64,000 nt of DNA, from the NCBI GenBank assembly GCA_041601615.1, contig JBFIHX010000003.1, positions 282,007-346,006 of the forward strand, given 5' to 3'. The position numbers and the translations under genes were made by a program. Source of the stretch: Thermoplasmatota archaeon (GTDB taxonomy: Archaea; Thermoplasmatota; E2; JACPAO01; JAHFTW01). The notes beneath the pieces are model-generated. The model was not told the origin of the DNA. It made no database searches and saw nothing but the letters and a program-made list of their open reading frames with translations. Positions 1 through 64,000 of the stretch are shown in pieces. The first letter of the stretch is position 1, and every line of letters starts with the position of its first letter.

Positions 1-1025
1 CTCTCGTAGTAGGCAATGGCGACTTTGCCGTCGGCGCCGGCGGCGATGGCGGGAAACACCTTGCTGTGGTTGTTGTCGGCCGCATCGACGCGAATCTTGT
101 CGGTCCAGGTGCGTCCGTCGTCGCGGCTGCCTGCGACAAAGATTTCGACCGTACCGTTGATGGCTTCGCCCCAGGTGAGGTAGACGTTTCCGGCGTCGTC
201 GGCGGCTCCCATGACGAGACTGAGGCCGAGGCCAGCGCCGTCGAAGGCAGGCCCGACGCCTTCCTCCCAAAGCATCCCGTCACGGGTGACCGAAAAGGCA
301 GGGTATTCGTCGGCGAGGTTGGTCTCGGCGGCGGCCTCGGCCACGGCGTCGGCAAGGCCGGGGCTGCGGGTGTAGGTCAGGAAGACGCTGCCGGTCGTGG
401 GGTTCCAGAATCCGCCGCCGCCCCAGGAGCTGCCGTCGGTGACCAGCAAATGGCCGTCGGGGGTCTCGGCGGGGCCGGTGGGAAGCCACGTGACACCGCA
501 GTCGGTGGTCTTCATCACCGTCTGGTAGAACGTGGGGACTTGGTGCCAGTAGAGGTATGCGGTGCAGTCCTTGGTCGGCACAACGTATTGGCGGTCGCCC
601 ACGGGGCCGTTGCAAACCACGGGGTTGTTGGTCCACGTGGCACCCCCGTCCTGGGACACGGACACCGCATTGCAAGCCAGTGCGTAGAGGCGGCTTTCCC
701 ACACGACGCCGTCTGCGTCCACTGCAAGGTCTGGGTCGTTGTTGGGAATCAACGGAAACGGATTGCCAAGGTTCTGCCATGTCGAGCCGTTGTCGTCGCT
801 GCGGTAGACCTCGCTGAAGATGTTCGTAAACAACACGCCGTCAGGAGTCACGCCCATGCTGGACTCGCCGCCGCCCCGGGTCTCCGAGATGCGCGTGATG
901 GTGGACAAAAACGGAGCCGCAAAGGGGTCTGGGGCTCCCGGATTGGCCACGGGGTCATCCGAACCGCCGTCGAGGCAGCCGGCGAGGGCGGGGAGGGTCA
1001 GGAGGATGGCCAGGAGGGGGCGCAT
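1..1025 (-). CDS. Lipoprotein with BNR/Asp-box (sialidase-like beta-propeller) repeats; 3' end runs off the window
   Basis: Not in the ORF track; read manually from ATG at 1025: MRPLLAILLTLPALAGC (lipobox), then Asp-boxes YRSDDNGSTW, VSQDGGATW, TTDCGVTW, SRDDGRTW; frame open to the window edge. Confidence 0.8.
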   Translation of the reverse strand, partial: MRPLLAILLTLPALAGCLDGGSDDPVANPGAPDPFAAPFLSTITRISETRGGGESSMGVTPDGVLFTNIFSEVYRSDDNGSTWQNLGNPFPLIPNNDPDLAVDADGVVWESRLYALACNAVSVSQDGGATWTNNPVVCNGPVGDRQYVVPTKDCTAYLYWHQVPTFYQTVMKTTDCGVTWLPTGPAETPDGHLLVTDGSSWGGGGFWNPTTGSVFLTYTRSPGLADAVAEAAAETNLADEYPAFSVTRDGMLWEEGVGPAFDGAGLGLSLVMGAADDAGNVYLTWGEAINGTVEIFVAGSRDDGRTWTDKIRVDAADNNHSKVFPAIAAGADGKVAIAYYE

Positions 1026-1080
1026 GGGCCCCGTCGCGCGGTGGAGTGGGATAAGAGTTACCGACACTGGCTCGCGTCGG

Positions 1081-1848
1081 TTAGCCGCGGAGGCGTCGAC
1101 TCGTCCCAAACCGCCACACCACCGCCACATACAACCCCACCACAAACAGCGCAAGCCCTGCCAGACTCGGCCCAACGGGAAGATCGTGCACCCCAAGCAG
1201 CCCGGCTCGCTGTGCATCGACGATGTACAGGATGGGGTTCCACTTGCTTGCTGCCGCGAGGTTGGAGGGCAGTTCGGAGACGGGGTAGAACACGCCGCCA
1301 AGGAAGGTCAACGGGGTCAATAGGAATGTCTGCGGCACGAAGACGTGGTCCCAGCGGCTCGCGGCAAGGCCCGTGAGGATTCCGAGCAACGCAAACGCGA
1401 GGCAGCCGCCTACCAGAACCGCGATGGTCAGCGGCCAGTGGATGTTCCAGCCTTCGGCGACAGGAGCGGCGACGAGAATGGTCAAGACACCGATGAGGAC
1501 GCCTCGGAAGGCGCCGCTGGCGGCGTAGGCGAGTGCAATCTGCCAGTCGCGAAGCGGCGAGGTGAGCACGTCGTCGATGTAGCCGGCGCGCCGAGCATCG
1601 AAGAGGCTGCTGCCGGTGTTGCTGAAGGCGTTGGTGAGTGCGCCTTGGGCGACCAGGCCGGGAATCAGGAAGGTGAGGTAGGGAACATCGCCGAAGCTGC
1701 CGATGCGGCCGCCGAGTGCGTGGCCGAAGACGAACAAGAACAGAGCGGCGCTGACGACGGGGGGTACGATGGTTTGCACCCAGACGTTCATGAAGCGGGC
1801 AATCTCGCGGCGGGTGAGCATGTAGGTGCCGTAGAGTTCGCTGTTCAT
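1081..1848 (-). CDS. ABC-2 type exporter permease (YadH-like)
   Basis: About 6 TM segments, REIARF, FLIPGL, FLGGVFYP, NPILY motifs; overlaps the ATPase stop. Confidence 0.9.
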   Translation of the reverse strand: MNSELYGTYMLTRREIARFMNVWVQTIVPPVVSAALFLFVFGHALGGRIGSFGDVPYLTFLIPGLVAQGALTNAFSNTGSSLFDARRAGYIDDVLTSPLRDWQIALAYAASGAFRGVLIGVLTILVAAPVAEGWNIHWPLTIAVLVGGCLAFALLGILTGLAASRWDHVFVPQTFLLTPLTFLGGVFYPVSELPSNLAAASKWNPILYIVDAQRAGLLGVHDLPVGPSLAGLALFVVGLYVAVVWRFGTSRRLRG

Positions 1849-2786
1849 GGCGCGGCCTCCTTGCGTTTGGTGAGTTGCACGAAGACGTCTTCGAGGCGGC
1901 TCTGGCTCACTTCGAGGTCCACCACGTCCACCTGGTGCTCTTCGAGTCGGCGCAGCAGGCTTCGCATGGCTTTGGTGGGGTCCGTGGATTCCAGGACGTA
2001 TCGGCCGCGGCCATCGACTGCGAATCCGTACACGGCGGGGTCCACTTGCGGGTGGAGGTTTTCGGGAGTGACGACGACGCGGCGCACGCCGTATTTGGCG
2101 CGCAGATGGTCGGGGGCTCCGGATTCCACGACGCGTCCCTTGTCCATGACGGTGACGGTGCCGCAGAGCGCCTCGGCCTCTTCCAGGTAGTGCGTGGTGA
2201 GAAGGACGGTCATGCCTTCTTCCTCGTTGAGGCGGCGCACGTGTTCCCAGAGGTTGCGGCGCAGTTCCACGTCGACGCCGGCGGTGGGCTCGTCGAGCAC
2301 CAGGAGCTTCGGGTCGTGCATCAGGGCTCGAGCCAGGAGCAGGCGTCGCTTCATGCCGCCGCTGAGGGTGCTGCTGCGCTTTTGCCGATAATCGTAGAGG
2401 TCGAAGAATTTCAGGAGGTGGCGCGCGCGGTCGATCGCCTTGGCATAGGGCATGCCGAAGTAGCCGGCGTGGTAGGCGAGGATCCGTTCGAGACCCAAGA
2501 AGTCGTCAAAGTTCGGCTCTTGCGGGCAGACACCGATGAGGCGGCGGGCGGCGGCGGGGTCGGTCCAGCAGTTCTTGCCGAACACCTCGACGGTGCCGCT
2601 GGTGGGGCGCACGAGGCCGGTGATGGTGCCGATGGTGGTGGTCTTGCCTGCGCCGTTGGGCCCAAGGAGGCCAAAGAACGCGCCTTCGTCCACGGTGAGG
2701 TCGAGTCCGTCCACGGCGGGCTTGCCGTCGTAGGATTTGACGAGGTTCCGGATGCGGATGGCGGGCGCGTCGGTGGTGCTAGGCAC
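1845..2786 (-). CDS. ABC exporter ATP-binding subunit
   Basis: Walker A GPNGAGKTT, signature LSGGMKRR, Walker B LLVLDEPT, H-loop LTTHY. Confidence 0.95.
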   Translation of the reverse strand: MPSTTDAPAIRIRNLVKSYDGKPAVDGLDLTVDEGAFFGLLGPNGAGKTTTIGTITGLVRPTSGTVEVFGKNCWTDPAAARRLIGVCPQEPNFDDFLGLERILAYHAGYFGMPYAKAIDRARHLLKFFDLYDYRQKRSSTLSGGMKRRLLLARALMHDPKLLVLDEPTAGVDVELRRNLWEHVRRLNEEEGMTVLLTTHYLEEAEALCGTVTVMDKGRVVESGAPDHLRAKYGVRRVVVTPENLHPQVDPAVYGFAVDGRGRYVLESTDPTKAMRSLLRRLEEHQVDVVDLEVSQSRLEDVFVQLTKRKEAAP

Positions 2787-3144
2787 AGCTCAACACCCGC
2801 ACCCGGTACCGCTCGTCGTCTAGCGTGACGATGAGTTCCTTTTCGTCGCCGGCCACGCCGTAGTGGTCCCACAGCGCCGCTTCTTGCTCCGGGGTCCACT
2901 TCAGGTGTTCGTGTGCGCCGGCTTCGAGGCTGCGCAGAATGCGGTCGAGGTCGGGCCACATCGCTGCGTCGGATTGGGTCCAGGCTACGGCGACTGCGTC
3001 GGCGCTCGGTTCGCATTGGGTTTCTAGGCAGTGGCGGACTTCGAGCAGGGGTTCGCACTCGATGCAGCCGGAGGCGCCCACGAGAGCGAGCGCAAGGGTG
3101 AGAATGGCGAAGGTGGGAAGCAAGCGCACGGGCGGGGACCTCAC
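2779..3144 (-). CDS. Small secreted or lipoprotein, hypothetical
   Basis: Hydrophobic N-terminus ending ASGC; overlaps both neighbours in the operon. Confidence 0.6.
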
Positions 3145-4424
3145 CGGAAGCGGCGGTAGGTGTCGATGCCTCGGTAGGTGGCGGCGTCTCCGAGGCCTTC
3201 TTCGATGCGCAGAAGCTCGTTGTACTTGGCGACTCGGTCGCTGCGGGCGGGGGCGCCGGTTTTGATTTGGCCGGCGTTGGTGGCGACCGCGAGGTGCGCG
3301 ATGATCGAGTCTTCGGTCTCGCCGCTGCGGTGGCTGACGACGTTGCTGAATCCGGCGTTCTCGGCCATGCGCATGACGTCGAGGGTTTCGGTCAGGGTGC
3401 CGATTTGGTTGACCTTGATGAGGATGGAGTTGGCTTCCTTGTCTTGGATGCCGGTGGCGAGGCGTTGTTGGTTGGTGACGAAGAGGTCGTCGCCGACGAG
3501 TTGGCAGCGGTCGCCGAGTTTCTTGGTTTGGTGGATCCAGCCGGCGTGGTCGTCTTCGCTCATACCGTCTTCGATGCTGATGATGGGGAAGCGGTCTGCG
3601 AGGTCTTCGTAGAAGGCGACGGTTTCTTCGCTGCTCTTTTTGCCGTCGACGCCGAAGTCGTATTCGCCCTTCTTAGGGTCGTAGAATTCGGTGGCGGCAA
3701 CGTCGAGGGCGAGCAGGAGGTCGCTGCCCATTTCGTAGCCGGCGTTGCGGGCGGCTTTTTCGATGTAGGTCAGAGCGTCGACGTTGCTCGGGAGGTTGGG
3801 GGCGAAGCCGCCTTCGTCTCCTACGGCGGTGGCGAGTCCGTCGGCTTTGAGGGCCTTCTTGAGGTGGTGGTAGACCTCGACGCCCATGCGCATGGATTCT
3901 TGGAAGGTGTCGGCGCCGACGGGGGCGATCATGAATTCTTGGATGGACACGTTGTTGGCTGCGTGGGCGCCGCCGTTGAGGATGTTCATCAGGGGTACGG
4001 GGAGGACGCGACCGTTTTGGCCTCCGAGGTACATGTGGAGGGGCACTTGGAGCTCATCGGCGGCGGCGCGGGCGGTGGCGAGGCTCACGGCGAGTACGGC
4101 GTTGGCGCCGAGGTTGGCTTTGTTGGGGGAGTCGTCCAGTTCGAGCATCAAGTGGTCGATGCCGGTTTGGTCGAAGACGTCCATGCCTTGGACGGCGGCG
4201 GCGATTTGGTCGTTGACGTTGCGTACGGCGTCTTGGACGCCTTTGCCCATGTAGCGGGTGCCGCCGTCGCGTAGTTCGACGGCTTCGTGGGTGCCGGTGC
4301 TGGCGCCGCTGGGGACGATGGCGCGGCCCATGGCCCCGGTGTCGGTGACGACCTCCGCTTCTACCGTGGGGTTGCCTCGGCTGTCGAGCACTTCGCGAGC
4401 ATGGACGGACAGGATGCCGGTCAC
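3141..4424 (-). CDS. eno: Enolase
   Basis: [44 protein letters not shown]. Confidence 0.98.
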
Positions 4425-4489
4425 GAGGGGCGCGAGTGAGCGGTTCCATAAGACGGCGACGGCTCAAGCGGGCCGCGGCATGGGCTGTT

Positions 4490-5737
4490 TTAGTCGAAGC
4501 TGTGTGCGGTTTGGGCTTTCTCCTTAGCAACGCGCGTCACGCCCACGAACAGGGGCCGCACGAGGTGGATTTGGCGCACGGCAAGGGCCACCAGAAGCGG
4601 GGCGGCGGCTAGTGGCACGAAGGCGAACCACCAGCTTTGGGCATCGGGGATGATGTTGTTGTCGTAGCTGGGGCGCCATTGGTAGGCGGCAAGTAGCACG
4701 AATTGTACGGCGGCCCAGGCGACGAAGATGAGGCCGGCGGCGTGGGCGAGGACGAATGCTTTGGCGTCGCGGTTGGTGGCGCTGGTGATGACGCCTCCGA
4801 GGGTTGCGATGAAGCCGGCAAAGAAGGTGGTCCAGGCGGCGGCGGTGAGCACTTTGAGGCTGAAGCTTGCGTGGGCAAACAGGGGCACGCCGACGGTGTC
4901 GCTGGTGGGGGCGATGGTGAGGATGCCGCCGTAGAGGCCGTTGGCGTCGCTGCCGAAGCCGTCGCCTTCGAGGTCCACTTGCAGAATGGCGAGGTTGGCG
5001 CCGGCGCTGGCGCCCCAGGCACTGTACCAGTCGAGGCGGCCTTCGCAGACGGCGCTTTGGTTGCATTCGTTGTTGTCGCGGCGTTCGTCGCCGTCGAGGA
5101 TTTGGAAGCTCCAGGGAACCGCGAGCATGGCGACGAGGATGATGGCGGCGAGGGTGATGGTGCGGGTGTGTTGTTTGGCGGCGTCGCGTAGGCCGTCGCG
5201 GGTGCTGATGACGCCGGTTGCGACGCGAAGGAAGACTCGGAGCATGAACAGGGCGCCGCCGGCTATGAGCAGGGGGCTGATGATCCAGAGGCGGTCGGTT
5301 TCGTGGGGATTGCTGCTGAGCACCCCAAGCAAGGTGGTAAAGCCGGTGCCGATCCAGTAGGCGGTGCTTGCTAGTGCCATCCAGGCTCCGGTAGCACCCA
5401 CGAGGGCGAGGCCCCAGCCGGTGTAGCGGGCTACGTTGACGCCCATGGGCATGAGGCCGAAGATGAGCAGGAGCGTGCCTGCTACGAGTGCGATGAGGAT
5501 GCCGCTGAAGGCTATGTCGGGGTTGGGGAGGTTGTAGCGGCTGCCGGTGTCGAAGTCGGCTGCGATGTCTGCGACGCTGACGGTGTCGTCGTCGAGGCCG
5601 GCGCGGTTTTGGTCGGCGGGGTGGTCGACGATGCCGAAGGGGACGGCGAACTGGATGACCAGGAGTACAAGGGCTGTCAAGAATGCTACAAGCGAGGGGG
5701 TTCCGTAATGTCCGATTTTCATGCGCGTGCGGTCCAC
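4490..5737 (-). CDS. Polytopic membrane protein, paralog 1 of 3
   Basis: About 8 hydrophobic segments; motifs shared with the two upstream genes. Confidence 0.8.
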   Translation of the reverse strand: MDRTRMKIGHYGTPSLVAFLTALVLLVIQFAVPFGIVDHPADQNRAGLDDDTVSVADIAADFDTGSRYNLPNPDIAFSGILIALVAGTLLLIFGLMPMGVNVARYTGWGLALVGATGAWMALASTAYWIGTGFTTLLGVLSSNPHETDRLWIISPLLIAGGALFMLRVFLRVATGVISTRDGLRDAAKQHTRTITLAAIILVAMLAVPWSFQILDGDERRDNNECNQSAVCEGRLDWYSAWGASAGANLAILQVDLEGDGFGSDANGLYGGILTIAPTSDTVGVPLFAHASFSLKVLTAAAWTTFFAGFIATLGGVITSATNRDAKAFVLAHAAGLIFVAWAAVQFVLLAAYQWRPSYDNNIIPDAQSWWFAFVPLAAAPLLVALAVRQIHLVRPLFVGVTRVAKEKAQTAHSFD

Positions 5738-6871
5738 CTAGGCGTCAAAGTCTGCCGCCTTCGTGGCGGGAGAAGCGGCTCCCATGAAAGACTTCAGGGT
5801 CGGTAGGTGTTGCCGTAGGAGCATCCACGCGGGCACGAGCACCAAAAGCGGGAAGAATCCGGGAAGGAAGGTGTGCTCGGTCGTTCCGTTGGGTGTAAAC
5901 AGGACCCATGTGATGATGTAGAAGATGCAGGAGAGGGCCCAGAATAGGCCCACGGCCCAGATGCCGAGGTCTGCGGTGCGCAGGATCTTGGGGTCGGCGC
6001 CGGTGCTGACGTGGATGGCGGCGGCGGGCCAGACGAGGTGCCAAACGTAGGCGGTCCAGGTGAGGCCTAGGAGGATGTGGAGGGCGAGCGATAGGGCTCC
6101 GAAGTCGCCGTCGCGGGTGAAGCGCATGCGGCCACCGTCTACGCCTTCGGCGGGGGTGATGCTTTGGGCGTCTTCGGCGCTAAAAAAGTAGGGTGCGTCG
6201 TCGTCTCCGAGGTCAAAGTCGGCAAAGTCGCTGGTGCCGTCGGGCATGAGGCCGATGCTCCAGGGTACTAGGAGGATGGTGCCCATCATGGCGAGGGCGA
6301 GCACGGCGCTGCGGCCGTGGTGCTGGGCGCGTTCGCGTAGGTGGTCTTTGCTGCTGACGACGGTGGTCATCACTTTGAGGGAGAACACCAGAAGCGCCAT
6401 GGATGCGGCGGCGACGAATACGGGGCTGATGGCCCAGAAGTTGCTGAGGAATTTGGTGCCGAAGATGGTGCCGAGGAAGGTGCTGAATCCGGTGCCTACC
6501 GAATACATGCTGCTCATCCACATCAGTCCGGCGCCGAGGGCGGTCATGGCGCCGCCGCCGTAGCCGACCAAGCGTGCGGCGGTCACTTGCAGGGGTTGGT
6601 ATCCTAGGATGAGGAGGAGGGCGGCGCCGAATACGGCGAGGAGGGATCCGGCGAGGGTGACGGTGGGGCTTGGGTTGTTGGCCACGAGCTCGGCGGGCAG
6701 GAAGTCTCGTTGTTCCATGACGTCGCCGCGCCAAACCACTACGTCGTCGGGGGCTGCGGCGCTTCGGAACTCCACGACGCCGTAGGGCACGGCAAAGTGC
6801 AGCAGGAGAGCGGCGACGGCGAGGCCGGCGACGATCCAGGATGGGCGTCCGAAGTGTCCGTAGCTTTCCAT
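5738..6871 (-). CDS. Polytopic membrane protein, paralog 2 of 3
   Basis: FAVPYGVV, GTGFSTFLG, WAISP, LRERAQHH, VPWS match paralog 1. Confidence 0.8.
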   Translation of the reverse strand: MESYGHFGRPSWIVAGLAVAALLLHFAVPYGVVEFRSAAAPDDVVVWRGDVMEQRDFLPAELVANNPSPTVTLAGSLLAVFGAALLLILGYQPLQVTAARLVGYGGGAMTALGAGLMWMSSMYSVGTGFSTFLGTIFGTKFLSNFWAISPVFVAAASMALLVFSLKVMTTVVSSKDHLRERAQHHGRSAVLALAMMGTILLVPWSIGLMPDGTSDFADFDLGDDDAPYFFSAEDAQSITPAEGVDGGRMRFTRDGDFGALSLALHILLGLTWTAYVWHLVWPAAAIHVSTGADPKILRTADLGIWAVGLFWALSCIFYIITWVLFTPNGTTEHTFLPGFFPLLVLVPAWMLLRQHLPTLKSFMGAASPATKAADFDA

Positions 6872-6872
6872 G

Positions 6873-8045
6873 CTAATCGTAGGTGATGGGTTCGGGGAAG
6901 TCGTCTGCGAGTAGGGTGCCTGATTCGCGCATGAGGGTGCGGGAGATGGCGATTTGGGAGAGGAGGCCCATGAATACGGGAATCAGGGCGCCGAGGCCGA
7001 GGATAAGTCCGCGGTCGTCGATATCGGCGTTGGGGCGATGCAGCAGGAGCACGATGAGGCTTGTGAGAATGAACAGGCCGACGTTGGCGGTGATGCCGGC
7101 GTAGACGGAGCCTTGCCAGAGGTTGCCGAGGTTGCGGTCGCCTTGGGCGCCTAGGAGGGTGCCGTGGGTTCCAAGCACGGTTGCGAGGCCGGCAAGGAGG
7201 ACGGCGGAGAAGCCGAGCCAGAGGGCGCGGCCGAGGTCTTCGTATTGGACGAGGTTGCCTCGGTTGGTTTCTTCGGCGGCGCGGCTGGTGCCTTCGTGGA
7301 TGCGATAGGTGTCGTAGGCGCTGAACCAGAATGTGTCGTTGTCTGTGGCGGTGGCGCCGTTGTTGTTGCCGAGGTTGTCGGGCAGTTCTTGGGCGCTTAG
7401 TGGTGCTGCAAACAGCACGGCGAGGACGATGAGGGCCATCCAGCCGGCGCGGGTGTGCAATGCGGCTTGGGGGCGTAGGTCGAATTCGCCGGTGGCGCGT
7501 GCGGCGAGGCCTCGCGCTTGGACGATGACTGCGGCTAGTGCTAGGCCCAGGACGAGTGTCGGGGCGATGGTCCAGACACTGCTGTAGGCGTCGGGGGTAA
7601 ATGGACCGGTGCGAAGGAGCGCGGCGGGTGCGTCGAAGCCGGCGATGGTGTGCACGAGTGTTGTCAGGAGGCGGCCGGTCCAGAGGGCGCTGTAGTGGAT
7701 GGTGGCGGTGGCGCCTGCGAGGGTGGTGGCGAGGCCGGCCACGATGAGTCCATGGCGGTTGCGGCGGTCGCCGAGCCAGGCAAGTGCGGTTCCGGTGGCA
7801 AGCACGACGGCGGAGATGGCTCCGTATAGGGCTGCGGCGCCGGGGACGGTTTCATGGTCGAGGTCCCAGGAGAGTTGGTCCCACCAGAAGCGCAGTTCCG
7901 TGGTGGAGGTCTGGTTGGGCGCTTCGTCTTGCAAGAAAACGTGGGGTGCTGCGGCCAGCACGGTGAGTGCTAGGCCTGCGAGCACTAGCGCGGCAAAGAG
8001 GGCTCGCGAGGGGCGTTTTTCGGGTTGTGTTGTTGCGTCAACCAC
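6873..8045 (-). CDS. Polytopic membrane protein, paralog 3 of 3
   Basis: WTIAP, LRPQAALHTR, WFSA motifs in the same order as in paralogs 1 and 2. Confidence 0.75.
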   Translation of the reverse strand: MVDATTQPEKRPSRALFAALVLAGLALTVLAAAPHVFLQDEAPNQTSTTELRFWWDQLSWDLDHETVPGAAALYGAISAVVLATGTALAWLGDRRNRHGLIVAGLATTLAGATATIHYSALWTGRLLTTLVHTIAGFDAPAALLRTGPFTPDAYSSVWTIAPTLVLGLALAAVIVQARGLAARATGEFDLRPQAALHTRAGWMALIVLAVLFAAPLSAQELPDNLGNNNGATATDNDTFWFSAYDTYRIHEGTSRAAEETNRGNLVQYEDLGRALWLGFSAVLLAGLATVLGTHGTLLGAQGDRNLGNLWQGSVYAGITANVGLFILTSLIVLLLHRPNADIDDRGLILGLGALIPVFMGLLSQIAISRTLMRESGTLLADDFPEPITYD

Positions 8046-8075
8046 CGGGAATCGGGCAACGACCCTGGGCCGGGG

Positions 8076-9158
8076 TCAAAAGGTTTGGGCGGGTAGGCTT
8101 GAAACGACTCGGTCCAGCGCCGCCAGCCCCTCTCGCAGTGGCCCGGGTTTGATGCCGAGGCTGATTCGAACGTGTCCGGGGGTCCCGAAGCCTTCGCCGG
8201 GAATGACGAGGACGCCGTTTTGGATGGCTTGGATTGCAATTTCGGTCGCCTCATGCATGGCGGGAAACGCCGTGAGTCCGATGGGTCCTGCATCGCGGCC
8301 GGTATCTTCGCACCAAGTTTGGTAGATGGCGTGCGTGGCGGCGAGGCGTTGGTCCAATAATTCGCGTGCTTCGGCTTCGCGGGCAAGCAGGTGCAGGCCG
8401 ATGCGGGAGCCGACGACGGGGTTGGAAAGGGAGGCGAGGCGGTGTACCTGCATGATGCGGTCCGTGTCGGGGGCGGTGGCGGCGAGCCAGCCGGTGCGGA
8501 TGCCGGGGGCCCCCCAGCATTTGTTGAATCCGCTGGTGGTGATGCAGGCGTCGTGTTGGTCGGCGGCGATGACGTGGTCTGTGAGTTCGCGGTAGACTTG
8601 GTCCACGAGTACGCGGGCGCCGACGTTGGCGGCGATGGCTCCGAGTGCTTCCAGGTCCTCGGCGCTGGCGGCGGCCCCGGTGGGGTTGTTGGGGCTGGTG
8701 AGGAGAACGAGTGCGGTGTTCGAGTCGGTGGCTTTTGCTACGTCGGCGGGGTCGAGTCGCCAGTTTTGGCCGGGGTCGCGGTCTACGAATCGGACTTCGG
8801 CGCCAAGGCCTCGGGCAAGGTGTGGCAGTGGCGCGTAGTAGGGTCGTTCGCAGACCACGTTGCAGCCGGGGCCAAGGAAGGTCAGGAGGGTGGCGAGGTT
8901 GGCGCCGGTGGTGCCGGAGGTGACGATGAGTTCGTCGTCGGCGCGGTTCCAGCGCTGGGCAAGGGCCGCACGCAATTCGGTGGCGGGGTCGAGGTCTATC
9001 CAGGCTAGGTCTTTGGCTTCGAGTTCGAGGCCGTCGAGGCGGCCGGCCCAGGGGGCGACGAAGGCACTGGAACCCAGGTTGTGCTTCGGCGCGCCGTGCT
9101 TCCATGCTCGGGCGAGCCATTCCACGTGGTCGAAGGCTGGAAACTCCACGCGCTGCAA
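8076..9158 (-). CDS. PLP-dependent aminotransferase class I/II
   Basis: TSPNNPTG, VDQVY, GFNKCWGAPGIRTGW (PLP lysine). Confidence 0.9.
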   Translation of the reverse strand: MQRVEFPAFDHVEWLARAWKHGAPKHNLGSSAFVAPWAGRLDGLELEAKDLAWIDLDPATELRAALAQRWNRADDELIVTSGTTGANLATLLTFLGPGCNVVCERPYYAPLPHLARGLGAEVRFVDRDPGQNWRLDPADVAKATDSNTALVLLTSPNNPTGAAASAEDLEALGAIAANVGARVLVDQVYRELTDHVIAADQHDACITTSGFNKCWGAPGIRTGWLAATAPDTDRIMQVHRLASLSNPVVGSRIGLHLLAREAEARELLDQRLAATHAIYQTWCEDTGRDAGPIGLTAFPAMHEATEIAIQAIQNGVLVIPGEGFGTPGHVRISLGIKPGPLREGLAALDRVVSSLPAQTF

Positions 9159-9236
9159 CAGCGGCTGGCCTTCATTTGTCTGGCGACCCCCTACGCCTAT
9201 GGTTTATCTGGAACGGTTCGATGGCGAACCGCCCTC

Positions 9237-10403
9237 ATGGACCCTCGGTTTCCCGCGATGCTCCTGTTGCCGTTGCTGCTCTTGCCCCTAGTTGATCCCA
9301 TTGCCGCGCAATCGGCCCCGGTGCCGGGCGCGGGCGCGAATCCTGAGCCCACGGTGCTGTTTTTGACGGGGATTGTGGACGAGGGGATCGATGGATCGAG
9401 CGGCAATACGCTTGGCGACACTTTGGCAGGAACGGATCAATCGGTGACACTCTTGCCTTTGGTGGGCGGCTCCATCCAACTTCCCGGGGTCGGACAACAG
9501 GAGGCCACTTGGGACAGCACCGAGCCGTGGCCAGAGGACCATGAATTGTTGGCCGACGTGCGCGTGGATGTGTGGATTCAAGGAGTTGCCAAATTGCGCG
9601 TCGAACTGTACGACGTGGCTCCGGATGGCGCGGTTCGGCTCTTGGGCGAGGATGTGCGTACCGTCAGCCGCCAGGAAACCGCCCCGATTCTGGCGACCTT
9701 TGAGTTGGCAACGGAGGGCGAGGTGATGCAGCAGTACCACGGTTTGCGGCTTCTAGTCGCCATTGATGACCTGACCAGCATCGTCACTTTGCACTACGAT
9801 GCCGCCGATACGCCTGCCGCGGTAACCCTCACGCATGCGCCGCTCGACTCGGACAAGGACGGCATCCGCGACCGGGAAGAACGAGCGCTCGGAACGGACC
9901 CCCTTGACCCCAAGGACCCCGACGACCGCATCTCCGACTCCGACCGCGATGGACTTTCGGACACCCGCGAACGGAGCCTCGGAACCAACCCCGACAATCC
10001 AGATTCCGATGGCGACGGTTGGAGCGACGGCGCCGAAGTCGTGCTCGGAACCAATCCCCTAGACGGCGCCGACTTGCCCACGGACACGGACGCCGACGGC
10101 CTCGCGGACGCATGGGAACGCAGGCACTTTGGCGACCTCTCGGCCAACGCGGATGGCGACCCGGATGGCGACGGGCTCGTGAACATGCTGGAACAACAAT
10201 ACGGAACCAATCCAAGAGACGCGGACTCGGACGACGACGGCACCGACGACGGCATGGAAGTGGCGCAAGGACGCGACCCACGCGACGCCGTGGACCGCAG
10301 CGACCCAGAGCCCCGCGTGGTGGAACTCGTGGCCGGCATCCTCCTTGCCCTCGCGACCATTTCCTTTGCCACCGTCGGCCTACTTCGGAGGCACGCCCTA
10401 TGA
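9237..10403 (+). CDS. Secreted, C-terminally anchored protein with DxDxDG (thrombospondin-3-like, Ca-binding) repeats
   Basis: Signal peptide, repeated D(S/T)DxDGxxDxxE..GT(N/D)P units, C-terminal TM followed by RR. Confidence 0.85.
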   Translation: MDPRFPAMLLLPLLLLPLVDPIAAQSAPVPGAGANPEPTVLFLTGIVDEGIDGSSGNTLGDTLAGTDQSVTLLPLVGGSIQLPGVGQQEATWDSTEPWPEDHELLADVRVDVWIQGVAKLRVELYDVAPDGAVRLLGEDVRTVSRQETAPILATFELATEGEVMQQYHGLRLLVAIDDLTSIVTLHYDAADTPAAVTLTHAPLDSDKDGIRDREERALGTDPLDPKDPDDRISDSDRDGLSDTRERSLGTNPDNPDSDGDGWSDGAEVVLGTNPLDGADLPTDTDADGLADAWERRHFGDLSANADGDPDGDGLVNMLEQQYGTNPRDADSDDDGTDDGMEVAQGRDPRDAVDRSDPEPRVVELVAGILLALATISFATVGLLRRHAL

Positions 10404-10657
10404 GAAAACGGAGCATCCGATTCCTGCTCAAATGGAGCTTTCCGCTGACGTTTGCCCTGCTCGCTTTCGTGGTCGCGGACTTCTGGCTGTGGAACAGTGA
10501 GGCGATGATCGTCTTGCTTGGCCTCATGACCCTCCTGTTGGTCGCGGTGCTCGTGTTGCTCGTCCTCGAAGACCGCCCCAAATTCCTGCGCATCGACCTC
10601 GACGAACGCATCGAACCCTCGACCACCGTCATCTACCCTCGTGATCCTCATGGCTGA
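10400..10657 (+). CDS. Small 2-TM membrane protein
   Basis: ATG at 10400 overlaps upstream TGA (ATGA); MRKRSIRFLLKWSFPL..., two hydrophobic helices. Confidence 0.75.
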   Translation: MRKRSIRFLLKWSFPLTFALLAFVVADFWLWNSEAMIVLLGLMTLLLVAVLVLLVLEDRPKFLRIDLDERIEPSTTVIYPRDPHG

Positions 10658-11624
10658 ACTCGACATCCTGCCCGCTTGGGCCATCCACTACCTCAACGAG
10701 AACATCCTCGACCACGCTCGCGTGCTCAATGCACTGCCCATCGAGGACGGACGCAACTCGTACCTCCTGAACACCAGCCGAGGCGCCTTGATCTTGTCCA
10801 AGAAGCGATTCGGGGAGCCGCATCACTGGCTCCTTCCGTTGCCGGGCACCCGCGTGGACTTCGACTGCGATGTGTGCTCCGAGCGGATGGGATTCATCAA
10901 CCCCGAAGTGCCCCGCATGGTTCACTGTCCACATTGCGCCGCCGAGTACACCCTCGTCGAAGAAGCCGGAGAGCTCCTACTGATGCCCAGTGAAACCATC
11001 GTGGACCTCGAATCCGAGCCAACAGGGTCGCCCGAGCCGGACCCGTTGCCGCCAGCACCCCCGGAACCGCGCCCGGAGCCCGAGCCGGAACCAGAGCCTG
11101 AACCCTACACCGAACCTGAACCCGGCCCCCTCCCTCCGGCATCACTCGAGGCCGCCCCCGCCACCGCCGCCGCAAGTAGCGCAGTTCGATCCGGCGACTA
11201 CCGCGACTACTTGGGCGACGTCCATCCAGTCATGGAAGTGGAGGGCATTGGACCCGTGTATGCTGCCAATCTCAAACGCATCGGCGTCCTGACCACAGCC
11301 CGCCTCTGCTACGAGGATGCCGAAAGCCTCGCCGAACGCATCGGAGCCCGGCAAAAAACGGTCGAATCCTGGCAGGACATGGCCCAACTCATGAAAATCA
11401 AAGGCGTCGGACCACAGTACGCCGAAGTGCTCGTGCGCAGCGGCATTCGAATGGACGAGCTGCGCCGCCGCAGCCCCACTCGCATCGCCGACGAAGTCAA
11501 CGCGTACCACGACAGCCTAGACACCAATGTGCTGGGAAACCGCGTCACCCCGAAACGCGTGGCGCGCTGGCAAGAGACCGCCAAGTCCATGCAGCGCGTC
11601 AAGCAACCCGTTCCCCTCGAATAA
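10650..11624 (+). CDS. Zn-ribbon + Pro-rich linker + DUF4332-like helix-hairpin-helix protein
   Basis: CDVC..CPHC, PEPEP linker, VEGIGPVYA and IKGVGPQYAEVL HhH motifs. Confidence 0.8.
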   Translation: MAELDILPAWAIHYLNENILDHARVLNALPIEDGRNSYLLNTSRGALILSKKRFGEPHHWLLPLPGTRVDFDCDVCSERMGFINPEVPRMVHCPHCAAEYTLVEEAGELLLMPSETIVDLESEPTGSPEPDPLPPAPPEPRPEPEPEPEPEPYTEPEPGPLPPASLEAAPATAAASSAVRSGDYRDYLGDVHPVMEVEGIGPVYAANLKRIGVLTTARLCYEDAESLAERIGARQKTVESWQDMAQLMKIKGVGPQYAEVLVRSGIRMDELRRRSPTRIADEVNAYHDSLDTNVLGNRVTPKRVARWQETAKSMQRVKQPVPLE

Positions 11625-11693
11625 GCGACGCCGTCGCCAGAAAAGCAAGGCATCGGTTTCAAACCCTCCTCCGGTCTCGGCCGCCTCGTCGCC

Positions 11694-12149
11694 ATGTACG
11701 CCTGCCCCCACTGCGACTCCACGAAGATGTTCATGGCCTACAAGGATGGCCACCTTCTGCGCGTCCTCGAAGACCACGAAGACGTGGACGGACTTTCCGA
11801 AGTCAGCGAACTCTTGTGCGTCGACTGCAACGAATGGTTCCAGAACCCCTACCAAGACTCTCATGGTCGAACCCTGACGGGCGAACTCGTCACCATCACC
11901 GGCCTCAAGAGCAAAGGCACCATCAAAGTGGTCGCAAGCGGCCTCCAGTTCCCGTTCCACTACGACACGTACGAATCCGAAGCCGCCGAGGCACTGCGCG
12001 GCCAACCCGCCGAATTCATCTCGGACCTGCGCGAATTCAGTGAACACCGCGACCACACCCTTGGCCTGCGCGTCAAAGAAGTAGGCAACCCCAACACCTG
12101 GGTCTACCGCCTCGACCGCCGCCGCCTCTGGAAAGCATTGCGCACCTAG
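11694..12149 (+). CDS. Hypothetical Zn-ribbon protein
   Basis: CPHC...CVDC; host-like codon usage. Confidence 0.7.
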   Translation: MYACPHCDSTKMFMAYKDGHLLRVLEDHEDVDGLSEVSELLCVDCNEWFQNPYQDSHGRTLTGELVTITGLKSKGTIKVVASGLQFPFHYDTYESEAAEALRGQPAEFISDLREFSEHRDHTLGLRVKEVGNPNTWVYRLDRRRLWKALRT

Positions 12150-12206
12150 TCCCCCCGCTCCGACTCGGTTCGCGCAGTTCAAGACCCGGGGCCAAATCGA
12201 TTGACA

Positions 12207-12404
12207 ATGGACATCACTCCGCTCGTCTCCGCTGGAGACTTCGCCGCCCCGACGCCGATCATCATCGCCATCGTCCTGATTGTCCTGGGCCTGCTGATCA
12301 TCCGGTTCGTCCTGAAAACCGTCTTTACCCTGGCAAAAATCGGCATCCTGGTGGCGATTGGCGTCGCCGCCTACCTTGGAATCTCGGTGCTGCTCGGCTC
12401 GTAA
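12207..12404 (+). CDS. Small 2-TM membrane protein
   Basis: Two hydrophobic helices. Confidence 0.7.
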   Translation: MDITPLVSAGDFAAPTPIIIAIVLIVLGLLIIRFVLKTVFTLAKIGILVAIGVAAYLGISVLLGS

Positions 12405-12949
12405 TCGCCAAGCACCGCAGCATCCGTTGAATCGCCGAGGTCCAACTCTCTAGGATCAAAAACCGTAACGTCCGGCGCCGGCCAGCCTGCCTCGCGCACC
12501 GCATCCAAAGCCGGCCCCACCGCGTCCCACGCTTCGTCCTCCTCCAGCGACAATATGGCAATGCGCAGCGGGGTTCTTGGGTCGCCCGCCGTGTCGCCAT
12601 CGGCTCGGTACGCGTGGATGGATTCGAAAGGCCCATGGAATCCGGAGCGGAATGCATCCAAGGTCCTAGCCCGCACGTCCGGCACCTCCAACCCGCGCAA
12701 GAGGTCCGCCACCGGCCCCGCCCGCCACCGAATGACCGCGTCGCGTCCAGGCCGCAGCTTATCGAGCGCTTCCAAGGCCTCCAAATCGTCCACCACCCGC
12801 CCAGCTGTTGCCGTCGGAACCCCTGCCGCCCGGGCGAGCCCCCGCAGCGTCCAAGGCCCGAATCCGGCTCGAAGCTCATCCAGTACCGCCCCCGCGCTGC
12901 GACGGCCAAGCACAGTAAGCAATGGGTTGTCGGCAAGCACCACAACCAT
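12371..12949 (-). CDS. wHTH protein with degenerate nucleotidyltransferase-like C-terminal domain
   Basis: TLRGLARAAGVPTATAGRVVDDL HTH; C-terminal half has MNT-like spacing but no GS/DxD motif. Confidence 0.6.
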   Translation of the reverse strand: MVVVLADNPLLTVLGRRSAGAVLDELRAGFGPWTLRGLARAAGVPTATAGRVVDDLEALEALDKLRPGRDAVIRWRAGPVADLLRGLEVPDVRARTLDAFRSGFHGPFESIHAYRADGDTAGDPRTPLRIAILSLEEDEAWDAVGPALDAVREAGWPAPDVTVFDPRELDLGDSTDAAVLGDYEPSSTEIPR

Positions 12950-12968
12950 TGTATCAAAATTGGTACAA
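12949..12968. promoter_or_regulatory. Inverted-repeat operator overlapping the start of the wHTH gene
   Basis: TTGTATCAA-AA-TTGGTACAA, an AT-rich near-perfect palindrome in GC-rich DNA. Confidence 0.6.
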
Positions 12969-13051
12969 TAGCTCTTTCTCCCGTACACGCGCCCACCGGA
13001 CCCAAACAGACAGGCAAAGCGGTCAAATAGGGGCGCTATGTGGGCCGCAAC

Positions 13052-13804
13052 ATGGCTCTAGCCCGTGCCCGCCAAGCTGCCCGCCGCGTCAAGGACCGAT
13101 GGAAGTCCAAGCAATGGTACACCATCTCGGCCCCCGCCGCGTTCAACAACCACCTGCTTGGCGAGACCTTCGCCGACGAACCCCAAAAGCTCATCGGCCG
13201 CACCAGCGAAGTCACACTCCAAGACCTCACGGGCGACATGCGCCAAATGCACGTCAAGCTGACCTTCAAAGTCAACGAAGTCAACGACATGCAGGCCAAG
13301 ACTGTCTTCACTGGCCACAACATGACCAGTGACTACGTGCGCCGCCTCACCCGCCGCGGGCACACCAAGATCCCCGCCGTCTTCGACGTCAAGACCAAGG
13401 ACGGCAGCCGCCTCCGTGTCAAGCCGTTCGCCATCACCGACCGCCGCGCCCAAACCGGCGCCGCCCAGGACATCCGCCGCATCATGGTGGAACACATCGA
13501 GAAGGCCGCCAAGGAGAACACCCTCAGCGGATTCCTGAAGCTCGTCCTGATGGGCGAACTCAGCAACACGATCTACAAGGACGCCCGCAAGATTCACCCC
13601 CTGCGCCGCGTCGAGATCGCCAAGACGGAAGTCCTCAGCGCCCCCTCGATCGAAGTCGACGAAACCCCCATCATCGTCGTCGAAGAAGAGGTCGAAGAGA
13701 CGGAAGAGAGCGAGGAAGACCTCGACGCCGGCCTCATCGAGAGCGACTCCGAAGACGAGGAATCCGAAGCTGAATCGGCCGACGACGACTCCGAAGAAGA
13801 GTAA
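13052..13804 (+). CDS. rps3ae: 30S ribosomal protein S3Ae (eS1) with acidic C-terminal tail
   Basis: KDRWKSKQWY, LIGRTSEVTLQDLTGD, DYVRRL, IHPLRRVEIAK. Confidence 0.95.
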   Translation: MALARARQAARRVKDRWKSKQWYTISAPAAFNNHLLGETFADEPQKLIGRTSEVTLQDLTGDMRQMHVKLTFKVNEVNDMQAKTVFTGHNMTSDYVRRLTRRGHTKIPAVFDVKTKDGSRLRVKPFAITDRRAQTGAAQDIRRIMVEHIEKAAKENTLSGFLKLVLMGELSNTIYKDARKIHPLRRVEIAKTEVLSAPSIEVDETPIIVVEEEVEETEESEEDLDAGLIESDSEDEESEAESADDDSEEE

Positions 13805-13814
13805 GCCCACGAGG

Positions 13815-13844
13815 CTCCCCTTTCCCCCTTCCCCTCCCCCTTCT
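13815..13844 (+). terminator. Polypyrimidine tract, putative terminator
   Basis: ctcccctttcccccttcccctcccccttct immediately after the rps3ae stop. Confidence 0.45.
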
Positions 13845-13848
13845 GTGG

Positions 13849-13920
13849 GGGCCTATAGGGTAGTGGATATCCTTTCGGCCTTCGAAGCCGAAAACCCCGG
13901 TTCGAATCCGGGTAGGCCCG
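13849..13920 (+). tRNA. tRNA-Arg(TCG)
   Basis: Acceptor GGGCCTA/TAGGCCC, anticodon loop CT-TCG-AA, T-arm GGTTCGAATCC; no encoded CCA. Confidence 0.95.
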
Positions 13921-14030
13921 TTTTGCAGCACCCCGCAAGGGGATGCTTTACTGAAACAAGTCTCGTGGGGGCTAGGTGCCCCCGTTTGCGCGCCCCAAAG
14001 GAGCTGAGCCTAACGCCGGGCGCAGTGGGT

Positions 14031-14351
14031 TGCGAGGAGCAGGATGGTTTGCGGAGGCCGAGCGCAGCGAGGTTTCCGTAAACCGAGGGCGCGTAGCGCC
14101 CGGAGACTGCGGCTCGCATTGAGCGCAGCGAAATGCGAGGAGCAGGATGGGAGTGGGGAGCCCGGAGGGCGACCCCGACCTCCTGCGTCTCGCATTCGAG
14201 CGAGCGCAGCGAGAGAGAATGCGAGGAGCAGGATTCGACGATAAGCGAATGCGAGCATTCGCTCATCGATCTCGCTCTCTTCGTTCGCGAGCAAATCCTG
14301 CTCGCGCAAAATGCCCGGTCGGGGACCGGGCATGAATGCGAGGAGCAGGAT
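14031..14351. repeat. Array of four direct copies of the tRNA-Leu 3' end (TGCGAGGAGCAGGAT) separated by unique structured spacers
   Basis: Copies start at 14031, 14134, 14220 and 14337 (the tRNA itself); periods 103, 86 and 117 bp. Confidence 0.9.
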
Positions 14352-14418
14352 TCGAACCTGCGAACCACTAAGGACCAGCCCCTCAAGCTGGCGTCGTTGG
14401 CCGCTTGACTATCCTCGC
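14337..14418 (-). tRNA. tRNA-Leu(GAG)
   Basis: GCGAGGA acceptor, CCAGC-TTGAGGG-GCTGG anticodon arm, variable arm, GGTTCGAATCC. Confidence 0.95.
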
Positions 14419-14465
14419 GATGTGTTGGCGGATGCTGTTGTTCGTCCCGCTTGGAGACGAACAAG

Positions 14466-14549
14466 CGCGACGAGGGAGATTTGAACTCCCGTGGGAAGAA
14501 TCCCAGAGGCTTAGCAGGCCCCCGCAATACCGAGCTATGCGATCGTCGC
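14466..14549 (-). tRNA. tRNA-Ser(GCT)
   Basis: GCGACGA/TCGTCGC acceptor, GGGGC-CTGCTAA-GCCTC anticodon arm, long variable arm, GTTCAAATC. Confidence 0.93.
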
Positions 14550-14681
14550 TTGCGGATGTCGGCTCGGAGCCCCGTGCCGAAGGCGGGCGACTTGGGTAGG
14601 GGTTATCACCATTTCGTCTGGCGCTGGCTGGAGCTTGGGCGTGGTGGAGGCGGTTTGGGCGTAGGTCTGGGGTCGTTTTGG

Positions 14682-15362
14682 GTGCCGATTGCTTATGTGG
14701 TTCGTCGGCTCGGGCGGGTCGTGCGGTTCGTGGATGGTCGGCTGCTGATGTGGTTGCTCGTGGCGGTGTTTGCTTCGGGTGTGCCCTTGGCGGTTTGGTT
14801 TGATGCGGATGCGACGCGGGCGGTGTCGTTGGTGGAGCGATGGCTGCGGGGGGCGCACGCGGTTTCCACGGCGTTGCTGGTGTTGGGGACTGTGTTGCAC
14901 TTGGTCATGCGGCTTCGGGGGCGCGTGGAGCCGCGGGTGGTCCGGTGGGGCGGTTTGTCGCTGGCGTTTGTGGGCCTTGCTGCGGCGACGGGCGCGCTCG
15001 TGGACCAGACGGGGCACGGGGCGCGAGCGTGGGCACGCCTTGGATTGGATGTGGGTGCGGTTTCGGCGGTTGCTGTGGTGCATGTGGCGTTTGCTTCGGT
15101 GCTGGTGGCGTTGGGCGTGTATGTTCATGTGGCGCGCAAGTCTCGGGTGCGGATTTTTGGCGGTTGGCAAAGTGCTGCGATTTCGTTGGTCCTGGTGGTC
15201 CTCGGCGTCGCGTTGTTGCCGGGCGTGGCTCCGGGTGCCGGTTCTGGGCACATTGCGACGGTTGCCGTGGCGCCGGGCGGCTTTGCGTGGCCGGTGTTGG
15301 TGGGCCTCGTGGTAGCTGTGGGTGCGCGCTGGTTGTCTTCTTGGCGTGGCGGCCTAGCGTAG
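14682..15362 (+). CDS. Divergent cytochrome b N-terminal-like membrane protein (start uncertain)
   Basis: LRGAH..(13)..LH and VVH..(14)..VH His pairs on TM helices. Confidence 0.55.
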   Translation: MPIAYVVRRLGRVVRFVDGRLLMWLLVAVFASGVPLAVWFDADATRAVSLVERWLRGAHAVSTALLVLGTVLHLVMRLRGRVEPRVVRWGGLSLAFVGLAAATGALVDQTGHGARAWARLGLDVGAVSAVAVVHVAFASVLVALGVYVHVARKSRVRIFGGWQSAAISLVLVVLGVALLPGVAPGAGSGHIATVAVAPGGFAWPVLVGLVVAVGARWLSSWRGGLA

Positions 15363-16313
15363 AAAGTGGACGCCTGATTCGTCCACAGTGGCGCGAAGCT
15401 CGCTTGCTTCCCTGGCGAAGTCGCTGGAAAAGGGCGCACTGCGCGCCTCGAAGCGCTGCACCACGTCGAGGAGGGTGATGTTCCAGCCGCCGTCTTGGTG
15501 CGCCGAGGCTTCGATTTGCCAGACGAGGGGGCCGATGCTGGCCATGAGGAATCCGTCGTAGGCGGAGGTCTGCCGAATGGCCGCTACGGCGCCTGTGGAG
15601 CCTGCTGGGAGGTGCCAGGGGTACCATGCGGAGTCGAGAACGGTGTCGCCGCGCATCAAGTCCACGCGTGTGCCCTCGGCTTGTTCGTCCACGACGATCC
15701 ATTCCAATGGGTGTCGCGTGGCGTAGGTGTCGCCGTCGGGGGCCGAGAGAACGCGCACGCCTCCAAGCACCAGTAGGACGAGTACGATTACGGCTCCGGC
15801 TTGCAGCACGCGGGCGTCGCTCCAGTGTCGGCGCCAGCGCAACCACAATACGCCTGCGGCCGGCGGGGCAAGCCACCAAACAATCCAGTAGTACCATTCG
15901 AGACTCCATGGTGTCGGAGAAAGGGGCCAGAAGAGGGGGATGCCGTGGTGCGTGATGCCGTCGAGCAAGAGGTGGCTCCAAGCGCCGAGCAAGAGGGGGC
16001 GCCACGCTCCAGGCCACCAGCGAGCCGCCGAGAGGCTGTTCCAGCGACGCGACAGCCGCCCAAGGAGCCGCACGAACAGCCACGCCGCCACAGGAGCCCC
16101 GAGAAGGCTGTGGCTTGCGCCTCGATGTTGCAACCAGTACAGGGAATCAAAGTACGACAAAGGCGCCACGAATGCGTCTAGGTCCGGCGCGAAGGCCGAG
16201 GCGGCCGCCACGAGGCCGTAGGAGGTCGCGGATGCGTGGCTTGGGCGCCCTAAGGCGGCGAATAAGATGATGCCCGCAGCGTAGCCCAAAAGGACGTGGG
16301 TGAAGACATCCAC
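15354..16313 (-). CDS. Membrane metal-dependent hydrolase (YdjM-like)
   Basis: MDVFTH, APDLD, HRGASHS, SHLLLD, GIPLFWP. Confidence 0.9.
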   Translation of the reverse strand: MDVFTHVLLGYAAGIILFAALGRPSHASATSYGLVAAASAFAPDLDAFVAPLSYFDSLYWLQHRGASHSLLGAPVAAWLFVRLLGRLSRRWNSLSAARWWPGAWRPLLLGAWSHLLLDGITHHGIPLFWPLSPTPWSLEWYYWIVWWLAPPAAGVLWLRWRRHWSDARVLQAGAVIVLVLLVLGGVRVLSAPDGDTYATRHPLEWIVVDEQAEGTRVDLMRGDTVLDSAWYPWHLPAGSTGAVAAIRQTSAYDGFLMASIGPLVWQIEASAHQDGGWNITLLDVVQRFEARSAPFSSDFAREASELRATVDESGVHFLR

Positions 16314-16367
16314 GGACACCGCCAGCGAGCAAGCCGGTTGAGGGTTTGCCGAAGGGGCGGTGCAGAC

Positions 16368-16400
16368 CTACTTCGTAAGCACCGTCTTCACGGCGTCCAG
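16368..16400 (-). repeat. Displaced, recoded copy of the transketolase C-subunit 3' end (LDAVKTVLTK*)
   Basis: 23/33 nt and 8/10 aa identical to 16460-16492 (LDAVRAVLTK*). Confidence 0.8.
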
Positions 16401-16459
16401 CCGCGTGCTGCACTTCGCTTCGCTCGTACCGCTGCGGGCTCGATGGCTCCGTTTGGCCC

Positions 16460-17431
16460 TTACTTCGTAAGGACCGCTCGGACCGCATCGAGCATTTTCG
16501 GTTGATCGACCTCGAAGTGCTGGTACAGTTCCTCGGGGGTGCCGCTGGTGGTGAAGCTGCGCACACCGATGCGGTGCAGCACACCGCCGGTGGCGTGCTC
16601 GGCCATCACTTCGGCAACTGCACTTCCGAGACCGTTGTGGATGAAGTGGTCCTCGGCGGTGACGATGCGACCGGTCTCGTGGGCACACTTGGAAACGAGC
16701 GCCTCGTCGATGGGCTTGATGCTGGCCATGTTGACGACACGGACACTGATGCCCTCGGCTTTGGCTTGCTTGGCCACTTGCAGGCTCTCGTTGACGTGCG
16801 GGCCACTGGCGATGAGGGTGACGTCCTCGCCGTCTTGGACAATCTGGCCCTTGCCCCATTTGAATTCGTAGTCGTCGTCGTGGAACATCGGCACGCCTGC
16901 GCGAGTGCTGCGCATGTAGCAGGGGCCCTTGCGTTCGTACATGGCGTGGACGGCGGAGCGCGCCTCGTTGGCGTCTGCCGGGGACACGACATACATGTTG
17001 GGCAAGGTGCGCATGATTCCGATGTCTTCGAGGCCGTGGGCGCTGCTGCCGTCTTGGCCGGTCATCAGACCACCGTGGCTGCCGCAGAACTTGACGTTGA
17101 GGCCCTGGCGCCCGACGCAGTTGCGGATCTGCTCCCAGCCGCGTTCGAGGAAGACTGCGAAGGTGCTGACGAAGGGCGTCTTGCCCATGTGCGCAAGGCC
17201 GCCGGCGGTGGTGACCATGTCCTGTTCGCTGATGCCCATTTGCACGAAGCGCTCGGGCCATTGGGCTTCGAACCAGTTGCTGCGCGTGCTTCCGGCAAGG
17301 TCCGCGTCGAGGGCGACCACTTCAGGGTGCAAGGCGCCGACTTCCAGGAGGCCGCGTCCGTAGCCGTCGCGGATGGCAACCTTGTCACCTAGTTTCCAGT
17401 TGAATGTCTTCGCGGTGGTGGCGGCTCCCAT
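16460..17431 (-). CDS. Transketolase C-terminal subunit
   Basis: LDADLAGST, GISEQDM, GQDGSSAH, TAEDH..GLG; ATG at 17431 overlaps the upstream stop. Confidence 0.93.
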   Translation of the reverse strand: MGAATTAKTFNWKLGDKVAIRDGYGRGLLEVGALHPEVVALDADLAGSTRSNWFEAQWPERFVQMGISEQDMVTTAGGLAHMGKTPFVSTFAVFLERGWEQIRNCVGRQGLNVKFCGSHGGLMTGQDGSSAHGLEDIGIMRTLPNMYVVSPADANEARSAVHAMYERKGPCYMRSTRAGVPMFHDDDYEFKWGKGQIVQDGEDVTLIASGPHVNESLQVAKQAKAEGISVRVVNMASIKPIDEALVSKCAHETGRIVTAEDHFIHNGLGSAVAEVMAEHATGGVLHRIGVRSFTTSGTPEELYQHFEVDQPKMLDAVRAVLTK

Positions 17432-18333
17432 CAGTCGTCCTCCAGGTTCTTGGGTCCCCATGTTTCGCCGAGTTGGCGCATCGCTTCGACCATTTCGTCG
17501 GTGGTGAGGGAGCGGCCGTGGAAGTCGGCCTGGCCTTCCATGAAGTCTACGCCGTGGCCCTTGTCCGTGTCGAAGACGATGCAAGTGGGTTTGCCCTTCG
17601 TGGCGGCGGCTTCCTTGAAGGCGGCGTCGCAGGCGGCAAGATCGTGGCCGTCGCATTCGATGACATGGAACCCAAAGGCGCGGAACTTGGCACCGACGGG
17701 ATCAACGTTCTTGACTTGGGCGCAGGGGCCATCGATTTGGACCTTGTTCCAGTCCACGAGGACGCAGACGGAATCGAGTTTGTAGTGCGCAGCAGTGAGG
17801 GCAGATTCCCAGATGTTGCCCTCTTGCAGTTCGCCGTCGCCAAGCGTCACGTAGACGCGGCCCTTGTTGCCGTCCATGCGCTTGGCAAGGGCAACACCGT
17901 TGCCATATCCGAGGCCCATGCCGAGGCTGCCTGTGCTCATTTCGATGCCGGGAATCTTGCGGTCTACGTGGCCTTGAAGAAGGCCCCCGAGGCGGCGCAA
18001 GCGACGGAACTCCTTCTTGTCGTAGTAGCCCATTTCGCCGAGCACCGCGTAGATGCCGGGGGCGCAGTGGCCCTTCGAAAGGATGAACACGTCTCGATCT
18101 GGGTCCTTGGCCGCGGCTTGCGCCGGGCTCATGTGCAAGTGGTTGTAGTACAGCACGGACAGGAAGTCGATCATCGAGAACGACCCGCCCGGGTGACCCG
18201 AGCCAGCGTCGAAGATCATGTTCAAGATCGCCACGCGCGACTTGCGCGTCCGCTCTGCCAGTTCTTCTAGAGAGAGCGGCCCCTGTACCGCCGTGGATGC
18301 AGCCACGGAGGCGGCGAGACGGCGTTGTGTCAA
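17431..18333 (-). CDS. Transketolase N-terminal (TPP-binding) subunit; true start probably ~18285
   Basis: SGHPGGS, ILSKGH, TGSLGMG, GDGELQEG. Confidence 0.93.
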   Translation of the reverse strand: MTQRRLAASVAASTAVQGPLSLEELAERTRKSRVAILNMIFDAGSGHPGGSFSMIDFLSVLYYNHLHMSPAQAAAKDPDRDVFILSKGHCAPGIYAVLGEMGYYDKKEFRRLRRLGGLLQGHVDRKIPGIEMSTGSLGMGLGYGNGVALAKRMDGNKGRVYVTLGDGELQEGNIWESALTAAHYKLDSVCVLVDWNKVQIDGPCAQVKNVDPVGAKFRAFGFHVIECDGHDLAACDAAFKEAAATKGKPTCIVFDTDKGHGVDFMEGQADFHGRSLTTDEMVEAMRQLGETWGPKNLEDD

Positions 18334-18423
18334 AAGGGTTCGGGGATATCGTTGCAGCTACTCTGGCGCCCGGGCATGCCCACCAACAGAAACCCTATGT
18401 GCCTCTAGTCCACCCCCGCTTCT

Positions 18424-19212
18424 ATGCGCACCCTCTGGATTGCCCTCGTCGTACTCGCTACTGCTCTTGCAGGTTGCTCTGACGACACCAAAGCGCCCGT
18501 GGACCCTGCGACCGAATGCGATGGAATCTATGCGGATGATGTTTGCACGCCGCACGTCGAACCCCGCATCACGGTGTCGGGTCTGCCTCCGAGCATCGGC
18601 GCCTACAGTACAGTGGCTTTTGAGTGGAGCATCGACAACGGCACCCGCGGCACTGCGTCCGAGCCGGTGCACTCCATGGACAGTCGCATCTTGGTCAGCA
18701 ACGAAGCTGGCACGGTCTCCAACATGACGGGTCCGGACGAGTGGGGCATGGAGCTTGCCCGTGAGCAACACCAGAACTTGCCCGGCAGCTTCGAGGCGAG
18801 CCTCTCCTGGGAAACCATGGAAATGCTGTACCTGCGCGGTTACATGCTGATTGAGGGCGAGAACGTCTGGACGGACCTTGGCACGATCAACATCACGGCC
18901 GTAGAGCCCACGGGCAAGGTCGCAGTTGTGTCCATCGAAGGTGTTCCGCCGGGCCTGGATGAGTCCACGGTCGGCATCGTCGTGGGAGACGCTTTCATGA
19001 TTTCCAATGGCCAGCCAACGGACTACACCGCGGTCTTTGACTGCTCGAATGGCGTCTCGGTGCCGGAACTCGCAGTTCCTGCCAGCGGCGACAGCGACGT
19101 GGTGCTGTTTGATGCACCCACGAGCTGTTCCTACACGCTTCAGCCGGCTCTCCTTTCGGGCTCCTCGTCGCCCCTTGACATCGATGGCACGGTCAACGTC
19201 AACCGTCCCTAG
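18424..19212 (+). CDS. Lipoprotein, hypothetical
   Basis: Lipobox LAGC after hydrophobic leader; acidic beta-rich body. Confidence 0.8.
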   Translation: MRTLWIALVVLATALAGCSDDTKAPVDPATECDGIYADDVCTPHVEPRITVSGLPPSIGAYSTVAFEWSIDNGTRGTASEPVHSMDSRILVSNEAGTVSNMTGPDEWGMELAREQHQNLPGSFEASLSWETMEMLYLRGYMLIEGENVWTDLGTINITAVEPTGKVAVVSIEGVPPGLDESTVGIVVGDAFMISNGQPTDYTAVFDCSNGVSVPELAVPASGDSDVVLFDAPTSCSYTLQPALLSGSSSPLDIDGTVNVNRP

Positions 19213-19274
19213 GCCGGAGTGGTTTCTGGGGCCTATCCCACACCTTGAAAGGCCTGCGCGTCGGTGGCGACAGC

Positions 19275-20147
19275 GTGCGCGAGTACCACGACCGGTTGGT
19301 GTCCTGCGAGACCCTGTTCGAGAACCTAGACCAAGGCTGGGTGGTGTTCGATTGCCGACATGATCTTGCGGACGCTGAAGCAGGTCCCGGTGCCTACGCT
19401 CGTGGGCATATTCCGGGCTCGCTGCATGCGCATGTGGATCGCGATTTGAGCAGTCCCGTGGGAGACGGTGTGCGCGGTCGCCATCCTCTGCCGGACCCTG
19501 AGAAATTCGCGGCGTGGTTGCGTGCCTCCGGCGTCGACTCCGAGTCGCAAGTGGTGTGCTACGATGATGCTGGCGGAGCTTGGGCGGCGCGCCTTTGGTG
19601 GCTGCTTCGATTCTACGGCCACGGCCACGTCGCGGTTTTGGATGGTGGATTGCGCCGCTGGCAGGCGCTTGATTTGCCAGTGACGACCAAGATTCCGTCC
19701 ACCGTGGCCGGTTCATTCGAGGGCGACCCGGGGCGTATGCCAACCGTGGATGCACTGCGCATCGAGACCAACATAGGCAAGCGGCGCGAGGCGCTGCAAG
19801 TGGTGGATGCACGGGCTGCGGAGCGTTTTCGCGGCGATGTGGAGCCCTTGGATCCTGTGGCTGGGCATATTCCAGGCGCTCTGAACCTGCCGTTTGCCGG
19901 CAACGTTGGCTCGGACGGTCGGTTTCTGAGTCCGGACGAATTGCGTGCTCGTTACGAAGATGCGCTTGGGGTCCAGGAGGTGTCGCGGGTCGCGGTGTAT
20001 TGTGGCAGCGGTGTAACTGCCGCACACGACGTCCTGGCCATGGAGGTGGCGGGCATGGGAACGGCGTCGTTGTATCCCGGTTCTTGGAGTGAATGGTGCC
20101 AGCCTGCCGCCGGGCGAGCGGTGGAGACAGGGGACGCTCCAGTTTAG
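19275..20147 (+). CDS. sseA: Two-domain rhodanese / 3-mercaptopyruvate sulfurtransferase
   Basis: GHIPGS, GRHPLP, AARLWWLL, YCGSGVTA, LYPGSWSEW. Confidence 0.9.
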   Translation: MREYHDRLVSCETLFENLDQGWVVFDCRHDLADAEAGPGAYARGHIPGSLHAHVDRDLSSPVGDGVRGRHPLPDPEKFAAWLRASGVDSESQVVCYDDAGGAWAARLWWLLRFYGHGHVAVLDGGLRRWQALDLPVTTKIPSTVAGSFEGDPGRMPTVDALRIETNIGKRREALQVVDARAAERFRGDVEPLDPVAGHIPGALNLPFAGNVGSDGRFLSPDELRARYEDALGVQEVSRVAVYCGSGVTAAHDVLAMEVAGMGTASLYPGSWSEWCQPAAGRAVETGDAPV

Positions 20148-20548
20148 TCTCGTGTGGCTTCGGAATCGTCCAAGACGCCGGCTACGACCGCGATGCCGAG
20201 TGCTGAGTACGCCACGGCAAGTGCAAGGTTTCCGGTGACAGCGGCGTACCCCCATAGGTTCCATAGCACCACGGCCCAGGAGGAGAGGGTTGCAAACCAG
20301 AGGGCGGCGGGGACGTGGTAGGTTCGCAATGGATCAAGCAGGACGGCGGCCACGGCGAGCGCGACGACGCCTGCCTTGACGGCAATGAGCCCTCGCCAAC
20401 CGGCGCCGTCCAAAACGGGCTCTAGGAGGGGGTTGGATTCGGTTCCCCCCACGCGCAGCGCAAGGAGGGTGCTTGCTACGTCGAATGCCTGAGCACAAGC
20501 AAGCAACAGAAGCGGAATTCCGCAGCGTCGTAGCTTGTGGCCCGCCAT
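20144..20548 (-). CDS. DUF5658-like membrane protein
   Basis: D..ST...L..G..E.NP motif, 4 TM. Confidence 0.65.
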   Translation of the reverse strand: MAGHKLRRCGIPLLLLACAQAFDVASTLLALRVGGTESNPLLEPVLDGAGWRGLIAVKAGVVALAVAAVLLDPLRTYHVPAALWFATLSSWAVVLWNLWGYAAVTGNLALAVAYSALGIAVVAGVLDDSEATRD

Positions 20549-20606
20549 GAGGAGGTTGTTTTGTTGGCGACCTTGAAGAGCCCATGGGGCAGGTGCGGAA
20601 GGAGCG

Positions 20607-21089
20607 TCAGCCGCCGTAGATCAAGCGGCCTAGGGCGCTGAAGCCGGCGACGAATGCCGTGAACCAAATCATTTGGGCGATGGCGCCAAGCACGAGGCCG
20701 ATGACGGCCATGGGGCGGCCTTTGAGTTTGCCGGGGCCGGTTTGTGCGATGCCGCCGATGCCGAGGGCGAGGGCGACGATGCCGGCGATGGGGATGAACA
20801 CAAGGAGGCCTAGTACGAGGCTGGCGATGGCGAGGCCGCTGTACTCTTTGTTCTCGGCCTTTTTTTGGGCCTTTTTCTCGGCTTCGGCCGTGGCTTTGGC
20901 AAGTTCCGCGCCGGGTGCTGCGAATCCTTGGGATTGGAACGTGTAGCTCCCGGTTCCTGCCGTGTAGCTGCCGGTACCTGCGTCGCCTGGAACGCGTCCG
21001 CCTCCGAATCCGCATACGGGACAGTTTGCGTCGGCGCCGGGAGCGGCCCGGAACGAGGACGCGCAGCGGGGACAGACGACCTCAACCAC
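20607..21089 (-). CDS. Zn-ribbon + DUF4190-like membrane protein
   Basis: CPRC/CPVC; LAIASLVLG...KGRPMAVIGLVLG. Confidence 0.75.
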   Translation of the reverse strand: MVEVVCPRCASSFRAAPGADANCPVCGFGGGRVPGDAGTGSYTAGTGSYTFQSQGFAAPGAELAKATAEAEKKAQKKAENKEYSGLAIASLVLGLLVFIPIAGIVALALGIGGIAQTGPGKLKGRPMAVIGLVLGAIAQMIWFTAFVAGFSALGRLIYGG

Positions 21090-21309
21090 GGGTCATCGAG
21101 TCAAGGCTGCGCTTGAAGGGTTTGCGGGTGGACCGTTTGTGTTCCCGCCACCATGGCCCAGGCGGAAGACGCATAATCACAGCTCGGGCAAGTGTGTCAA
21201 TTGTTCAAGCGTGGCGGCGGATAACCGGAGGGTGCAGGCGAGCGGAATCGGATGGGAGGAAGAGGTCCGGAAGCAAGCACGGACACAAGCGTTGGCCTGC
21301 TGCACACAA

Positions 21310-21333
21310 CTGGGCGACACAAAACGTCATCAA
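21310..21333 (+). promoter_or_regulatory. Conserved promoter/operator box, copy 1
   Basis: CTGGGCGACACAAAACGTCATCAA, 22 bp before the ATG; 23/24 identical to copy 2. Confidence 0.7.
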
Positions 21334-21355
21334 CCGAGACAAGGTTGTTGCGCCG

Positions 21356-22294
21356 ATGCGCGCGGCCTTGGTGCTCGTACTGCTTGCCCTGACTTCCCTT
21401 TCCGGATGTGCCGAGAACGGCCCGAAGGACGAAGGCGGCGACCCATACGACGATTTCGAATACGAAAAGGACTCGGAAACGGGAGTCATCCTGGGCGTTG
21501 TGGTTGACCAGGCGATTGTTCCGGTGGCCGACGCAACCGTGACCGTGGAGGTGGGCGGCAATCAGCTCACCAAAACCAGCGACCAGAACGGACGCTTCGT
21601 GTTTGCGGGCCTAGAGCCCGGCACCTACTTCGTGGTGGCCAAGAAAATCGCCTATGAGCCCGTCCAATCCAGCGTCGTAGTGGTGGCGGGCGTCGAAGAA
21701 CCTCCGATTCTCAAGTTGCAAATTGAGCGCCTCTTCAACCAAGACCCATACATGCAGACCCAGCGGTTTGCCGGCTTCGTGGGTTGCGCGTACAGTCTCA
21801 TTTTGATCAGCAGCACCTGTGTCAACGACTACACCCGCGTTGATCCCACCGGAACCTGCCCCAACGGCTGCCTGCCGCAGACGACGGGCGTCGTGGACCA
21901 GCGCGAATACCGCAGTGAAGTCAATGCCGGTTGGCAGACGATTTTGTGGGAAATGGTCTGGGATAGCAGTGTGAGCGGCACGGCCGAACAAATGGCCATC
22001 ACTGTAAGCTACGCCGAGCGCGTGGGTGCAGGCCACTGGTATGCAAGTTCCCGCATGCCCCAGCCGTACCGGATGCAAGTGAACGTTGGAGAGCCCGGCC
22101 CCGGCGCTCAGATTCCCGCCGACACGCCCGAATTCATTGACCCCGAAGGCCAAGACAACCTCTGGAACATGATCGGCGCCGGCCCGAGCGATGTGGCCGT
22201 TCAGCAAGAAGTGGAGATCTTCCAGAGCAACTTCTACTTCGGGCAGCCTCCGGAAGGATGGGCGCTTCTCAACGGCGACGAGAACCCCTTCTAG
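21356..22294 (+). CDS. Lipoprotein with carboxypeptidase-regulatory-like (transthyretin-like) domain, paralog A
   Basis: LSGC lipobox; GVVVDQAIVPV...GRFVF..LEPGTY. Confidence 0.85.
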   Translation: MRAALVLVLLALTSLSGCAENGPKDEGGDPYDDFEYEKDSETGVILGVVVDQAIVPVADATVTVEVGGNQLTKTSDQNGRFVFAGLEPGTYFVVAKKIAYEPVQSSVVVVAGVEEPPILKLQIERLFNQDPYMQTQRFAGFVGCAYSLILISSTCVNDYTRVDPTGTCPNGCLPQTTGVVDQREYRSEVNAGWQTILWEMVWDSSVSGTAEQMAITVSYAERVGAGHWYASSRMPQPYRMQVNVGEPGPGAQIPADTPEFIDPEGQDNLWNMIGAGPSDVAVQQEVEIFQSNFYFGQPPEGWALLNGDENPF

Positions 22295-22344
22295 GGCCCC
22301 CGACCGCACTGCAGCCGCGCCGGCAGGAGCCACCAAGGATTCGC

Positions 22345-22368
22345 CTGGGCGACACAAAATGTCATCAA
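22345..22368 (+). promoter_or_regulatory. Conserved promoter/operator box, copy 2
   Basis: CTGGGCGACACAAAATGTCATCAA containing GACA-N5-TGTC, 22 bp before the ATG. Confidence 0.7.
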
Positions 22369-22390
22369 TCCCAGCCGGAGTCCTCGTGCG

Positions 22391-23335
22391 ATGCGTGCGA
22401 TGTTCATCGTTGCGGTGCTCGCCTTTGCGACTCTCGCGGGATGCGCCGACCCAGCCCCTACCGGAACCGATGAGCCTGACGGGTTCAAGGACGTCAAAGT
22501 GGAGGTGGACGAACAGCACGGAGTCATCCTTGGCGTCGTGGTGGACCAAGCCATCGTTCCGATCGCGGACGTGAAGGTATCCACCGACGTGGGCGGAAAA
22601 ACCATCGAAAAAACCACGGACGCCCAGGGGCGCTTTGTCTTTGACCGTGTACCGGAAGGGACCTACTTCCTGACCTCCGAAAAGCTCGGCTACGAAGCAA
22701 GCCAGATCAGCGCCACGGTCGTTGCCGGCGTCAAGGACCCTGCGGTTTTGAAAATCCAAATGGCGGCCACGTTCAGCGGCACTCCGTACATGGTGCCGTT
22801 CCAGTTCACGGGCTTCATCGCGTGCAGCTACTCGTACTCCGGGGGCGTCGGAATCAACGCACCTTGCATCACCGATTACACCTCCATTGGCTACCCCGGC
22901 GGCGCAGCGCCCATTCTTCGCGAAATCCAAGGAGACAGCCGCGACTGGCTCACCGAGGTCAACCCCGGCTGGAAGAGCCACGTCACGGAAATGGTCTGGG
23001 AAGCAAGTGCCCAGGGAACCTCAGACCGACTCGGTGTCACCATAAGCTTCGAGGGTCGCACCGCAAGCCACTGGTACAGCTCCGATGGCGGCCCGTCGCC
23101 TTTGCTTTCCCGGCTCGACCAAGGCACCACCCACCCCACAAATCAGGGTGACCCAGCGCAAGTGCCCGAAGAAGGACTGCCCAATTTGTTGTCCTTTGTG
23201 GGCGTGCGCCGACCCGATGGGGAAATACTCGCCTTGGCCGTCGAACAGGAGTTTGAGTCCTTCACGCACACGTTCTACAACCTCGGTGCGCCGGAAGGAT
23301 GGTCTTTCATCGCCGGCGACGGAAACCCGTTCTAA
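22391..23335 (+). CDS. Lipoprotein with carboxypeptidase-regulatory-like domain, paralog B
   Basis: LAGC lipobox; colinear with paralog A through to PEGW....GD.NPF. Confidence 0.85.
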   Translation: MRAMFIVAVLAFATLAGCADPAPTGTDEPDGFKDVKVEVDEQHGVILGVVVDQAIVPIADVKVSTDVGGKTIEKTTDAQGRFVFDRVPEGTYFLTSEKLGYEASQISATVVAGVKDPAVLKIQMAATFSGTPYMVPFQFTGFIACSYSYSGGVGINAPCITDYTSIGYPGGAAPILREIQGDSRDWLTEVNPGWKSHVTEMVWEASAQGTSDRLGVTISFEGRTASHWYSSDGGPSPLLSRLDQGTTHPTNQGDPAQVPEEGLPNLLSFVGVRRPDGEILALAVEQEFESFTHTFYNLGAPEGWSFIAGDGNPF

Positions 23336-23410
23336 CACGGATCTCGCCGGGTACATTCGCTTCCGTCTCCCCCCTCTTACCTTTCAAGTTCCCGGCGGCG
23401 ATCCTGGGGT

Positions 23411-23632
23411 ATGGCCACAAGCACGCTTGTCCTAGTCGTCCTCGCCGCCAGCCTCCTTTCGGTGGTGCCCACCGCAACGGCACACGAGGTCTGCGCTCCG
23501 ACTCCGCCTACCCAACCTACCGTAGATATTTGCAGTGGCGATGACACTTGCATGCCTGGAATCGATCCATGCCTACACAACCGATACTGCGTCCGGGTCA
23601 ACTCCATCGGTCCCTGCTTGACCCTGCTATGA
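23411..23632 (+). CDS. Small secreted Cys-rich peptide
   Basis: Signal peptide ending ATA; 6 Cys in a ~49 aa mature region. Confidence 0.65.
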   Translation: MATSTLVLVVLAASLLSVVPTATAHEVCAPTPPTQPTVDICSGDDTCMPGIDPCLHNRYCVRVNSIGPCLTLL

Positions 23633-24934
23633 TAGGTCGGGCAAACGGAAATCCGCCTTGCCTGGGTCCGTAACGCGCGCCGCCCACCCGGTGGGCCTCG
23701 GTTCGTCGCAGGGGCTCATCAGGAGACCAGATCGTAGTTTGGGTACGAAGTACGTCGCTTTTTGCGGCATCAAGTGCCCCTCGCTTGCAACATCGAGCAC
23801 AGCTTCCACGGGTTCGCCCGCGAGCAGCACCACGGCGGGGAATTCGCCGCTGCGTACGCGCTGCACCGCTTCTACGTCGCTCCGGGTGTACTTCAGGTGC
23901 TCTTCGACGTTCTCGGGCACGAGTCCCCAGGAGGCTTGCAGGAGGTGGTCGTGCAGGATGGTGACGGCGAGCCGGTCGAGCGTGCCACGCCCTTGGTCCA
24001 GCGCCACGTCGTCGCGGAGCGAGAGTTTCCAGGCGCGAACGGTGCCCGCTTCAAGACCGGCGACCGTGACGATCTTCGGGTCGTTGTTTACGGCGGCGCG
24101 CAGGGCCGCGGCTGCTGCCTCGTCGCTCTCGGGTAGGTTCATTTCTTCGGCGTTCCAGCGTTGTGCGGCTGCGATTGCGGCTGCCAGGGACGGGAATGGG
24201 TAGTCAATGATGAGTCGATCCGTGGGCTTGATGCTAAGCCCGGCGTCCGAATCCCGCACCAGACAAACTAGGATGCTGCCGTCTTCGTCGCGGCCGGTCT
24301 CTTGCCAGTGCTTGAGTTGGGTCGCGTAGCGGTGGTGGCCGTCTGCGATGACCACGGTGCGGTCGTCAAATTGCGCAGTAACTTCTTCCACGGCCTCGCT
24401 GCGATCCACGCGCCACAAAACGTGCTCCATGCCTTCCTCGTCGCGCAAACGCGCCAATTCGTCGAAGGCGCTGCCGCGAAGGACTTCCTCGACCCAGCCG
24501 CGCTCATCGCGGTAGAGCATCCAAATCGATTCCAAGTTGGTGTCTGTGGTGCGTAGGATTTCGAGGCGGTCGCTGCGCTTTTTCGGGAGCGTGTGCTCGT
24601 GGCGGCGGATGGTTTCGTAGTCGGGATCCACGGCGATGCGTGCAAAGAAACCGGTCATGACGCCGCCCGCGTGGTGGACTTCGTATAGGTAGTACCCGGC
24701 TTTTTCATCGCGGGCAATGGTGCCGTCTGCCTGCCATTTTTTGAGTGTCTCGGCGCAAGCTCGGTAGCGACCTTCATCGCCCTTGGGGAGCGTCAATTCG
24801 CAGATGTTGTGCGCATCGGCAGCAACGAAAGCATCCCGTTCTTCCGCCGTGAGCACATCGTGCGGCGGGCTCGTAACAGAAGAAATATCGTCGCGGGTGT
24901 ACCGGAGGGCACGGAAGGGGGCAATCTGGACCAC
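23627..24934 (-). CDS. DUF1015 family protein
   Basis: PFRALRY, SPPHDV, HEHT, IADGHHRY, MPQKATYFVPKL.SGL. Confidence 0.9.
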   Translation of the reverse strand: MVQIAPFRALRYTRDDISSVTSPPHDVLTAEERDAFVAADAHNICELTLPKGDEGRYRACAETLKKWQADGTIARDEKAGYYLYEVHHAGGVMTGFFARIAVDPDYETIRRHEHTLPKKRSDRLEILRTTDTNLESIWMLYRDERGWVEEVLRGSAFDELARLRDEEGMEHVLWRVDRSEAVEEVTAQFDDRTVVIADGHHRYATQLKHWQETGRDEDGSILVCLVRDSDAGLSIKPTDRLIIDYPFPSLAAAIAAAQRWNAEEMNLPESDEAAAAALRAAVNNDPKIVTVAGLEAGTVRAWKLSLRDDVALDQGRGTLDRLAVTILHDHLLQASWGLVPENVEEHLKYTRSDVEAVQRVRSGEFPAVVLLAGEPVEAVLDVASEGHLMPQKATYFVPKLRSGLLMSPCDEPRPTGWAARVTDPGKADFRLPDLS

Positions 24935-24972
24935 AAGCGGCGCACGGGGCGGGTGCAATTGAATGGATTGGC

Positions 24973-25578
24973 CTACGGCCGGGCTGGCCGGGACTGATTT
25001 TGCACCTGCGCCAACCGCGCACACACCGCGTCCGCATCAGGGGCAGCAAACAAAACCACGGCCCGCACGTCCTGGCCGGCGAGGTTCTGCCAGAGGCGCT
25101 TTGCCGTCTCGTCTCGTCGCCCTATCAGCCATGTGCGCAGCTCCGGCACGCGCAGGACGTAGTGGTCCACGAACCGCTCCATGGCGGCTTGGCTCGTGGC
25201 GGCCTCGAAGCCCTCCTTTTTGACCAGTTTGTCCAATTTTTTCAAGCCCTTCTTGGGTGGTTCCGTGCCTTCCGCGTGGATGACGCCGACACGGGTGCCG
25301 GTGCGTGTTGCCCACGCCTTCGCTTCTCGCCAGAGCACATCGGGGCGCGTGCCGGCGCCGGTCGCCTTGACTGCCCCTAGGAGGCGTTCGTTGTAGGGAT
25401 CAAGGTGGCCCGCGCGAACACTGTCCCAATCGGCGCGGCTGCGGTCAAGCAGCAGAAGCGGCGGTCGCAGGGCGTCGAGGGTGGCGATGGCGGCGGCGGC
25501 CTCCTTGGGGTCGTGCGGGGCGGCTTCGAGCACTTGCAAAGTTGCGCGTCCCAGTTGCACAAACCGAGGTGCCTTCAT
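24973..25578 (-). CDS. Hypothetical protein
   Basis: ATG overlaps upstream stop; host-like codon usage. Confidence 0.6.
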   Translation of the reverse strand: MKAPRFVQLGRATLQVLEAAPHDPKEAAAAIATLDALRPPLLLLDRSRADWDSVRAGHLDPYNERLLGAVKATGAGTRPDVLWREAKAWATRTGTRVGVIHAEGTEPPKKGLKKLDKLVKKEGFEAATSQAAMERFVDHYVLRVPELRTWLIGRRDETAKRLWQNLAGQDVRAVVLFAAPDADAVCARLAQVQNQSRPARP

Positions 25579-26114
25579 TCCCCACCGTAATGGGGCCCGC
25601 GCAGGGTCGCCCACTTACCCGCGATGTGGTCGCGGCGGTACCCGAGGTAGCGCTGGCCGTTATGGTAGGCCATTTCGGCGATGGCCTCGTCGTCCGTTTT
25701 GACGACCTTGCATGGAACGCCCACGGCGAGGCTACGCGGGGGAATCTGGAAACCGTTCGGAACCACCGCTCCGGCGCCCACGACGCTGTGGTGGCCAACG
25801 ACCGCCTTGTCGAGGACGGTGGCGTTCATGCCAATGATCGAATGGGCGCCGATGGTGGCTCCGTGGATGACGGCGCCGTGCCCGACGCTCGCTTCTTCCT
25901 CAATGACCACGGGGTTGCCCGCGTGCGTGTGCAGGACGACACAGTCTTGCACGTTGCTGCCACGCCGCATGGTCAAGGGCTCAATGTCGCCGCGCAGCAC
26001 TGCGTTGGGGCCAATGAAGCAATCTGCCTCCACTTCGACTTGCCCAATCAGCACCGCGCCCTCGCAGATGTACGCACTTGGGTGCACCCGTGGGGCGACG
26101 GGGGTCCGGTCCAT
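25575..26114 (-). CDS. Gamma-carbonic anhydrase family hexapeptide-repeat protein
   Basis: AVLRGD, SNVQD..VLH, VGHGAVIHG, IGMNA. Confidence 0.92.
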   Translation of the reverse strand: MDRTPVAPRVHPSAYICEGAVLIGQVEVEADCFIGPNAVLRGDIEPLTMRRGSNVQDCVVLHTHAGNPVVIEEEASVGHGAVIHGATIGAHSIIGMNATVLDKAVVGHHSVVGAGAVVPNGFQIPPRSLAVGVPCKVVKTDDEAIAEMAYHNGQRYLGYRRDHIAGKWATLRGPHYGGE

Positions 26115-26155
26115 GTTCACAATCATTAAGCCGTGGCGCCGGGGATAGCGGTTTC

Positions 26156-27265
26156 GTGCGAAGCGCGGCGCTGATCCTACTTCTGTTGGGTGTGACTCTC
26201 TCGGGTTGCTTTGGCGGCAACGAGGTCGCGACTCCGGACGATGTGTGCGAGGACGAGCAGGTCTTGTGTGATCCGGAGCAATACTTCGGGGACCACTTCT
26301 GCGAGAAAAACGACGTGCGACCCCGCATCTATGCCCCCGACACCAAAGGCCCTGATAGCGACGCAAACCCCTGGGTCATCGGCGACTACTGGGAATACAG
26401 CCTCAAAGTCAATGACGAAGATTTGGGCAAAACCAAGCTCGTCTACTACGCCATCCAGGACCAGGGTGCTCACTACATGGCCGGAACGCCGACCCGCGAG
26501 GAAGCGCTCCAGCACGCACTGTTCAGCACCAATCCCGTCATCGGCCGTGTTCACCGAACCCTCTATTCGCCCCACGAATCAGGCAGCCACGCGGACATGT
26601 TCTTGTTCCCGTTGTGCCAAGGCAGCACTTGGAAGGACACGTTCTTTGGCACTGAATTTACCTTCAGGGCAAGCCGCCAAACCATCAACTTGCCCGATGG
26701 CAGCAGCGACCCGCTCGGCTTCCTTATCAAAGGCACCGCCACGGACGGTAGCAGGGTCGAACACACCTACAGCCCCATGGCGAAGTGGTTCACGGCCATC
26801 CACCTAGACCGCGCCGACGGCGAAAGCGTCGACATGGACCTCACCGACACGGGCTCCGGCTACAAGGGCAAAGCCTACTTCCTGCGTGGCCAAAAAGACG
26901 AATCGTTCGACTTGTCCACGTTCAGCAGCAGCCGCTCGGAAGTTGTGGTTCGAGAGGACGGCAAAGAAGGTCCCTACGACAAAATCGGCCTCCACATTGA
27001 CGTGGAACGCACGGAAGGCACCGGTCGTGTGGACGTGCGCATCATGGATCCAGGCGGCAACGTCGCGGCGTGCATGACGCTCGTCGGAAGTGGCCCCGCC
27101 GGAGGTTCTGTCCCGGCCGGCTGCTCGGCGAGTGAAATCATCATGGAAACAGCCTACCTTCCCGGCGACTGGACCGTCGAAGTGCAGTTGCCAGTGCTGG
27201 GCGGAACACGCATCAGTGGCGATGTACGCCTCGTGTCCATCTACGACCGCAGTGGCACCGCGTAG
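26156..27265 (+). CDS. Lipoprotein, hypothetical
   Basis: LSGC lipobox; W..GDYWEY and FPL..G.TW motifs also seen in 50759-52564. Confidence 0.8.
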   Translation: MRSAALILLLLGVTLSGCFGGNEVATPDDVCEDEQVLCDPEQYFGDHFCEKNDVRPRIYAPDTKGPDSDANPWVIGDYWEYSLKVNDEDLGKTKLVYYAIQDQGAHYMAGTPTREEALQHALFSTNPVIGRVHRTLYSPHESGSHADMFLFPLCQGSTWKDTFFGTEFTFRASRQTINLPDGSSDPLGFLIKGTATDGSRVEHTYSPMAKWFTAIHLDRADGESVDMDLTDTGSGYKGKAYFLRGQKDESFDLSTFSSSRSEVVVREDGKEGPYDKIGLHIDVERTEGTGRVDVRIMDPGGNVAACMTLVGSGPAGGSVPAGCSASEIIMETAYLPGDWTVEVQLPVLGGTRISGDVRLVSIYDRSGTA

Positions 27266-27279
27266 CAGGAAACCGGAAC

Positions 27280-28230
27280 CTAACGCACGCGCACGTCGTG
27301 GACCTTCCCAGACATCGAAATGATGCGGCCCGCCGGCCCCGGCTTGACCTTCTCGCCGGTCTCGGGGTCCGATGCGTGCCGGAAGAACTCCTCCACCCAC
27401 GCACGAAACACGTCCGGTTCATCGTGGCTGCGCTCCATTTCAGTCAGCGCCTTGTGGGCGCGGGGGTCGGAGGCGAATGGTTCCAATTTGGCAAAGTCCA
27501 CGGCGGTCTTGAGAGGCAACTCGCGTCCCATTTCCGAGCGCCGAACCATAAGAAATCCAATCACCAGTCCAGCCGCCAACCCTCCAAGGTGGGCTGCAAA
27601 CGCGATGTTGCTGCTGTTGCCACTGACCCACAGGTACGCGGTTTGGAGGCCGGCGCCAATCATGGCGAACACCAATACGGGTGCGCGGATCCAGAAGAAA
27701 ATCGGACCGCCGGGAATGGGTAGCCGCATCCGTTCCTTGGGGTATGCGCCGCCAAATCCGCCGAGGATTCCAAACACAGCGCCCGATGCACCTACGAGGC
27801 GAATCGGATCGCCCCAGCCGATGCCCACTTGCAAGAGTGCCGCAAACGCCCCGGTGAGCAGGTAGAGGATGGTGAAGCGGCGGTGACCGATGCGTTCCTC
27901 GAACGGCATGCCGAAGATGAGCAGCATCAGCATGTTGCCGAAAATGTGGCCCGCGTCGGCGTGGATGAACATGCTCGTAACGAGTCGCAGACCCGCCACG
28001 GGTTTCGCCGCGTACAAATCGGAGCCGTTGAGCGCCAACTCCAGAAGCACCGTCGGCGCTCGAAACAGATGGGTGCCTTGCACCACTTGGTCGGGGCCAA
28101 ACGCGGTCAGCACGAACACGAGCACGTTGGTGATGACAAGTGCGCCCACGGCGAGGAACCGGCCGCTGAATGCGACGACGATTCCGGCGACGATGATGGC
28201 GATGGCAAGAAGGGATACGAAAGAGAACAT
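27280..28230 (-). CDS. Rhomboid family intramembrane serine protease
   Basis: TSMFIH...HIFGNM, GASGA, AHLGG. Confidence 0.93.
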   Translation of the reverse strand: MFSFVSLLAIAIIVAGIVVAFSGRFLAVGALVITNVLVFVLTAFGPDQVVQGTHLFRAPTVLLELALNGSDLYAAKPVAGLRLVTSMFIHADAGHIFGNMLMLLIFGMPFEERIGHRRFTILYLLTGAFAALLQVGIGWGDPIRLVGASGAVFGILGGFGGAYPKERMRLPIPGGPIFFWIRAPVLVFAMIGAGLQTAYLWVSGNSSNIAFAAHLGGLAAGLVIGFLMVRRSEMGRELPLKTAVDFAKLEPFASDPRAHKALTEMERSHDEPDVFRAWVEEFFRHASDPETGEKVKPGPAGRIISMSGKVHDVRVR

Positions 28231-29894
28231 CACCGGCGCAACACCCCCAGCACCAGCAGGGCGGCGAAAAGCATTGGCCACGGGGGACTTGATGCTTCGA
28301 GCGTACGCTCCTGAGGTTCCCGCGCATCGCGGTCGAACAGGCCACCGAACCACGCCGCAGCCTCGGGGCTGTCAAGGAGCACGCCAAATTCGCGGTTGTT
28401 GCTGCGGCTGTGGTGGTTTTGGTTCATGGAGCCCACGTAGCTCCAGCGGTCGTCCACCACCACGCCTTTGTTGTGCAACCACAGGGGTCCACCGAATTCC
28501 GCCGCGTCGATGCCTTGCGCGGCGAGGGCCGAAAGCACAGGCCGATTGCCGTCGTCATCGCGCGAAAACGGAGCCGCCGCCCGCGCCGCGATGGTGGCTC
28601 CTTGCTCATCTGCCTGCAACAACGCCGAATACAATCCGTCGCGGCCGCTCCAGCCAAGCAAATTCGAAGCGGCCAATCGAAGGTCCAATTGCTGCACACG
28701 CACCGAGGATTGGGCGCCGCGCACCAAATCCAGAACGGGGTCCCTGCTAGGATCGGCAGTCATGTCGGGAGTCAGCACGAGCCGCACCGGAACATGCGCA
28801 AGCATGGGCGGCAACGGAACGGGCACATAGGTACCATCGCGGTCCGGGAATCGAAGCACCTCCTGGGCCGGCCCAGCAACAAACGGCGCAACGTCCCACG
28901 CGGCGCGATCCTCGGCAAGGACGGACCAGACGGCGTCGGCAATTTCGGCGTCGTGCAGCACAACGCCCCCGCCGCGACTGCCCCAAGTGGGAATCTGCGG
29001 AAAGGAAGACGGCACTCCGTTGTCCGATTGAATCGCCACGGCATCGTCCACGATGAGCACCTTCAGATGGTGGTAGGCGTAGCGGCCACGACTCGCGAGC
29101 ACAGCCTCTCCGCCTGCTGCTTCGATGCGTCGAAGCGCGTCATTTCGCTCCCGTTGCTCGGCTTCGTCCATGCCCACGGGGCGGTCCTGCACCAATACCT
29201 GCAACGGAACGCGGCCGGCAGCCTCTACGAGAGCATCCGCAAGCCAGGGTGCTCGAAGGTCGTAAATGTGCAGCGCTGCACGGTTCGTGGCCGAGTCCAA
29301 CAAGTCAGACCAGACGCGAAGGCAGTGGTCGGGACACGCATAGGGTTGCACGCGATCCGCCACCATCCAATCAAATTGGACGCTGGACTCCCCAACTCGA
29401 TGCATGCGCGGAGTTTGCCAATCGGCGACGGTATCAGTGTCCACGAGCGCGCCGGTTGCGTCCTCGAAGCGGTGGTACACGAGTCCCGGTGACTTGTACG
29501 AGATCGAACCCTGCATCCCTGGGGTCGAGCCGTCACCCCACGCAAACGAATCCACGACGGCGCCCAAGGGATCCACGAGGCGCACGTCATCACCGTCATT
29601 GCCAAGCCGCAAGGACAAACCCGACGCAGCGGGCGCCGCACCACCAAACGAGGACCAAATTTCCGAGTTGCCCACAAACCAGCCTGGGCCCGACAGGGAG
29701 CCTTGGGGAAGCGGCCAAGAATCCTCCCCGTCCGACAAGCTCCAACCAGCAAGGTCCGTTCCGTCGCCCCAAAGCGCCACCGCCTCGTCGCCAGGTCCAG
29801 CGCCGGGCAAGTCCGGAACCACCGCCAACAGAAGGGGAGCGCCAGCGACGGAGGGGAAGAGCAACAACAAAAGCAACGACCTGTGCACAACCAC
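28230..29894 (-). CDS. Phospholipase D family protein with lamin-tail-like N-terminal domain
   Basis: Two HKD motifs (HLKVLIVD, HNKGVVVD), GSMN, NREFG; signal peptide and C-terminal TM. Confidence 0.88.
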   Translation of the reverse strand: MVVHRSLLLLLLFPSVAGAPLLLAVVPDLPGAGPGDEAVALWGDGTDLAGWSLSDGEDSWPLPQGSLSGPGWFVGNSEIWSSFGGAAPAASGLSLRLGNDGDDVRLVDPLGAVVDSFAWGDGSTPGMQGSISYKSPGLVYHRFEDATGALVDTDTVADWQTPRMHRVGESSVQFDWMVADRVQPYACPDHCLRVWSDLLDSATNRAALHIYDLRAPWLADALVEAAGRVPLQVLVQDRPVGMDEAEQRERNDALRRIEAAGGEAVLASRGRYAYHHLKVLIVDDAVAIQSDNGVPSSFPQIPTWGSRGGGVVLHDAEIADAVWSVLAEDRAAWDVAPFVAGPAQEVLRFPDRDGTYVPVPLPPMLAHVPVRLVLTPDMTADPSRDPVLDLVRGAQSSVRVQQLDLRLAASNLLGWSGRDGLYSALLQADEQGATIAARAAAPFSRDDDGNRPVLSALAAQGIDAAEFGGPLWLHNKGVVVDDRWSYVGSMNQNHHSRSNNREFGVLLDSPEAAAWFGGLFDRDAREPQERTLEASSPPWPMLFAALLVLGVLRR

Positions 29895-30129
29895 CCACCC
29901 GTGAATCCTCCTTAAGCACCGTAGTACAGGCGTTGGTATCCCGATTGCAGCCGTGCTGCGAAAGGCGTCCAAGGATCGCCCGCAAATGCAGTTTTTTGGC
30001 GTCGAGGTGGGGGGTGATGCAAGATGCAGGCACAGAGCCAGATACTTGGCACAAACGGAGCGCAAAATTGGTTGGAAAAGTAGGGGTGAGGAAAGGAAGG
30101 AAAGAGAGGGGAAGTGTGCGGGGGCGCGG

Positions 30130-30276
30130 TTATGCGCCGCGGCTTTCCTTCGCCTTCATGCGGAGGTTCTGCGTGTGGCACTTGCGGCAGCGGGTCGCCT
30201 TGGGTGCGTTGGTCGCACCGCAGTGCATGCAGATCTTCTTGTTGAGGCGCCGAGCGACGGCTTCCGGGAAGGCCAT
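30130..30276 (-). CDS. rpl40e: 50S ribosomal protein L40e
   Basis: [33 protein letters not shown]. Confidence 0.95.
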
Positions 30277-30424
30277 GGTGCAGTCTCCTAAGTAGGCTGC
30301 GCGACTCGGGTGTCGTATATAGCGATGTTGGGGGTCAAAGGGGTGCCGCCCATCGAGTTGGGGGGGGGAAAATGGAGGAAGGGAGGGGGAGAGGGGAAAG
30401 TCGGGTCGGCGGGCGGCGGTTCGA

Positions 30425-31021
30425 TTAGGGATCGCCGAGGCCACATTGACCGGTGGCGTGGTGGACGCCTGGGCTCCAGGATACGTTGCAGTTCCATGGG
30501 GTCTTGTCGTTGAGGTCGTAGTCTGCGTCGGCGCCGGAGCAGAACGTCGTTGGGGGGGCTGGGGGCCAGGGCAGAATGTCGATGATTTCGTCGAGGATGG
30601 TGGCGGAGCTGGCTGCAGGTCGGTGGATTTCGGGCGTGGTGGCGTAGAGGAGGTTGCCGCAGGTGGCATTTACGGAGCCACATTGGCTCTGGCCTGAGAC
30701 ATAGGGGCGCGTTTCGCCGCTTGCGTACACATCGACCCAGGTGTTCAGGCACAACGCGGATTTGCGAAGTGCGGGTCGGCAGGAGGCGCTTCCTCCTGTG
30801 GGTCCCATGCTGCCGATTTCGCAGCTCCAGTATCCTACGGGTTGCACATCGAATGTCGTGATTCCTGCGATGGTGGTGAATGTGATGGTGGATACGGGGG
30901 CCAGTCCTCCGTCGGCGCTGTCGGCGAGTTGGTGTACGAGCGATACGGCGTCGTCTATGGTTTGGGCGTAGCTGGCGGGTACGCTAAAGAGCGCAACGAC
31001 CAGGATGATTGTAAGCTTCAT
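30425..31021 (-). CDS. Secreted Cys-rich protein
   Basis: Signal peptide ending SYA; 8 Cys. Confidence 0.7.
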
Positions 31022-31335
31022 GGTTTATTTCCTAACCTCATTTCGAGGCAATCGAGAATGATTACCAGATGAATTTAGTTTGTGTTTGGTTTGTTACCCC
31101 CTTAATAACGGGCCAATTCGGCCAAACAGACACTATTTTTACGGGGATTGGGAAATTTTGCCTTCTCGAAGCGAGCGAGAGGCGGGGGCTGGAAGCCCTC
31201 GAGCGAAGCATGCCGCTCCTCAGAAAGGGAGGACAAATTTTGATTGCGCGGAAAAAAAGTGGAGAGAAAGTGGGGAAGGGAGAAAGGGGGAATGACGGGG
31301 CCCCTGTGCCGGGTGTTGCGCCGGCGCAATGTTCC

Positions 31336-32169
31336 TTATGCGCCAGCCTTGGCGGCCTCAATCCAGCGCTTGGCGCGGCCGACACCCACGTCGGCCTTCT
31401 GGATTGCGGTCTTGCGTCCGGCTTCGAGCGTGTGGATTCGTGCCACGAGGTCCTCGGCATTCTGTGCTGCTAGGTCCTTGGGGCTGGTGATGCCAGCGCG
31501 CACGAGGAGTTCGGCGAACTGCGGTCCAATGCCCGAAAGCTGCATGAGTGCACCCATCGCTTGCCACTGACGGCCCAGTTCTTCCGTGACATCGGCGAAC
31601 TTGGCGATGTCCTTGAGGGGGGCCTTGATCAATTGCGGGATGGTGATGATGCCGTTGGCGTTGAGGCGGCTTGCGAACTTCTCACCGATGCCTTCGATGA
31701 TGATGACGTGTTGTTTTTCCTCGCCTGCATCGAACTTGATGTGCACGGGTGGCCGGTCGATGTACTTGATGACCTCGACGGGCTTTTCCACGATTTTCTC
31801 CACGACGCGGATCTTTTCGACCGGTTTTTCCACGACCTTTTCGACGACGCGGACCGTCTCCACGGGCTTGTCGACGTATTCGACGCGCGTCACCGGCTTC
31901 TCGACTGTTTGGTCGCGGATGATGCGGCCGGGGAACGCCTTGTGGCGGCCAACGAGGAAAATCAGCGTGAACACCACGAGGGCGATTAGGGAGCCGAGCA
32001 CTAGCCACTTGAGGCGGGATTCCCACCAAAGGACGTCTGCGACAGCGAGGCAGAAGATGCTGACTGCGGAGATGATGAAGATCCAGTACAGGCTCCTGCG
32101 TTCCTGGATGGCCACGTCCCAGCCTCCGTGTGTTCCGGTGTAGGGTCCTGCTTCTAGGGTCTTGTTCAT
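31336..32169 (-). CDS. 2-TM protein with VEK(P/V) repeats and DUF4332-like HhH domain
   Basis: IEGIGEKFA and [12 protein letters not shown]; ATGA overlap with the upstream gene. Confidence 0.85.
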
Positions 32170-33425
32170 AGGGTCCACCTTCGGGTGAGGGCGAGGATGC
32201 TGACGAGCGCAGCGGTTGCGCCGAGGCCGCCAGCGGCGGGAAGATAGTCGACCGAGCCAAGGAGGCTGTTGTCGGCTTTGGTAGATGGGCTTGGACTGCC
32301 GCCGTCCCCGGGGCCGCCCGTGCCAGTTCCGTTGCCCGCGCCGCCGGGGGGCGTCGTGGGGGTCGTGGTTCCGGAGCCAGGGTCGTTGGGGTCCAGCGGG
32401 TCGGTGCCGGCGGTCACTTCGTCGCCGTCGTCGTGGCCGTCACCATCGGTGTCGGGGTCCAGCGGGTCCGTGCCGCGATCTACTTCGTCGCCATCGAGGA
32501 GGCCGTCTCCGTCTGTATCCGGATTCAGCGGATCGGTGCCTTCGGTCGCCTCGTCGCCGTCCGACAAGCCGTCCGCGTCCGTGTCCGGGTTGTTCGGGTC
32601 TGTGCCTGCGTCCTGCTCTTGCAGGTTGCTGCTGCCGTCGCCGTCCGGGTCGTCGTCGGCACCTTGGGTGAGGTTGCCAAAGTGTGTGATTTCCCAACTG
32701 TCCAGGAGGCCGTCGTTGTCGGAGTCGAGTGGAACCTCAAAGCCCGTGGTCATCCAGAACGGAACGTCCGTCGAAGCGGTATCGGTGGTGGCAAGGGCCA
32801 CGCCCGAAGCAATGCCGGCCACCAGTTCCTCCGTGCGCGCCTCGGCGCCAAGCCAGCTCGTGGACACAAACAGATCAGGGCCAATGTCTGCATCGAGGGC
32901 GGCGCCAGTGGCGGTGACCACCAAGTCGCCAAGTTCGGCATCGGTTTCGGTCGACGCAACCAGAACGCCATCGAGGTAGACTTCCACGAAGCTGTCAAAG
33001 TAACCGTAGACGAGTCCAGCCATTTGCAGCTCAAACTGGTACACGAATTCCACCACAAGGTCCGCGACGCCTTCAGGCTCAATGGGGTCCACGATCGCAC
33101 GCGCCGAAATCAGCGTATCACCACTCAGAACAGACACTCCAATGAGGCTGGATTCTGCGACCGTAACACCCAGTTGCAATCGTTCGCAGTCGTCCCCGGC
33201 GGTCCCGATGCGCACTTGCAGCAAGTCGAGGGCGCCGTTGAGGGTGATGGCGGGGGAGACGAGGAACGCGTCACCTTCTGGATCTTCGATCCAAATGTCC
33301 GCCGGGATGCAAGTCGTTTCCTGTGCCTGAATAGCGGGCACCAACAGGAAAGCGACCAAAAGCCACCCCAGTGGTAGAACTAGGTTTTGGTGAGCCACGG
33401 CTCCAATGGGGCCACGTTCATACAA
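32166..33425 (-). CDS. Secreted, C-terminally anchored DxDxDG-repeat protein (start may be 33398)
   Basis: Signal peptide, GTDPL.PDTDGDG repeats, Gly/Pro linker, TM followed by RR. Confidence 0.85.
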
Positions 33426-33556
33426 TAACCTTTGGTGCTGTTTCTAGGTTATCGAACAGGAGAAAAAATCCGGTCTTGCCTCGTGTTGCGATGTGGGCGC
33501 CATTCGCGGCGCAGAGCGGCCCGGGCCCTTTTCAAGCCCCCCGAGGTCGCCCCGTC

Positions 33557-35113
33557 GTGTCCGTGGAAGCCAAGGTCGCCGACCTGCGAGAACGCAAGGC
33601 CGATTCCCTGCAAGGCGGAGGTCCTGCACGCATCGAAAAGCAGCACGCGGCGGGCAAGTACACCGCCCGCGAACGCATCGACCTCCTGCTCGACGCCGGC
33701 AGTTTCCAGGAGTTGGATGCTCTGCGCGAGCACGACTGCCACGACTTTGGCATGCAGGACAAGTCCGTTCCTGGTGATGGCGTCGTGACGGGCTTCGGCA
33801 CCGTCGCGGGCCGGCTCGTGTACGTCTTTGCGCAGGATTTCACGGTTTTTGGTGGCAGCCTCGGCCTCGTCTATGCAGAAAAAATCTGCAAGGTCATGGA
33901 TCTCGCGGTGCAAAACGGAGCCCCCGTCATCGGCCTCAACGATTCGGGCGGCGCTCGCATCCAAGAAGGCGTCATGAGCCTCGGTGGCTACGCGGAGATT
34001 TTCTACCGCAACACCCGCGCTTCGGGTGTCGTGCCGCAAATCTCGGCCATCCTTGGTCCCTGTGCCGGCGGCGCCGTGTACTCGCCTGCCATCACCGACT
34101 TTGTCATGATGGTGGACCAAACCAGCCACATGTTCATCACCGGCCCCGAAGTGATCAAAACAGTCACGGGTGAAGAAGTCGGCTTCGACGAACTGGGCGG
34201 CGCCCACGCCCACGCGGCAACCTCCGGCGTGTGCCACCAAGTGTTCGACGACGAAGAGAGCCTCATTGCCGGCATCCGCGACCTTCTGTCGTACCTACCC
34301 AGCAACAACCTCGCTGAGCCTCCCGTCGTGCCCGCCACGGACGACCCGGCTCGCATGGAGATGGACCTTTTGCGCATCGTGCCCGATTCGCCTGACAAGC
34401 CCTACGACATTGTGGAGGTGATTCGCGCCGTGGTGGACAATGGACGGTTCAACGAGATCCAACCCGAATTTGCCCGCAACATCGTCACCGGATTTGCCCG
34501 ACTCAACGGCCGCAGCATCGGTGTCGTCGCGAACCAGCCCGCCGTATTTGCCGGTGTCCTGGACATTGACGCAAGCAGCAAGGCTGCCCGTTTCGTGCGC
34601 TTCTGCGACGCCTTCGGCATTCCGCTCGTGACGTTCGTGGACGTGCCTGGCTTCTTACCCGGTGTCGCCCAGGAGCACGGCGGCATCATTCGCCATGGTG
34701 CCAAGCTGCTGTATGCGTACTCGGAAGCGACCGTTCCCAAACTCACCGTCATCACGCGAAAAGCATACGGCGGCGCCTACGACGTGATGTGCAGCAAGCA
34801 CATTCGCGCCGATTTGAACGTCGCGTGGCCGACGGCGGAAATCGCGGTCATGGGCTCGGAGGGTGCCGTGAACATCATCCACCGCGCCGAACTGAAGGGC
34901 CTCGAAGGTGCCGCATTGGAGGCAAAGCGCGCCGAGCTCGTGGCCGACTACCGCGCCAAGTTTGCCAATCCGTATGTGGCGGCGCGCAAGGGCTACATCG
35001 ACGACGTGATTGAGCCGCAGGAGACGCGGCCGGTGCTGATCAAGACCTTGGAGACCTTGGTCAACAAGCGCCAGGACGGGCCCAAGCGAAAGCACGGCAA
35101 TATCCCGTTGTAG
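33557..35113 (+). CDS. pccB: Acyl-CoA carboxylase beta (carboxyltransferase) subunit
   Basis: [41 protein letters not shown]. Confidence 0.95.
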
Positions 35114-35481
35114 AGCGACGGGGGGTCGGTGGCGTGGCCGAGCGGAGCGGGAGCCGTCCGCCAGGATCGATATTCTGGAAGGCGGCAAGGCGTCACAACG
35201 GCGAGGCGGCTCGTTTTCGATGCTGCTTGGGGTTGACGATGTGACCAACACTACGTAGATATCAAAATACTACGTAACTCTACACGCCACAACCCTAAGT
35301 ACCGCGCCCAACGAGTATGGTTTGGGGTGCGCAGTACACCACTGCACACTTCGACACACAGAGGCGGCCCGGTGCCTTCCGACAGCACTCGGAACAACGC
35401 ATCAAACCACCGACCTACCATGGGCCCAGACACCACTGAGCTCCGGCCATCCTGGCCAAACACCGGGCCGCCACCACCCCT

Positions 35482-35523
35482 CCCACCACTTTCCTCCATC
35501 CCACCACTTTCCTCCATCCCACC
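35482..35523. repeat. 18-bp tandem repeat (cccaccactttcctccat) x2 in a pyrimidine-rich tract
   Basis: Read directly from the sequence. Confidence 0.7.
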
Positions 35524-35601
35524 CTCCTTCTGTCCCTCCCCCCTTTCTCCACTGCGTCTTCCTTCCCTCCCGTCCACTCCAACCCAATCCACAGGATCCC
35601 C

Positions 35602-35781
35602 ATGTTCTCAACCTTCCTCATCGGCATCGTGATCGCCTCTCTGCTGGCCCTCGCCGTTCTGCTTGTGATTCCCCAAAGCCAAGAAAGCACCACACCCGCC
35701 GCCCTTCCCTGGGTCGGCCTCGTGCTCGCCGTCCTGTTTGCCGCCCTGGGCTTCGTAGGCGGCTTCGCCATGGGGTCCTAG
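35602..35781 (+). CDS. Small 2-TM membrane protein (59 aa)
   Basis: Below the ORF-track cutoff; MFSTFLIGIVIASLLALAVLLV...GFAMGS*. Confidence 0.6.
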   Translation: MFSTFLIGIVIASLLALAVLLVIPQSQESTTPAALPWVGLVLAVLFAALGFVGGFAMGS

Positions 35782-35946
35782 CATGATCGGACAATGCTTC
35801 CTGGCGCGCCTGAACCTCCTTCGAGGCGTACGATTTCGATTCGACGCCGACGACCTGCTCGACTAGCCCACGCCGCGCCCGCGCAGGCCACTAAAACGTC
35901 CTTGGTGAGTGAAACGGTCAAGTGCAGGAGCACGCGTCGCCCCCGC

Positions 35947-36165
35947 ATGGGACTCTTCCAGAAGCTGTTTGCACGAAACAAGCAGGCCAGCGCCACCACG
36001 ACCACCGCCACGGAAACCATGGAGGTCGAAGTCAACAAGGGCAAAGCCGATGTCGCGCCCGTCAAGGCTACCACCACGCGCTGCGCCGCCACCACCAAAG
36101 CTGGCACCCCCTGCAAGCGCAACGCCGCAGGCACCGGAACGTTCTGCGGCACGCACAGCAACTAG
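35947..36165 (+). CDS. Small protein with C-x8-C-x9-C-x2-H (DUF5763-like) motif
   Basis: RCAATTKAGTPCKRNAAGTGTFCGTH. Confidence 0.7.
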   Translation: MGLFQKLFARNKQASATTTTATETMEVEVNKGKADVAPVKATTTRCAATTKAGTPCKRNAAGTGTFCGTHSN

Positions 36166-36265
36166 ACGACGCGAACCTTCCTTTTCCCTCTCTTTTTCCC
36201 AAATCTCGGCCCTGCATCGCATCGCTTCCTTTGAGTAGGGCCAGGAGCGTAGCGGGCCGAACACC

Positions 36266-36913
36266 ATGGGATTCTGGACCTGGCTCAACCCGCTCAACTG
36301 GTTCCGTCGCCGCGCTGCACCCGAAGAAGTGCCCGCCGCCGCACCGACCACGACCTCCGAGACGACCGTGGTCGCAACACCCACCGTCGCCAAGACCGCC
36401 GCACCCGCCACCAAGAAGGCAGCCCCCAAAGCAGCCCCTAAGGCCGCGACGAAGGCAGCCGCGGCGCCGGCTGCAAAGAAAGCCGCAGCCAAGGCACCCG
36501 CAAAACCGGCCACCAAGGCCGCCGCCGCACCCGCAAAGAAGGCCGCAGCCACTGCAAAAGCGACCGCCCAGTGCGCCGCCCTCACCGCCGCTGGCGGACA
36601 ATGCAAGCGCACCGCTCGTGACACTAGCAAATACTGCGCCAGCCACAAGGGCTACCGCCCCCCAGCCAAGGCTGCCAAGAAGACCGACACCAAGCCCGTA
36701 GGCTCCAAGGTCAAGGACACGCTGCCCTCCACGCGCCGCTCGCACGTCACGCACAACGGCTACAAGCTCTACCAAAAGGGCAACCGCTTCTACTTCAGCA
36801 AGAAGTCCCACGCGGAAGCCAAAGCTGGCGGCGCCGACCCCGTCTACGAGATGCCCATGGGACGCGAAGTCGTCGTGACCCCCAACGGCCTACCGGTTCT
36901 CAAGACCAAGTAG
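36266..36913 (+). CDS. Histone-H1-like Ala/Lys/Pro-rich protein with C-x8-C-x9-C-x2-H motif and basic C-terminal domain
   Basis: PAKKAA-type repeats; QCAALTAAGGQCKR...YCASH; FYFSKK...NGLPVLK. Confidence 0.75.
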   Translation: MGFWTWLNPLNWFRRRAAPEEVPAAAPTTTSETTVVATPTVAKTAAPATKKAAPKAAPKAATKAAAAPAAKKAAAKAPAKPATKAAAAPAKKAAATAKATAQCAALTAAGGQCKRTARDTSKYCASHKGYRPPAKAAKKTDTKPVGSKVKDTLPSTRRSHVTHNGYKLYQKGNRFYFSKKSHAEAKAGGADPVYEMPMGREVVVTPNGLPVLKTK

Positions 36914-37066
36914 ACACCACAGGGCCACGCGCATGGGCGCCCGCGCTCGGCTCGGCCCAGCTTTTTCCTTTACTTTCTCTCCTTCGCTTCCTTTCCTTTG
37001 CATGCCCGGAGGTAGCTTCACAGCCCCCTCCCTCCCCCTTAAATCGATGCCCCGAGACTGTCCAAC

Positions 37067-39121
37067 GTGGCGTTTCGCGTCGTCAGCCCCTTCGAGCCCG
37101 CAGGCGACCAAGGGCCGGCCATCGATTCCATCGTCAACGGCATCCAGCGCGGGCTCCGCTACCAGACGCTCCAAGGCGTCACAGGTGTCGGCAAGACCTA
37201 CATCATGGCCAAGACCATCGAGCGGGTCCAAAAACCGACACTGATCATCTGCCACAACAAAACCCTCGCCGCCCAACTCTACGAAGAAATGAAGGCGTTC
37301 TTCCCAGACAACGCCGTCGAATACTTCGTCAGCTACTACGACTACTACCAACCCGAAGCCTACGTCCCCCAATCGGACACCTACATCGCCAAGGAATCCG
37401 ACGTCAACAAAGAGATCGAAAAACTACGCCACGCCGCCACGGTCTCGCTCATGACCCGCGACGACGTCATCGTGGTCGCCTCCGTCTCCTGCATCTACGG
37501 CCTCGGCTCCCCCCAGGACTACAAGGAACAACACCTCCTCGTCCACAAAGGCCAGGATCTGGAACGCAAAGCCCTCACCGGCCGCCTCGTCGACATCTAC
37601 TACGAACGCAACGACGCCGATCTGAAACCCGGCACCTTCCGCGTCCGAGGCGACGTGGTGGACATCCTGCCACCTGGCGACGAACACCCCCTGCGCATCG
37701 AACTCTGGGGCGACGAAGTGGATGCCGTCAAGCGCGTCCACCTCGTCACCGGCGAAACGATGCACGACTACGAGAGCCTCACCATCTTCCCCGCCAAGCA
37801 CTGGGTCATCCCCGACGACCAAATGCAAGCGGCCATCCAACGCATCCGCACCCAACTCGACGCCCGCCTCTTCGAGCTACGATCCCAGCAAAAAATCCTC
37901 GAAGCCGCCCGCCTCGAACAACGCACCCGCTTCGACATGGAAATGCTGCAAGAAGTGGGCTTCTGCTCAGGCATCGAAAACTACAGCCAACCGCTCTCGG
38001 GCCGCGCCGCCGGCGACCCAGGCTGGTGTCTGCTCGACTACTTCCCCGAAGACTGGCTCTGCATCATGGACGAGTCCCACGTCTCCGTGCCCCAAGTGGG
38101 CGGCATGTACAAAGGCGACCGCGTCCGCAAAGAAACCCTCATCGACTGGGGCTTCCGCCTCCCCTCCGCCCTCGACAACAGGCCCCTCAAATTCCCCGAA
38201 TTCGAACGCAAAGTGCCCCGCTTCGTCTTCACAACAGCCACCCCAGGCCCCTTCGAGCGCGACCACGAACAGAACCACGTCGAAGCGGTCGTGCGCCCCA
38301 CCGGCCTCGTTGACCCGCCCGTGGAAGTACGCCCCATCACCGGCCAAGTAGACGACCTCTACGGAGAGATCCTCAAAACCACGGCCCGCGGCGAGCGCGT
38401 GCTCATCACAACGCTCACCAAGAAAATGGCCGAAGAGCTGACGAAGTACTACGACGGACTCGGGCTCAAAGTCACCTACCTCCACAGCGACATCGATACC
38501 CTCGAGCGCATCATCATCCTCGAAAAGCTGCGCAAAGGCGAATTCGACATCCTCGTCGGCATCAACCTCCTGCGCGAAGGCCTGGATTTGCCCGAGGTGT
38601 CCTTGGTGGCGATCTTCGACGCCGACAAAATTGGCTTCCTGCGCAGCGCCACCTCGCTCATTCAAACCATCGGCCGCGCCAGCCGCAACAGCAACGGCCG
38701 CGTCATCATGTACGCCGACCGCGAAAGCGACGCCATGAAAATCGCCCTCGAAGAAACCGCCCGCCGCCGCGAAAAGCAGCTTGCCTACAACAAAGAACAC
38801 GGCATCACCCCCACCACCGTCGTGCGTAGCATCAAAGGCATGGAAATCGAAGGTGTGCGCGTCGGCGCCAAGAAAGAAACCCTCACCGTTGCCAGCGCCA
38901 AGGACCTCAGCAAATCGGACCTCGACAAACTCGTTGCAGAACTGGAACGACAAATGCAGGAAGCCGCCAAGGGCTGGGACTTCGAGCGCGCCGCGTTGTT
39001 GCGCGATGAAGTCATTGAACTGAAGTCGCGGGGAGCAAAGCCGGATGAGCCCAGCGAACGGCAGAAGAAAGGCAAGGAAGCGGTTGAAGGGCGGGTTGGG
39101 AAACGGAAGGCGAGTGGGTGA
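37067..39121 (+). CDS. uvrB: Excinuclease ABC subunit B
   Basis: GVTGVGKT, HNKTLAAQL, YYDYYQPEAY, DESH, GINLLREGLD, C-terminal UVR domain. Confidence 0.98.
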   Translation: MAFRVVSPFEPAGDQGPAIDSIVNGIQRGLRYQTLQGVTGVGKTYIMAKTIERVQKPTLIICHNKTLAAQLYEEMKAFFPDNAVEYFVSYYDYYQPEAYVPQSDTYIAKESDVNKEIEKLRHAATVSLMTRDDVIVVASVSCIYGLGSPQDYKEQHLLVHKGQDLERKALTGRLVDIYYERNDADLKPGTFRVRGDVVDILPPGDEHPLRIELWGDEVDAVKRVHLVTGETMHDYESLTIFPAKHWVIPDDQMQAAIQRIRTQLDARLFELRSQQKILEAARLEQRTRFDMEMLQEVGFCSGIENYSQPLSGRAAGDPGWCLLDYFPEDWLCIMDESHVSVPQVGGMYKGDRVRKETLIDWGFRLPSALDNRPLKFPEFERKVPRFVFTTATPGPFERDHEQNHVEAVVRPTGLVDPPVEVRPITGQVDDLYGEILKTTARGERVLITTLTKKMAEELTKYYDGLGLKVTYLHSDIDTLERIIILEKLRKGEFDILVGINLLREGLDLPEVSLVAIFDADKIGFLRSATSLIQTIGRASRNSNGRVIMYADRESDAMKIALEETARRREKQLAYNKEHGITPTTVVRSIKGMEIEGVRVGAKKETLTVASAKDLSKSDLDKLVAELERQMQEAAKGWDFERAALLRDEVIELKSRGAKPDEPSERQKKGKEAVEGRVGKRKASG

Positions 39122-39706
39122 GTGGGCTAGAGTATTGGCGCCCCTGCAAACTACAACGAATTAATTCATTATTTAGACAAAGGATTGAATTGAAGATTCT
39201 AATATAGTGCAATATTGGTGTCTCAGCACATATAATCATGGGGTGTGGTGGGTTAACCATATGTTTCTATCTAATTTTTGTGAATGCAGGTCAAAAAACA
39301 TAAACACTTATGTTGTCAATTATAACCCTCCATTTAATAAACACATGGGTCTCATGTAAAGTAAATCATAAATAATAAAGCTTTTCAATTATATTATCGC
39401 ATTAATCATTAGATATTCATGCGTGGTGGCAATATTTACTTAAGCTGAGCAATTTGGTTCATTGCACGCAAAGTATTAGTGGGACCCTCTTGATTCTGAC
39501 GCAGAGTGGAATCTCCAGGCCTAGTAACTGGGGCATGTTTGATTTCATAGCTACCAGATAGGTGGTAATATGCATTCTACAATAATAAAGCCATATCGCG
39601 ATCAATATAATTGCAAAGCTCTCAATACAGAAATACAATTAAGGCCATCGCTAAATATGAGACTTATTGTCCCACCTGCTCATATATTTTCCATGGAGTA
39701 TTTAAT

Positions 39707-42700
39707 ATGATACCTATTTTAGTTTACAAGCGTCCTCCACACCTGGGCTCTCGTGCATTGTTCATGGTCGCACTCCTTGTTGTTTCGGCATTGTTTTCCT
39801 TCCCGGCCATCCAGGCTGCGGGTACGTCAAGCTCCCTGGTCGGCTACTGGCCCATGGAAGAAACATCTGGGGCCGTGATTGCAGATGTCTCGGGCTTGGA
39901 TAACGATGGGTCCCTCACTATTACGGGCAGTACAGGTGCCATCTCGGGGGCGTCATGGGTAGATGGGGTCGAAGGAAATGCGCTTTCCTTTGATGGCGAC
40001 GACAGCATTACCGTTTCTGATCATAATAATTTTGATTTAACTGACTACTCAATATCACTGTGGATAAAGATGAATGACGTTGGCGCCTGCAACTACCATG
40101 GATTAGTGACGCATGGGGGGGCAGTAGATTATATAAACTATCAAGTATATATTGACTGTGATTGGGTAACATTAAAATCTGATGATGCTGCAGGGAACCA
40201 AAAAAAGTATTTCTCATCATTCAAGCCGGCCGCTGGCAAATGGGAGCACATTATGTGGACTTTTGAAGCGAATAAAGAAATTAATTTTTATGCAAATGGT
40301 CAGCTTTGGAACACTTGGGCCATCAGTCACTCGCCGTACCAATCAAATCAAGCAATTTTTCTCGGAAAAGGCGTGTACTGGGCGCCCCCGATGCGAGGCG
40401 CTATGGATGAAATTAGAATCTATCATCGGGCCCTTTCTGAAGCAGAGGCTATGGAAGAATTTGTTGGGGTGCCTTCGGGACATGGCGTGGTCGCCGAGTG
40501 GAATTTTGATGAGGGATCTGGATCAGAAGTCTATGATAAGCATGTGTGGCAAAAGGGGCGATATGGGGGTGGTGTCAATCTTGATGGATCAGACGAGTAC
40601 ATCAAGGTGGCTAGGTCCAGTTCCATTGCTCCTGATGACACATTTACCATTATGGCATGGATTCGATCCGATTCCAATATTATAGGACACATAATTAGCT
40701 GGGGGGATAATTCTAACGGTTTACGGCGATCATTGCTAGCATGGAATGGGGGGTCGGGCCCTGATCAAAAGCTCTACTTTAGTGGCCATGGGTCGGCGTC
40801 AAATCTTGATAGCGGATTCACAATCAATGATGGGGCTTGGCACCACCTTGCAATCACCAGGGATTCATCCGGAGTCGTACGAACGTACATGGATGGCGTA
40901 GCAGGAAATTCGGGAACTCCCGCACTTTCTGCATATACTGGAAATGATATTCTCATAGGGGCCAATCCGGCGTATGGAGAAAATTTTAAAGGATCTATAG
41001 ATGATGCCCGCATATATAATAAAACGCTTTCAAATAATGATATTGAAGCCATCATGTGGAATCAAATTGGTGCGCCTCAAACGCTCACTGCTTCAGCAGG
41101 GCCGGGCTCTCGAACCATCAGTCTGGCGTGGTCTGCCCCCGCCGATATTGGGACGGGCTCCGCGGCTGCATACGAGATTCACCGGTCTCATCAAACGGGT
41201 GGGCCCTACGCCTACGTCGGAACCACCGCGTCGACCACGTATCTTGACTCCAACCTCTACAGCCAACCGTACTACTATGTGGTCAAGGCCATCAATGGGC
41301 AGGGCACGGGCTCAGCTTCGAACCAAGCAAACGCCAGCCCGGCCGGCGCCCCTTCCTCACCGAACGATGGATTTGACCCCTCCAAATATGTGCCCGAAGC
41401 CCTCACTGGAAACACTCCGTTTGGTGGCGCGGCCCTCAAAAGCCCCTGCGCCTGCCAAGGTGCCCCGAACAGCGTCCACTTGCCCATGGGGGAATTTGTT
41501 GCGGATTTCCCGCTGCTTCATATTGAAAATGACCGCGGCTCGGATTTTGAATTCACTTTGAACCATCGAACCATCGCCAACCCGGATGGCAACAAATCAC
41601 TTGCCTGGGGCTGGGACGCGTCCTGGTTCCGCAGCCTCGAAGCTGATGGTTCCAACTATCTCTACCATTCGGGCAATGGTCACGCCCTGACCTTTACGCC
41701 CTTGAGTGGGGGCCAGTATGCGGGTCCTGCGGGGTCCTACGCAAAACTTGTCCCCGTCTCCGGAGGATTTGAGCTCCATGATCGGGCAGGCACTATCGGG
41801 GTGTTTTCGGCGAGCGAATCCTACCGTCTGACCAAAACCCTGGATGAAGCGGGCAATGAATGGTCGCTACAGTACCACAGTGATGGCTCGCTCTATCGCA
41901 TCGTGGATCCACACAACCGCATAATTACGTTGAGTTATCTTTCTGGCGATAAAGTGGCATCCAATCCGTTCTTTGACCTCCATGGCCGACCCCTTCTAGA
42001 GTCGATCACTGATTTCTCTGGGCGCCGTGCCGAGATCGGATACGACCATGCAACTGGAAACATCAAGACGATCACCACCACGGGCTCCGCCTTCGGCGAG
42101 CCGTTCGAAACGCGGTTTGGTTACGATGATTTTGGCATTATCAAAATTTGGGATAATGAGGGCCAAGAATATCTAAGAAACCACTTCGATCGGCATGGGC
42201 GAGTCGTTGAGCAGGAGCTCCTTGACGGTGTCGGAACCACCCAATACCTTCGTTTTGATTATGATTACAACGGGCGAACAACCGTGACAACCGACGCCAA
42301 CGGCAATGAAGTGGAATGGGATTTCGACCACAGCGGAACGCGTCGCATCGTTCCAAGCGCCCGGACTGAATTCACGCGGAATCTTCGAGAATCTGGATTC
42401 GAGGACCCTGTACAATACGTAACCGAGTACGCTTACAATGCCCAGGATGAAGTGACGAAAGTCACATTCCCCAAAGGCAACTCCGTCAGCTACGGCTACG
42501 ACTCCACCACAGACATCTTTGCCAAGGGCAACCTGCGCACCGTGGTCCAAGACCCTGGCCCTGTCCGCGCCCTGCGCGACGATGGGTCCTATCAACCACA
42601 GATTGAAATTGAATATGTGTATGACTCTGCGTACAATGTAGTGACAAAAATCATTGAGTCACGTGGCAAGGATGCGACGTATGAGCCGCAAAATGGCGGC

Positions 42701-45700
42701 AATCAGAGTGCAGCGCGATACACGACTCGAATCTTCTATGATTTCGAAGAGACCAGCAGCCTCGATTACAACGGTGATGGGGTCACGAACAGCACGGACC
42801 GACGCCCTGTGAAGATCGTATACCCCACCATCCATCCGACGGGAAGCAGCATCCACACTGCGTTCTCATCCGCCTACAGTGGACAGGCTCGGGCCGAGTA
42901 CTTTGAGTGGAACAGTGCGGGGCAGCTCGTGGCACACGTGGACGCGGAGGGGAATCGAGAAAATCGGACCTATTTTGCTGCCAGCGGAGCCCATTCGAAT
43001 CCCTTTGACCGGGAAGGGTACCTTGCATCCGTTGTCGTCGATCCCGAAGGGCTAGCCCTAGCGTCATCATTCGAGTACAGCCCGTATGGCGCAATCATGG
43101 GGATCACGGACCCCAAAGGCAACGAGCGCTTGTTTGAACTCGATGCGCGTGGCCGGATCATTCAGGAAACTGGTCCTGGCTCCACAGCATACCGGACCAA
43201 ATGGGCGTACAACAACAACGATGAACTTGTCCAACTGGAACGCGAAACAGATGCTTCCACTGATACGTACTCTACTCGCGAGTATGCTTACGATGGCCTG
43301 GGGCGTCTCGTAGAAGAGAAGGTCCATGCCACACGCTCCAGCTTCATTGTCGGGGCACTTACAGGTCATCCCACGCCCACGTCGGACACCTTCAGCATCC
43401 ACTATGCCTATGACGGCAATGGGCAGCTCATCCAACGTGTGAACGGCGCTGGCGACGAAGAGACATGGACGTACGACGAACGTGGACTTCTGCTTTCTCA
43501 GAGTGTCGGCGAAGGAAATGGCACCTACACATACGATGGGAATGGAAATTTGCTTGCGCACCAGGACCCGACCGGTTCCGTGACTTGGTTCCAGCACGAT
43601 GGATTCGACCGACCAGCGGCCCGGGTCGATTCCTTGGGCATGCTCAGTATGACCCATTACGACCCGGCAGGAAACATCGTACGCGAACGAGGCTATGCTC
43701 CAGCGCTCTTTTCCGGTTCACCCTCGGGCCGTCCATCCAGCCTTGACTTTGATCGCTTCGATCAAAGCGCAACCTCTCTTCAGTATGATCGACTGTACAG
43801 ATACGACGAGGCGAACCAGGGCTACAGGGCGGATGAGCGCCACTTCTTTTACCAGTCTGGTCATACCCGCGCTTCCACCGTCAACACGTTGTCGCCGTCT
43901 GATGAATGGGATACCAGCCTGCGCGAATACGACGGCATCGGACAAGTCGTTCGGACCGTGAACGACAACAAACACGCGACCACGCATGAGTATGATGCCG
44001 CTCAACGTCTCAAGAAATCCACGGATGTCCTCTCGAACTCGATCAAATTTAACTATGACAAGAACAGCAACGTGCTATCGGTCACGGAAGTCGAACAGTT
44101 GGCAAGCGGCTCCCCAGCAGTCGCATATGTGACTGGCTACAGCTACGATGAAGAAAATCGGCTCACGAAAATCACCAACCCAGACACTACAGAAAAGTCG
44201 TTCAACTATGATGGTCGAGACAACCTTGTCAAGACTATCGATGAACTTGGCAACGTCGTACACACATACTTTGACTATGCAGATCGACCCTGGGTCGTAG
44301 CGCGTGAATTGCGCGTCGGTGGTACTGGCGCTGGAAACATTACGAATTTGATCGAGACCGTGACTCTCTGGGATGGGGCCCATCGGCCTCAACACCAATG
44401 CGACGGAAACGGAGAATGCACCTCATACGACTATGCCGGGGCCTCAGGTCTGCTTCGCAAGGAGACCCACCCGGATGGCATCGTCGTTCAACACAGGTAT
44501 GACGCAGACGGTAGCAGAATTCAGACCACCTTCAACAATGGAAAGCAGCTTGCGATGTCCTACGACGAGCTGGAGCGCTTGGTTCGCCTCGATGTGGACG
44601 TTGATCAGGCAATCATCGGCACTACTCAACAGACGTTTGCGTATGATCCCATGGGACGCCTTGTCCGCACGACTGACAATGGAATCCTGAATGCCGGAAT
44701 TCTTTCCAGGTCCAACGCAATCACAACCACGCAGGAGTATGACTCTTTGGGTATGCTTGTTGGTGAATCGCAAAAAGGCCAGAATATTTCCCATGTGCGG
44801 GATGGTGTCGGATCAATCATCAAGAGTATCTATCCGAATGGTCGTGCAATTTTTAGGACCTACGACAACCTGGAACGATTGAACCATGTCTGGGACAGCA
44901 AAGGCTTCATCGCCGATCATGCCTACGATGGTGGGCATTTGGTGGAAAAATCATTTGGAAGCTCTACTGTGCCCGTTCTCACCTCCAGCTACGAGTTTGA
45001 CGACATGCGACGCATCACCCAATTGGAGCACAGTAAGAGCGGCGGCTCCCTGTTTGCCGGCCAAAAAGTCCGGTTCAACGACGCCGGGGCGCCGACCGCG
45101 CTGGAATTCCTTCCCAATTCCGTTTCAGGCTTGGACCAATTGCTCGGGTTGGATTCTGGGTACCGGACAACCTCCTGGAAGAGTGGAAATCTCAATGCAG
45201 GCACGACAAGCATCTCTGGGGGGACTTCGCACTCGTGGGGTTTGGATGCCGCCAACAACTGGAATTCCTTCAACACAGGATCATCCTGTTCGAGAAAACA
45301 TGGTTCCGGAAATCAGATTCTGACCCAGACTTGCGGGGGGACAACGGCGTCCTTCAACCATGACCTTAATGGGAATATCATCCTTGATGATGAGTTCCAG
45401 TATTATTATGATTTCTTGAACCGCCTCGTCCGAGTGGATAATAAAATATCAGGCGAGCCAGTTATGGCCTTTGGTTATGATGCTCTTGGCAGGCGAGTTC
45501 TCAAGGTAGTTGCTGAGGATCTGGAGGCGCTATCGCCTGGCGGCGTAGAAGTCGGCGTGGACACTTTCTTTACGTTTAGTGGGCAGCACGTGATTCAAGA
45601 ATCGCAGCCATTCGAACCTGGTTATTTTCCGTCGTTGGCTGCGTTTGCTCCTGTTCGTGTGATTCGGCAGTGGACGCATGGGTCTGCGGTCGATGAGGTT

Positions 45701-46861
45701 TTGTCGATGACTTTGGATGAAAATGATGGGGTCTTGGATTCATCGGATCGGCGATTCTTCTACCTGTATGATGCGCTTGGGAGTGTTCAGGGTTTGGTGG
45801 ATGAGTCGGGAAAATTGGTGGAGGGCTATTCGTATGATGCGTATGGTCGTCCAATGGTTCGGACTCCCGGAACAAGCGGAGGCGTGCTTTGGACCAGTGC
45901 AGATACCGTCACAGTAGGCGGAGCAGGTAGTCTCGACAATCCGTTCCTGTTTACGGGTCGGTACTGGGACTCCGAGATCAGCAAGTACCACTACCGCGCA
46001 AGGACGTACGACCCCGAACTGGGGCGGTTCATGTCCAGGGATCCTATTGGAAATTGGGGTGACTCCGGAAACCTAGGAAACGGATATGCGTACGTCGGCA
46101 ACAGTCCCTGGCAGTACACGGATCCGTATGGGTTGTGTCCGTCGTGCATTGGTGCGGTTGTTGGTGCTGCGGTTGGGGCGTTGTGGCAATTTGGCTCCTA
46201 TTCCTATCGGGTTGCCTCTACGGATGCAACATGGGATAATCAGGCGCTTTCGGATGATCTTAAATTTGGACTCATTGCGGGTGCCGTCATTGGAGCCACG
46301 GGTGGTCTCGGGGCGGGTGTTACTGGGACTGTCGCAGCCGGCGGTGCCAGTGCTGGCGCAGTGTTTGGGACGACCGTGGCTGTTGGGGCAGCGGAAGGGA
46401 TTGTAGGCCAAGCCACCTTTGATTATCTTAACGACGGCGCAATCAATGACGGTTTGCAGGCTTATGCGGGCGCAGCAGCATTCGGGGCTGTTACAGCGGG
46501 GGCAGGGTATGGGGTGGGAGCGCTTTGGAAAGCTAAAGGGGGCGCGCGCCTTGCCAATTTAAAAACTGTCGACTCTTTTGAAACGAGTGATAATCTCATA
46601 AAAGTTGGCGGTCGTTCATTTCAACTTACGGGGCATGCATCAGAACGCATGATTGAGCGCGGTATATCGCGGGATTCACTGGTAGAAGTTTTAAATAACC
46701 AACCATTCGTATATAAACATGGTGGAACCACAAAATACGGTTATTTTGACCCATCAACCAACATATTTGCAGCCACGGCAGATGGAAAAATCGCGACAGT
46801 TATACAGGGTGCACGAGTAAGGCCATATGTAGAAAATCTAGGGTGGACTCCATGGAAATGA
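39707..46861 (+). CDS. Secreted RHS/YD-repeat polymorphic toxin: signal peptide, 2x LamG, FN3, DUF6531-like, YD repeats, RHS core, Gly-rich linker, DUF4258-like toxin
   Basis: LVGYWPMEE/MDEIRIY (LamG), ISLAWSAP/YYYVVKA (FN3), many YD..G repeats, RTYDPELGRFMSRDP, YTDPYGL, TGHASERMIERGI. Confidence 0.93.
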   Translation: MIPILVYKRPPHLGSRALFMVALLVVSALFSFPAIQAAGTSSSLVGYWPMEETSGAVIADVSGLDNDGSLTITGSTGAISGASWVDGVEGNALSFDGDDSITVSDHNNFDLTDYSISLWIKMNDVGACNYHGLVTHGGAVDYINYQVYIDCDWVTLKSDDAAGNQKKYFSSFKPAAGKWEHIMWTFEANKEINFYANGQLWNTWAISHSPYQSNQAIFLGKGVYWAPPMRGAMDEIRIYHRALSEAEAMEEFVGVPSGHGVVAEWNFDEGSGSEVYDKHVWQKGRYGGGVNLDGSDEYIKVARSSSIAPDDTFTIMAWIRSDSNIIGHIISWGDNSNGLRRSLLAWNGGSGPDQKLYFSGHGSASNLDSGFTINDGAWHHLAITRDSSGVVRTYMDGVAGNSGTPALSAYTGNDILIGANPAYGENFKGSIDDARIYNKTLSNNDIEAIMWNQIGAPQTLTASAGPGSRTISLAWSAPADIGTGSAAAYEIHRSHQTGGPYAYVGTTASTTYLDSNLYSQPYYYVVKAINGQGTGSASNQANASPAGAPSSPNDGFDPSKYVPEALTGNTPFGGAALKSPCACQGAPNSVHLPMGEFVADFPLLHIENDRGSDFEFTLNHRTIANPDGNKSLAWGWDASWFRSLEADGSNYLYHSGNGHALTFTPLSGGQYAGPAGSYAKLVPVSGGFELHDRAGTIGVFSASESYRLTKTLDEAGNEWSLQYHSDGSLYRIVDPHNRIITLSYLSGDKVASNPFFDLHGRPLLESITDFSGRRAEIGYDHATGNIKTITTTGSAFGEPFETRFGYDDFGIIKIWDNEGQEYLRNHFDRHGRVVEQELLDGVGTTQYLRFDYDYNGRTTVTTDANGNEVEWDFDHSGTRRIVPSARTEFTRNLRESGFEDPVQYVTEYAYNAQDEVTKVTFPKGNSVSYGYDSTTDIFAKGNLRTVVQDPGPVRALRDDGSYQPQIEIEYVYDSAYNVVTKIIESRGKDATYEPQNGGNQSAARYTTRIFYDFEETSSLDYNGDGVTNSTDRRPVKIVYPTIHPTGSSIHTAFSSAYSGQARAEYFEWNSAGQLVAHVDAEGNRENRTYFAASGAHSNPFDREGYLASVVVDPEGLALASSFEYSPYGAIMGITDPKGNERLFELDARGRIIQETGPGSTAYRTKWAYNNNDELVQLERETDASTDTYSTREYAYDGLGRLVEEKVHATRSSFIVGALTGHPTPTSDTFSIHYAYDGNGQLIQRVNGAGDEETWTYDERGLLLSQSVGEGNGTYTYDGNGNLLAHQDPTGSVTWFQHDGFDRPAARVDSLGMLSMTHYDPAGNIVRERGYAPALFSGSPSGRPSSLDFDRFDQSATSLQYDRLYRYDEANQGYRADERHFFYQSGHTRASTVNTLSPSDEWDTSLREYDGIGQVVRTVNDNKHATTHEYDAAQRLKKSTDVLSNSIKFNYDKNSNVLSVTEVEQLASGSPAVAYVTGYSYDEENRLTKITNPDTTEKSFNYDGRDNLVKTIDELGNVVHTYFDYADRPWVVARELRVGGTGAGNITNLIETVTLWDGAHRPQHQCDGNGECTSYDYAGASGLLRKETHPDGIVVQHRYDADGSRIQTTFNNGKQLAMSYDELERLVRLDVDVDQAIIGTTQQTFAYDPMGRLVRTTDNGILNAGILSRSNAITTTQEYDSLGMLVGESQKGQNISHVRDGVGSIIKSIYPNGRAIFRTYDNLERLNHVWDSKGFIADHAYDGGHLVEKSFGSSTVPVLTSSYEFDDMRRITQLEHSKSGGSLFAGQKVRFNDAGAPTALEFLPNSVSGLDQLLGLDSGYRTTSWKSGNLNAGTTSISGGTSHSWGLDAANNWNSFNTGSSCSRKHGSGNQILTQTCGGTTASFNHDLNGNIILDDEFQYYYDFLNRLVRVDNKISGEPVMAFGYDALGRRVLKVVAEDLEALSPGGVEVGVDTFFTFSGQHVIQESQPFEPGYFPSLAAFAPVRVIRQWTHGSAVDEVLSMTLDENDGVLDSSDRRFFYLYDALGSVQGLVDESGKLVEGYSYDAYGRPMVRTPGTSGGVLWTSADTVTVGGAGSLDNPFLFTGRYWDSEISKYHYRARTYDPELGRFMSRDPIGNWGDSGNLGNGYAYVGNSPWQYTDPYGLCPSCIGAVVGAAVGALWQFGSYSYRVASTDATWDNQALSDDLKFGLIAGAVIGATGGLGAGVTGTVAAGGASAGAVFGTTVAVGAAEGIVGQATFDYLNDGAINDGLQAYAGAAAFGAVTAGAGYGVGALWKAKGGARLANLKTVDSFETSDNLIKVGGRSFQLTGHASERMIERGISRDSLVEVLNNQPFVYKHGGTTKYGYFDPSTNIFAATADGKIATVIQGARVRPYVENLGWTPWK

Positions 46862-47070
46862 CATACGACTCAGAAGCTGATGCAGCATCTATTCTATTTA
46901 CTCCTATTTTTCCCGGCATTTCAAGGAAATCGTTTCCCATTGACATCAATGGTCGGGCGTTTACCTTTGATTTCAATGACGCTGGGCAGCTTGTGTCGAT
47001 TGAAATATTAGATGCTAGCACAATTTTGCCAGGGTTAAAGAAGATGGGGGCGGACGCAGAGAACAAATAA
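46852..47070 (+). CDS. DUF2283-like immunity/antitoxin protein
   Basis: M.MTYDSEADAASI...DFNDAGQLVSIEILDAS; overlaps the toxin stop. Confidence 0.85.
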   Translation: MEMTYDSEADAASILFTPIFPGISRKSFPIDINGRAFTFDFNDAGQLVSIEILDASTILPGLKKMGADAENK

Positions 47071-47280
47071 ACCTTACATGGCCCCCACTGGAAAAAATTT
47101 AGTAGCATATTCCAATATGCGGTTAAACTTAAATAAATGAACATTAAGACACGCATTGACGGCATAAATATTGGTGTACTGTGGCAGTAGCTATAGGCGT
47201 TTATCTAGGTAAATTCAGTGAATCAAAAAAATACATTGGGTTGTGGCGATTCCGCTTCTACAAAGGGTCCGGGTTTCTAT

Positions 47281-48185
47281 GACAATCCATTCCTATTTAC
47301 GGGTCGGTTCTGGGATGCGCACATCGAGAAATACACTACCGTGCCCGCACCTACGACCTCGAAATGGGTCGCTTCCTGAGCCGTGATCCAATCGGTGTCT
47401 GGGGTGATTCAGGCAATCTTGGCAATCCGTATGCGTATGTCGGGAATCAGCCGTGGCAGTACACGGATCCGTATGGGTTGTGTCCCACGTGCCTTGCGGG
47501 TGCTGTCGCGGGACTGGTCGCAGGCGTGGCCATTTACGGCGTCGCCGTCGCTACAACGGACGCTGATTTTTCTTGGAAACATCTTGGGCTTGCTGCGGCC
47601 ATCGGCACCGCCGGAGGAGCACTGATAGGCACCGGTGTCGGCATCGGAGCCGGGGCCGGAATGTTTTCCAGCATTGGCGGTGCGGTCGTAGCGGGTGCGG
47701 GCGAAGGAATCCTTACCAGTGTAACTCTTGACACACTTGATGATGCAGCTGTCAATGAGGGTGTGGGAGCATATGCTGCTTCAGCGGCGACGGGGGCCAT
47801 TACAAACGGGGCATTTGCTTCTTTGGGCAAGGGTGTATCGGCGTGGAAAGGCACGCGAGGAAACTCAATCGATGAAATTTGGCCCCCTAACCGAGGCTTT
47901 GCGCACGAGCCTGTGGATCATATCCTTTTACCCGGGGTACGCGTTAATCGGTATGGTTCAGAGGCAGGTACATTTGTCTCCCCGCAAGGCGTGTCATTCT
48001 CTATGCGTGCTCTCCCCGATGCCAGCTTGGCCCGACCGTTTACAACATACGTGGTAGAGGAATCAATCCGAGTTCGGAGTGGGTTATCAGCACCATGGTT
48101 TGGCCAAGAAGGGTTAGGTATCCAATATGAGTTATCTCGACCAGTGAAAGATTTGATCCAAGATGGATTTTTGAGGAGAATATAG
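47281..48185 (+). pseudogene. Orphan RHS-core cassette with TNT-like (NAD+ glycohydrolase) toxin domain
   Basis: Core homology starts at 47281 with a 1-nt deletion near 47335; WPPNRGF, NRYGS..GTF.SP, RALP, PWFGQ.G.G.QY. Confidence 0.85.
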
Positions 48186-48186
48186 C

Positions 48187-48456
48187 ATGAATAGAAAAAA
48201 ATTAGCAAAAATTCTCCTATCTGAGGGATTTCCTCCGTATTCTTTTGAATTTGGGAATTTATGGCCTCTTGACGATGCATTCACCATCAGGGAGGGTCTG
48301 CATGGGTGGCATGTCAAGTATGCCGAAAGGGGGCAGATAAGGAATTGCGGCACTTTCGATTCCGAAAACGATGCTTGTAATTTTTTATACATGGAAATGG
48401 TGGATGCATGGCCAGAAGAACTTAGGAAAAATGTTAAAAATAACAAAAAAACATAG
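48187..48456 (+). CDS. Immunity protein for the TNT-like cassette (Imm59-like)
   Basis: Immediately downstream; W.V.YAERG....FDSE.DAC motif. Confidence 0.75.
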   Translation: MNRKKLAKILLSEGFPPYSFEFGNLWPLDDAFTIREGLHGWHVKYAERGQIRNCGTFDSENDACNFLYMEMVDAWPEELRKNVKNNKKT

Positions 48457-48620
48457 CCCTAAAAATAGCATAGGGCCCCCCATTATTGCCACTATTTCTA
48501 GCATTAGTAAATTTATTATTTTTCAATAATAAAATAAGCCGACGTAAAGAATGATAAATTACTTAGCGCATTTATCTACCACAAAATCGAAATCATAAAA
48601 CTTGTTTTTATTGCAATCCC

Positions 48621-49557
48621 CTGGGACTCCGAGATCAGCAAGTACCACTACCGTGCCCGGACGTATGATCCGGAGCTAGGTCGGTTCATGTCCCGAGATC
48701 CTATTGGAAACTGGGGAGACTCCGGAAACCTAGGAAACGGATATGCGTACGTCGGCAACAGTCCCTGGCAGTACACGGATCCGTACGGGTTGTGTCCCTC
48801 ATGTTTCGGCGCAGTAGTAGGTGCCGCAGCTGGTGCGTTGTGGCAGTTTGGATCCTATTCCTATCGGGTTGCCTCTACGGATGCAACATGGGATAATCAG
48901 GCGCTTTCTGACGATCTTAAATTTGGGCTTCTTGCGGGTGCTGTCATTGGATCCACTGGTGGTCTTGGGGCCAGTATTACTGGCGCCGTAACCGCCGGCG
49001 GTGCTGGAGCGGGGACGGTGTTTGGCGCAACGCTGGCGGTAGGGGCCGCCGAGGGAGTCGTGGGCCAAGCCGCATTTGATTTCCTGGATGATGGTTCCTT
49101 CAATGATGGCTTGCAGGCTTACGCAGGGGCCGCGGCGTTTGGTGCTGCTACCGCCGGGGCAGGATATGGGGCAGGGGCACTTTGGAAGGCAGGGCGAGGG
49201 GCGCATGGGGGTGTGACCAATGGGGCCAGCGAGACCATTGATAACTTTGGCAGAGGGGCAATATCCAGTCCATACACCCGCTCCGGAACACTGACCAATG
49301 ATGCCGTTGCGAATTCATTTGAGATTGAACTAAAGGGGGGCATACGCAATTCTCGGGTCGTTCAACAACTGACTTCAGATGGAAGTTCCATCGACGATTG
49401 GGGCAAATTCGCGACCCGCCAATGGCATGATTCGCCGAGTGGGTCATTCCAGCCGCACTTCTACCGGAACAAAGTGTCCGGACAAGTGAACTACGAAATC
49501 GACTATAAATCCGTGCTGCATCCGAAAAGCATGTTCCCGCTCGGAGGCGGAAGATGA
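48621..49557 (+). pseudogene. Orphan RHS-core cassette with unassigned toxin domain
   Basis: 48621-49190 closely matches the main RHS core and linker, then a different tip (LTSDGS.I.DWGKF.T...HFY.N..SG.V.Y..DYK). Confidence 0.85.
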
Positions 49558-49886
49558 AAGTCAAGGCGGGGCCTCTTGCGAAGGAGGGCTGGTTCGCGGA
49601 AGCCGAGTACGTGGTGTTGGGCATAACCATGCACCCGAAATGGGGATGCCGTTTCATCGTTGAGGAGAGTCCCGATAATCCGGGCCTCCATCCATACGGA
49701 GAAGTCGTGCTTACCGATGGACGTGTGCCAACTTTGTGGCACGCCGCCATTGACGAGGATGGGTCTTTCTCCCTACAGCCGGAGGAATGGACTGCCGAGT
49801 TCTGGCAGGCATACGAAAATGGTGACCCGGCTGCATGGGAAGTCTATCGAAAGGTCAAACAGCGCCTTGAAAAGGAGTCCGCATAG
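49554..49886 (+). CDS. Putative immunity protein for orphan cassette 2
   Basis: ATGA overlap with the toxin; small acidic protein with EYVVLGI and FWQAYENGDP. Confidence 0.75.
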   Translation: MKVKAGPLAKEGWFAEAEYVVLGITMHPKWGCRFIVEESPDNPGLHPYGEVVLTDGRVPTLWHAAIDEDGSFSLQPEEWTAEFWQAYENGDPAAWEVYRKVKQRLEKESA

Positions 49887-50322
49887 AATGAGGTAATCCC
49901 AGTGCCCCAAACCGCATAGTGGAGAACCCGTTTGGCAACGCTTCGAGCCCAGTCGTCGAGATCGCCGTCGTTCACGACGGCAGGGGGTGCACCAGCGGCG
50001 TGAATCACCTGGAAGGCATTACGAACCCCATGCATATCTGCGATGTGAACAACGATTCTTGCCACCGCGTCTCATCCCCTGTTCGAGCGACGAACTCGAT
50101 CAAATCCTTGCCTTCGAAAGCATCTCGTTGAGCGTGAAGGTAGGATTGCAGGGACATTGACGCGCCGCCGAATTCCATTGGCAAGGTACAGAATTACATT
50201 TATAGGGTCTCGATGGCGCCAACAACGGGGACTCTTTGACTCGCACCGGAACGACATTCACGCAAGCGCACGGGGCTGGTAGCCTCGTCAACGCATACGT
50301 TGGAAACCAATCGAGGCAAAAA

Positions 50323-50493
50323 ATCAGCAAATACCACTACCGTGCCCGCACGTATGATCCGGAGCTAGGTCGGGTCATGTCCCGAGATCCTATTGGAAAC
50401 TGGGGAGACTCCGGAAACCTAGGCAACGGGTATGCGTACGTCTGCAACAGTCCTTGTCAGTACACGAGTCTTCTTGGGGGTCGGGTGAGGTGA
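50323..50493 (+). pseudogene. RHS-core remnant without a toxin tip
   Basis: ISKYHYRARTYDPELGRVMSRDP...YAYVCNSPCQYT; homology stops just before DPYG. Confidence 0.8.
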
Positions 50494-50758
50494 TTGATTC
50501 TATGGCCTCTCTCCGAGGCTTTCATTCGCAAACTGGCGAGAGTAAGGTTTGATTCATTTCTGCCACCAACATTCACGCGCAATCCGTAGTCCGCAGGGTA
50601 AAGCATGCTGGTGTCCTCGACCCACATCATTTCAACAACCCAACGCCCATTTCCCCTGGAAAACCGCCGTCAAAACAACGGAATGGCCAATATCCTCATA
50701 AAGGACGAGCCGAGGTCATTGCTGAGTCGGTGGGCGTTGCCCATCTATCGGTGAGCAC

Positions 50759-52564
50759 ATGATCCTAGGACTGAGCACAAAGACAGCAGCCTCCATTGGC
50801 GTGGCGGCGACCCTCATGGTGGTCGCCATCACCAGCGCCGTCGTCATGGCAGGCGACGAAGAATTCGACGCCATCCAAGCCCCGCGCTGGCAGGCCGGAT
50901 ACGCATTCGCCTACGACGTCACCGGGCAAATCGAGTACCTGCTCGACGTTCCCGGAGAAGCCAGCGGCGGCGACTCGTTCTCCTTCGGGCCCGTTCCAAT
51001 TGAAAAAGAGATTCTGTCCACCAAGTTTGACCTCGACGGCAAGCCGCTCTATGTGGGCGCTGCCACCTTCCCGCTTGGCCACTTCCTGGCCCAAGGCATG
51101 GACTTCGAGTTCCCCGACCTCGCCGTCTACCCCACCGCCGACCGCCAAAGCGACCTGTCCCCCGTCGGCGTGCAAATCAGCAGCGACGGCGACGGCCTCG
51201 AATTTGGCCCCGACGCCCCAATCACCTACCTTGACTTCCCGCTCACCCATGGCAAGCGCTGGAGCACCACCATGAAAGTCGCCGACTTGTTCGGAGAAGC
51301 CGATTTCCTAGAAGGCACCGAATACATGGACCTCGACGAAGTGCTCGTCCAGGGCGAAGTTGGATCCATGCAGAAGCTCGACTTGCCCATCGGAACCGTC
51401 GACGCCGTCCGCGTGGACATCAGCTACACTCCCATTGGCCTCCAGAAGGCCGTCGCCCAGGCCCGCAGCGACGCCGAGAAGTTCGGCGTCGACGTGGAGC
51501 GCCTCAACGTCCAACTCGGCGTGCACGAAATTGCGTACTACGCTCCCGAGTACCAAAGCATCGTCAAGGACCAATTCGTCGTGCGCGCCCTCGTAGACGC
51601 CGCCCTCGACTACAACGGCGACCACTGGGAGGTCTACACCGAGGCCACCGGCACCGCCCTCGTCGAACTGACCGGCGCACGCCTCCTAAAGGGCCCCGAA
51701 CGCAGCACCAGCGAAATCCTGCGCATCCTGCGCGGCGACGCCCCGGTTGCCGACGCCCACGGCGAAATCATTCCCGAAAGCATCTACGACGTCTTCATCG
51801 ACAGCGACTCCTCCCGCGTCAACGCCGCCAAGAGCCCCGTCGTGCATTTCTCCAGCGACCTGAGCGGCGTCGACAGCCTCCCAAGCGAACACAAACTCGT
51901 CTACAAAATGGTCCGGCCCGATGGCAGCACCTACAAGAGCGCAGCCGGCAAAGCGACCTGGGACGTCACCGTAGACGAACCCGGCAGCTACACCGTCATC
52001 CTCCAAGCCATTGCTGGCGACGGCCGCGTCTTCTCACAAGACTCCATGCCGCTCGTGGCCAACTGGCACCAAACCATCTCCGGTGGATGCCCCGTCGTCA
52101 CAAGCAGCACCATGATGCCCTGCGACCGCGTCGGTTTGCCCGTCAATCTCGGAGTCGATGCGCTCTCGGTTGCCGCCTACGTCAACGGCACCACCCTCGC
52201 AAACGGCCGCCTCACCGTCAGCAGCCCCTCCGACTCGTTCAGTGGAAGCCGCGAAGGCGACGGCGCCTACCGCATTGTCCTCGAAGACTTCGATCACCGC
52301 GACCTCGGTCGCAACTGGAACGGGGCCTACAGCAGCTTTGGCTTCGGCGAGAACGTCGACTACGTCATCGACATCCTGTATGGCGCCCCCGACACCCGCG
52401 TCCACGACGACGTCGGCGAAGACGGCGGCACCGGCGGACAACTTGCCATGCAAGACCCCCGAAGCATGAGCAGCTTTGGCGCTCCCCTTGGATCGTTCTT
52501 GGAGCAGCTGAGTGAGGGCAAGAAACCCTTTTTGCAGGCCGAACTCGAAGGGCTGCTGTCCTGA
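50759..52564 (+). CDS. Secreted or membrane-anchored acidic protein, hypothetical (PKD-like segment)
   Basis: N-terminal hydrophobic helix; APRWQAG, LDFPL..GK.W, DEPGSYTVIL. Confidence 0.75.
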   Translation: MILGLSTKTAASIGVAATLMVVAITSAVVMAGDEEFDAIQAPRWQAGYAFAYDVTGQIEYLLDVPGEASGGDSFSFGPVPIEKEILSTKFDLDGKPLYVGAATFPLGHFLAQGMDFEFPDLAVYPTADRQSDLSPVGVQISSDGDGLEFGPDAPITYLDFPLTHGKRWSTTMKVADLFGEADFLEGTEYMDLDEVLVQGEVGSMQKLDLPIGTVDAVRVDISYTPIGLQKAVAQARSDAEKFGVDVERLNVQLGVHEIAYYAPEYQSIVKDQFVVRALVDAALDYNGDHWEVYTEATGTALVELTGARLLKGPERSTSEILRILRGDAPVADAHGEIIPESIYDVFIDSDSSRVNAAKSPVVHFSSDLSGVDSLPSEHKLVYKMVRPDGSTYKSAAGKATWDVTVDEPGSYTVILQAIAGDGRVFSQDSMPLVANWHQTISGGCPVVTSSTMMPCDRVGLPVNLGVDALSVAAYVNGTTLANGRLTVSSPSDSFSGSREGDGAYRIVLEDFDHRDLGRNWNGAYSSFGFGENVDYVIDILYGAPDTRVHDDVGEDGGTGGQLAMQDPRSMSSFGAPLGSFLEQLSEGKKPFLQAELEGLLS

Positions 52565-52634
52565 CCCGGCCCGGCCCCCGCCTTTTCTCTTCCTTCCCCC
52601 TTGCTTTTTGATGGCTGGCTGCGTCCGGCGCTTT

Positions 52635-53030
52635 GTGCCCCACGCCGACCTATGGTTCGACGGCGCCTGCTCTGGAAACCCCGGCCCCATGGGCGCAGGC
52701 GCGCTCGTAATCGTGGATGGCAAGCGGTTCGAGGTCAGTTCAGGCCCCGGCCGCGGCACCAACAACGAAGCTGAGTACCTCGGACTCATCGGTGGTCTCC
52801 GTAAGGCGCTCACGGAAGGCGCAACCACGGTGACCATCCAAGGCGACAGCCAACTGATTTTGCGCCAACTAGAAGGCAAGTATGCCGTGCGCGCCGCCAA
52901 CCTCCGGCCGTTCTACCAGGAAGCACTCGGCTTGCTTCGCAAGTTCTCAGGCTACGACTTGCTGTGGATTCCCCGCGAAGAAAACGAAGACGCGGACCGG
53001 CTCGCTCGCCTCGGCGCTGGCCAACGCTGA
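52635..53030 (+). CDS. rnhA: Ribonuclease HI
   Basis: FDGACSGNPG, TNNEAEY, GDSQL, WIPREENEDAD. Confidence 0.93.
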   Translation: MPHADLWFDGACSGNPGPMGAGALVIVDGKRFEVSSGPGRGTNNEAEYLGLIGGLRKALTEGATTVTIQGDSQLILRQLEGKYAVRAANLRPFYQEALGLLRKFSGYDLLWIPREENEDADRLARLGAGQR

Positions 53031-53079
53031 CGCCGCAGCAAACACAAACGGTCAAGCCCCCGGAGCCACTGGAGCCATT

Positions 53080-53598
53080 ATGGCCCGTGCCGGATGGCTC
53101 ACCAGCCTCTACTCGCTCGTGGACGAGCGTCTGCGCGCTTGGTCCAAGACCGCCAAGCGCAGCCTCCTGATGCTGCGGCTCACGGTCGCCGTGCTCATCA
53201 TTACGCTCCTAGGTCTCTACGGAGCCGCCGTGGGCGCCATTTTTTGGCCGGAATGGATCCGCTTCTGGTTTGCCGGCAGTGTCGTGGTCCTGTCCATTCC
53301 GCTCCTGGTCCTCGCAATCCTCGTGGCGCTGCCGTTGCGCCTCAAGAGCGTCACGCGCCTTATCGACAAAGGCTACCCTGGAAACGCACGGGAAATCGGC
53401 CTGCGCCTAGCTGCCCGCAAACTTCGAGACGAAAGCATCGAGACCGAAGAACTGCTTGCCGAGACCGCCTGGAATGAGGGCAAGAAGGCCTACCGCAAAT
53501 ACAGGCCGGCCGTGGACGAACTGCTGCGCGAAAAGGAAGCCAAGGCGGGGCAAGACGCGGAATCAAAGCGCTGGCGGGGCGGAAAGGACGACGAATAA
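53080..53598 (+). CDS. 2-TM membrane protein, hypothetical
   Basis: Two hydrophobic helices and a charged C-terminus. Confidence 0.7.
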   Translation: MARAGWLTSLYSLVDERLRAWSKTAKRSLLMLRLTVAVLIITLLGLYGAAVGAIFWPEWIRFWFAGSVVVLSIPLLVLAILVALPLRLKSVTRLIDKGYPGNAREIGLRLAARKLRDESIETEELLAETAWNEGKKAYRKYRPAVDELLREKEAKAGQDAESKRWRGGKDDE

Positions 53599-53652
53599 GC
53601 TAGTGGCTAGGCCCGCCAACCGTTCGGCAAGCCTCATGAGCCCTCCGCCATC

Positions 53653-56406
53653 TTGACGTTCGTGACGGGCGCGCCCCATCAACCAGCTCTGGGCAAGGCA
53701 CTTGGCAACATCGCTTTGGTCAGCGCCGCACGCGCCAAGACCACGGTGACCGTCATCGTGCTCTTGAGTCTCCTCGTGGGCTTTGGCATGGTTCACTTGC
53801 AGACCGACAGCGACCTGTTGAAGATCTTGCCCCGCGACAACCCGACCACCATGGCGGCACAAAACGCCAGCCAAGAGTTTCGCGGCTTCTACGACTTCGT
53901 CTACGTCTACTACAGCATCGACGAAGCCAAGTGCGAAGCGGTCCAGGGACAAATGCCCTTCAAATTCGGAGGCCAAGAACAAGACGCCGACGACCCGCGT
54001 TCCTGCGGCGACGTGCGCGACGAGACCTACGTGCGCGCCATGGACGAATTTTGGTCCTTCGTCCAGGCAGACATTCCGTTTGCCGAGTACAGCATTGATC
54101 TTAGCGGCATCCTCAAGGTCATCAACTACACCAACAGCGGCTTTGCCAACGACCAGCCCCAAGGCCGCCTTGACGCTCTTTTAGCCGGCGAATTCGACGC
54201 CCAGAATCCAGCACCCCCACGCGACGAAGCATACTCCATGCCCGGCACGGACCTCGTGGGCGCACTCCAATACGAAGGAGCCTGGCGCGGCGCCAACGCC
54301 GTCGACGACAGCATCAAAGACGTGGTCAGTCCGCAATTTACCGCCGGGCGCACCCTGTTGTTCTTTGACACGAGCCAAACGGACCTGTCGCGAGTGGACC
54401 TTGGCCGCGCCGTGTACGACATGGTGGACCACTACGAAGCTGCCATGCTTGCTTGCGACGACGGCCTTGCCGAAACTCCCTGTGAACTGCAATGGAACGT
54501 GTTCGACGGCGAATCCGGACTCGCGGTGCGCGGTGTGTCCGCCTTGGACGCCCACGCCAGCGACGTCACCAAGCAAGACATCAACAAACTCGCCCCGTTC
54601 GTAATCTGGGCCATTGTCGTCATCCTCTACGCCGCCTTCCGCGACGTGCGCGTCCTGATGGTCAGCGCCGCCAACCTCCTCGTCGCGTTCGTCTGGACCG
54701 CCGGGCTCATGGGATGGCTGGAGATTCCGTTCTCTGCCCTGAACATGACCATCGTGCCACTAATTCTGGGTGTCGGCATCGACTACGGCATCCACATGGT
54801 CAGCGAATACCTAGAACACAAAAGCGACGACGCCACGAACGAAGAGGCGTTCCGACTAGCCGGCAGCCGAGCCGGGATCGCCATGCTGATTTCGACCATC
54901 ACCACCAGCGCCGGGCTGCTCCTGATGATCCTCTCGCCAAGCATCCTCATGGCACAACTTGGCATCGTCAGCTCCCTTGCCCTCGCGGTGACCTTCCTGT
55001 TCACCCTCACGTTCATTCCCGCACTGCTCAGCCTCACAAGCAGCAGCCGTGTGCGCCGAACGCACCAAGGAAGCGAATTGTTTTTGCGCATGGCACGCGG
55101 CATCGCTCGCTACAAAGCCGTCACCATCGTCGGCCTCCTGCTGCTGAGCGGCGCCGCATTCGCCGCCCTGCAAGGACTCGAACCGGAGCCATTTGGCAAT
55201 CCCGAATTGAACTACCCCAAAGGCGACCGCGTCCGCGACGACAGCCAAGAGATTGGCGACCTGTTCTTCGGCGGCGATTTGGACACCCAGAGCAACTTCC
55301 TCGTCATCGAAGGCGACCTCACCGAGCCACGGGCGCACGAGTTCCTGGACGCTCTCGAAGTCGGCCTGGAAGAGCACACAGACATCCAAGGCATGACCGT
55401 CACCAGCATGACACGCATCGTGCGCGCTTGGAAAGCCGTCGAGCAAGGCACCCCCGACGCCGTCGTAAACCAAATCATCCTCGGCAACAGCGGCAACGAA
55501 GACCTCGAGAACATCGAATACCCCCAAACCCAAGCCGAAATCAAGCAAACACTCGATGACATCTTCGCCAGCCCCTTTGCCAACTTCATGACGGTCCTAT
55601 TGCAACCCGGCGAATACGACCTAGGCACCGTCACCTACGACACCAGCCAGGATCTCAGCTACGCAGAAGTCCAACGCATCTGGACCGCCACCTTCGAAGT
55701 CATCCACGAAACCCAACAGAGCCTCTACGGCACGGACCAACGCGACGCCGCCTACACCGGGCCGCAAGCGCATCCTTTCGGCAACAACGCCTTCAGCTAC
55801 CTCTTCATCGAAGAGCAACTCCCCTGGGTCAACTACGTCGCCGCCCTCGCCTTCGGCCTCGTCATCGTCATGATTGCAGCCCTCACCCGCAACGTGCGCG
55901 CCACCGCCTGCACCGCCGCCATCATGACCGTCACAAGCCTCTGGTGGCTCGGACTCCTACCCCTCATGGGCGTCGGACTCTCCGTAGGTCTGATGCTCCC
56001 CCTCGTGTTCATCATGGCCATCGGAAGCGACGACGCCATCCATCTCATCTGGAACATGGAACAAACTCGGGACCGCGAACGGGTTTACCGCTACGTCGGC
56101 AAAGCGGTCACCTTGACCACTGTGACAACCCTCGCCGCATTCGTCATCTTCAGCTTCCAAACCGACCTCCTCGTTCGACGCACCCTCCTTGCCACCGCCG
56201 CCGCCGTGGTCGTCATGTGGCTCAGTACCGTCGCCATCGTGCCCCTTTTCTATCCACCCCCGCCCGTGGCAGCACCCGTAGCCCGCCCCAACCGCCCCCG
56301 CACTGACGCCGCCCGTCACGCCAAGGCACGCAACAAAACCATCCCCGAATCCCGCACGTCCCTTCCTGCCCGCACCGAAAGCGAAGTGGCAGTGATTCGC
56401 CGATAA
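53653..56406 (+). CDS. MMPL/RND family transporter
   Basis: Two TM blocks with large loops; GVGIDYGIH and AIGSDDAIH. Confidence 0.9.
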   Translation: MTFVTGAPHQPALGKALGNIALVSAARAKTTVTVIVLLSLLVGFGMVHLQTDSDLLKILPRDNPTTMAAQNASQEFRGFYDFVYVYYSIDEAKCEAVQGQMPFKFGGQEQDADDPRSCGDVRDETYVRAMDEFWSFVQADIPFAEYSIDLSGILKVINYTNSGFANDQPQGRLDALLAGEFDAQNPAPPRDEAYSMPGTDLVGALQYEGAWRGANAVDDSIKDVVSPQFTAGRTLLFFDTSQTDLSRVDLGRAVYDMVDHYEAAMLACDDGLAETPCELQWNVFDGESGLAVRGVSALDAHASDVTKQDINKLAPFVIWAIVVILYAAFRDVRVLMVSAANLLVAFVWTAGLMGWLEIPFSALNMTIVPLILGVGIDYGIHMVSEYLEHKSDDATNEEAFRLAGSRAGIAMLISTITTSAGLLLMILSPSILMAQLGIVSSLALAVTFLFTLTFIPALLSLTSSSRVRRTHQGSELFLRMARGIARYKAVTIVGLLLLSGAAFAALQGLEPEPFGNPELNYPKGDRVRDDSQEIGDLFFGGDLDTQSNFLVIEGDLTEPRAHEFLDALEVGLEEHTDIQGMTVTSMTRIVRAWKAVEQGTPDAVVNQIILGNSGNEDLENIEYPQTQAEIKQTLDDIFASPFANFMTVLLQPGEYDLGTVTYDTSQDLSYAEVQRIWTATFEVIHETQQSLYGTDQRDAAYTGPQAHPFGNNAFSYLFIEEQLPWVNYVAALAFGLVIVMIAALTRNVRATACTAAIMTVTSLWWLGLLPLMGVGLSVGLMLPLVFIMAIGSDDAIHLIWNMEQTRDRERVYRYVGKAVTLTTVTTLAAFVIFSFQTDLLVRRTLLATAAAVVVMWLSTVAIVPLFYPPPPVAAPVARPNRPRTDAARHAKARNKTIPESRTSLPARTESEVAVIRR

Positions 56407-56539
56407 CACCCTGGAACGGGAACGCCGGCCGTGTCCCGGTGGGGCCGACCAGCACCGACCCGGACAGGGCCTCCATTCTCTGCTCCGGGCCGGTTCCCGC
56501 GCCGCCCGTCTTATCAAGCCCCCACCCCCGTGCACGCCT

Positions 56540-57271
56540 GTGCTGTGGGTGCTGCTCCTGGCCGGACTCGCCGCCGGATTCGTAAGCGGACTCATGGGCG
56601 TCGGCGGCGGCATCGTACTCACACCCGTGCTCCACTACGGACTCAAAATGTCCTGGAGCGACGCCGTCGCAACAAGCCTGCTCGTCATCGCGATCCAGTC
56701 CCCCCTCGGCGTCTACCGACACGCCAAACGAGGCGCCGTAGACTGGCCCACCGCAGGCGGACTCGCGGCAGGAGGCCTCCTGGGTGTCGCAATCGGCGAC
56801 CAAATCCTGCCCTACCTGCCCATCGGCGGCCTCAAATTGCTCTTTGCCGCCATCATGGCCGCAGCCGCCTGGCGACTCACCCGCCGCGCCCCCGCACCCC
56901 GTACCAACCGCCACCCATTCTGGCTCCTCGCCCTCGTCGGCCTCGGCGCTGGCATTCTCGCACGCCTCCTGGGAATCGGCGGCGGAATTCTCACCGTGCC
57001 CGCCCTCGGCCTCATGGGCGTACCCGTCCACCTCGCCGTCGGAAGCAGCCTCGTGCCCGTTTTCACCAACGCCGCAGCAGCCAGCGGAGCAAACCTCGCA
57101 CGCGGCCTCCCGTGGACAACCGCCTTGTGGCTCGCCGCCGGAGCACTCCCCGGCACCCTATTTGGCGTTCGAGCCGCCCACGCCTTGCCGCCCGCCGGCC
57201 TGCGCCGCGTCGTGGCCATTGGCCTCCTCGTAGCCGCCGCACTCATGGCCCTCGACAGCCTCACAACCTGA
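56540..57271 (+). CDS. TauE/SafE (sulfite exporter) family protein
   Basis: SGLMGVGGG and LLGIGGG repeats, AVATSL. Confidence 0.9.
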   Translation: MLWVLLLAGLAAGFVSGLMGVGGGIVLTPVLHYGLKMSWSDAVATSLLVIAIQSPLGVYRHAKRGAVDWPTAGGLAAGGLLGVAIGDQILPYLPIGGLKLLFAAIMAAAAWRLTRRAPAPRTNRHPFWLLALVGLGAGILARLLGIGGGILTVPALGLMGVPVHLAVGSSLVPVFTNAAAASGANLARGLPWTTALWLAAGALPGTLFGVRAAHALPPAGLRRVVAIGLLVAAALMALDSLTT

Positions 57272-57334
57272 CCATCCGACGCCAGGGCCCGTCGGCACAA
57301 CTTTGACCAACCCAATCGTAGACCTCGCCATCGG

Positions 57335-58153
57335 ATGTTCAAACGCATCCTCCTTCCCGTCGACCCAGCCCGGCCCTTCGCCGCCGCCAACGAGTACGCC
57401 GTCCAACTCGCCAAGCGGTTCAAGAGCAAACTGACAACCACCTACATCATCGACGACCAATTTCTTGGCCCCGCACACGAAGAAGCCGCCGCCAGCATCG
57501 ACGAGGCACTCGAATGGGTCGGCCAAGATGCCATGGACGACTTTGCCCGGCACCACACGGACGTTTCCTGCCAAAAGGTGCTCGCGTACGGCAACACCCC
57601 AACGGCGCTCTTCCAAACCGTCCTCCAAACAGGCAGCGACCTACTGGTGCTCGGCGGCTACCACTCCAAAGCACAACACAAAATCTGGGGCAGCACCGTA
57701 GTAGACATCGTCCACCACAGCGAACGACCCACATTCGTCGTACGCGAACACGGCCACCTTCCCGGACCAGGCGACTTTATCGTTGTACCCTTCGACGGCA
57801 GCGACCGACCCCTCGCCGTCCTGCCCCGCATCTGCAAATTTGCAGCCGCCCTCGGAGCCAGCATTGACCTCGTCCACGTCGCCCGCGTACGCGACTCCGA
57901 AGCCGCCCAACACACCCTCAACAAAGGCGCATGGATCGTCCGCGAACACGGCGTCGGCGTCGACACACACCTCCTGCAAAAAACCGCCCTGCGCGGCAAA
58001 GGACGCACCATACTGCACCACGCTCAAGCCACAAAATCACCCCTCATCGCCGCCAGCCGCCTCGGCCAATCCAGCACCCACACCGGCCGCAGCCACACCA
58101 TTAGCTGGCTCCTGGCCCACTCCCCACTCCCGGTGTGGGTGGTGCGCACATGA
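57335..58153 (+). CDS. Tandem-domain universal stress protein
   Basis: RILLPVD, DLLVLG, GST, IVVPFDGS, PVWVVR. Confidence 0.88.
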   Translation: MFKRILLPVDPARPFAAANEYAVQLAKRFKSKLTTTYIIDDQFLGPAHEEAAASIDEALEWVGQDAMDDFARHHTDVSCQKVLAYGNTPTALFQTVLQTGSDLLVLGGYHSKAQHKIWGSTVVDIVHHSERPTFVVREHGHLPGPGDFIVVPFDGSDRPLAVLPRICKFAAALGASIDLVHVARVRDSEAAQHTLNKGAWIVREHGVGVDTHLLQKTALRGKGRTILHHAQATKSPLIAASRLGQSSTHTGRSHTISWLLAHSPLPVWVVRT

Positions 58154-59562
58154 GCGGCACCCGCAAAGGCCCCGTACTCCTGCCCCCCTGGGACCTCGAA
58201 ACCGCTGCGCTGCGCAAAATCCTCGTCGGCGCCGGCCTCGCCACCATCCTCTTCCTCCTGCCGCCACCCCCTGGCCTCGAACGAGAAGGAAAAGACGCCC
58301 TCGCCCTATTCGTCGTCGTCCTCTACTTCTGGGCCACCGAAGCACTTCCCCTCCCCGTCACCGCCCTCGGAGCCGGCGTCGGACTCGTCTTGCTCGGAAT
58401 CGTAGAGCACCCCAACGACGCATGGGCCCCCTACGCACAGGACACCATTTTCTTCCTCCTCGGTAGCCTGATTCTCGCCGACGGAGTCATGAAAACCCAC
58501 GCAGACCGAGTCCTAGCCGCCCGATTCCTGCGCCGCGTCGGAGGCACCACCGACAGCCTCCTGTTCGGAACCGTCGCCGTCAGCGCCCTCTCGGCCATGT
58601 TCATCTCCAACCACGCAGTCGCAGCCGTGATGCTCCCGCTCATGCTGAGCATCCTACGCGGCACCCGACTCATCGAGCAAAAAAACATCGCCACCGCCCT
58701 CATGCTCGCCGTTGCATTCGGAGCCGGCATCGCAGGACTCGGCACCCCCAGCGGCGGCAGCCGCAACATCATCGTCCTCGGCTACCTCGACGAGCTACAC
58801 GGCATCAAAATCAGCTACCTCGACTGGACCCTGCGCGCCGCACCCATCACCCTCGCACTGATTCCCGTCGTCTACATCCTCCTCAAGCTCACCTTCCGAG
58901 TTCCCCGCGCCCGCATCGAAAGCAACGCCATCCCCCTCGAATCAGACCGACTTGACAACCAACAAACCCGCGTCCTCGTCATCATGGGCCTCACCGTCGC
59001 CCTATGGATCTGGAAAGGCACAAGCTGGGGCCTCGGAACCATCGCAGTCATGGGCGCCGTGCTGCTCTTCGTCACCGGCATCCTCGACTGGACCGATACC
59101 CGAAAACGAATCGCCTGGGGCGTCCCGCTCATCTACGGCGCCGCACTCGCACTCGGACAAGCCCTCCAAGACACCCACGCCGCAGACTGGCTCGCCACGG
59201 GACTCCTCGGACTCCCCATCTGGACCGGCCCAGGCGTTCTCCTCGCAGGATCCCTAATCTTGGCCACCATCCTCACCAACGTCATGAGCGACGGCGGAGC
59301 CGCAGCAGTGCTCGCGCCCGTCACCCTCAGCCTTGCAGCATTGAGCGGTGCCGACATCGCCAGCATAGGCATGATCACCGCCATCGGCGCCGCGTACGGA
59401 TTCCTCCTCGTCGTCGCCAATCCCGCCAACGTCATCACCTACCAAAGCGGCCTCTGGAGCCCCCGCGACCTCGTGCGCGCCGGCATCCCGCTCACACTCG
59501 TATGTCTCCTCGTCACGTACCTGGCAGCCACGCTTTACTGGCCGCTGCTCGGGCCCATCTAG
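58150..59562 (+). CDS. DASS/SLC13 sodium-coupled anion symporter
   Basis: WATEALP, MFISN, GLGTPSGG.RN, TNVMSD, NPAN. Confidence 0.9.
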   Translation: MSGTRKGPVLLPPWDLETAALRKILVGAGLATILFLLPPPPGLEREGKDALALFVVVLYFWATEALPLPVTALGAGVGLVLLGIVEHPNDAWAPYAQDTIFFLLGSLILADGVMKTHADRVLAARFLRRVGGTTDSLLFGTVAVSALSAMFISNHAVAAVMLPLMLSILRGTRLIEQKNIATALMLAVAFGAGIAGLGTPSGGSRNIIVLGYLDELHGIKISYLDWTLRAAPITLALIPVVYILLKLTFRVPRARIESNAIPLESDRLDNQQTRVLVIMGLTVALWIWKGTSWGLGTIAVMGAVLLFVTGILDWTDTRKRIAWGVPLIYGAALALGQALQDTHAADWLATGLLGLPIWTGPGVLLAGSLILATILTNVMSDGGAAAVLAPVTLSLAALSGADIASIGMITAIGAAYGFLLVVANPANVITYQSGLWSPRDLVRAGIPLTLVCLLVTYLAATLYWPLLGPI

Positions 59563-59631
59563 GTATGGCGCAAAACGTTCCGATCCACGGCCTTGTACGT
59601 CTTGACGCGGCCTAAGTCACGGACTGAGGCC
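59559..59631 (-). repeat. Displaced copy of the wHTH regulator 3' end (ASVRDLGRVKTYKAVDRNVLRHT*)
   Basis: 66/73 nt identical to 60750-60822. Confidence 0.92.
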
Positions 59632-59839
59632 GGGGCGTCATTCTTGTATTTCGACATTTCTCCAGCTTCACTAACGGCGTACCGAGTGCTTACTCCAAGC
59701 GTTCGCTCCTAGCATAGGTGGGCGAAACCATGCAAAAAATAAGCTAAGCGGCCCACATTAGTAAAGTATAATTCGCCACTAAAACATGAACAATTATAAT
59801 AAATATTACAACGCCATATATAATCTGTAAAAGCCACTG

Positions 59840-60655
59840 TTACCTTTCATGTTCACAAATGCTATCTTCAAAATTCAATATAGTGCCCTTAAATACTACT
59901 TCTAATGTTATTTGCGTTAGTGCTGGCCGTGTTATGGACATATCACTCATTATAAGTGGGGGTTGAAAATCCACCATTGTTAAATCCCCCAATGTCAACA
60001 CTGGGGACTTTTTGAGCACAACAACATTGGCCCCTCCGTCAGGGGAGTGCCAAAAATAGGCGAAATACTGTGTCGCTGAGCTTCCGCTAATAGGGCCAGG
60101 CCTAATCACCTCGATGATGGAAGGTTGATAGCCAGATGGGTTGATTGTTAATGTATATCCATCCAATGGTGATTGGGTTGTGGTAATATTGGCTTCGATG
60201 GTTTTGATGCCCTCTGATTTCATTTGCGAGGCCAGTAAACTATTATTATGAAAAATAGTATTGATATATCTCATAGTCACTGCATCTGGAAGAACATCTC
60301 GACAAGTTGCAGGGGGATAATAAGCGCTATGGGCTTCTAATGCAAATGTAATATTATTTATTTTCAAATCCTGCCACAATAACTCTTGACAAGTCAGTTC
60401 GATAGTATCTGCTGAATAGGTCAAACCCAGAGTTGCATTGCGCCAGCCATCAGGGGGCGAGTGAGGTCCGAATTGCCCACTTGGGCCAATCCATTCGTCC
60501 GCTACGGCTATGCCATGGCAGCCATTAAAGGATGCATAGTTGCTAGTAGGCAACATATCCTCATTTTGAATGACTATGGGGGTATATTCTGCATTGGAGA
60601 AAGTACAACCTGACATAGCAGCAGCTGCACATATCAACATTATCATTTTTAACAT
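59840..60655 (-). CDS. AT-rich lipoprotein, paralog of 62268-63068
   Basis: MSGC lipobox; shared C.GI, P.GW, LE....Y.PP..C...LP, FW.S and terminal Cys. Confidence 0.8.
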   Translation of the reverse strand: MLKMIMLICAAAAMSGCTFSNAEYTPIVIQNEDMLPTSNYASFNGCHGIAVADEWIGPSGQFGPHSPPDGWRNATLGLTYSADTIELTCQELLWQDLKINNITFALEAHSAYYPPATCRDVLPDAVTMRYINTIFHNNSLLASQMKSEGIKTIEANITTTQSPLDGYTLTINPSGYQPSIIEVIRPGPISGSSATQYFAYFWHSPDGGANVVVLKKSPVLTLGDLTMVDFQPPLIMSDMSITRPALTQITLEVVFKGTILNFEDSICEHER

Positions 60656-60749
60656 ATATCACCTGCATTTAAGCTACTAGAGTATCGCCTAAAAGTAAAA
60701 TTGTTTATTACGTGGGGGCCCCTTTGCTATTTATTTGTACTGGTTATAT

Positions 60750-62267
60750 CTATGTATGGCGCATAACGTTCCGATCTATGGCCTTGTACGTCTTGACGCG
60801 GCCTAAGTCGCGGACCGAAGCCAAGTTGTTGTCTACCAGTTTCTTGAGGCGGTGCTGTGCCGTGCTACGGCTCCAACCCCAACCCTCCGCTTCATCCAAG
60901 ACCGTGCGCTGAATCACGTCCGGGTGGTGCAACAACCACTGATACAGACGATCCACATCCGGATCCCGAAGCACAACCACCGCATCCCAATCGCCAAGAT
61001 GTTCCTGGTCACAATGGAAATACCGCATCGTCTGGCCATACTGCCGTTCAATCAGAACATCACATCGGCCAAGCACCGCGATATGATGCCGCGCCGTACC
61101 CGCTGCCATGTTCGTCTCTCGGATCAGCTCCCGGAACGTGGGCCCCGGGTTGGCGTCCACGTACTCGTAAATGGCACGACGGTTCGGGTGTTCGAGTGCA
61201 GCGTCCATGTCCAAGCGGGTGAACTGGCTCGCAATGTACGAAAGAAGCGCCTTGCCCTTCCAGACTAAGATTGCGATGAGGGTAAGCGAGGCCACGGATG
61301 CTGTGGCGGTTGTTGAGATGGGAACAGGAACGCCATCGAGAGAGGCGGATTGGAAGTTGGTGGAGATGACGGCGGTTCCCGTGTTGTTGGGGTATGTGTG
61401 TACATTTGATAATGTGATGTCGCCCACGCCACGGAGGGTTTCCCCGTTTACGGAGATGCCAAATTGGTCTAAGTTTTCGCTAGTTTGGAGGGATGGGAGG
61501 CGGATGGAGCCTGATGCGGAAACTGAGAGCCCTTGGCCTCCTTGAACGAAGGTGGTATTTGATGCATTGAGGGTGAGGAATCCATTTTGAGTATTCAAAC
61601 GCCAGGAATGTGTTTCAAAATAATATGGAATTTCCAAAGTATCGGTGTTTCTAGCGCAAAGTTTATTGTCGCACCACGAATCTAGGCCTTGAAATTCTAA
61701 TACAGTCACATTTAGAGCCATAATAGTTACACTATTGTCTGTATTGCCAACGCTCTTAATCATTGCGCCTCCTCCGCTTAATGTTGATTGTGGCCTGAAA
61801 GCATAATGTGGCAAATTTGCTTTAAAAATGTTAGAGTATGGGAGAATTAAATCTGAACTATGCTCCAAATTAAATAAACTCCCCTGCGATTTAAAATATA
61901 TGGACTCTGCTATTATTAATATTGAGCTCCAAGCGCCCCTACTTTTGCTTTCAAAGTAATTGCCATCTAAAACTGTAGATTCTGTGTCTCCCCACTCGCT
62001 GTGTACCTGGTATGAATTTTGTTGGATGCCGGGGCGGCGGTACTCATGGTATGGAAATTTTTCTGAACTTAATACATTATGTGTTTCTAATAATGATGTT
62101 GCGTGGCCAGTTGGAGGAATGATGACCAAGGCCCAGCCGTTCGAAAAACTCTCAAGTTCACCGGCCAATTGAATAGGAACCTCATAGTTTACTAATAATT
62201 CACCCTGCGCCGAAGGGGCTGTGGCAGAAAGTAAAAAAATTACAGAATATATTTGGAGCTTTATCAT
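60750..62267 (-). CDS. Membrane-anchored one-component regulator: extracellular domain, TM, double winged-HTH
   Basis: Signal peptide; TM near aa 320-340; LEHPNRRAIYEYV..NPG.TFREL...GTARHH..VL; second wHTH SRSTAQHRLKKL. Confidence 0.85.
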   Translation of the reverse strand: MIKLQIYSVIFLLSATAPSAQGELLVNYEVPIQLAGELESFSNGWALVIIPPTGHATSLLETHNVLSSEKFPYHEYRRPGIQQNSYQVHSEWGDTESTVLDGNYFESKSRGAWSSILIIAESIYFKSQGSLFNLEHSSDLILPYSNIFKANLPHYAFRPQSTLSGGGAMIKSVGNTDNSVTIMALNVTVLEFQGLDSWCDNKLCARNTDTLEIPYYFETHSWRLNTQNGFLTLNASNTTFVQGGQGLSVSASGSIRLPSLQTSENLDQFGISVNGETLRGVGDITLSNVHTYPNNTGTAVISTNFQSASLDGVPVPISTTATASVASLTLIAILVWKGKALLSYIASQFTRLDMDAALEHPNRRAIYEYVDANPGPTFRELIRETNMAAGTARHHIAVLGRCDVLIERQYGQTMRYFHCDQEHLGDWDAVVVLRDPDVDRLYQWLLHHPDVIQRTVLDEAEGWGWSRSTAQHRLKKLVDNNLASVRDLGRVKTYKAIDRNVMRHT

Positions 62268-63068
62268 TCACACATCCTCACAAAAAGAGTTCGTATAAAT
62301 AGTTAATGTCCCCTCTAACGTGGTATTATGGTAAGTTTGTCCAAGTTGTATCATGTTGCCGGATAAACTGTTCATGAAAAATGGCGCCGCGTACGAACTC
62401 ACAACAGGTGCTATATCTCCTACATCGCCTCGTAAAACATACTCAAACTGATAAAATAGGCCTTCAGTAGATTGCCAAAATAAAGCCATTTGGGTGTTTG
62501 TTCCTGGACTGGAATCAATATCTCCAATTTTTGAATATATATTAGTGCTGTTTGTGCCTACAGTGATATCAATTTCTTTACTTATTAAAGAATTAACATT
62601 AGTTTTAAAATCCCCAAGGAAGACTCTAGCCCCATATTTAAAAAATTGGAGAACCAATTTTTCATTATCAGCCACTATCGTCGGAATAAGGCGAATAAAT
62701 GTTCGTTCGGGTAGCTTATCTATGCAAGATTGGGGGGGTTCATAGATATTTGTTACCTCTAGCACAAGATTATGGGGCCCTCCCTCTACATCACCAATAC
62801 TAACATCAAGGCAATTTAGTATAAATAAAGTGACAGAATATGGAATGTTTAGTCGATTTTGTTCCCACCCAGCGGGCTTAAAAACAGGGGGATGTTCAGT
62901 AGATTGATTCAATCCCTCTTGAGCTATTGTTATGCCATCACATTCAGATAATATTACGGATTTCAGGGAGAATCCGTCGCCCATATCTTCAATTAATATA
63001 GGTTTGTCCATAACATTAAGACATCCAGATAGTGTTAATATCGCTATTGTTATGGCCCTGAGAAACAT
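62268..63068 (-). CDS. AT-rich lipoprotein, paralog of 59840-60655
   Basis: LSGC lipobox; colinear Cys pattern. Confidence 0.8.
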   Translation of the reverse strand: MFLRAITIAILTLSGCLNVMDKPILIEDMGDGFSLKSVILSECDGITIAQEGLNQSTEHPPVFKPAGWEQNRLNIPYSVTLFILNCLDVSIGDVEGGPHNLVLEVTNIYEPPQSCIDKLPERTFIRLIPTIVADNEKLVLQFFKYGARVFLGDFKTNVNSLISKEIDITVGTNSTNIYSKIGDIDSSPGTNTQMALFWQSTEGLFYQFEYVLRGDVGDIAPVVSSYAAPFFMNSLSGNMIQLGQTYHNTTLEGTLTIYTNSFCEDV

Positions 63069-63071
63069 ATA

Positions 63072-63398
63072 TTAGGTCCCCGTCTTATCTCGTGCTAATG
63101 CTATGAAACACTGTGCGGACGCAAGAGGGGCGTAGTAAAATTCAAATGTTCCCAGTTCTACAGTGCTGGGGCCTCCCGCGTCAACTCCAATAAATCTTAT
63201 TGTAATCTCTTCTATGCCTCCAATTCTCGGCTTAGGGATTACTGTTATGTCCTCCCCGTCGTATGTAAATGTAAAGAAGCAATTAGGCTGAATTTCAATC
63301 GGATAAATTCTAATAATTGGATTAGCAAGTACTGTGGAGGACAGTAATATCATTATGGCGGTTACATTCCGGGCGGCGCGTATTAGATCTCGACTCAT
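63072..63398 (-). CDS. Small secreted protein
   Basis: Signal-like leader ending VLA; 2 Cys; first gene of the AT-rich operon. Confidence 0.6.
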   Translation of the reverse strand: MSRDLIRAARNVTAIMILLSSTVLANPIIRIYPIEIQPNCFFTFTYDGEDITVIPKPRIGGIEEITIRFIGVDAGGPSTVELGTFEFYYAPLASAQCFIALARDKTGT

Positions 63399-63631
63399 GC
63401 TATACTCCAATCCCCCCTATGCCCTCCCGCACTTAAACGGACTAGCACGCCCCTTGGCTTCATTATTGGAAGTATTGCCCTCGTTTAAAACATTTGCCTA
63501 TCCAGAATGCTTCACATCAAGCCTGGGTAACAACTTGGTCAACAAAAATCCAAACACCATACCAAAAGGTATAGTGAAATCAATCATAACGGCTCATGCC
63601 GTCTCAAAGGGGGGAGAGGATCGCCGAGGTT

Positions 63632-63811
63632 TCAGGCCTTGGTTTGTTGTTTGCCCAGCGCAAGGCCGAGCACACCGAGCAGCACGAATACCAAGGTGGT
63701 GGAAAGCATGCCGACGTCGGTGATGGGGGTGCTTAGGAGTGCGACGCTCACGAGGAGCACGAGCAGGCCCACGACGAGGGCGGTGATGGAGAGAGTCTTT
63801 TGGGTGTCCAT
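63632..63811 (-). CDS. Small 2-TM membrane protein
   Basis: MDTQKTLSITALVVGLL...; two hydrophobic helices. Confidence 0.6.
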   Translation of the reverse strand: MDTQKTLSITALVVGLLVLLVSVALLSTPITDVGMLSTTLVFVLLGVLGLALGKQQTKA

Positions 63812-63972
63812 GTGGGGTTCACCTGGGGTAGGGGAAAAAAGGGTGCCGGACGCCTGCACCGTGGTCGGATGAGCCTCAAGAGTTCAGGCAAGACAGGCAA
63901 GCCAGTCTTGGTTCCTTGGCTGCCGACGCGAGCGTCGTTGGCCTTGGATTTGGACTCCGTTGGCTCCAATAG

Positions 63973-64000
63973 TGGGGCCACTGGGATTTGAACCCAGATC
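63973..64000 (-). tRNA. 3' part of a tRNA; anticodon outside the window (acceptor suggests Pro or Trp)
   Basis: Reverse complement GATCTGGGTTCAAATCCCAGTGGCCCCA = T-arm plus acceptor 3' strand. Confidence 0.8.

Follow-up and report, generated by a model that had tools for sequence, protein, structure and literature searches.

Background

Polymorphic toxins built on RHS/YD proteins are common and well known as weapons in bacteria but rare in archaea. The archaeal systems are described as rare, patchy and probably acquired from bacteria (PMC3482391; Makarova 2019 via PMC8416519, bioRxiv 10.64898/2026.07.27.741052), and according to PMC8416519 none of them had been experimentally characterised as of 2021. 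As predicted by Zhang 2012 (PMC3482391) they consist of a long secreted RHS/YD protein, a variable C-terminal nuclease-type toxin and an adjacent immunity gene, followed by cassettes that share homology with the C-terminal region. The same arrangement is found in the locus described here, which is located in a 64,000 nt stretch of DNA (the window) from an uncultured marine Thermoplasmatota archaeon. Beyond these predictions, its empty site, its continuity at read level and the four head types of its clade are documented here, although an earlier listing of this clade in Makarova 2019 is possible. Judged from its sequence, the locus is a well-formed member of the predicted archaeal polymorphic toxin systems.

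WapA of Bacillus subtilis is a Sec-exported Rhs toxin of Gram-positive bacteria, held on the cell wall by cell-wall-binding repeats. The locus resembles it in having a signal peptide (predicted here), no T6SS, a YD shell, a putative RNase-type toxin at the C-terminus and an immunity gene that follows it, but in the Pfam scan the archaeal protein showed no cell-wall-binding repeats and carries a LamG-LamG-FN3 head instead. Its host is not known to have a peptidoglycan wall of the kind found in the host of WapA.

The best solved sequence matches of the protein are structures of T6SS Rhs effectors (Tse5 8cp6, RhsA/Rhs1 7q97, RhsP 8h8a, Tse15 8uy4; PMC10684867), with which it has in common the shell, the two-Asp core protease and the (here predicted) cleavage after DPxGL and encapsulation of a toxin. 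The effectors have PAAR/VgrG-binding N-termini and depend on a T6SS, whereas the Pfam scan gave no such N-terminus in the protein and no PAAR, sheath or VgrG family was found in the 93% complete genome, and the DUF6531 plug model gave no match in the protein in the Pfam scan. The closest solved architecture is that of the mosquito proteins SGS1/SGS4 (8fjp, 9on3; PMC9935623), which on one chain combine outer receptor domains (propellers, CBM and lectin-CRD), an Rhs/YD shell and an R/D/D autoprotease site. They are further described as storing predicted transmembrane helices within the shell and ending in a toxin-like domain, a layout comparable to the one proposed here. A search of PDB sequences matched SGS1 to residues 1838-2232 of the archaeal protein, and a weak alignment with SGS4 runs through the first two post-core hydrophobic helices (E 0.008). 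The SGS proteins are eukaryotic with a different biology, are described as being without a classical signal peptide and have their receptor domains inserted in the shell instead of N-terminally (PMC9935623); they also have no immunity gene or orphan cassettes, and beyond the core the two sequences are only marginally similar. The two-domain CdiA-CT toxins (PMC11630599) likewise join a shared N-terminal entry part to an exchangeable toxin part but are, according to the same source, delivered by type V secretion and enter via specific bacterial inner-membrane proteins, and their entry domains show no sequence similarity to the hydrophobic segment of the protein described here. The TcB-TcC cocoon of Tc (ABC) toxins was also considered, and Pfam (E<=0.01) found no TcB-type SpvB/TcdB mid domains in the protein.

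Organisation of the locus

The whole locus was characterised in silico, from sequence, models and metagenome contigs. The rhs gene lies in an open frame at 39611-46861 (+), giving a protein of 2384 aa when started from the ATG at 39707 (39707-46861), while the public gene call (P0002) begins at M450 and thereby leaves out the signal peptide and the head. The following features were identified, with the evidence in brackets:

39122-50629, no strand: inserted low-GC island of ~11.5 kb between uvrB and a native 601-aa gene (GC, empty site in relatives)
39122-39706, no strand: AT-rich intergenic region upstream of rhs, presumed promoter region (GC 35%)
39707-39817, + strand: predicted Sec-type signal peptide, residues 1-37, cut between AIQA and AG (read from the translation by eye)
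39818-41056, + strand: head of two LamG domains (Laminin_G_3, ConA-like lectin fold), residues ~38-450 (Pfam PF13385)
41057-41341, + strand: FN3 domain, residues ~451-545 (Pfam fn3; homology with archaeal relatives starts here)
41342-45913, + strand: plug region and YD/RHS-repeat shell, residues 546-2069 (PF05593, TIGR01643, PDB Rhs shells)
45914-46135, + strand: RHS-associated core with aspartyl autoprotease motif R2097/R2099, D2112, D2139 and predicted cut after DPYGL2143 (TIGR03696)
46136-46531, + strand: CPSC motif and Gly/Ala-rich hydrophobic segment (~130 aa), residues 2144-2275 (hydropathy, cassette conservation)
46532-46861, + strand: toxin tip of 109 aa, residues 2276-2384, divergent DUF4258/Ntox49 domain and BECR-fold putative RNase (PF14076, AF2, VIA-align)
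46843-47070, + strand: DUF2283 gene for the predicted immunity protein, 75 aa from GTG or 72 aa from ATG 46852 (overlaps the rhs stop; PF10049)
47149-48185, + strand: orphan cassette 1, a core-end remnant in another frame (47149-47334) followed by an ORF at 47364-48185 (tblastn, TIGR03696 partial)
48187-48456, + strand: 89-aa ORF right after orphan 1, candidate immunity gene (position only)
48621-49557, + strand: orphan cassette 2 with an ORF at 48688-49557 (tblastn, alignment A2, DNA repeat)
49554-49886, + strand: 110-aa ORF with a 4-nt overlap with the orphan 2 stop, candidate immunity gene (position only)
50236-50493, + strand: orphan 3, a shortened core-end stub without tip at the right edge of the island (tblastn)

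The first-pass annotation had described a protein of ~2380 aa with a predicted signal peptide, two LamG domains, FN3, YD shell, core, DPYG, CPSC, linker and tip, and every statement of this held when the translation was analysed by Pfam, NCBIfam and hydropathy. The N-terminus, MIPILVYKRPPHLGSRALFMVALLVVSALFSFPAIQA followed by AG, reads by eye as an n-region with the basic residues K8, R9 and R16, followed by a hydrophobic core and then by an AxA-like AIQA-AG site. In the head Laminin_G_3 (PF13385) was found by Pfam in two stretches with an E-value of 1.8e-44, the first LamG domain also matching PF07953 (35.3 bits), a similarity inside the same fold, and among PDB sequences the head matches an S-layer domain protein (4qvs, E 7e-7) and an arabinanase (5hon, E 1.8e-6). 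The fn3 match at residues 456-542 (E 5.5e-5, 23.7 bits) falls just below the 25-bit cut-off of Pfam, and the same part matches the Fn3-like 3mpc (E 2.6e-4). It is plausible that such a LamG/FN3 head binds glycans of a target, and its partner would be either the target surface or the envelope of the producer itself.

The island and its archaeal host

When analysing the composition of the region, the GC content was found to be 35–59% in the island against 61–63% in the flanks, where native genes have a GC of 61–63% and a GC3 of 0.80–0.81. Within the rhs gene the LamG part (GC 46–47%, GC3 0.41–0.46) is more AT-rich than the FN3-to-core part (GC 52–60%, GC3 0.58–0.68), in agreement with what had been noticed before for the LamG and YD parts, and the tip is lower still (GC 44%, GC3 0.32). 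In two relatives (G001:C188 and G005:C77) uvrB and the homologue of the 601-aa gene are adjacent, and the DNA homology to G001 ends at window position 39067 and restarts at 50630, with 68 bp in between in G001. No direct repeats besides the copies of the rhs core end were found at the flanks, and neither the Pfam scan nor the ORF translations showed an integrase or transposase in the island.

A GC at least 10 points below that of the genome, together with the state of the genome (a 30-contig draft of 2.79 Mb, 93% complete) and the overwhelmingly bacterial distribution of RHS proteins given by Zhang 2012 (PMC3482391), might point to an assembly or binning artefact in which a bacterial rhs block has been mis-joined to archaeal DNA at uvrB. 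Both flanks are, however, native and in the same order as in the two relatives with an empty site. Metagenome contigs cross the left (uvrB) junction in three runs (X1 38693-45993, X2 38427-39621, X3 38693-40091) and the right junction in X1 (50394-52500), with an even depth over flanks and island (~25 in X1); all four runs come from a single study, and the assembly may itself have been made from one of them. An archaeal-type Ribosomal_S3Ae gene is situated inside the same window, an archaeal SSU rRNA is found in the same bin, and the closest homologues of the protein are from Thermoplasmatota/Thermoplasmata, forming a clade with it (below). With the flanks adjacent in relatives, bridging contigs at even depth and S3Ae in the window, a bacterial mis-join, which the first-pass annotation had envisaged at uvrB, is therefore very unlikely, and the archaeal host that it proposed is upheld by all these lines of evidence. 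The island was probably acquired horizontally by this Thermoplasmatota archaeon.

Shell, core and autoprotease motif

The shell is recognised by RHS_repeat (PF05593, E 5.2e-55, 183 bits against a cut-off of 22) and YD_repeat_2x (TIGR01643, E 6e-43), and a search of PDB sequences matched it to the solved shells 7q97, 8h8a, 8cp6, 8uy4 and 8fjp. Residues 2070-2143 match Rhs_assc_core (TIGR03696, 65.7 bits, cut-off 32.5), while the enterobacterial Rhs element core protein equivalog NF041261 scores 95.1 bits against a cut-off of 2000 and represents a related but other family. The core ends with the sequence SRDPIG...YTDPYGL(2143) followed by CPSC, and in alignment A1 the residues R2097, R2099, D2112, D2139, P2140 and G2142 are invariant in all seven sequences. 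The roles of the autoprotease residues have been established experimentally for Tse5 (PMC10684867) and put forward for SGS1 on structural and mass-spectrometric grounds (PMC9935623), and from the motif it is suggested that the archaeal protein is cleaved after L2143.

Teneurins offer a different comparison, in which the protein would be a non-toxic surface or adhesion protein, or else the gene could be a silent, recently imported relic. Its codon composition is far from that of the host (GC3 0.32–0.68 against 0.80) and the public annotation shortens it, as might be expected of a relic; the 7.2-kb frame is nevertheless intact, with all residues of the protease motif and the conserved residues of the tip retained, and it is accompanied by an immunity gene and orphan cassettes. 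The last catalytic Asp, described as missing in teneurins (PMC9935623), is present here, and a teneurin-like or relic nature is considered improbable.

The hydrophobic segment and the downstream cassettes

Downstream of the cleavage site hydropathy (19-residue Kyte-Doolittle) peaks at 1.0–1.66 over residues 2141-2160, 2185-2235 and 2249-2275. The segment has no Pfam family at E<=5. According to alignment A2, orphan 2 has it in near-identical form, and in orphan 1 its conservation can still be recognised; being common to the cassettes, it is regarded as the unvarying N-terminal portion of the cleaved fragment. An AF2 model of the cleaved fragment (5-row alignment) draws four helices with a pLDDT of ~30 over its residues 1-151, which is too poor to speak for or against a helical membrane segment. 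When used as query against long proteins in a word-indexed search, the fragment (residues 2144-2384) returned only the protein of the window itself. It is plausible, by analogy, that the linker mediates membrane crossing. Hydrophobic post-core segments were found in 28 of 101 other RHS proteins with core ends located by HMM, and since they are common among RHS proteins the segment has no specific bearing on the crossing of an archaeal envelope.

In orphan 1 the ORF at 47364-48185 consists of a core end, CPTC, the hydrophobic segment and a TNT (NAD+ glycohydrolase) domain (alignment A2; PF14021, E 2.1e-27), and the 89-aa ORF that follows gave no match in Pfam (to E<=5) or NCBIfam. In orphan 2 the core end, CPSC and hydrophobic segment show ~90% DNA identity to the main gene (45964-46263 against 48621-48920, 90% over 300 nt) and are joined to another tip of 118 aa; neither this tip nor the 110-aa ORF after it has a Pfam family at E<=5. 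As a separate observation, an Atlas feature search gave 'putative MafB' (0.93) for orphan 2, a lead only. In the metagenome run X4 a mosaic of the main gene and orphan 2 was seen. Orphan 3 is 75% identical to residues 2072-2142 (tblastn) and has 94% DNA identity to the copy in orphan 2.

The predicted toxin tip and immunity protein

The DUF4258 model (PF14076) matched the tip alone with E 3.6e-5 and 24.4 bits, 0.6 bits below its cut-off of 25, over profile positions 1-53 of 71. An exhaustive representative search revealed 244 relatives of the tip at E<=1e-3, and among the 150 listed, in proteins of 69–3100 aa, the match is located at or near the C-terminus; a word-indexed search of proteins of 63–202 aa returned nothing. 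In an alignment of 61 family members, 29 of which (the tip included) match DUF4258 at E<=1e-3, R2318 is invariant, H2310, R2314, H2338 and K2343 are nearly invariant and T2364 is also conserved. For Ntox49 a table of Zhang 2012 (PMC3482391) gives H and [KR] as conserved residues and lists RHS proteins and euryarchaeota. DUF4258 and Ntox49 are treated as one and the same in a 2026 preprint, which assigns the domain to the colicin-like BECR RNases, a DUF4258 CdiA-CT is listed as a possible tRNase in PMC11630599, and the family is called undescribed in the literature in PMC11980606.

The AF2 model of the tip has a pLDDT of 85.5, and the top rows of its VIA-align comparison are nearly all BECR toxins, the best being 3ao9 (Z 7.4, rmsd 2.8, 79 aligned residues), with RelE, ParE, YoeB, CdiA-CT and colicin D also among them; Z 5–7.4 is a range that the tool grades as middling. 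Foldseek gave no match to the PDB at E<=0.001 (best E 0.047, CdiA-CT 5i4r), and a tip profile gave no meaningful match among PDB sequences. Taken as a model-based assignment, a divergent DUF4258/Ntox49 domain of BECR fold is supported for the tip, which may thus act as an RNase.

The gene overlapping the rhs stop matches DUF2283 (PF10049, 34.6 bits, cut-off 23). When modelled as a complex with the tip it reached 0.85 against 0.01 for the best of three controls. The mark applied to such models was attained in 116 of 157 cases for solved complexes and in 2 of 215 for mismatched pairs, counts that are rough here, where an alignment of our own was used. The runs agreed in at least 69% of contacts, with a partner pLDDT of at least 84, and searches of PDB sequences detected no solved relatives of the tip or of DUF2283. 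The modelled interface takes in H2310, R2314, R2318, H2338 and T2364 of the tip, and the DUF2283 protein is on this modelling likely to be the immunity protein of the tip.

The lethal module could alternatively be the glycine-rich hydrophobic segment, acting as a pore former in the manner of Tse5-CT, a hydrophobic membrane-depolarising Rhs cargo (PMC10684867), with the C-terminal domain as an accessory. The conservation of the segment across the cassettes would agree with this, but each cassette has a different enzymatic tip and a different small soluble downstream protein, the DUF2283 model touches the conserved residues of the tip, and no membrane-type immunity protein was found at the locus among ORFs or by Pfam. 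We regard a pore former as a poor prospect and prefer the tip as the toxin.

Proposed mode of action

The locus probably represents a complete, horizontally acquired rhs-type polymorphic toxin locus, inserted between uvrB and a native gene and working in the following way. The 2384-aa protein would be exported by Sec, as deduced from the signal peptide and from the genome encoding no injection machinery: no PAAR (PF05488), sheath (PF04984) or VgrG (PF05954) was found in the 2.79-Mb, 93% complete genome, so that the absence of PAAR and VgrG delivery genes, first noticed for the window, extends genome-wide for these families. By homology to solved Rhs shells, the YD repeats would close into a shell round the C-terminal 241 residues, and the core aspartyl protease (R2097/R2099, D2112, D2139) would cut after L2143. 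The first part of the released fragment would be the hydrophobic segment, which begins with CPSC, resembles a glycine zipper and is shared by all three full cassettes; by analogy with mosquito SGS1, Tse5 and the CdiA-CT entry domains, it may be kept inside the shell and aid the entry of the cargo or its crossing of the target membrane. The second part, the DUF4258/Ntox49 BECR-fold putative RNase, would poison the cytoplasm of the target, while the cytoplasmic DUF2283 protein would bind over the tip at its conserved H/R/H face, protecting producer and kin. The LamG-LamG-FN3 head would serve as an exchangeable binding module and the orphan cassettes as spare tips with their own immunity genes, able to replace the active tip by recombination over the repeated core end and hydrophobic segment.

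The target could instead be bacteria or eukaryotic grazers, which a self-contained toxin would reach by free diffusion, as a one-chain counterpart of the ABC toxins; immunity would then guard only against leakage in the producer. No injection machinery was found and the Pfam scan gave no anchoring signal in the protein, RNase and NADase tips would hit targets common to all domains, and SGS1 is described as a soluble secreted protein (PMC9935623). On the other hand, the presence of a dedicated immunity gene behind every tip is considered a hallmark of kin-directed toxins (Zhang 2012, PMC3482391; PMC8416519), the tip would already be sequestered by the shell during export, and the clade has diversified within Thermoplasmatota. 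None of the latter three points is decisive, and such a target is regarded as unlikely.

With an intact 7.2-kb gene, a cleavage motif and a tip/immunity pair with a confident model, the locus is a clean and complete candidate, which also offers two more pairs of tip and candidate immunity gene, an empty site and relatives showing swapped parts. It opens the questions of how a protein toxin reaches the cytoplasm through an archaeal envelope without an injection machine, and of which surface structures are recognised by LamG-type heads in marine Thermoplasmatota.

Relatives and exchange of the head

The nearest homologues of the protein are RHS proteins in three Thermoplasmatota/Thermoplasmata records, one of them on a 487-kb contig, and the nearest from Thermoplasmatota form a clade with the protein of the window with 99% support. 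These relatives have FN3, shell and core in common and differ in heads and tips. The homology to the closest of them begins at about residue 452, where the GC content jumps, and upstream of this point they bear FG-GAP, beta-helix or DUF7948/propeller heads, in support of the suggestion in the first-pass annotation that the targeting head is exchangeable. The origin of the LamG head was not found: LamG matches (E<=1e-5) occur in 104 of 401 sampled genomes of the phylum, the best being 31% identical, and tblastn revealed no paralogue in the genome itself.

A wider reading, possible though it has the odds against it, is that Thermoplasmatota possess a diversifying lineage, peculiar to them, of single-chain RHS toxins that work independently of secretion systems, have a modular build at either end and are self-sufficient for recognising an archaeon and transferring an enzyme across the archaeal membrane. 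The receptor head (LamG, FG-GAP, beta-helix or propeller) would then be swappable, and the cargo would combine a shared membrane-entry segment with swappable enzymatic tips; if true, this would be the first tractable system for archaeon-to-archaeon delivery of a protein toxin.

In alignment A1 the run of invariant columns starts at P457, with one stray column (W184) upstream.

The rhs gene and its surroundings

The sole long open reading frame of the region spans 39611-46861 (+) and, from the ATG at 39707, encodes 2384 aa. The N-terminus, read by eye, holds a basic n-region (K8, R9, R16), a hydrophobic core of 16 residues and AIQA/AG, and is read as a predicted Sec signal peptide. Profile searches revealed two Laminin_G_3 (LamG) domains (E 1.8e-44), RHS repeats (E 5.2e-55), YD repeats (E 6e-43) and an RHS-associated core at residues 2070-2143 (65.7 bits vs a cut-off of 32.5), while FN3 (residues 456-542) reached 23.7 bits vs a cut-off of 25. 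The first LamG domain also scores on PF07953, the clostridial neurotoxin lectin-like N-terminal receptor-binding domain (35.3 bits), a match that reflects a common ConA-like fold and nothing beyond. The core ends with SRDPIG...YTDPYGL(2143), followed by CPSC and by three Gly/Ala-rich, moderately hydrophobic stretches reaching residue ~2275. The layout proposed in the first-pass annotation (signal peptide, two LamG domains, FN3, YD shell, RHS core, CPSC with a linker) is accordingly seen in the translation and the profile matches, and its remark that the LamG part is more AT-rich than the YD part agrees with the measured composition.

Base composition of the rhs gene and its flanks
Region; GC; GC3
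Head; 46-47%; 0.41-0.46
FN3 to core; 52-60%; 0.58-0.68
Tip; 44%; 0.32
uvrB and 601-aa gene; 61-63%; 0.80-0.81

Features of the island and its flanks
37067-39121, uvrB
39707-46861 (+), rhs gene
46843-47070 (+), DUF2283 gene, predicted immunity gene
47149-47334, out-of-frame core remnant preceding orphan 1
47364-48185, orphan 1, core-end cassette with C-terminal TNT NAD+ glycohydrolase domain (E 2.1e-27); directly followed by an 89-aa ORF without family (cassette and ORF 47364-48456)
48688-49557, orphan 2, core-end cassette with a 118-aa tip, then an overlapping 110-aa ORF (tip and ORF 49201-49886)
50236-50493, orphan 3, core-end stub closing the island
50759-52564, 601-aa gene

An insertion in an archaeal backbone

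The window lies on contig C3 (282007-346006) of a genome of 30 contigs and 2.79 Mb (completeness 93%, contamination 0.28%). The best match of a partial SSU rRNA on another contig, C2, is the archaeal model, and within the window 13040-13804 encodes Ribosomal_S3Ae (E 5.3e-69), a family known only from archaea and eukaryotes. The genes uvrB and the 601-aa gene are direct, co-oriented neighbours in one genome of the same genus (G001, contig C188) and one of the same family (G005, contig C77). DNA homology with G001 ends at 39067 and restarts at 50630, the spacer there being 68 bp; as the flanking genes adjoin in these relatives and the site there is empty, the native backbone has received an intergenic insertion of ~11.5 kb. 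The 601-aa gene product has an N-terminal hydrophobic segment and no family match in Pfam or NCBIfam, and homologues were found in 10 of the 21 related genomes searched, its own included. No integrase or transposase was recognised in the island.

The first-pass annotation had named a bacterial contig mis-joined at uvrB as the alternative that read coverage could reveal. This was not seen. The stretch is present in four runs (X1-X4) of one study, labelled marine metagenome, and the uvrB junction is bridged by contigs from X1 (38693-45993), X2 (38427-39621) and X3 (38693-40091), the right junction by an X1 contig (50394-52500). Summed depth is uniform over flanks and island, ~25 in X1 and 3-7 in X2 and X3. 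As X1 is perhaps the source sample and all runs belong to one study, the bridging contigs are not fully independent support.

No second RHS gene was found elsewhere in the genome, and the lack of PAAR and VgrG noted earlier for the window extends to the whole genome (93% complete), where no PAAR, sheath or VgrG family was found. Two like gene pairs at 9081-11624 (+) and 31336-33425 (-) each encode a TSP3_bac-repeat protein of ~420-440 aa and a DUF4332/HHH_5 protein.

Gene start and head exchange

In an alignment of seven sequences the run of invariant columns starts at P457, and the GC jump coincides with this start of homology and with M450 (41054), where the contig's protein on record (P0002, 1935 aa) begins, lacking signal peptide and the two LamG domains. 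The full frame including the head is the better reading, because no stop separates head and FN3, a signal peptide precedes the head, and in the relatives a single ORF encodes head and shell. P0003, the nearest of the relatives, begins at the corresponding Met and could likewise be a shortened gene call; low-GC heads of such genes may be systematically cut off by gene callers.

Upstream of P457 the relatives carry FG-GAP repeats (proteins P0004, P0005 and P0006/locus L005), a beta-helix (P0007) or DUF7948 with propeller repeats (locus L006), and comparison of these sequences points to the head as a swapped module, in line with the exchangeable head suggested earlier. Large ORFs of the phylum often contain LamG domains of this kind (104 of 401 genomes at E<=1e-5); among the 401 sampled genomes the closest match to the head has 31% identity, and no donor could be named.

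Autoprotease motif and hydrophobic segment

All seven aligned homologues share R2097/R2099, D2112 and D2139-P-Y-G-L2143. In Tse5 both corresponding Asp are described as needed for the cut at Leu1168/Ile1169 (PMC10684867), and for SGS1 the catalytic set is given as one Arg with two Asp, teneurins being without the last Asp (PMC9935623).

The segment after the predicted cut lies outside the variable tip. Orphan 2 is nearly identical to the main gene from SRDPIG to ALWK and divergent beyond, with 90% DNA identity between 45964-46263 and 48621-48920, and orphan 1 is laid out alike, with CPTC, hydrophobic helices, the motif A-E-G...D-x-L-D-D-x-x-x-N and W-K at the end. A similar segment is joined to the same tip family in P0123, an unrelated database protein. 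Of 101 further RHS proteins whose core end is recognisable and followed by at least 60 residues, 28 had a 19-residue hydropathy peak of at least 1.4 in the first 150 post-core residues, nine of them also with at least 30% Gly+Ala; hydrophobic post-core segments are not peculiar to this clade.

The best structural precedent for a shell-stored hydrophobic segment is mosquito SGS1, in which ~230 residues of predicted transmembrane helices are reported to be enclosed by the Rhs/YD shell, past the same protease site and ahead of a toxin-like domain (PMC9935623). SGS1 and SGS4 were among the solved-structure sequence matches, the SGS4 alignment through the first two hydrophobic stretches being weak. 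The segment, comparable in position to the CdiA-CT entry domain, would be a membrane-entry part stored in the shell and common to every cargo of the locus.

Immediately after the predicted cut stands a Cys, in CPSC (46136-46147 in the main gene; also orphan 2) or CPTC (orphan 1). P0005 and P0006 have CSWKVYDC at this position, and in several unrelated RHS proteins the cargo likewise opens with a Cys-rich motif; a disulfide, a metal site or lipidation are possible roles.

Among the orphan cargoes, we know of no report of a TNT-type tip in an archaeal genome. The orphan 2 tip matched no Pfam family at E<=5 and its 110-aa ORF is likewise familyless; in a language-model atlas the tip falls closest to an unnamed cluster with the label 'putative MafB' (0.93, 177 shared features), which is a lead only. 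An X4 contig at 48625-49193 (depth ~4) has 12 listed differences, at 48657-48717, all identical to the copy in the main gene, 2657 nt upstream, and past 48717 follows orphan 2 with no difference. It could represent a strain with the main-gene core end joined to, or having converted, the orphan 2 cassette, or an assembly path crossing between repeats.

The tip and its predicted immunity protein

The tip (residues 2276-2384) alone scores 24.4 bits on DUF4258 (cut-off 25). An exhaustive search gave 244 relatives at E<=1e-3, 21 of them at 1e-10 or better, and in the 150 listed (69 to 3100 aa) the matching part is C-terminal or nearly so, as is typical of a polymorphic-toxin tip. In an alignment of 61 rows (the tip and 60 of the 150, from the top 78, <=300 aa), 29 rows match DUF4258 at E<=1e-3; R2318 and T2364 are invariant and H2310, R2314, H2338, K2343 and D2348 nearly so.

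The AF2 model (pLDDT 85.5) has a strand-helix-helix-four-strand layout. Foldseek gave weak matches, the best being CdiA-CT NC101 (E 0.047), colicin E5 and colicin D. With VIA-align (48,161 chains) nearly all of the top 37 rows are toxins with the BECR fold (short for Barnase, EndoU, ColicinE5/D and RelE), at Z values (3ao9 7.4; RelE/ParE/YoeB 5-6.3; CdiA-CT 5.3-5.6; colicin D 5.1) that are middling by the tool's own warning (Z <8); what counts is the agreement within the list. According to a 2026 preprint, DUF4258 overlaps Ntox49 and falls in the colicin-like BECR group; Ntox49 is listed with RHS repeats and euryarchaeota by Zhang 2012 (PMC3482391), and a 2025 review describes DUF4258 toxins as lacking any experimental knowledge (PMC11980606).

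Overlapping the rhs stop is the gene for a DUF2283 protein (34.6 bits vs a cut-off of 23). The protein's modelled complex with the tip scored 0.85 vs 0.01 for the best of three controls; 116 of the 157 solved complexes reach the mark, as do 2 of the 215 mismatched pairs, both counts being rough because a custom alignment was used. Contact agreement between runs was at least 69% and partner pLDDT at least 84, and the modelled interface covers the conserved His/Arg face of the tip. The model supports binding of the tip by the DUF2283 protein, and since a sequence search of the PDB detected no solved relatives of either chain, a score arising from the model's memory seems unlikely.

Relatives and phylogeny

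Of 1127 matches to the main protein, six have 36-56% identity over 71-81% of the query and the remainder at most ~33%. The nearest loci in the genome collection are on two contigs of one Thermoplasmatota archaeon and one 487-kb contig of a Thermoplasmata archaeon, followed by bacterial loci with 24-44% identity over the best segments, mostly the core end alone. L006 and L057 (from G298, a member of the family to which the window's genome belongs) have identical tblastn figures and are taken as one locus, and this family thereby includes a genome recorded as Thermoplasmata.

A quick maximum-likelihood tree of residues 1700-2143 (66 rows, midpoint root only; proteins from P0003-P0060 only) was made omitting the duplicates L057 and P0006, loci with <240 residues covered and proteins with <300. 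It places the window in a nine-row clade (SH-aLRT 99) with three Thermoplasmatota rows and five metagenomic proteins, and in a 12-row set (support 90) with two same-family genomes and P0010 in addition. The remaining RHS rows of the phylum and one Methanobacteriota row are placed elsewhere among bacteria, so that the tree requires at least three changes of the archaeal label. Few genomes of the phylum have RHS cores (12 of 401 sampled at E<=1e-10, the window's included); in the same family they occur in three of 18 genomes, all of one genus.

The rhs locus is of textbook form, its host unusual. Archaeal polymorphic toxin systems were reportedly predicted in a 2019 survey. Systems of this kind had been predicted in 2012 (Zhang 2012, PMC3482391), and a 2021 statement describes the predicted archaeal systems as without experimental characterisation (PMC8416519). 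The present locus contributes a documented insertion, a clade of Thermoplasmatota in which four head types occur, and a hydrophobic segment within the constant part of the cargo.

In the Thermoplasmata relative, the rhs gene and a 117-aa ORF downstream of it (L006, 17114-23389) precede a type I restriction-modification operon (HsdM, HsdS, HsdR), which suggests that the rhs gene there is located within a defence or variable region.
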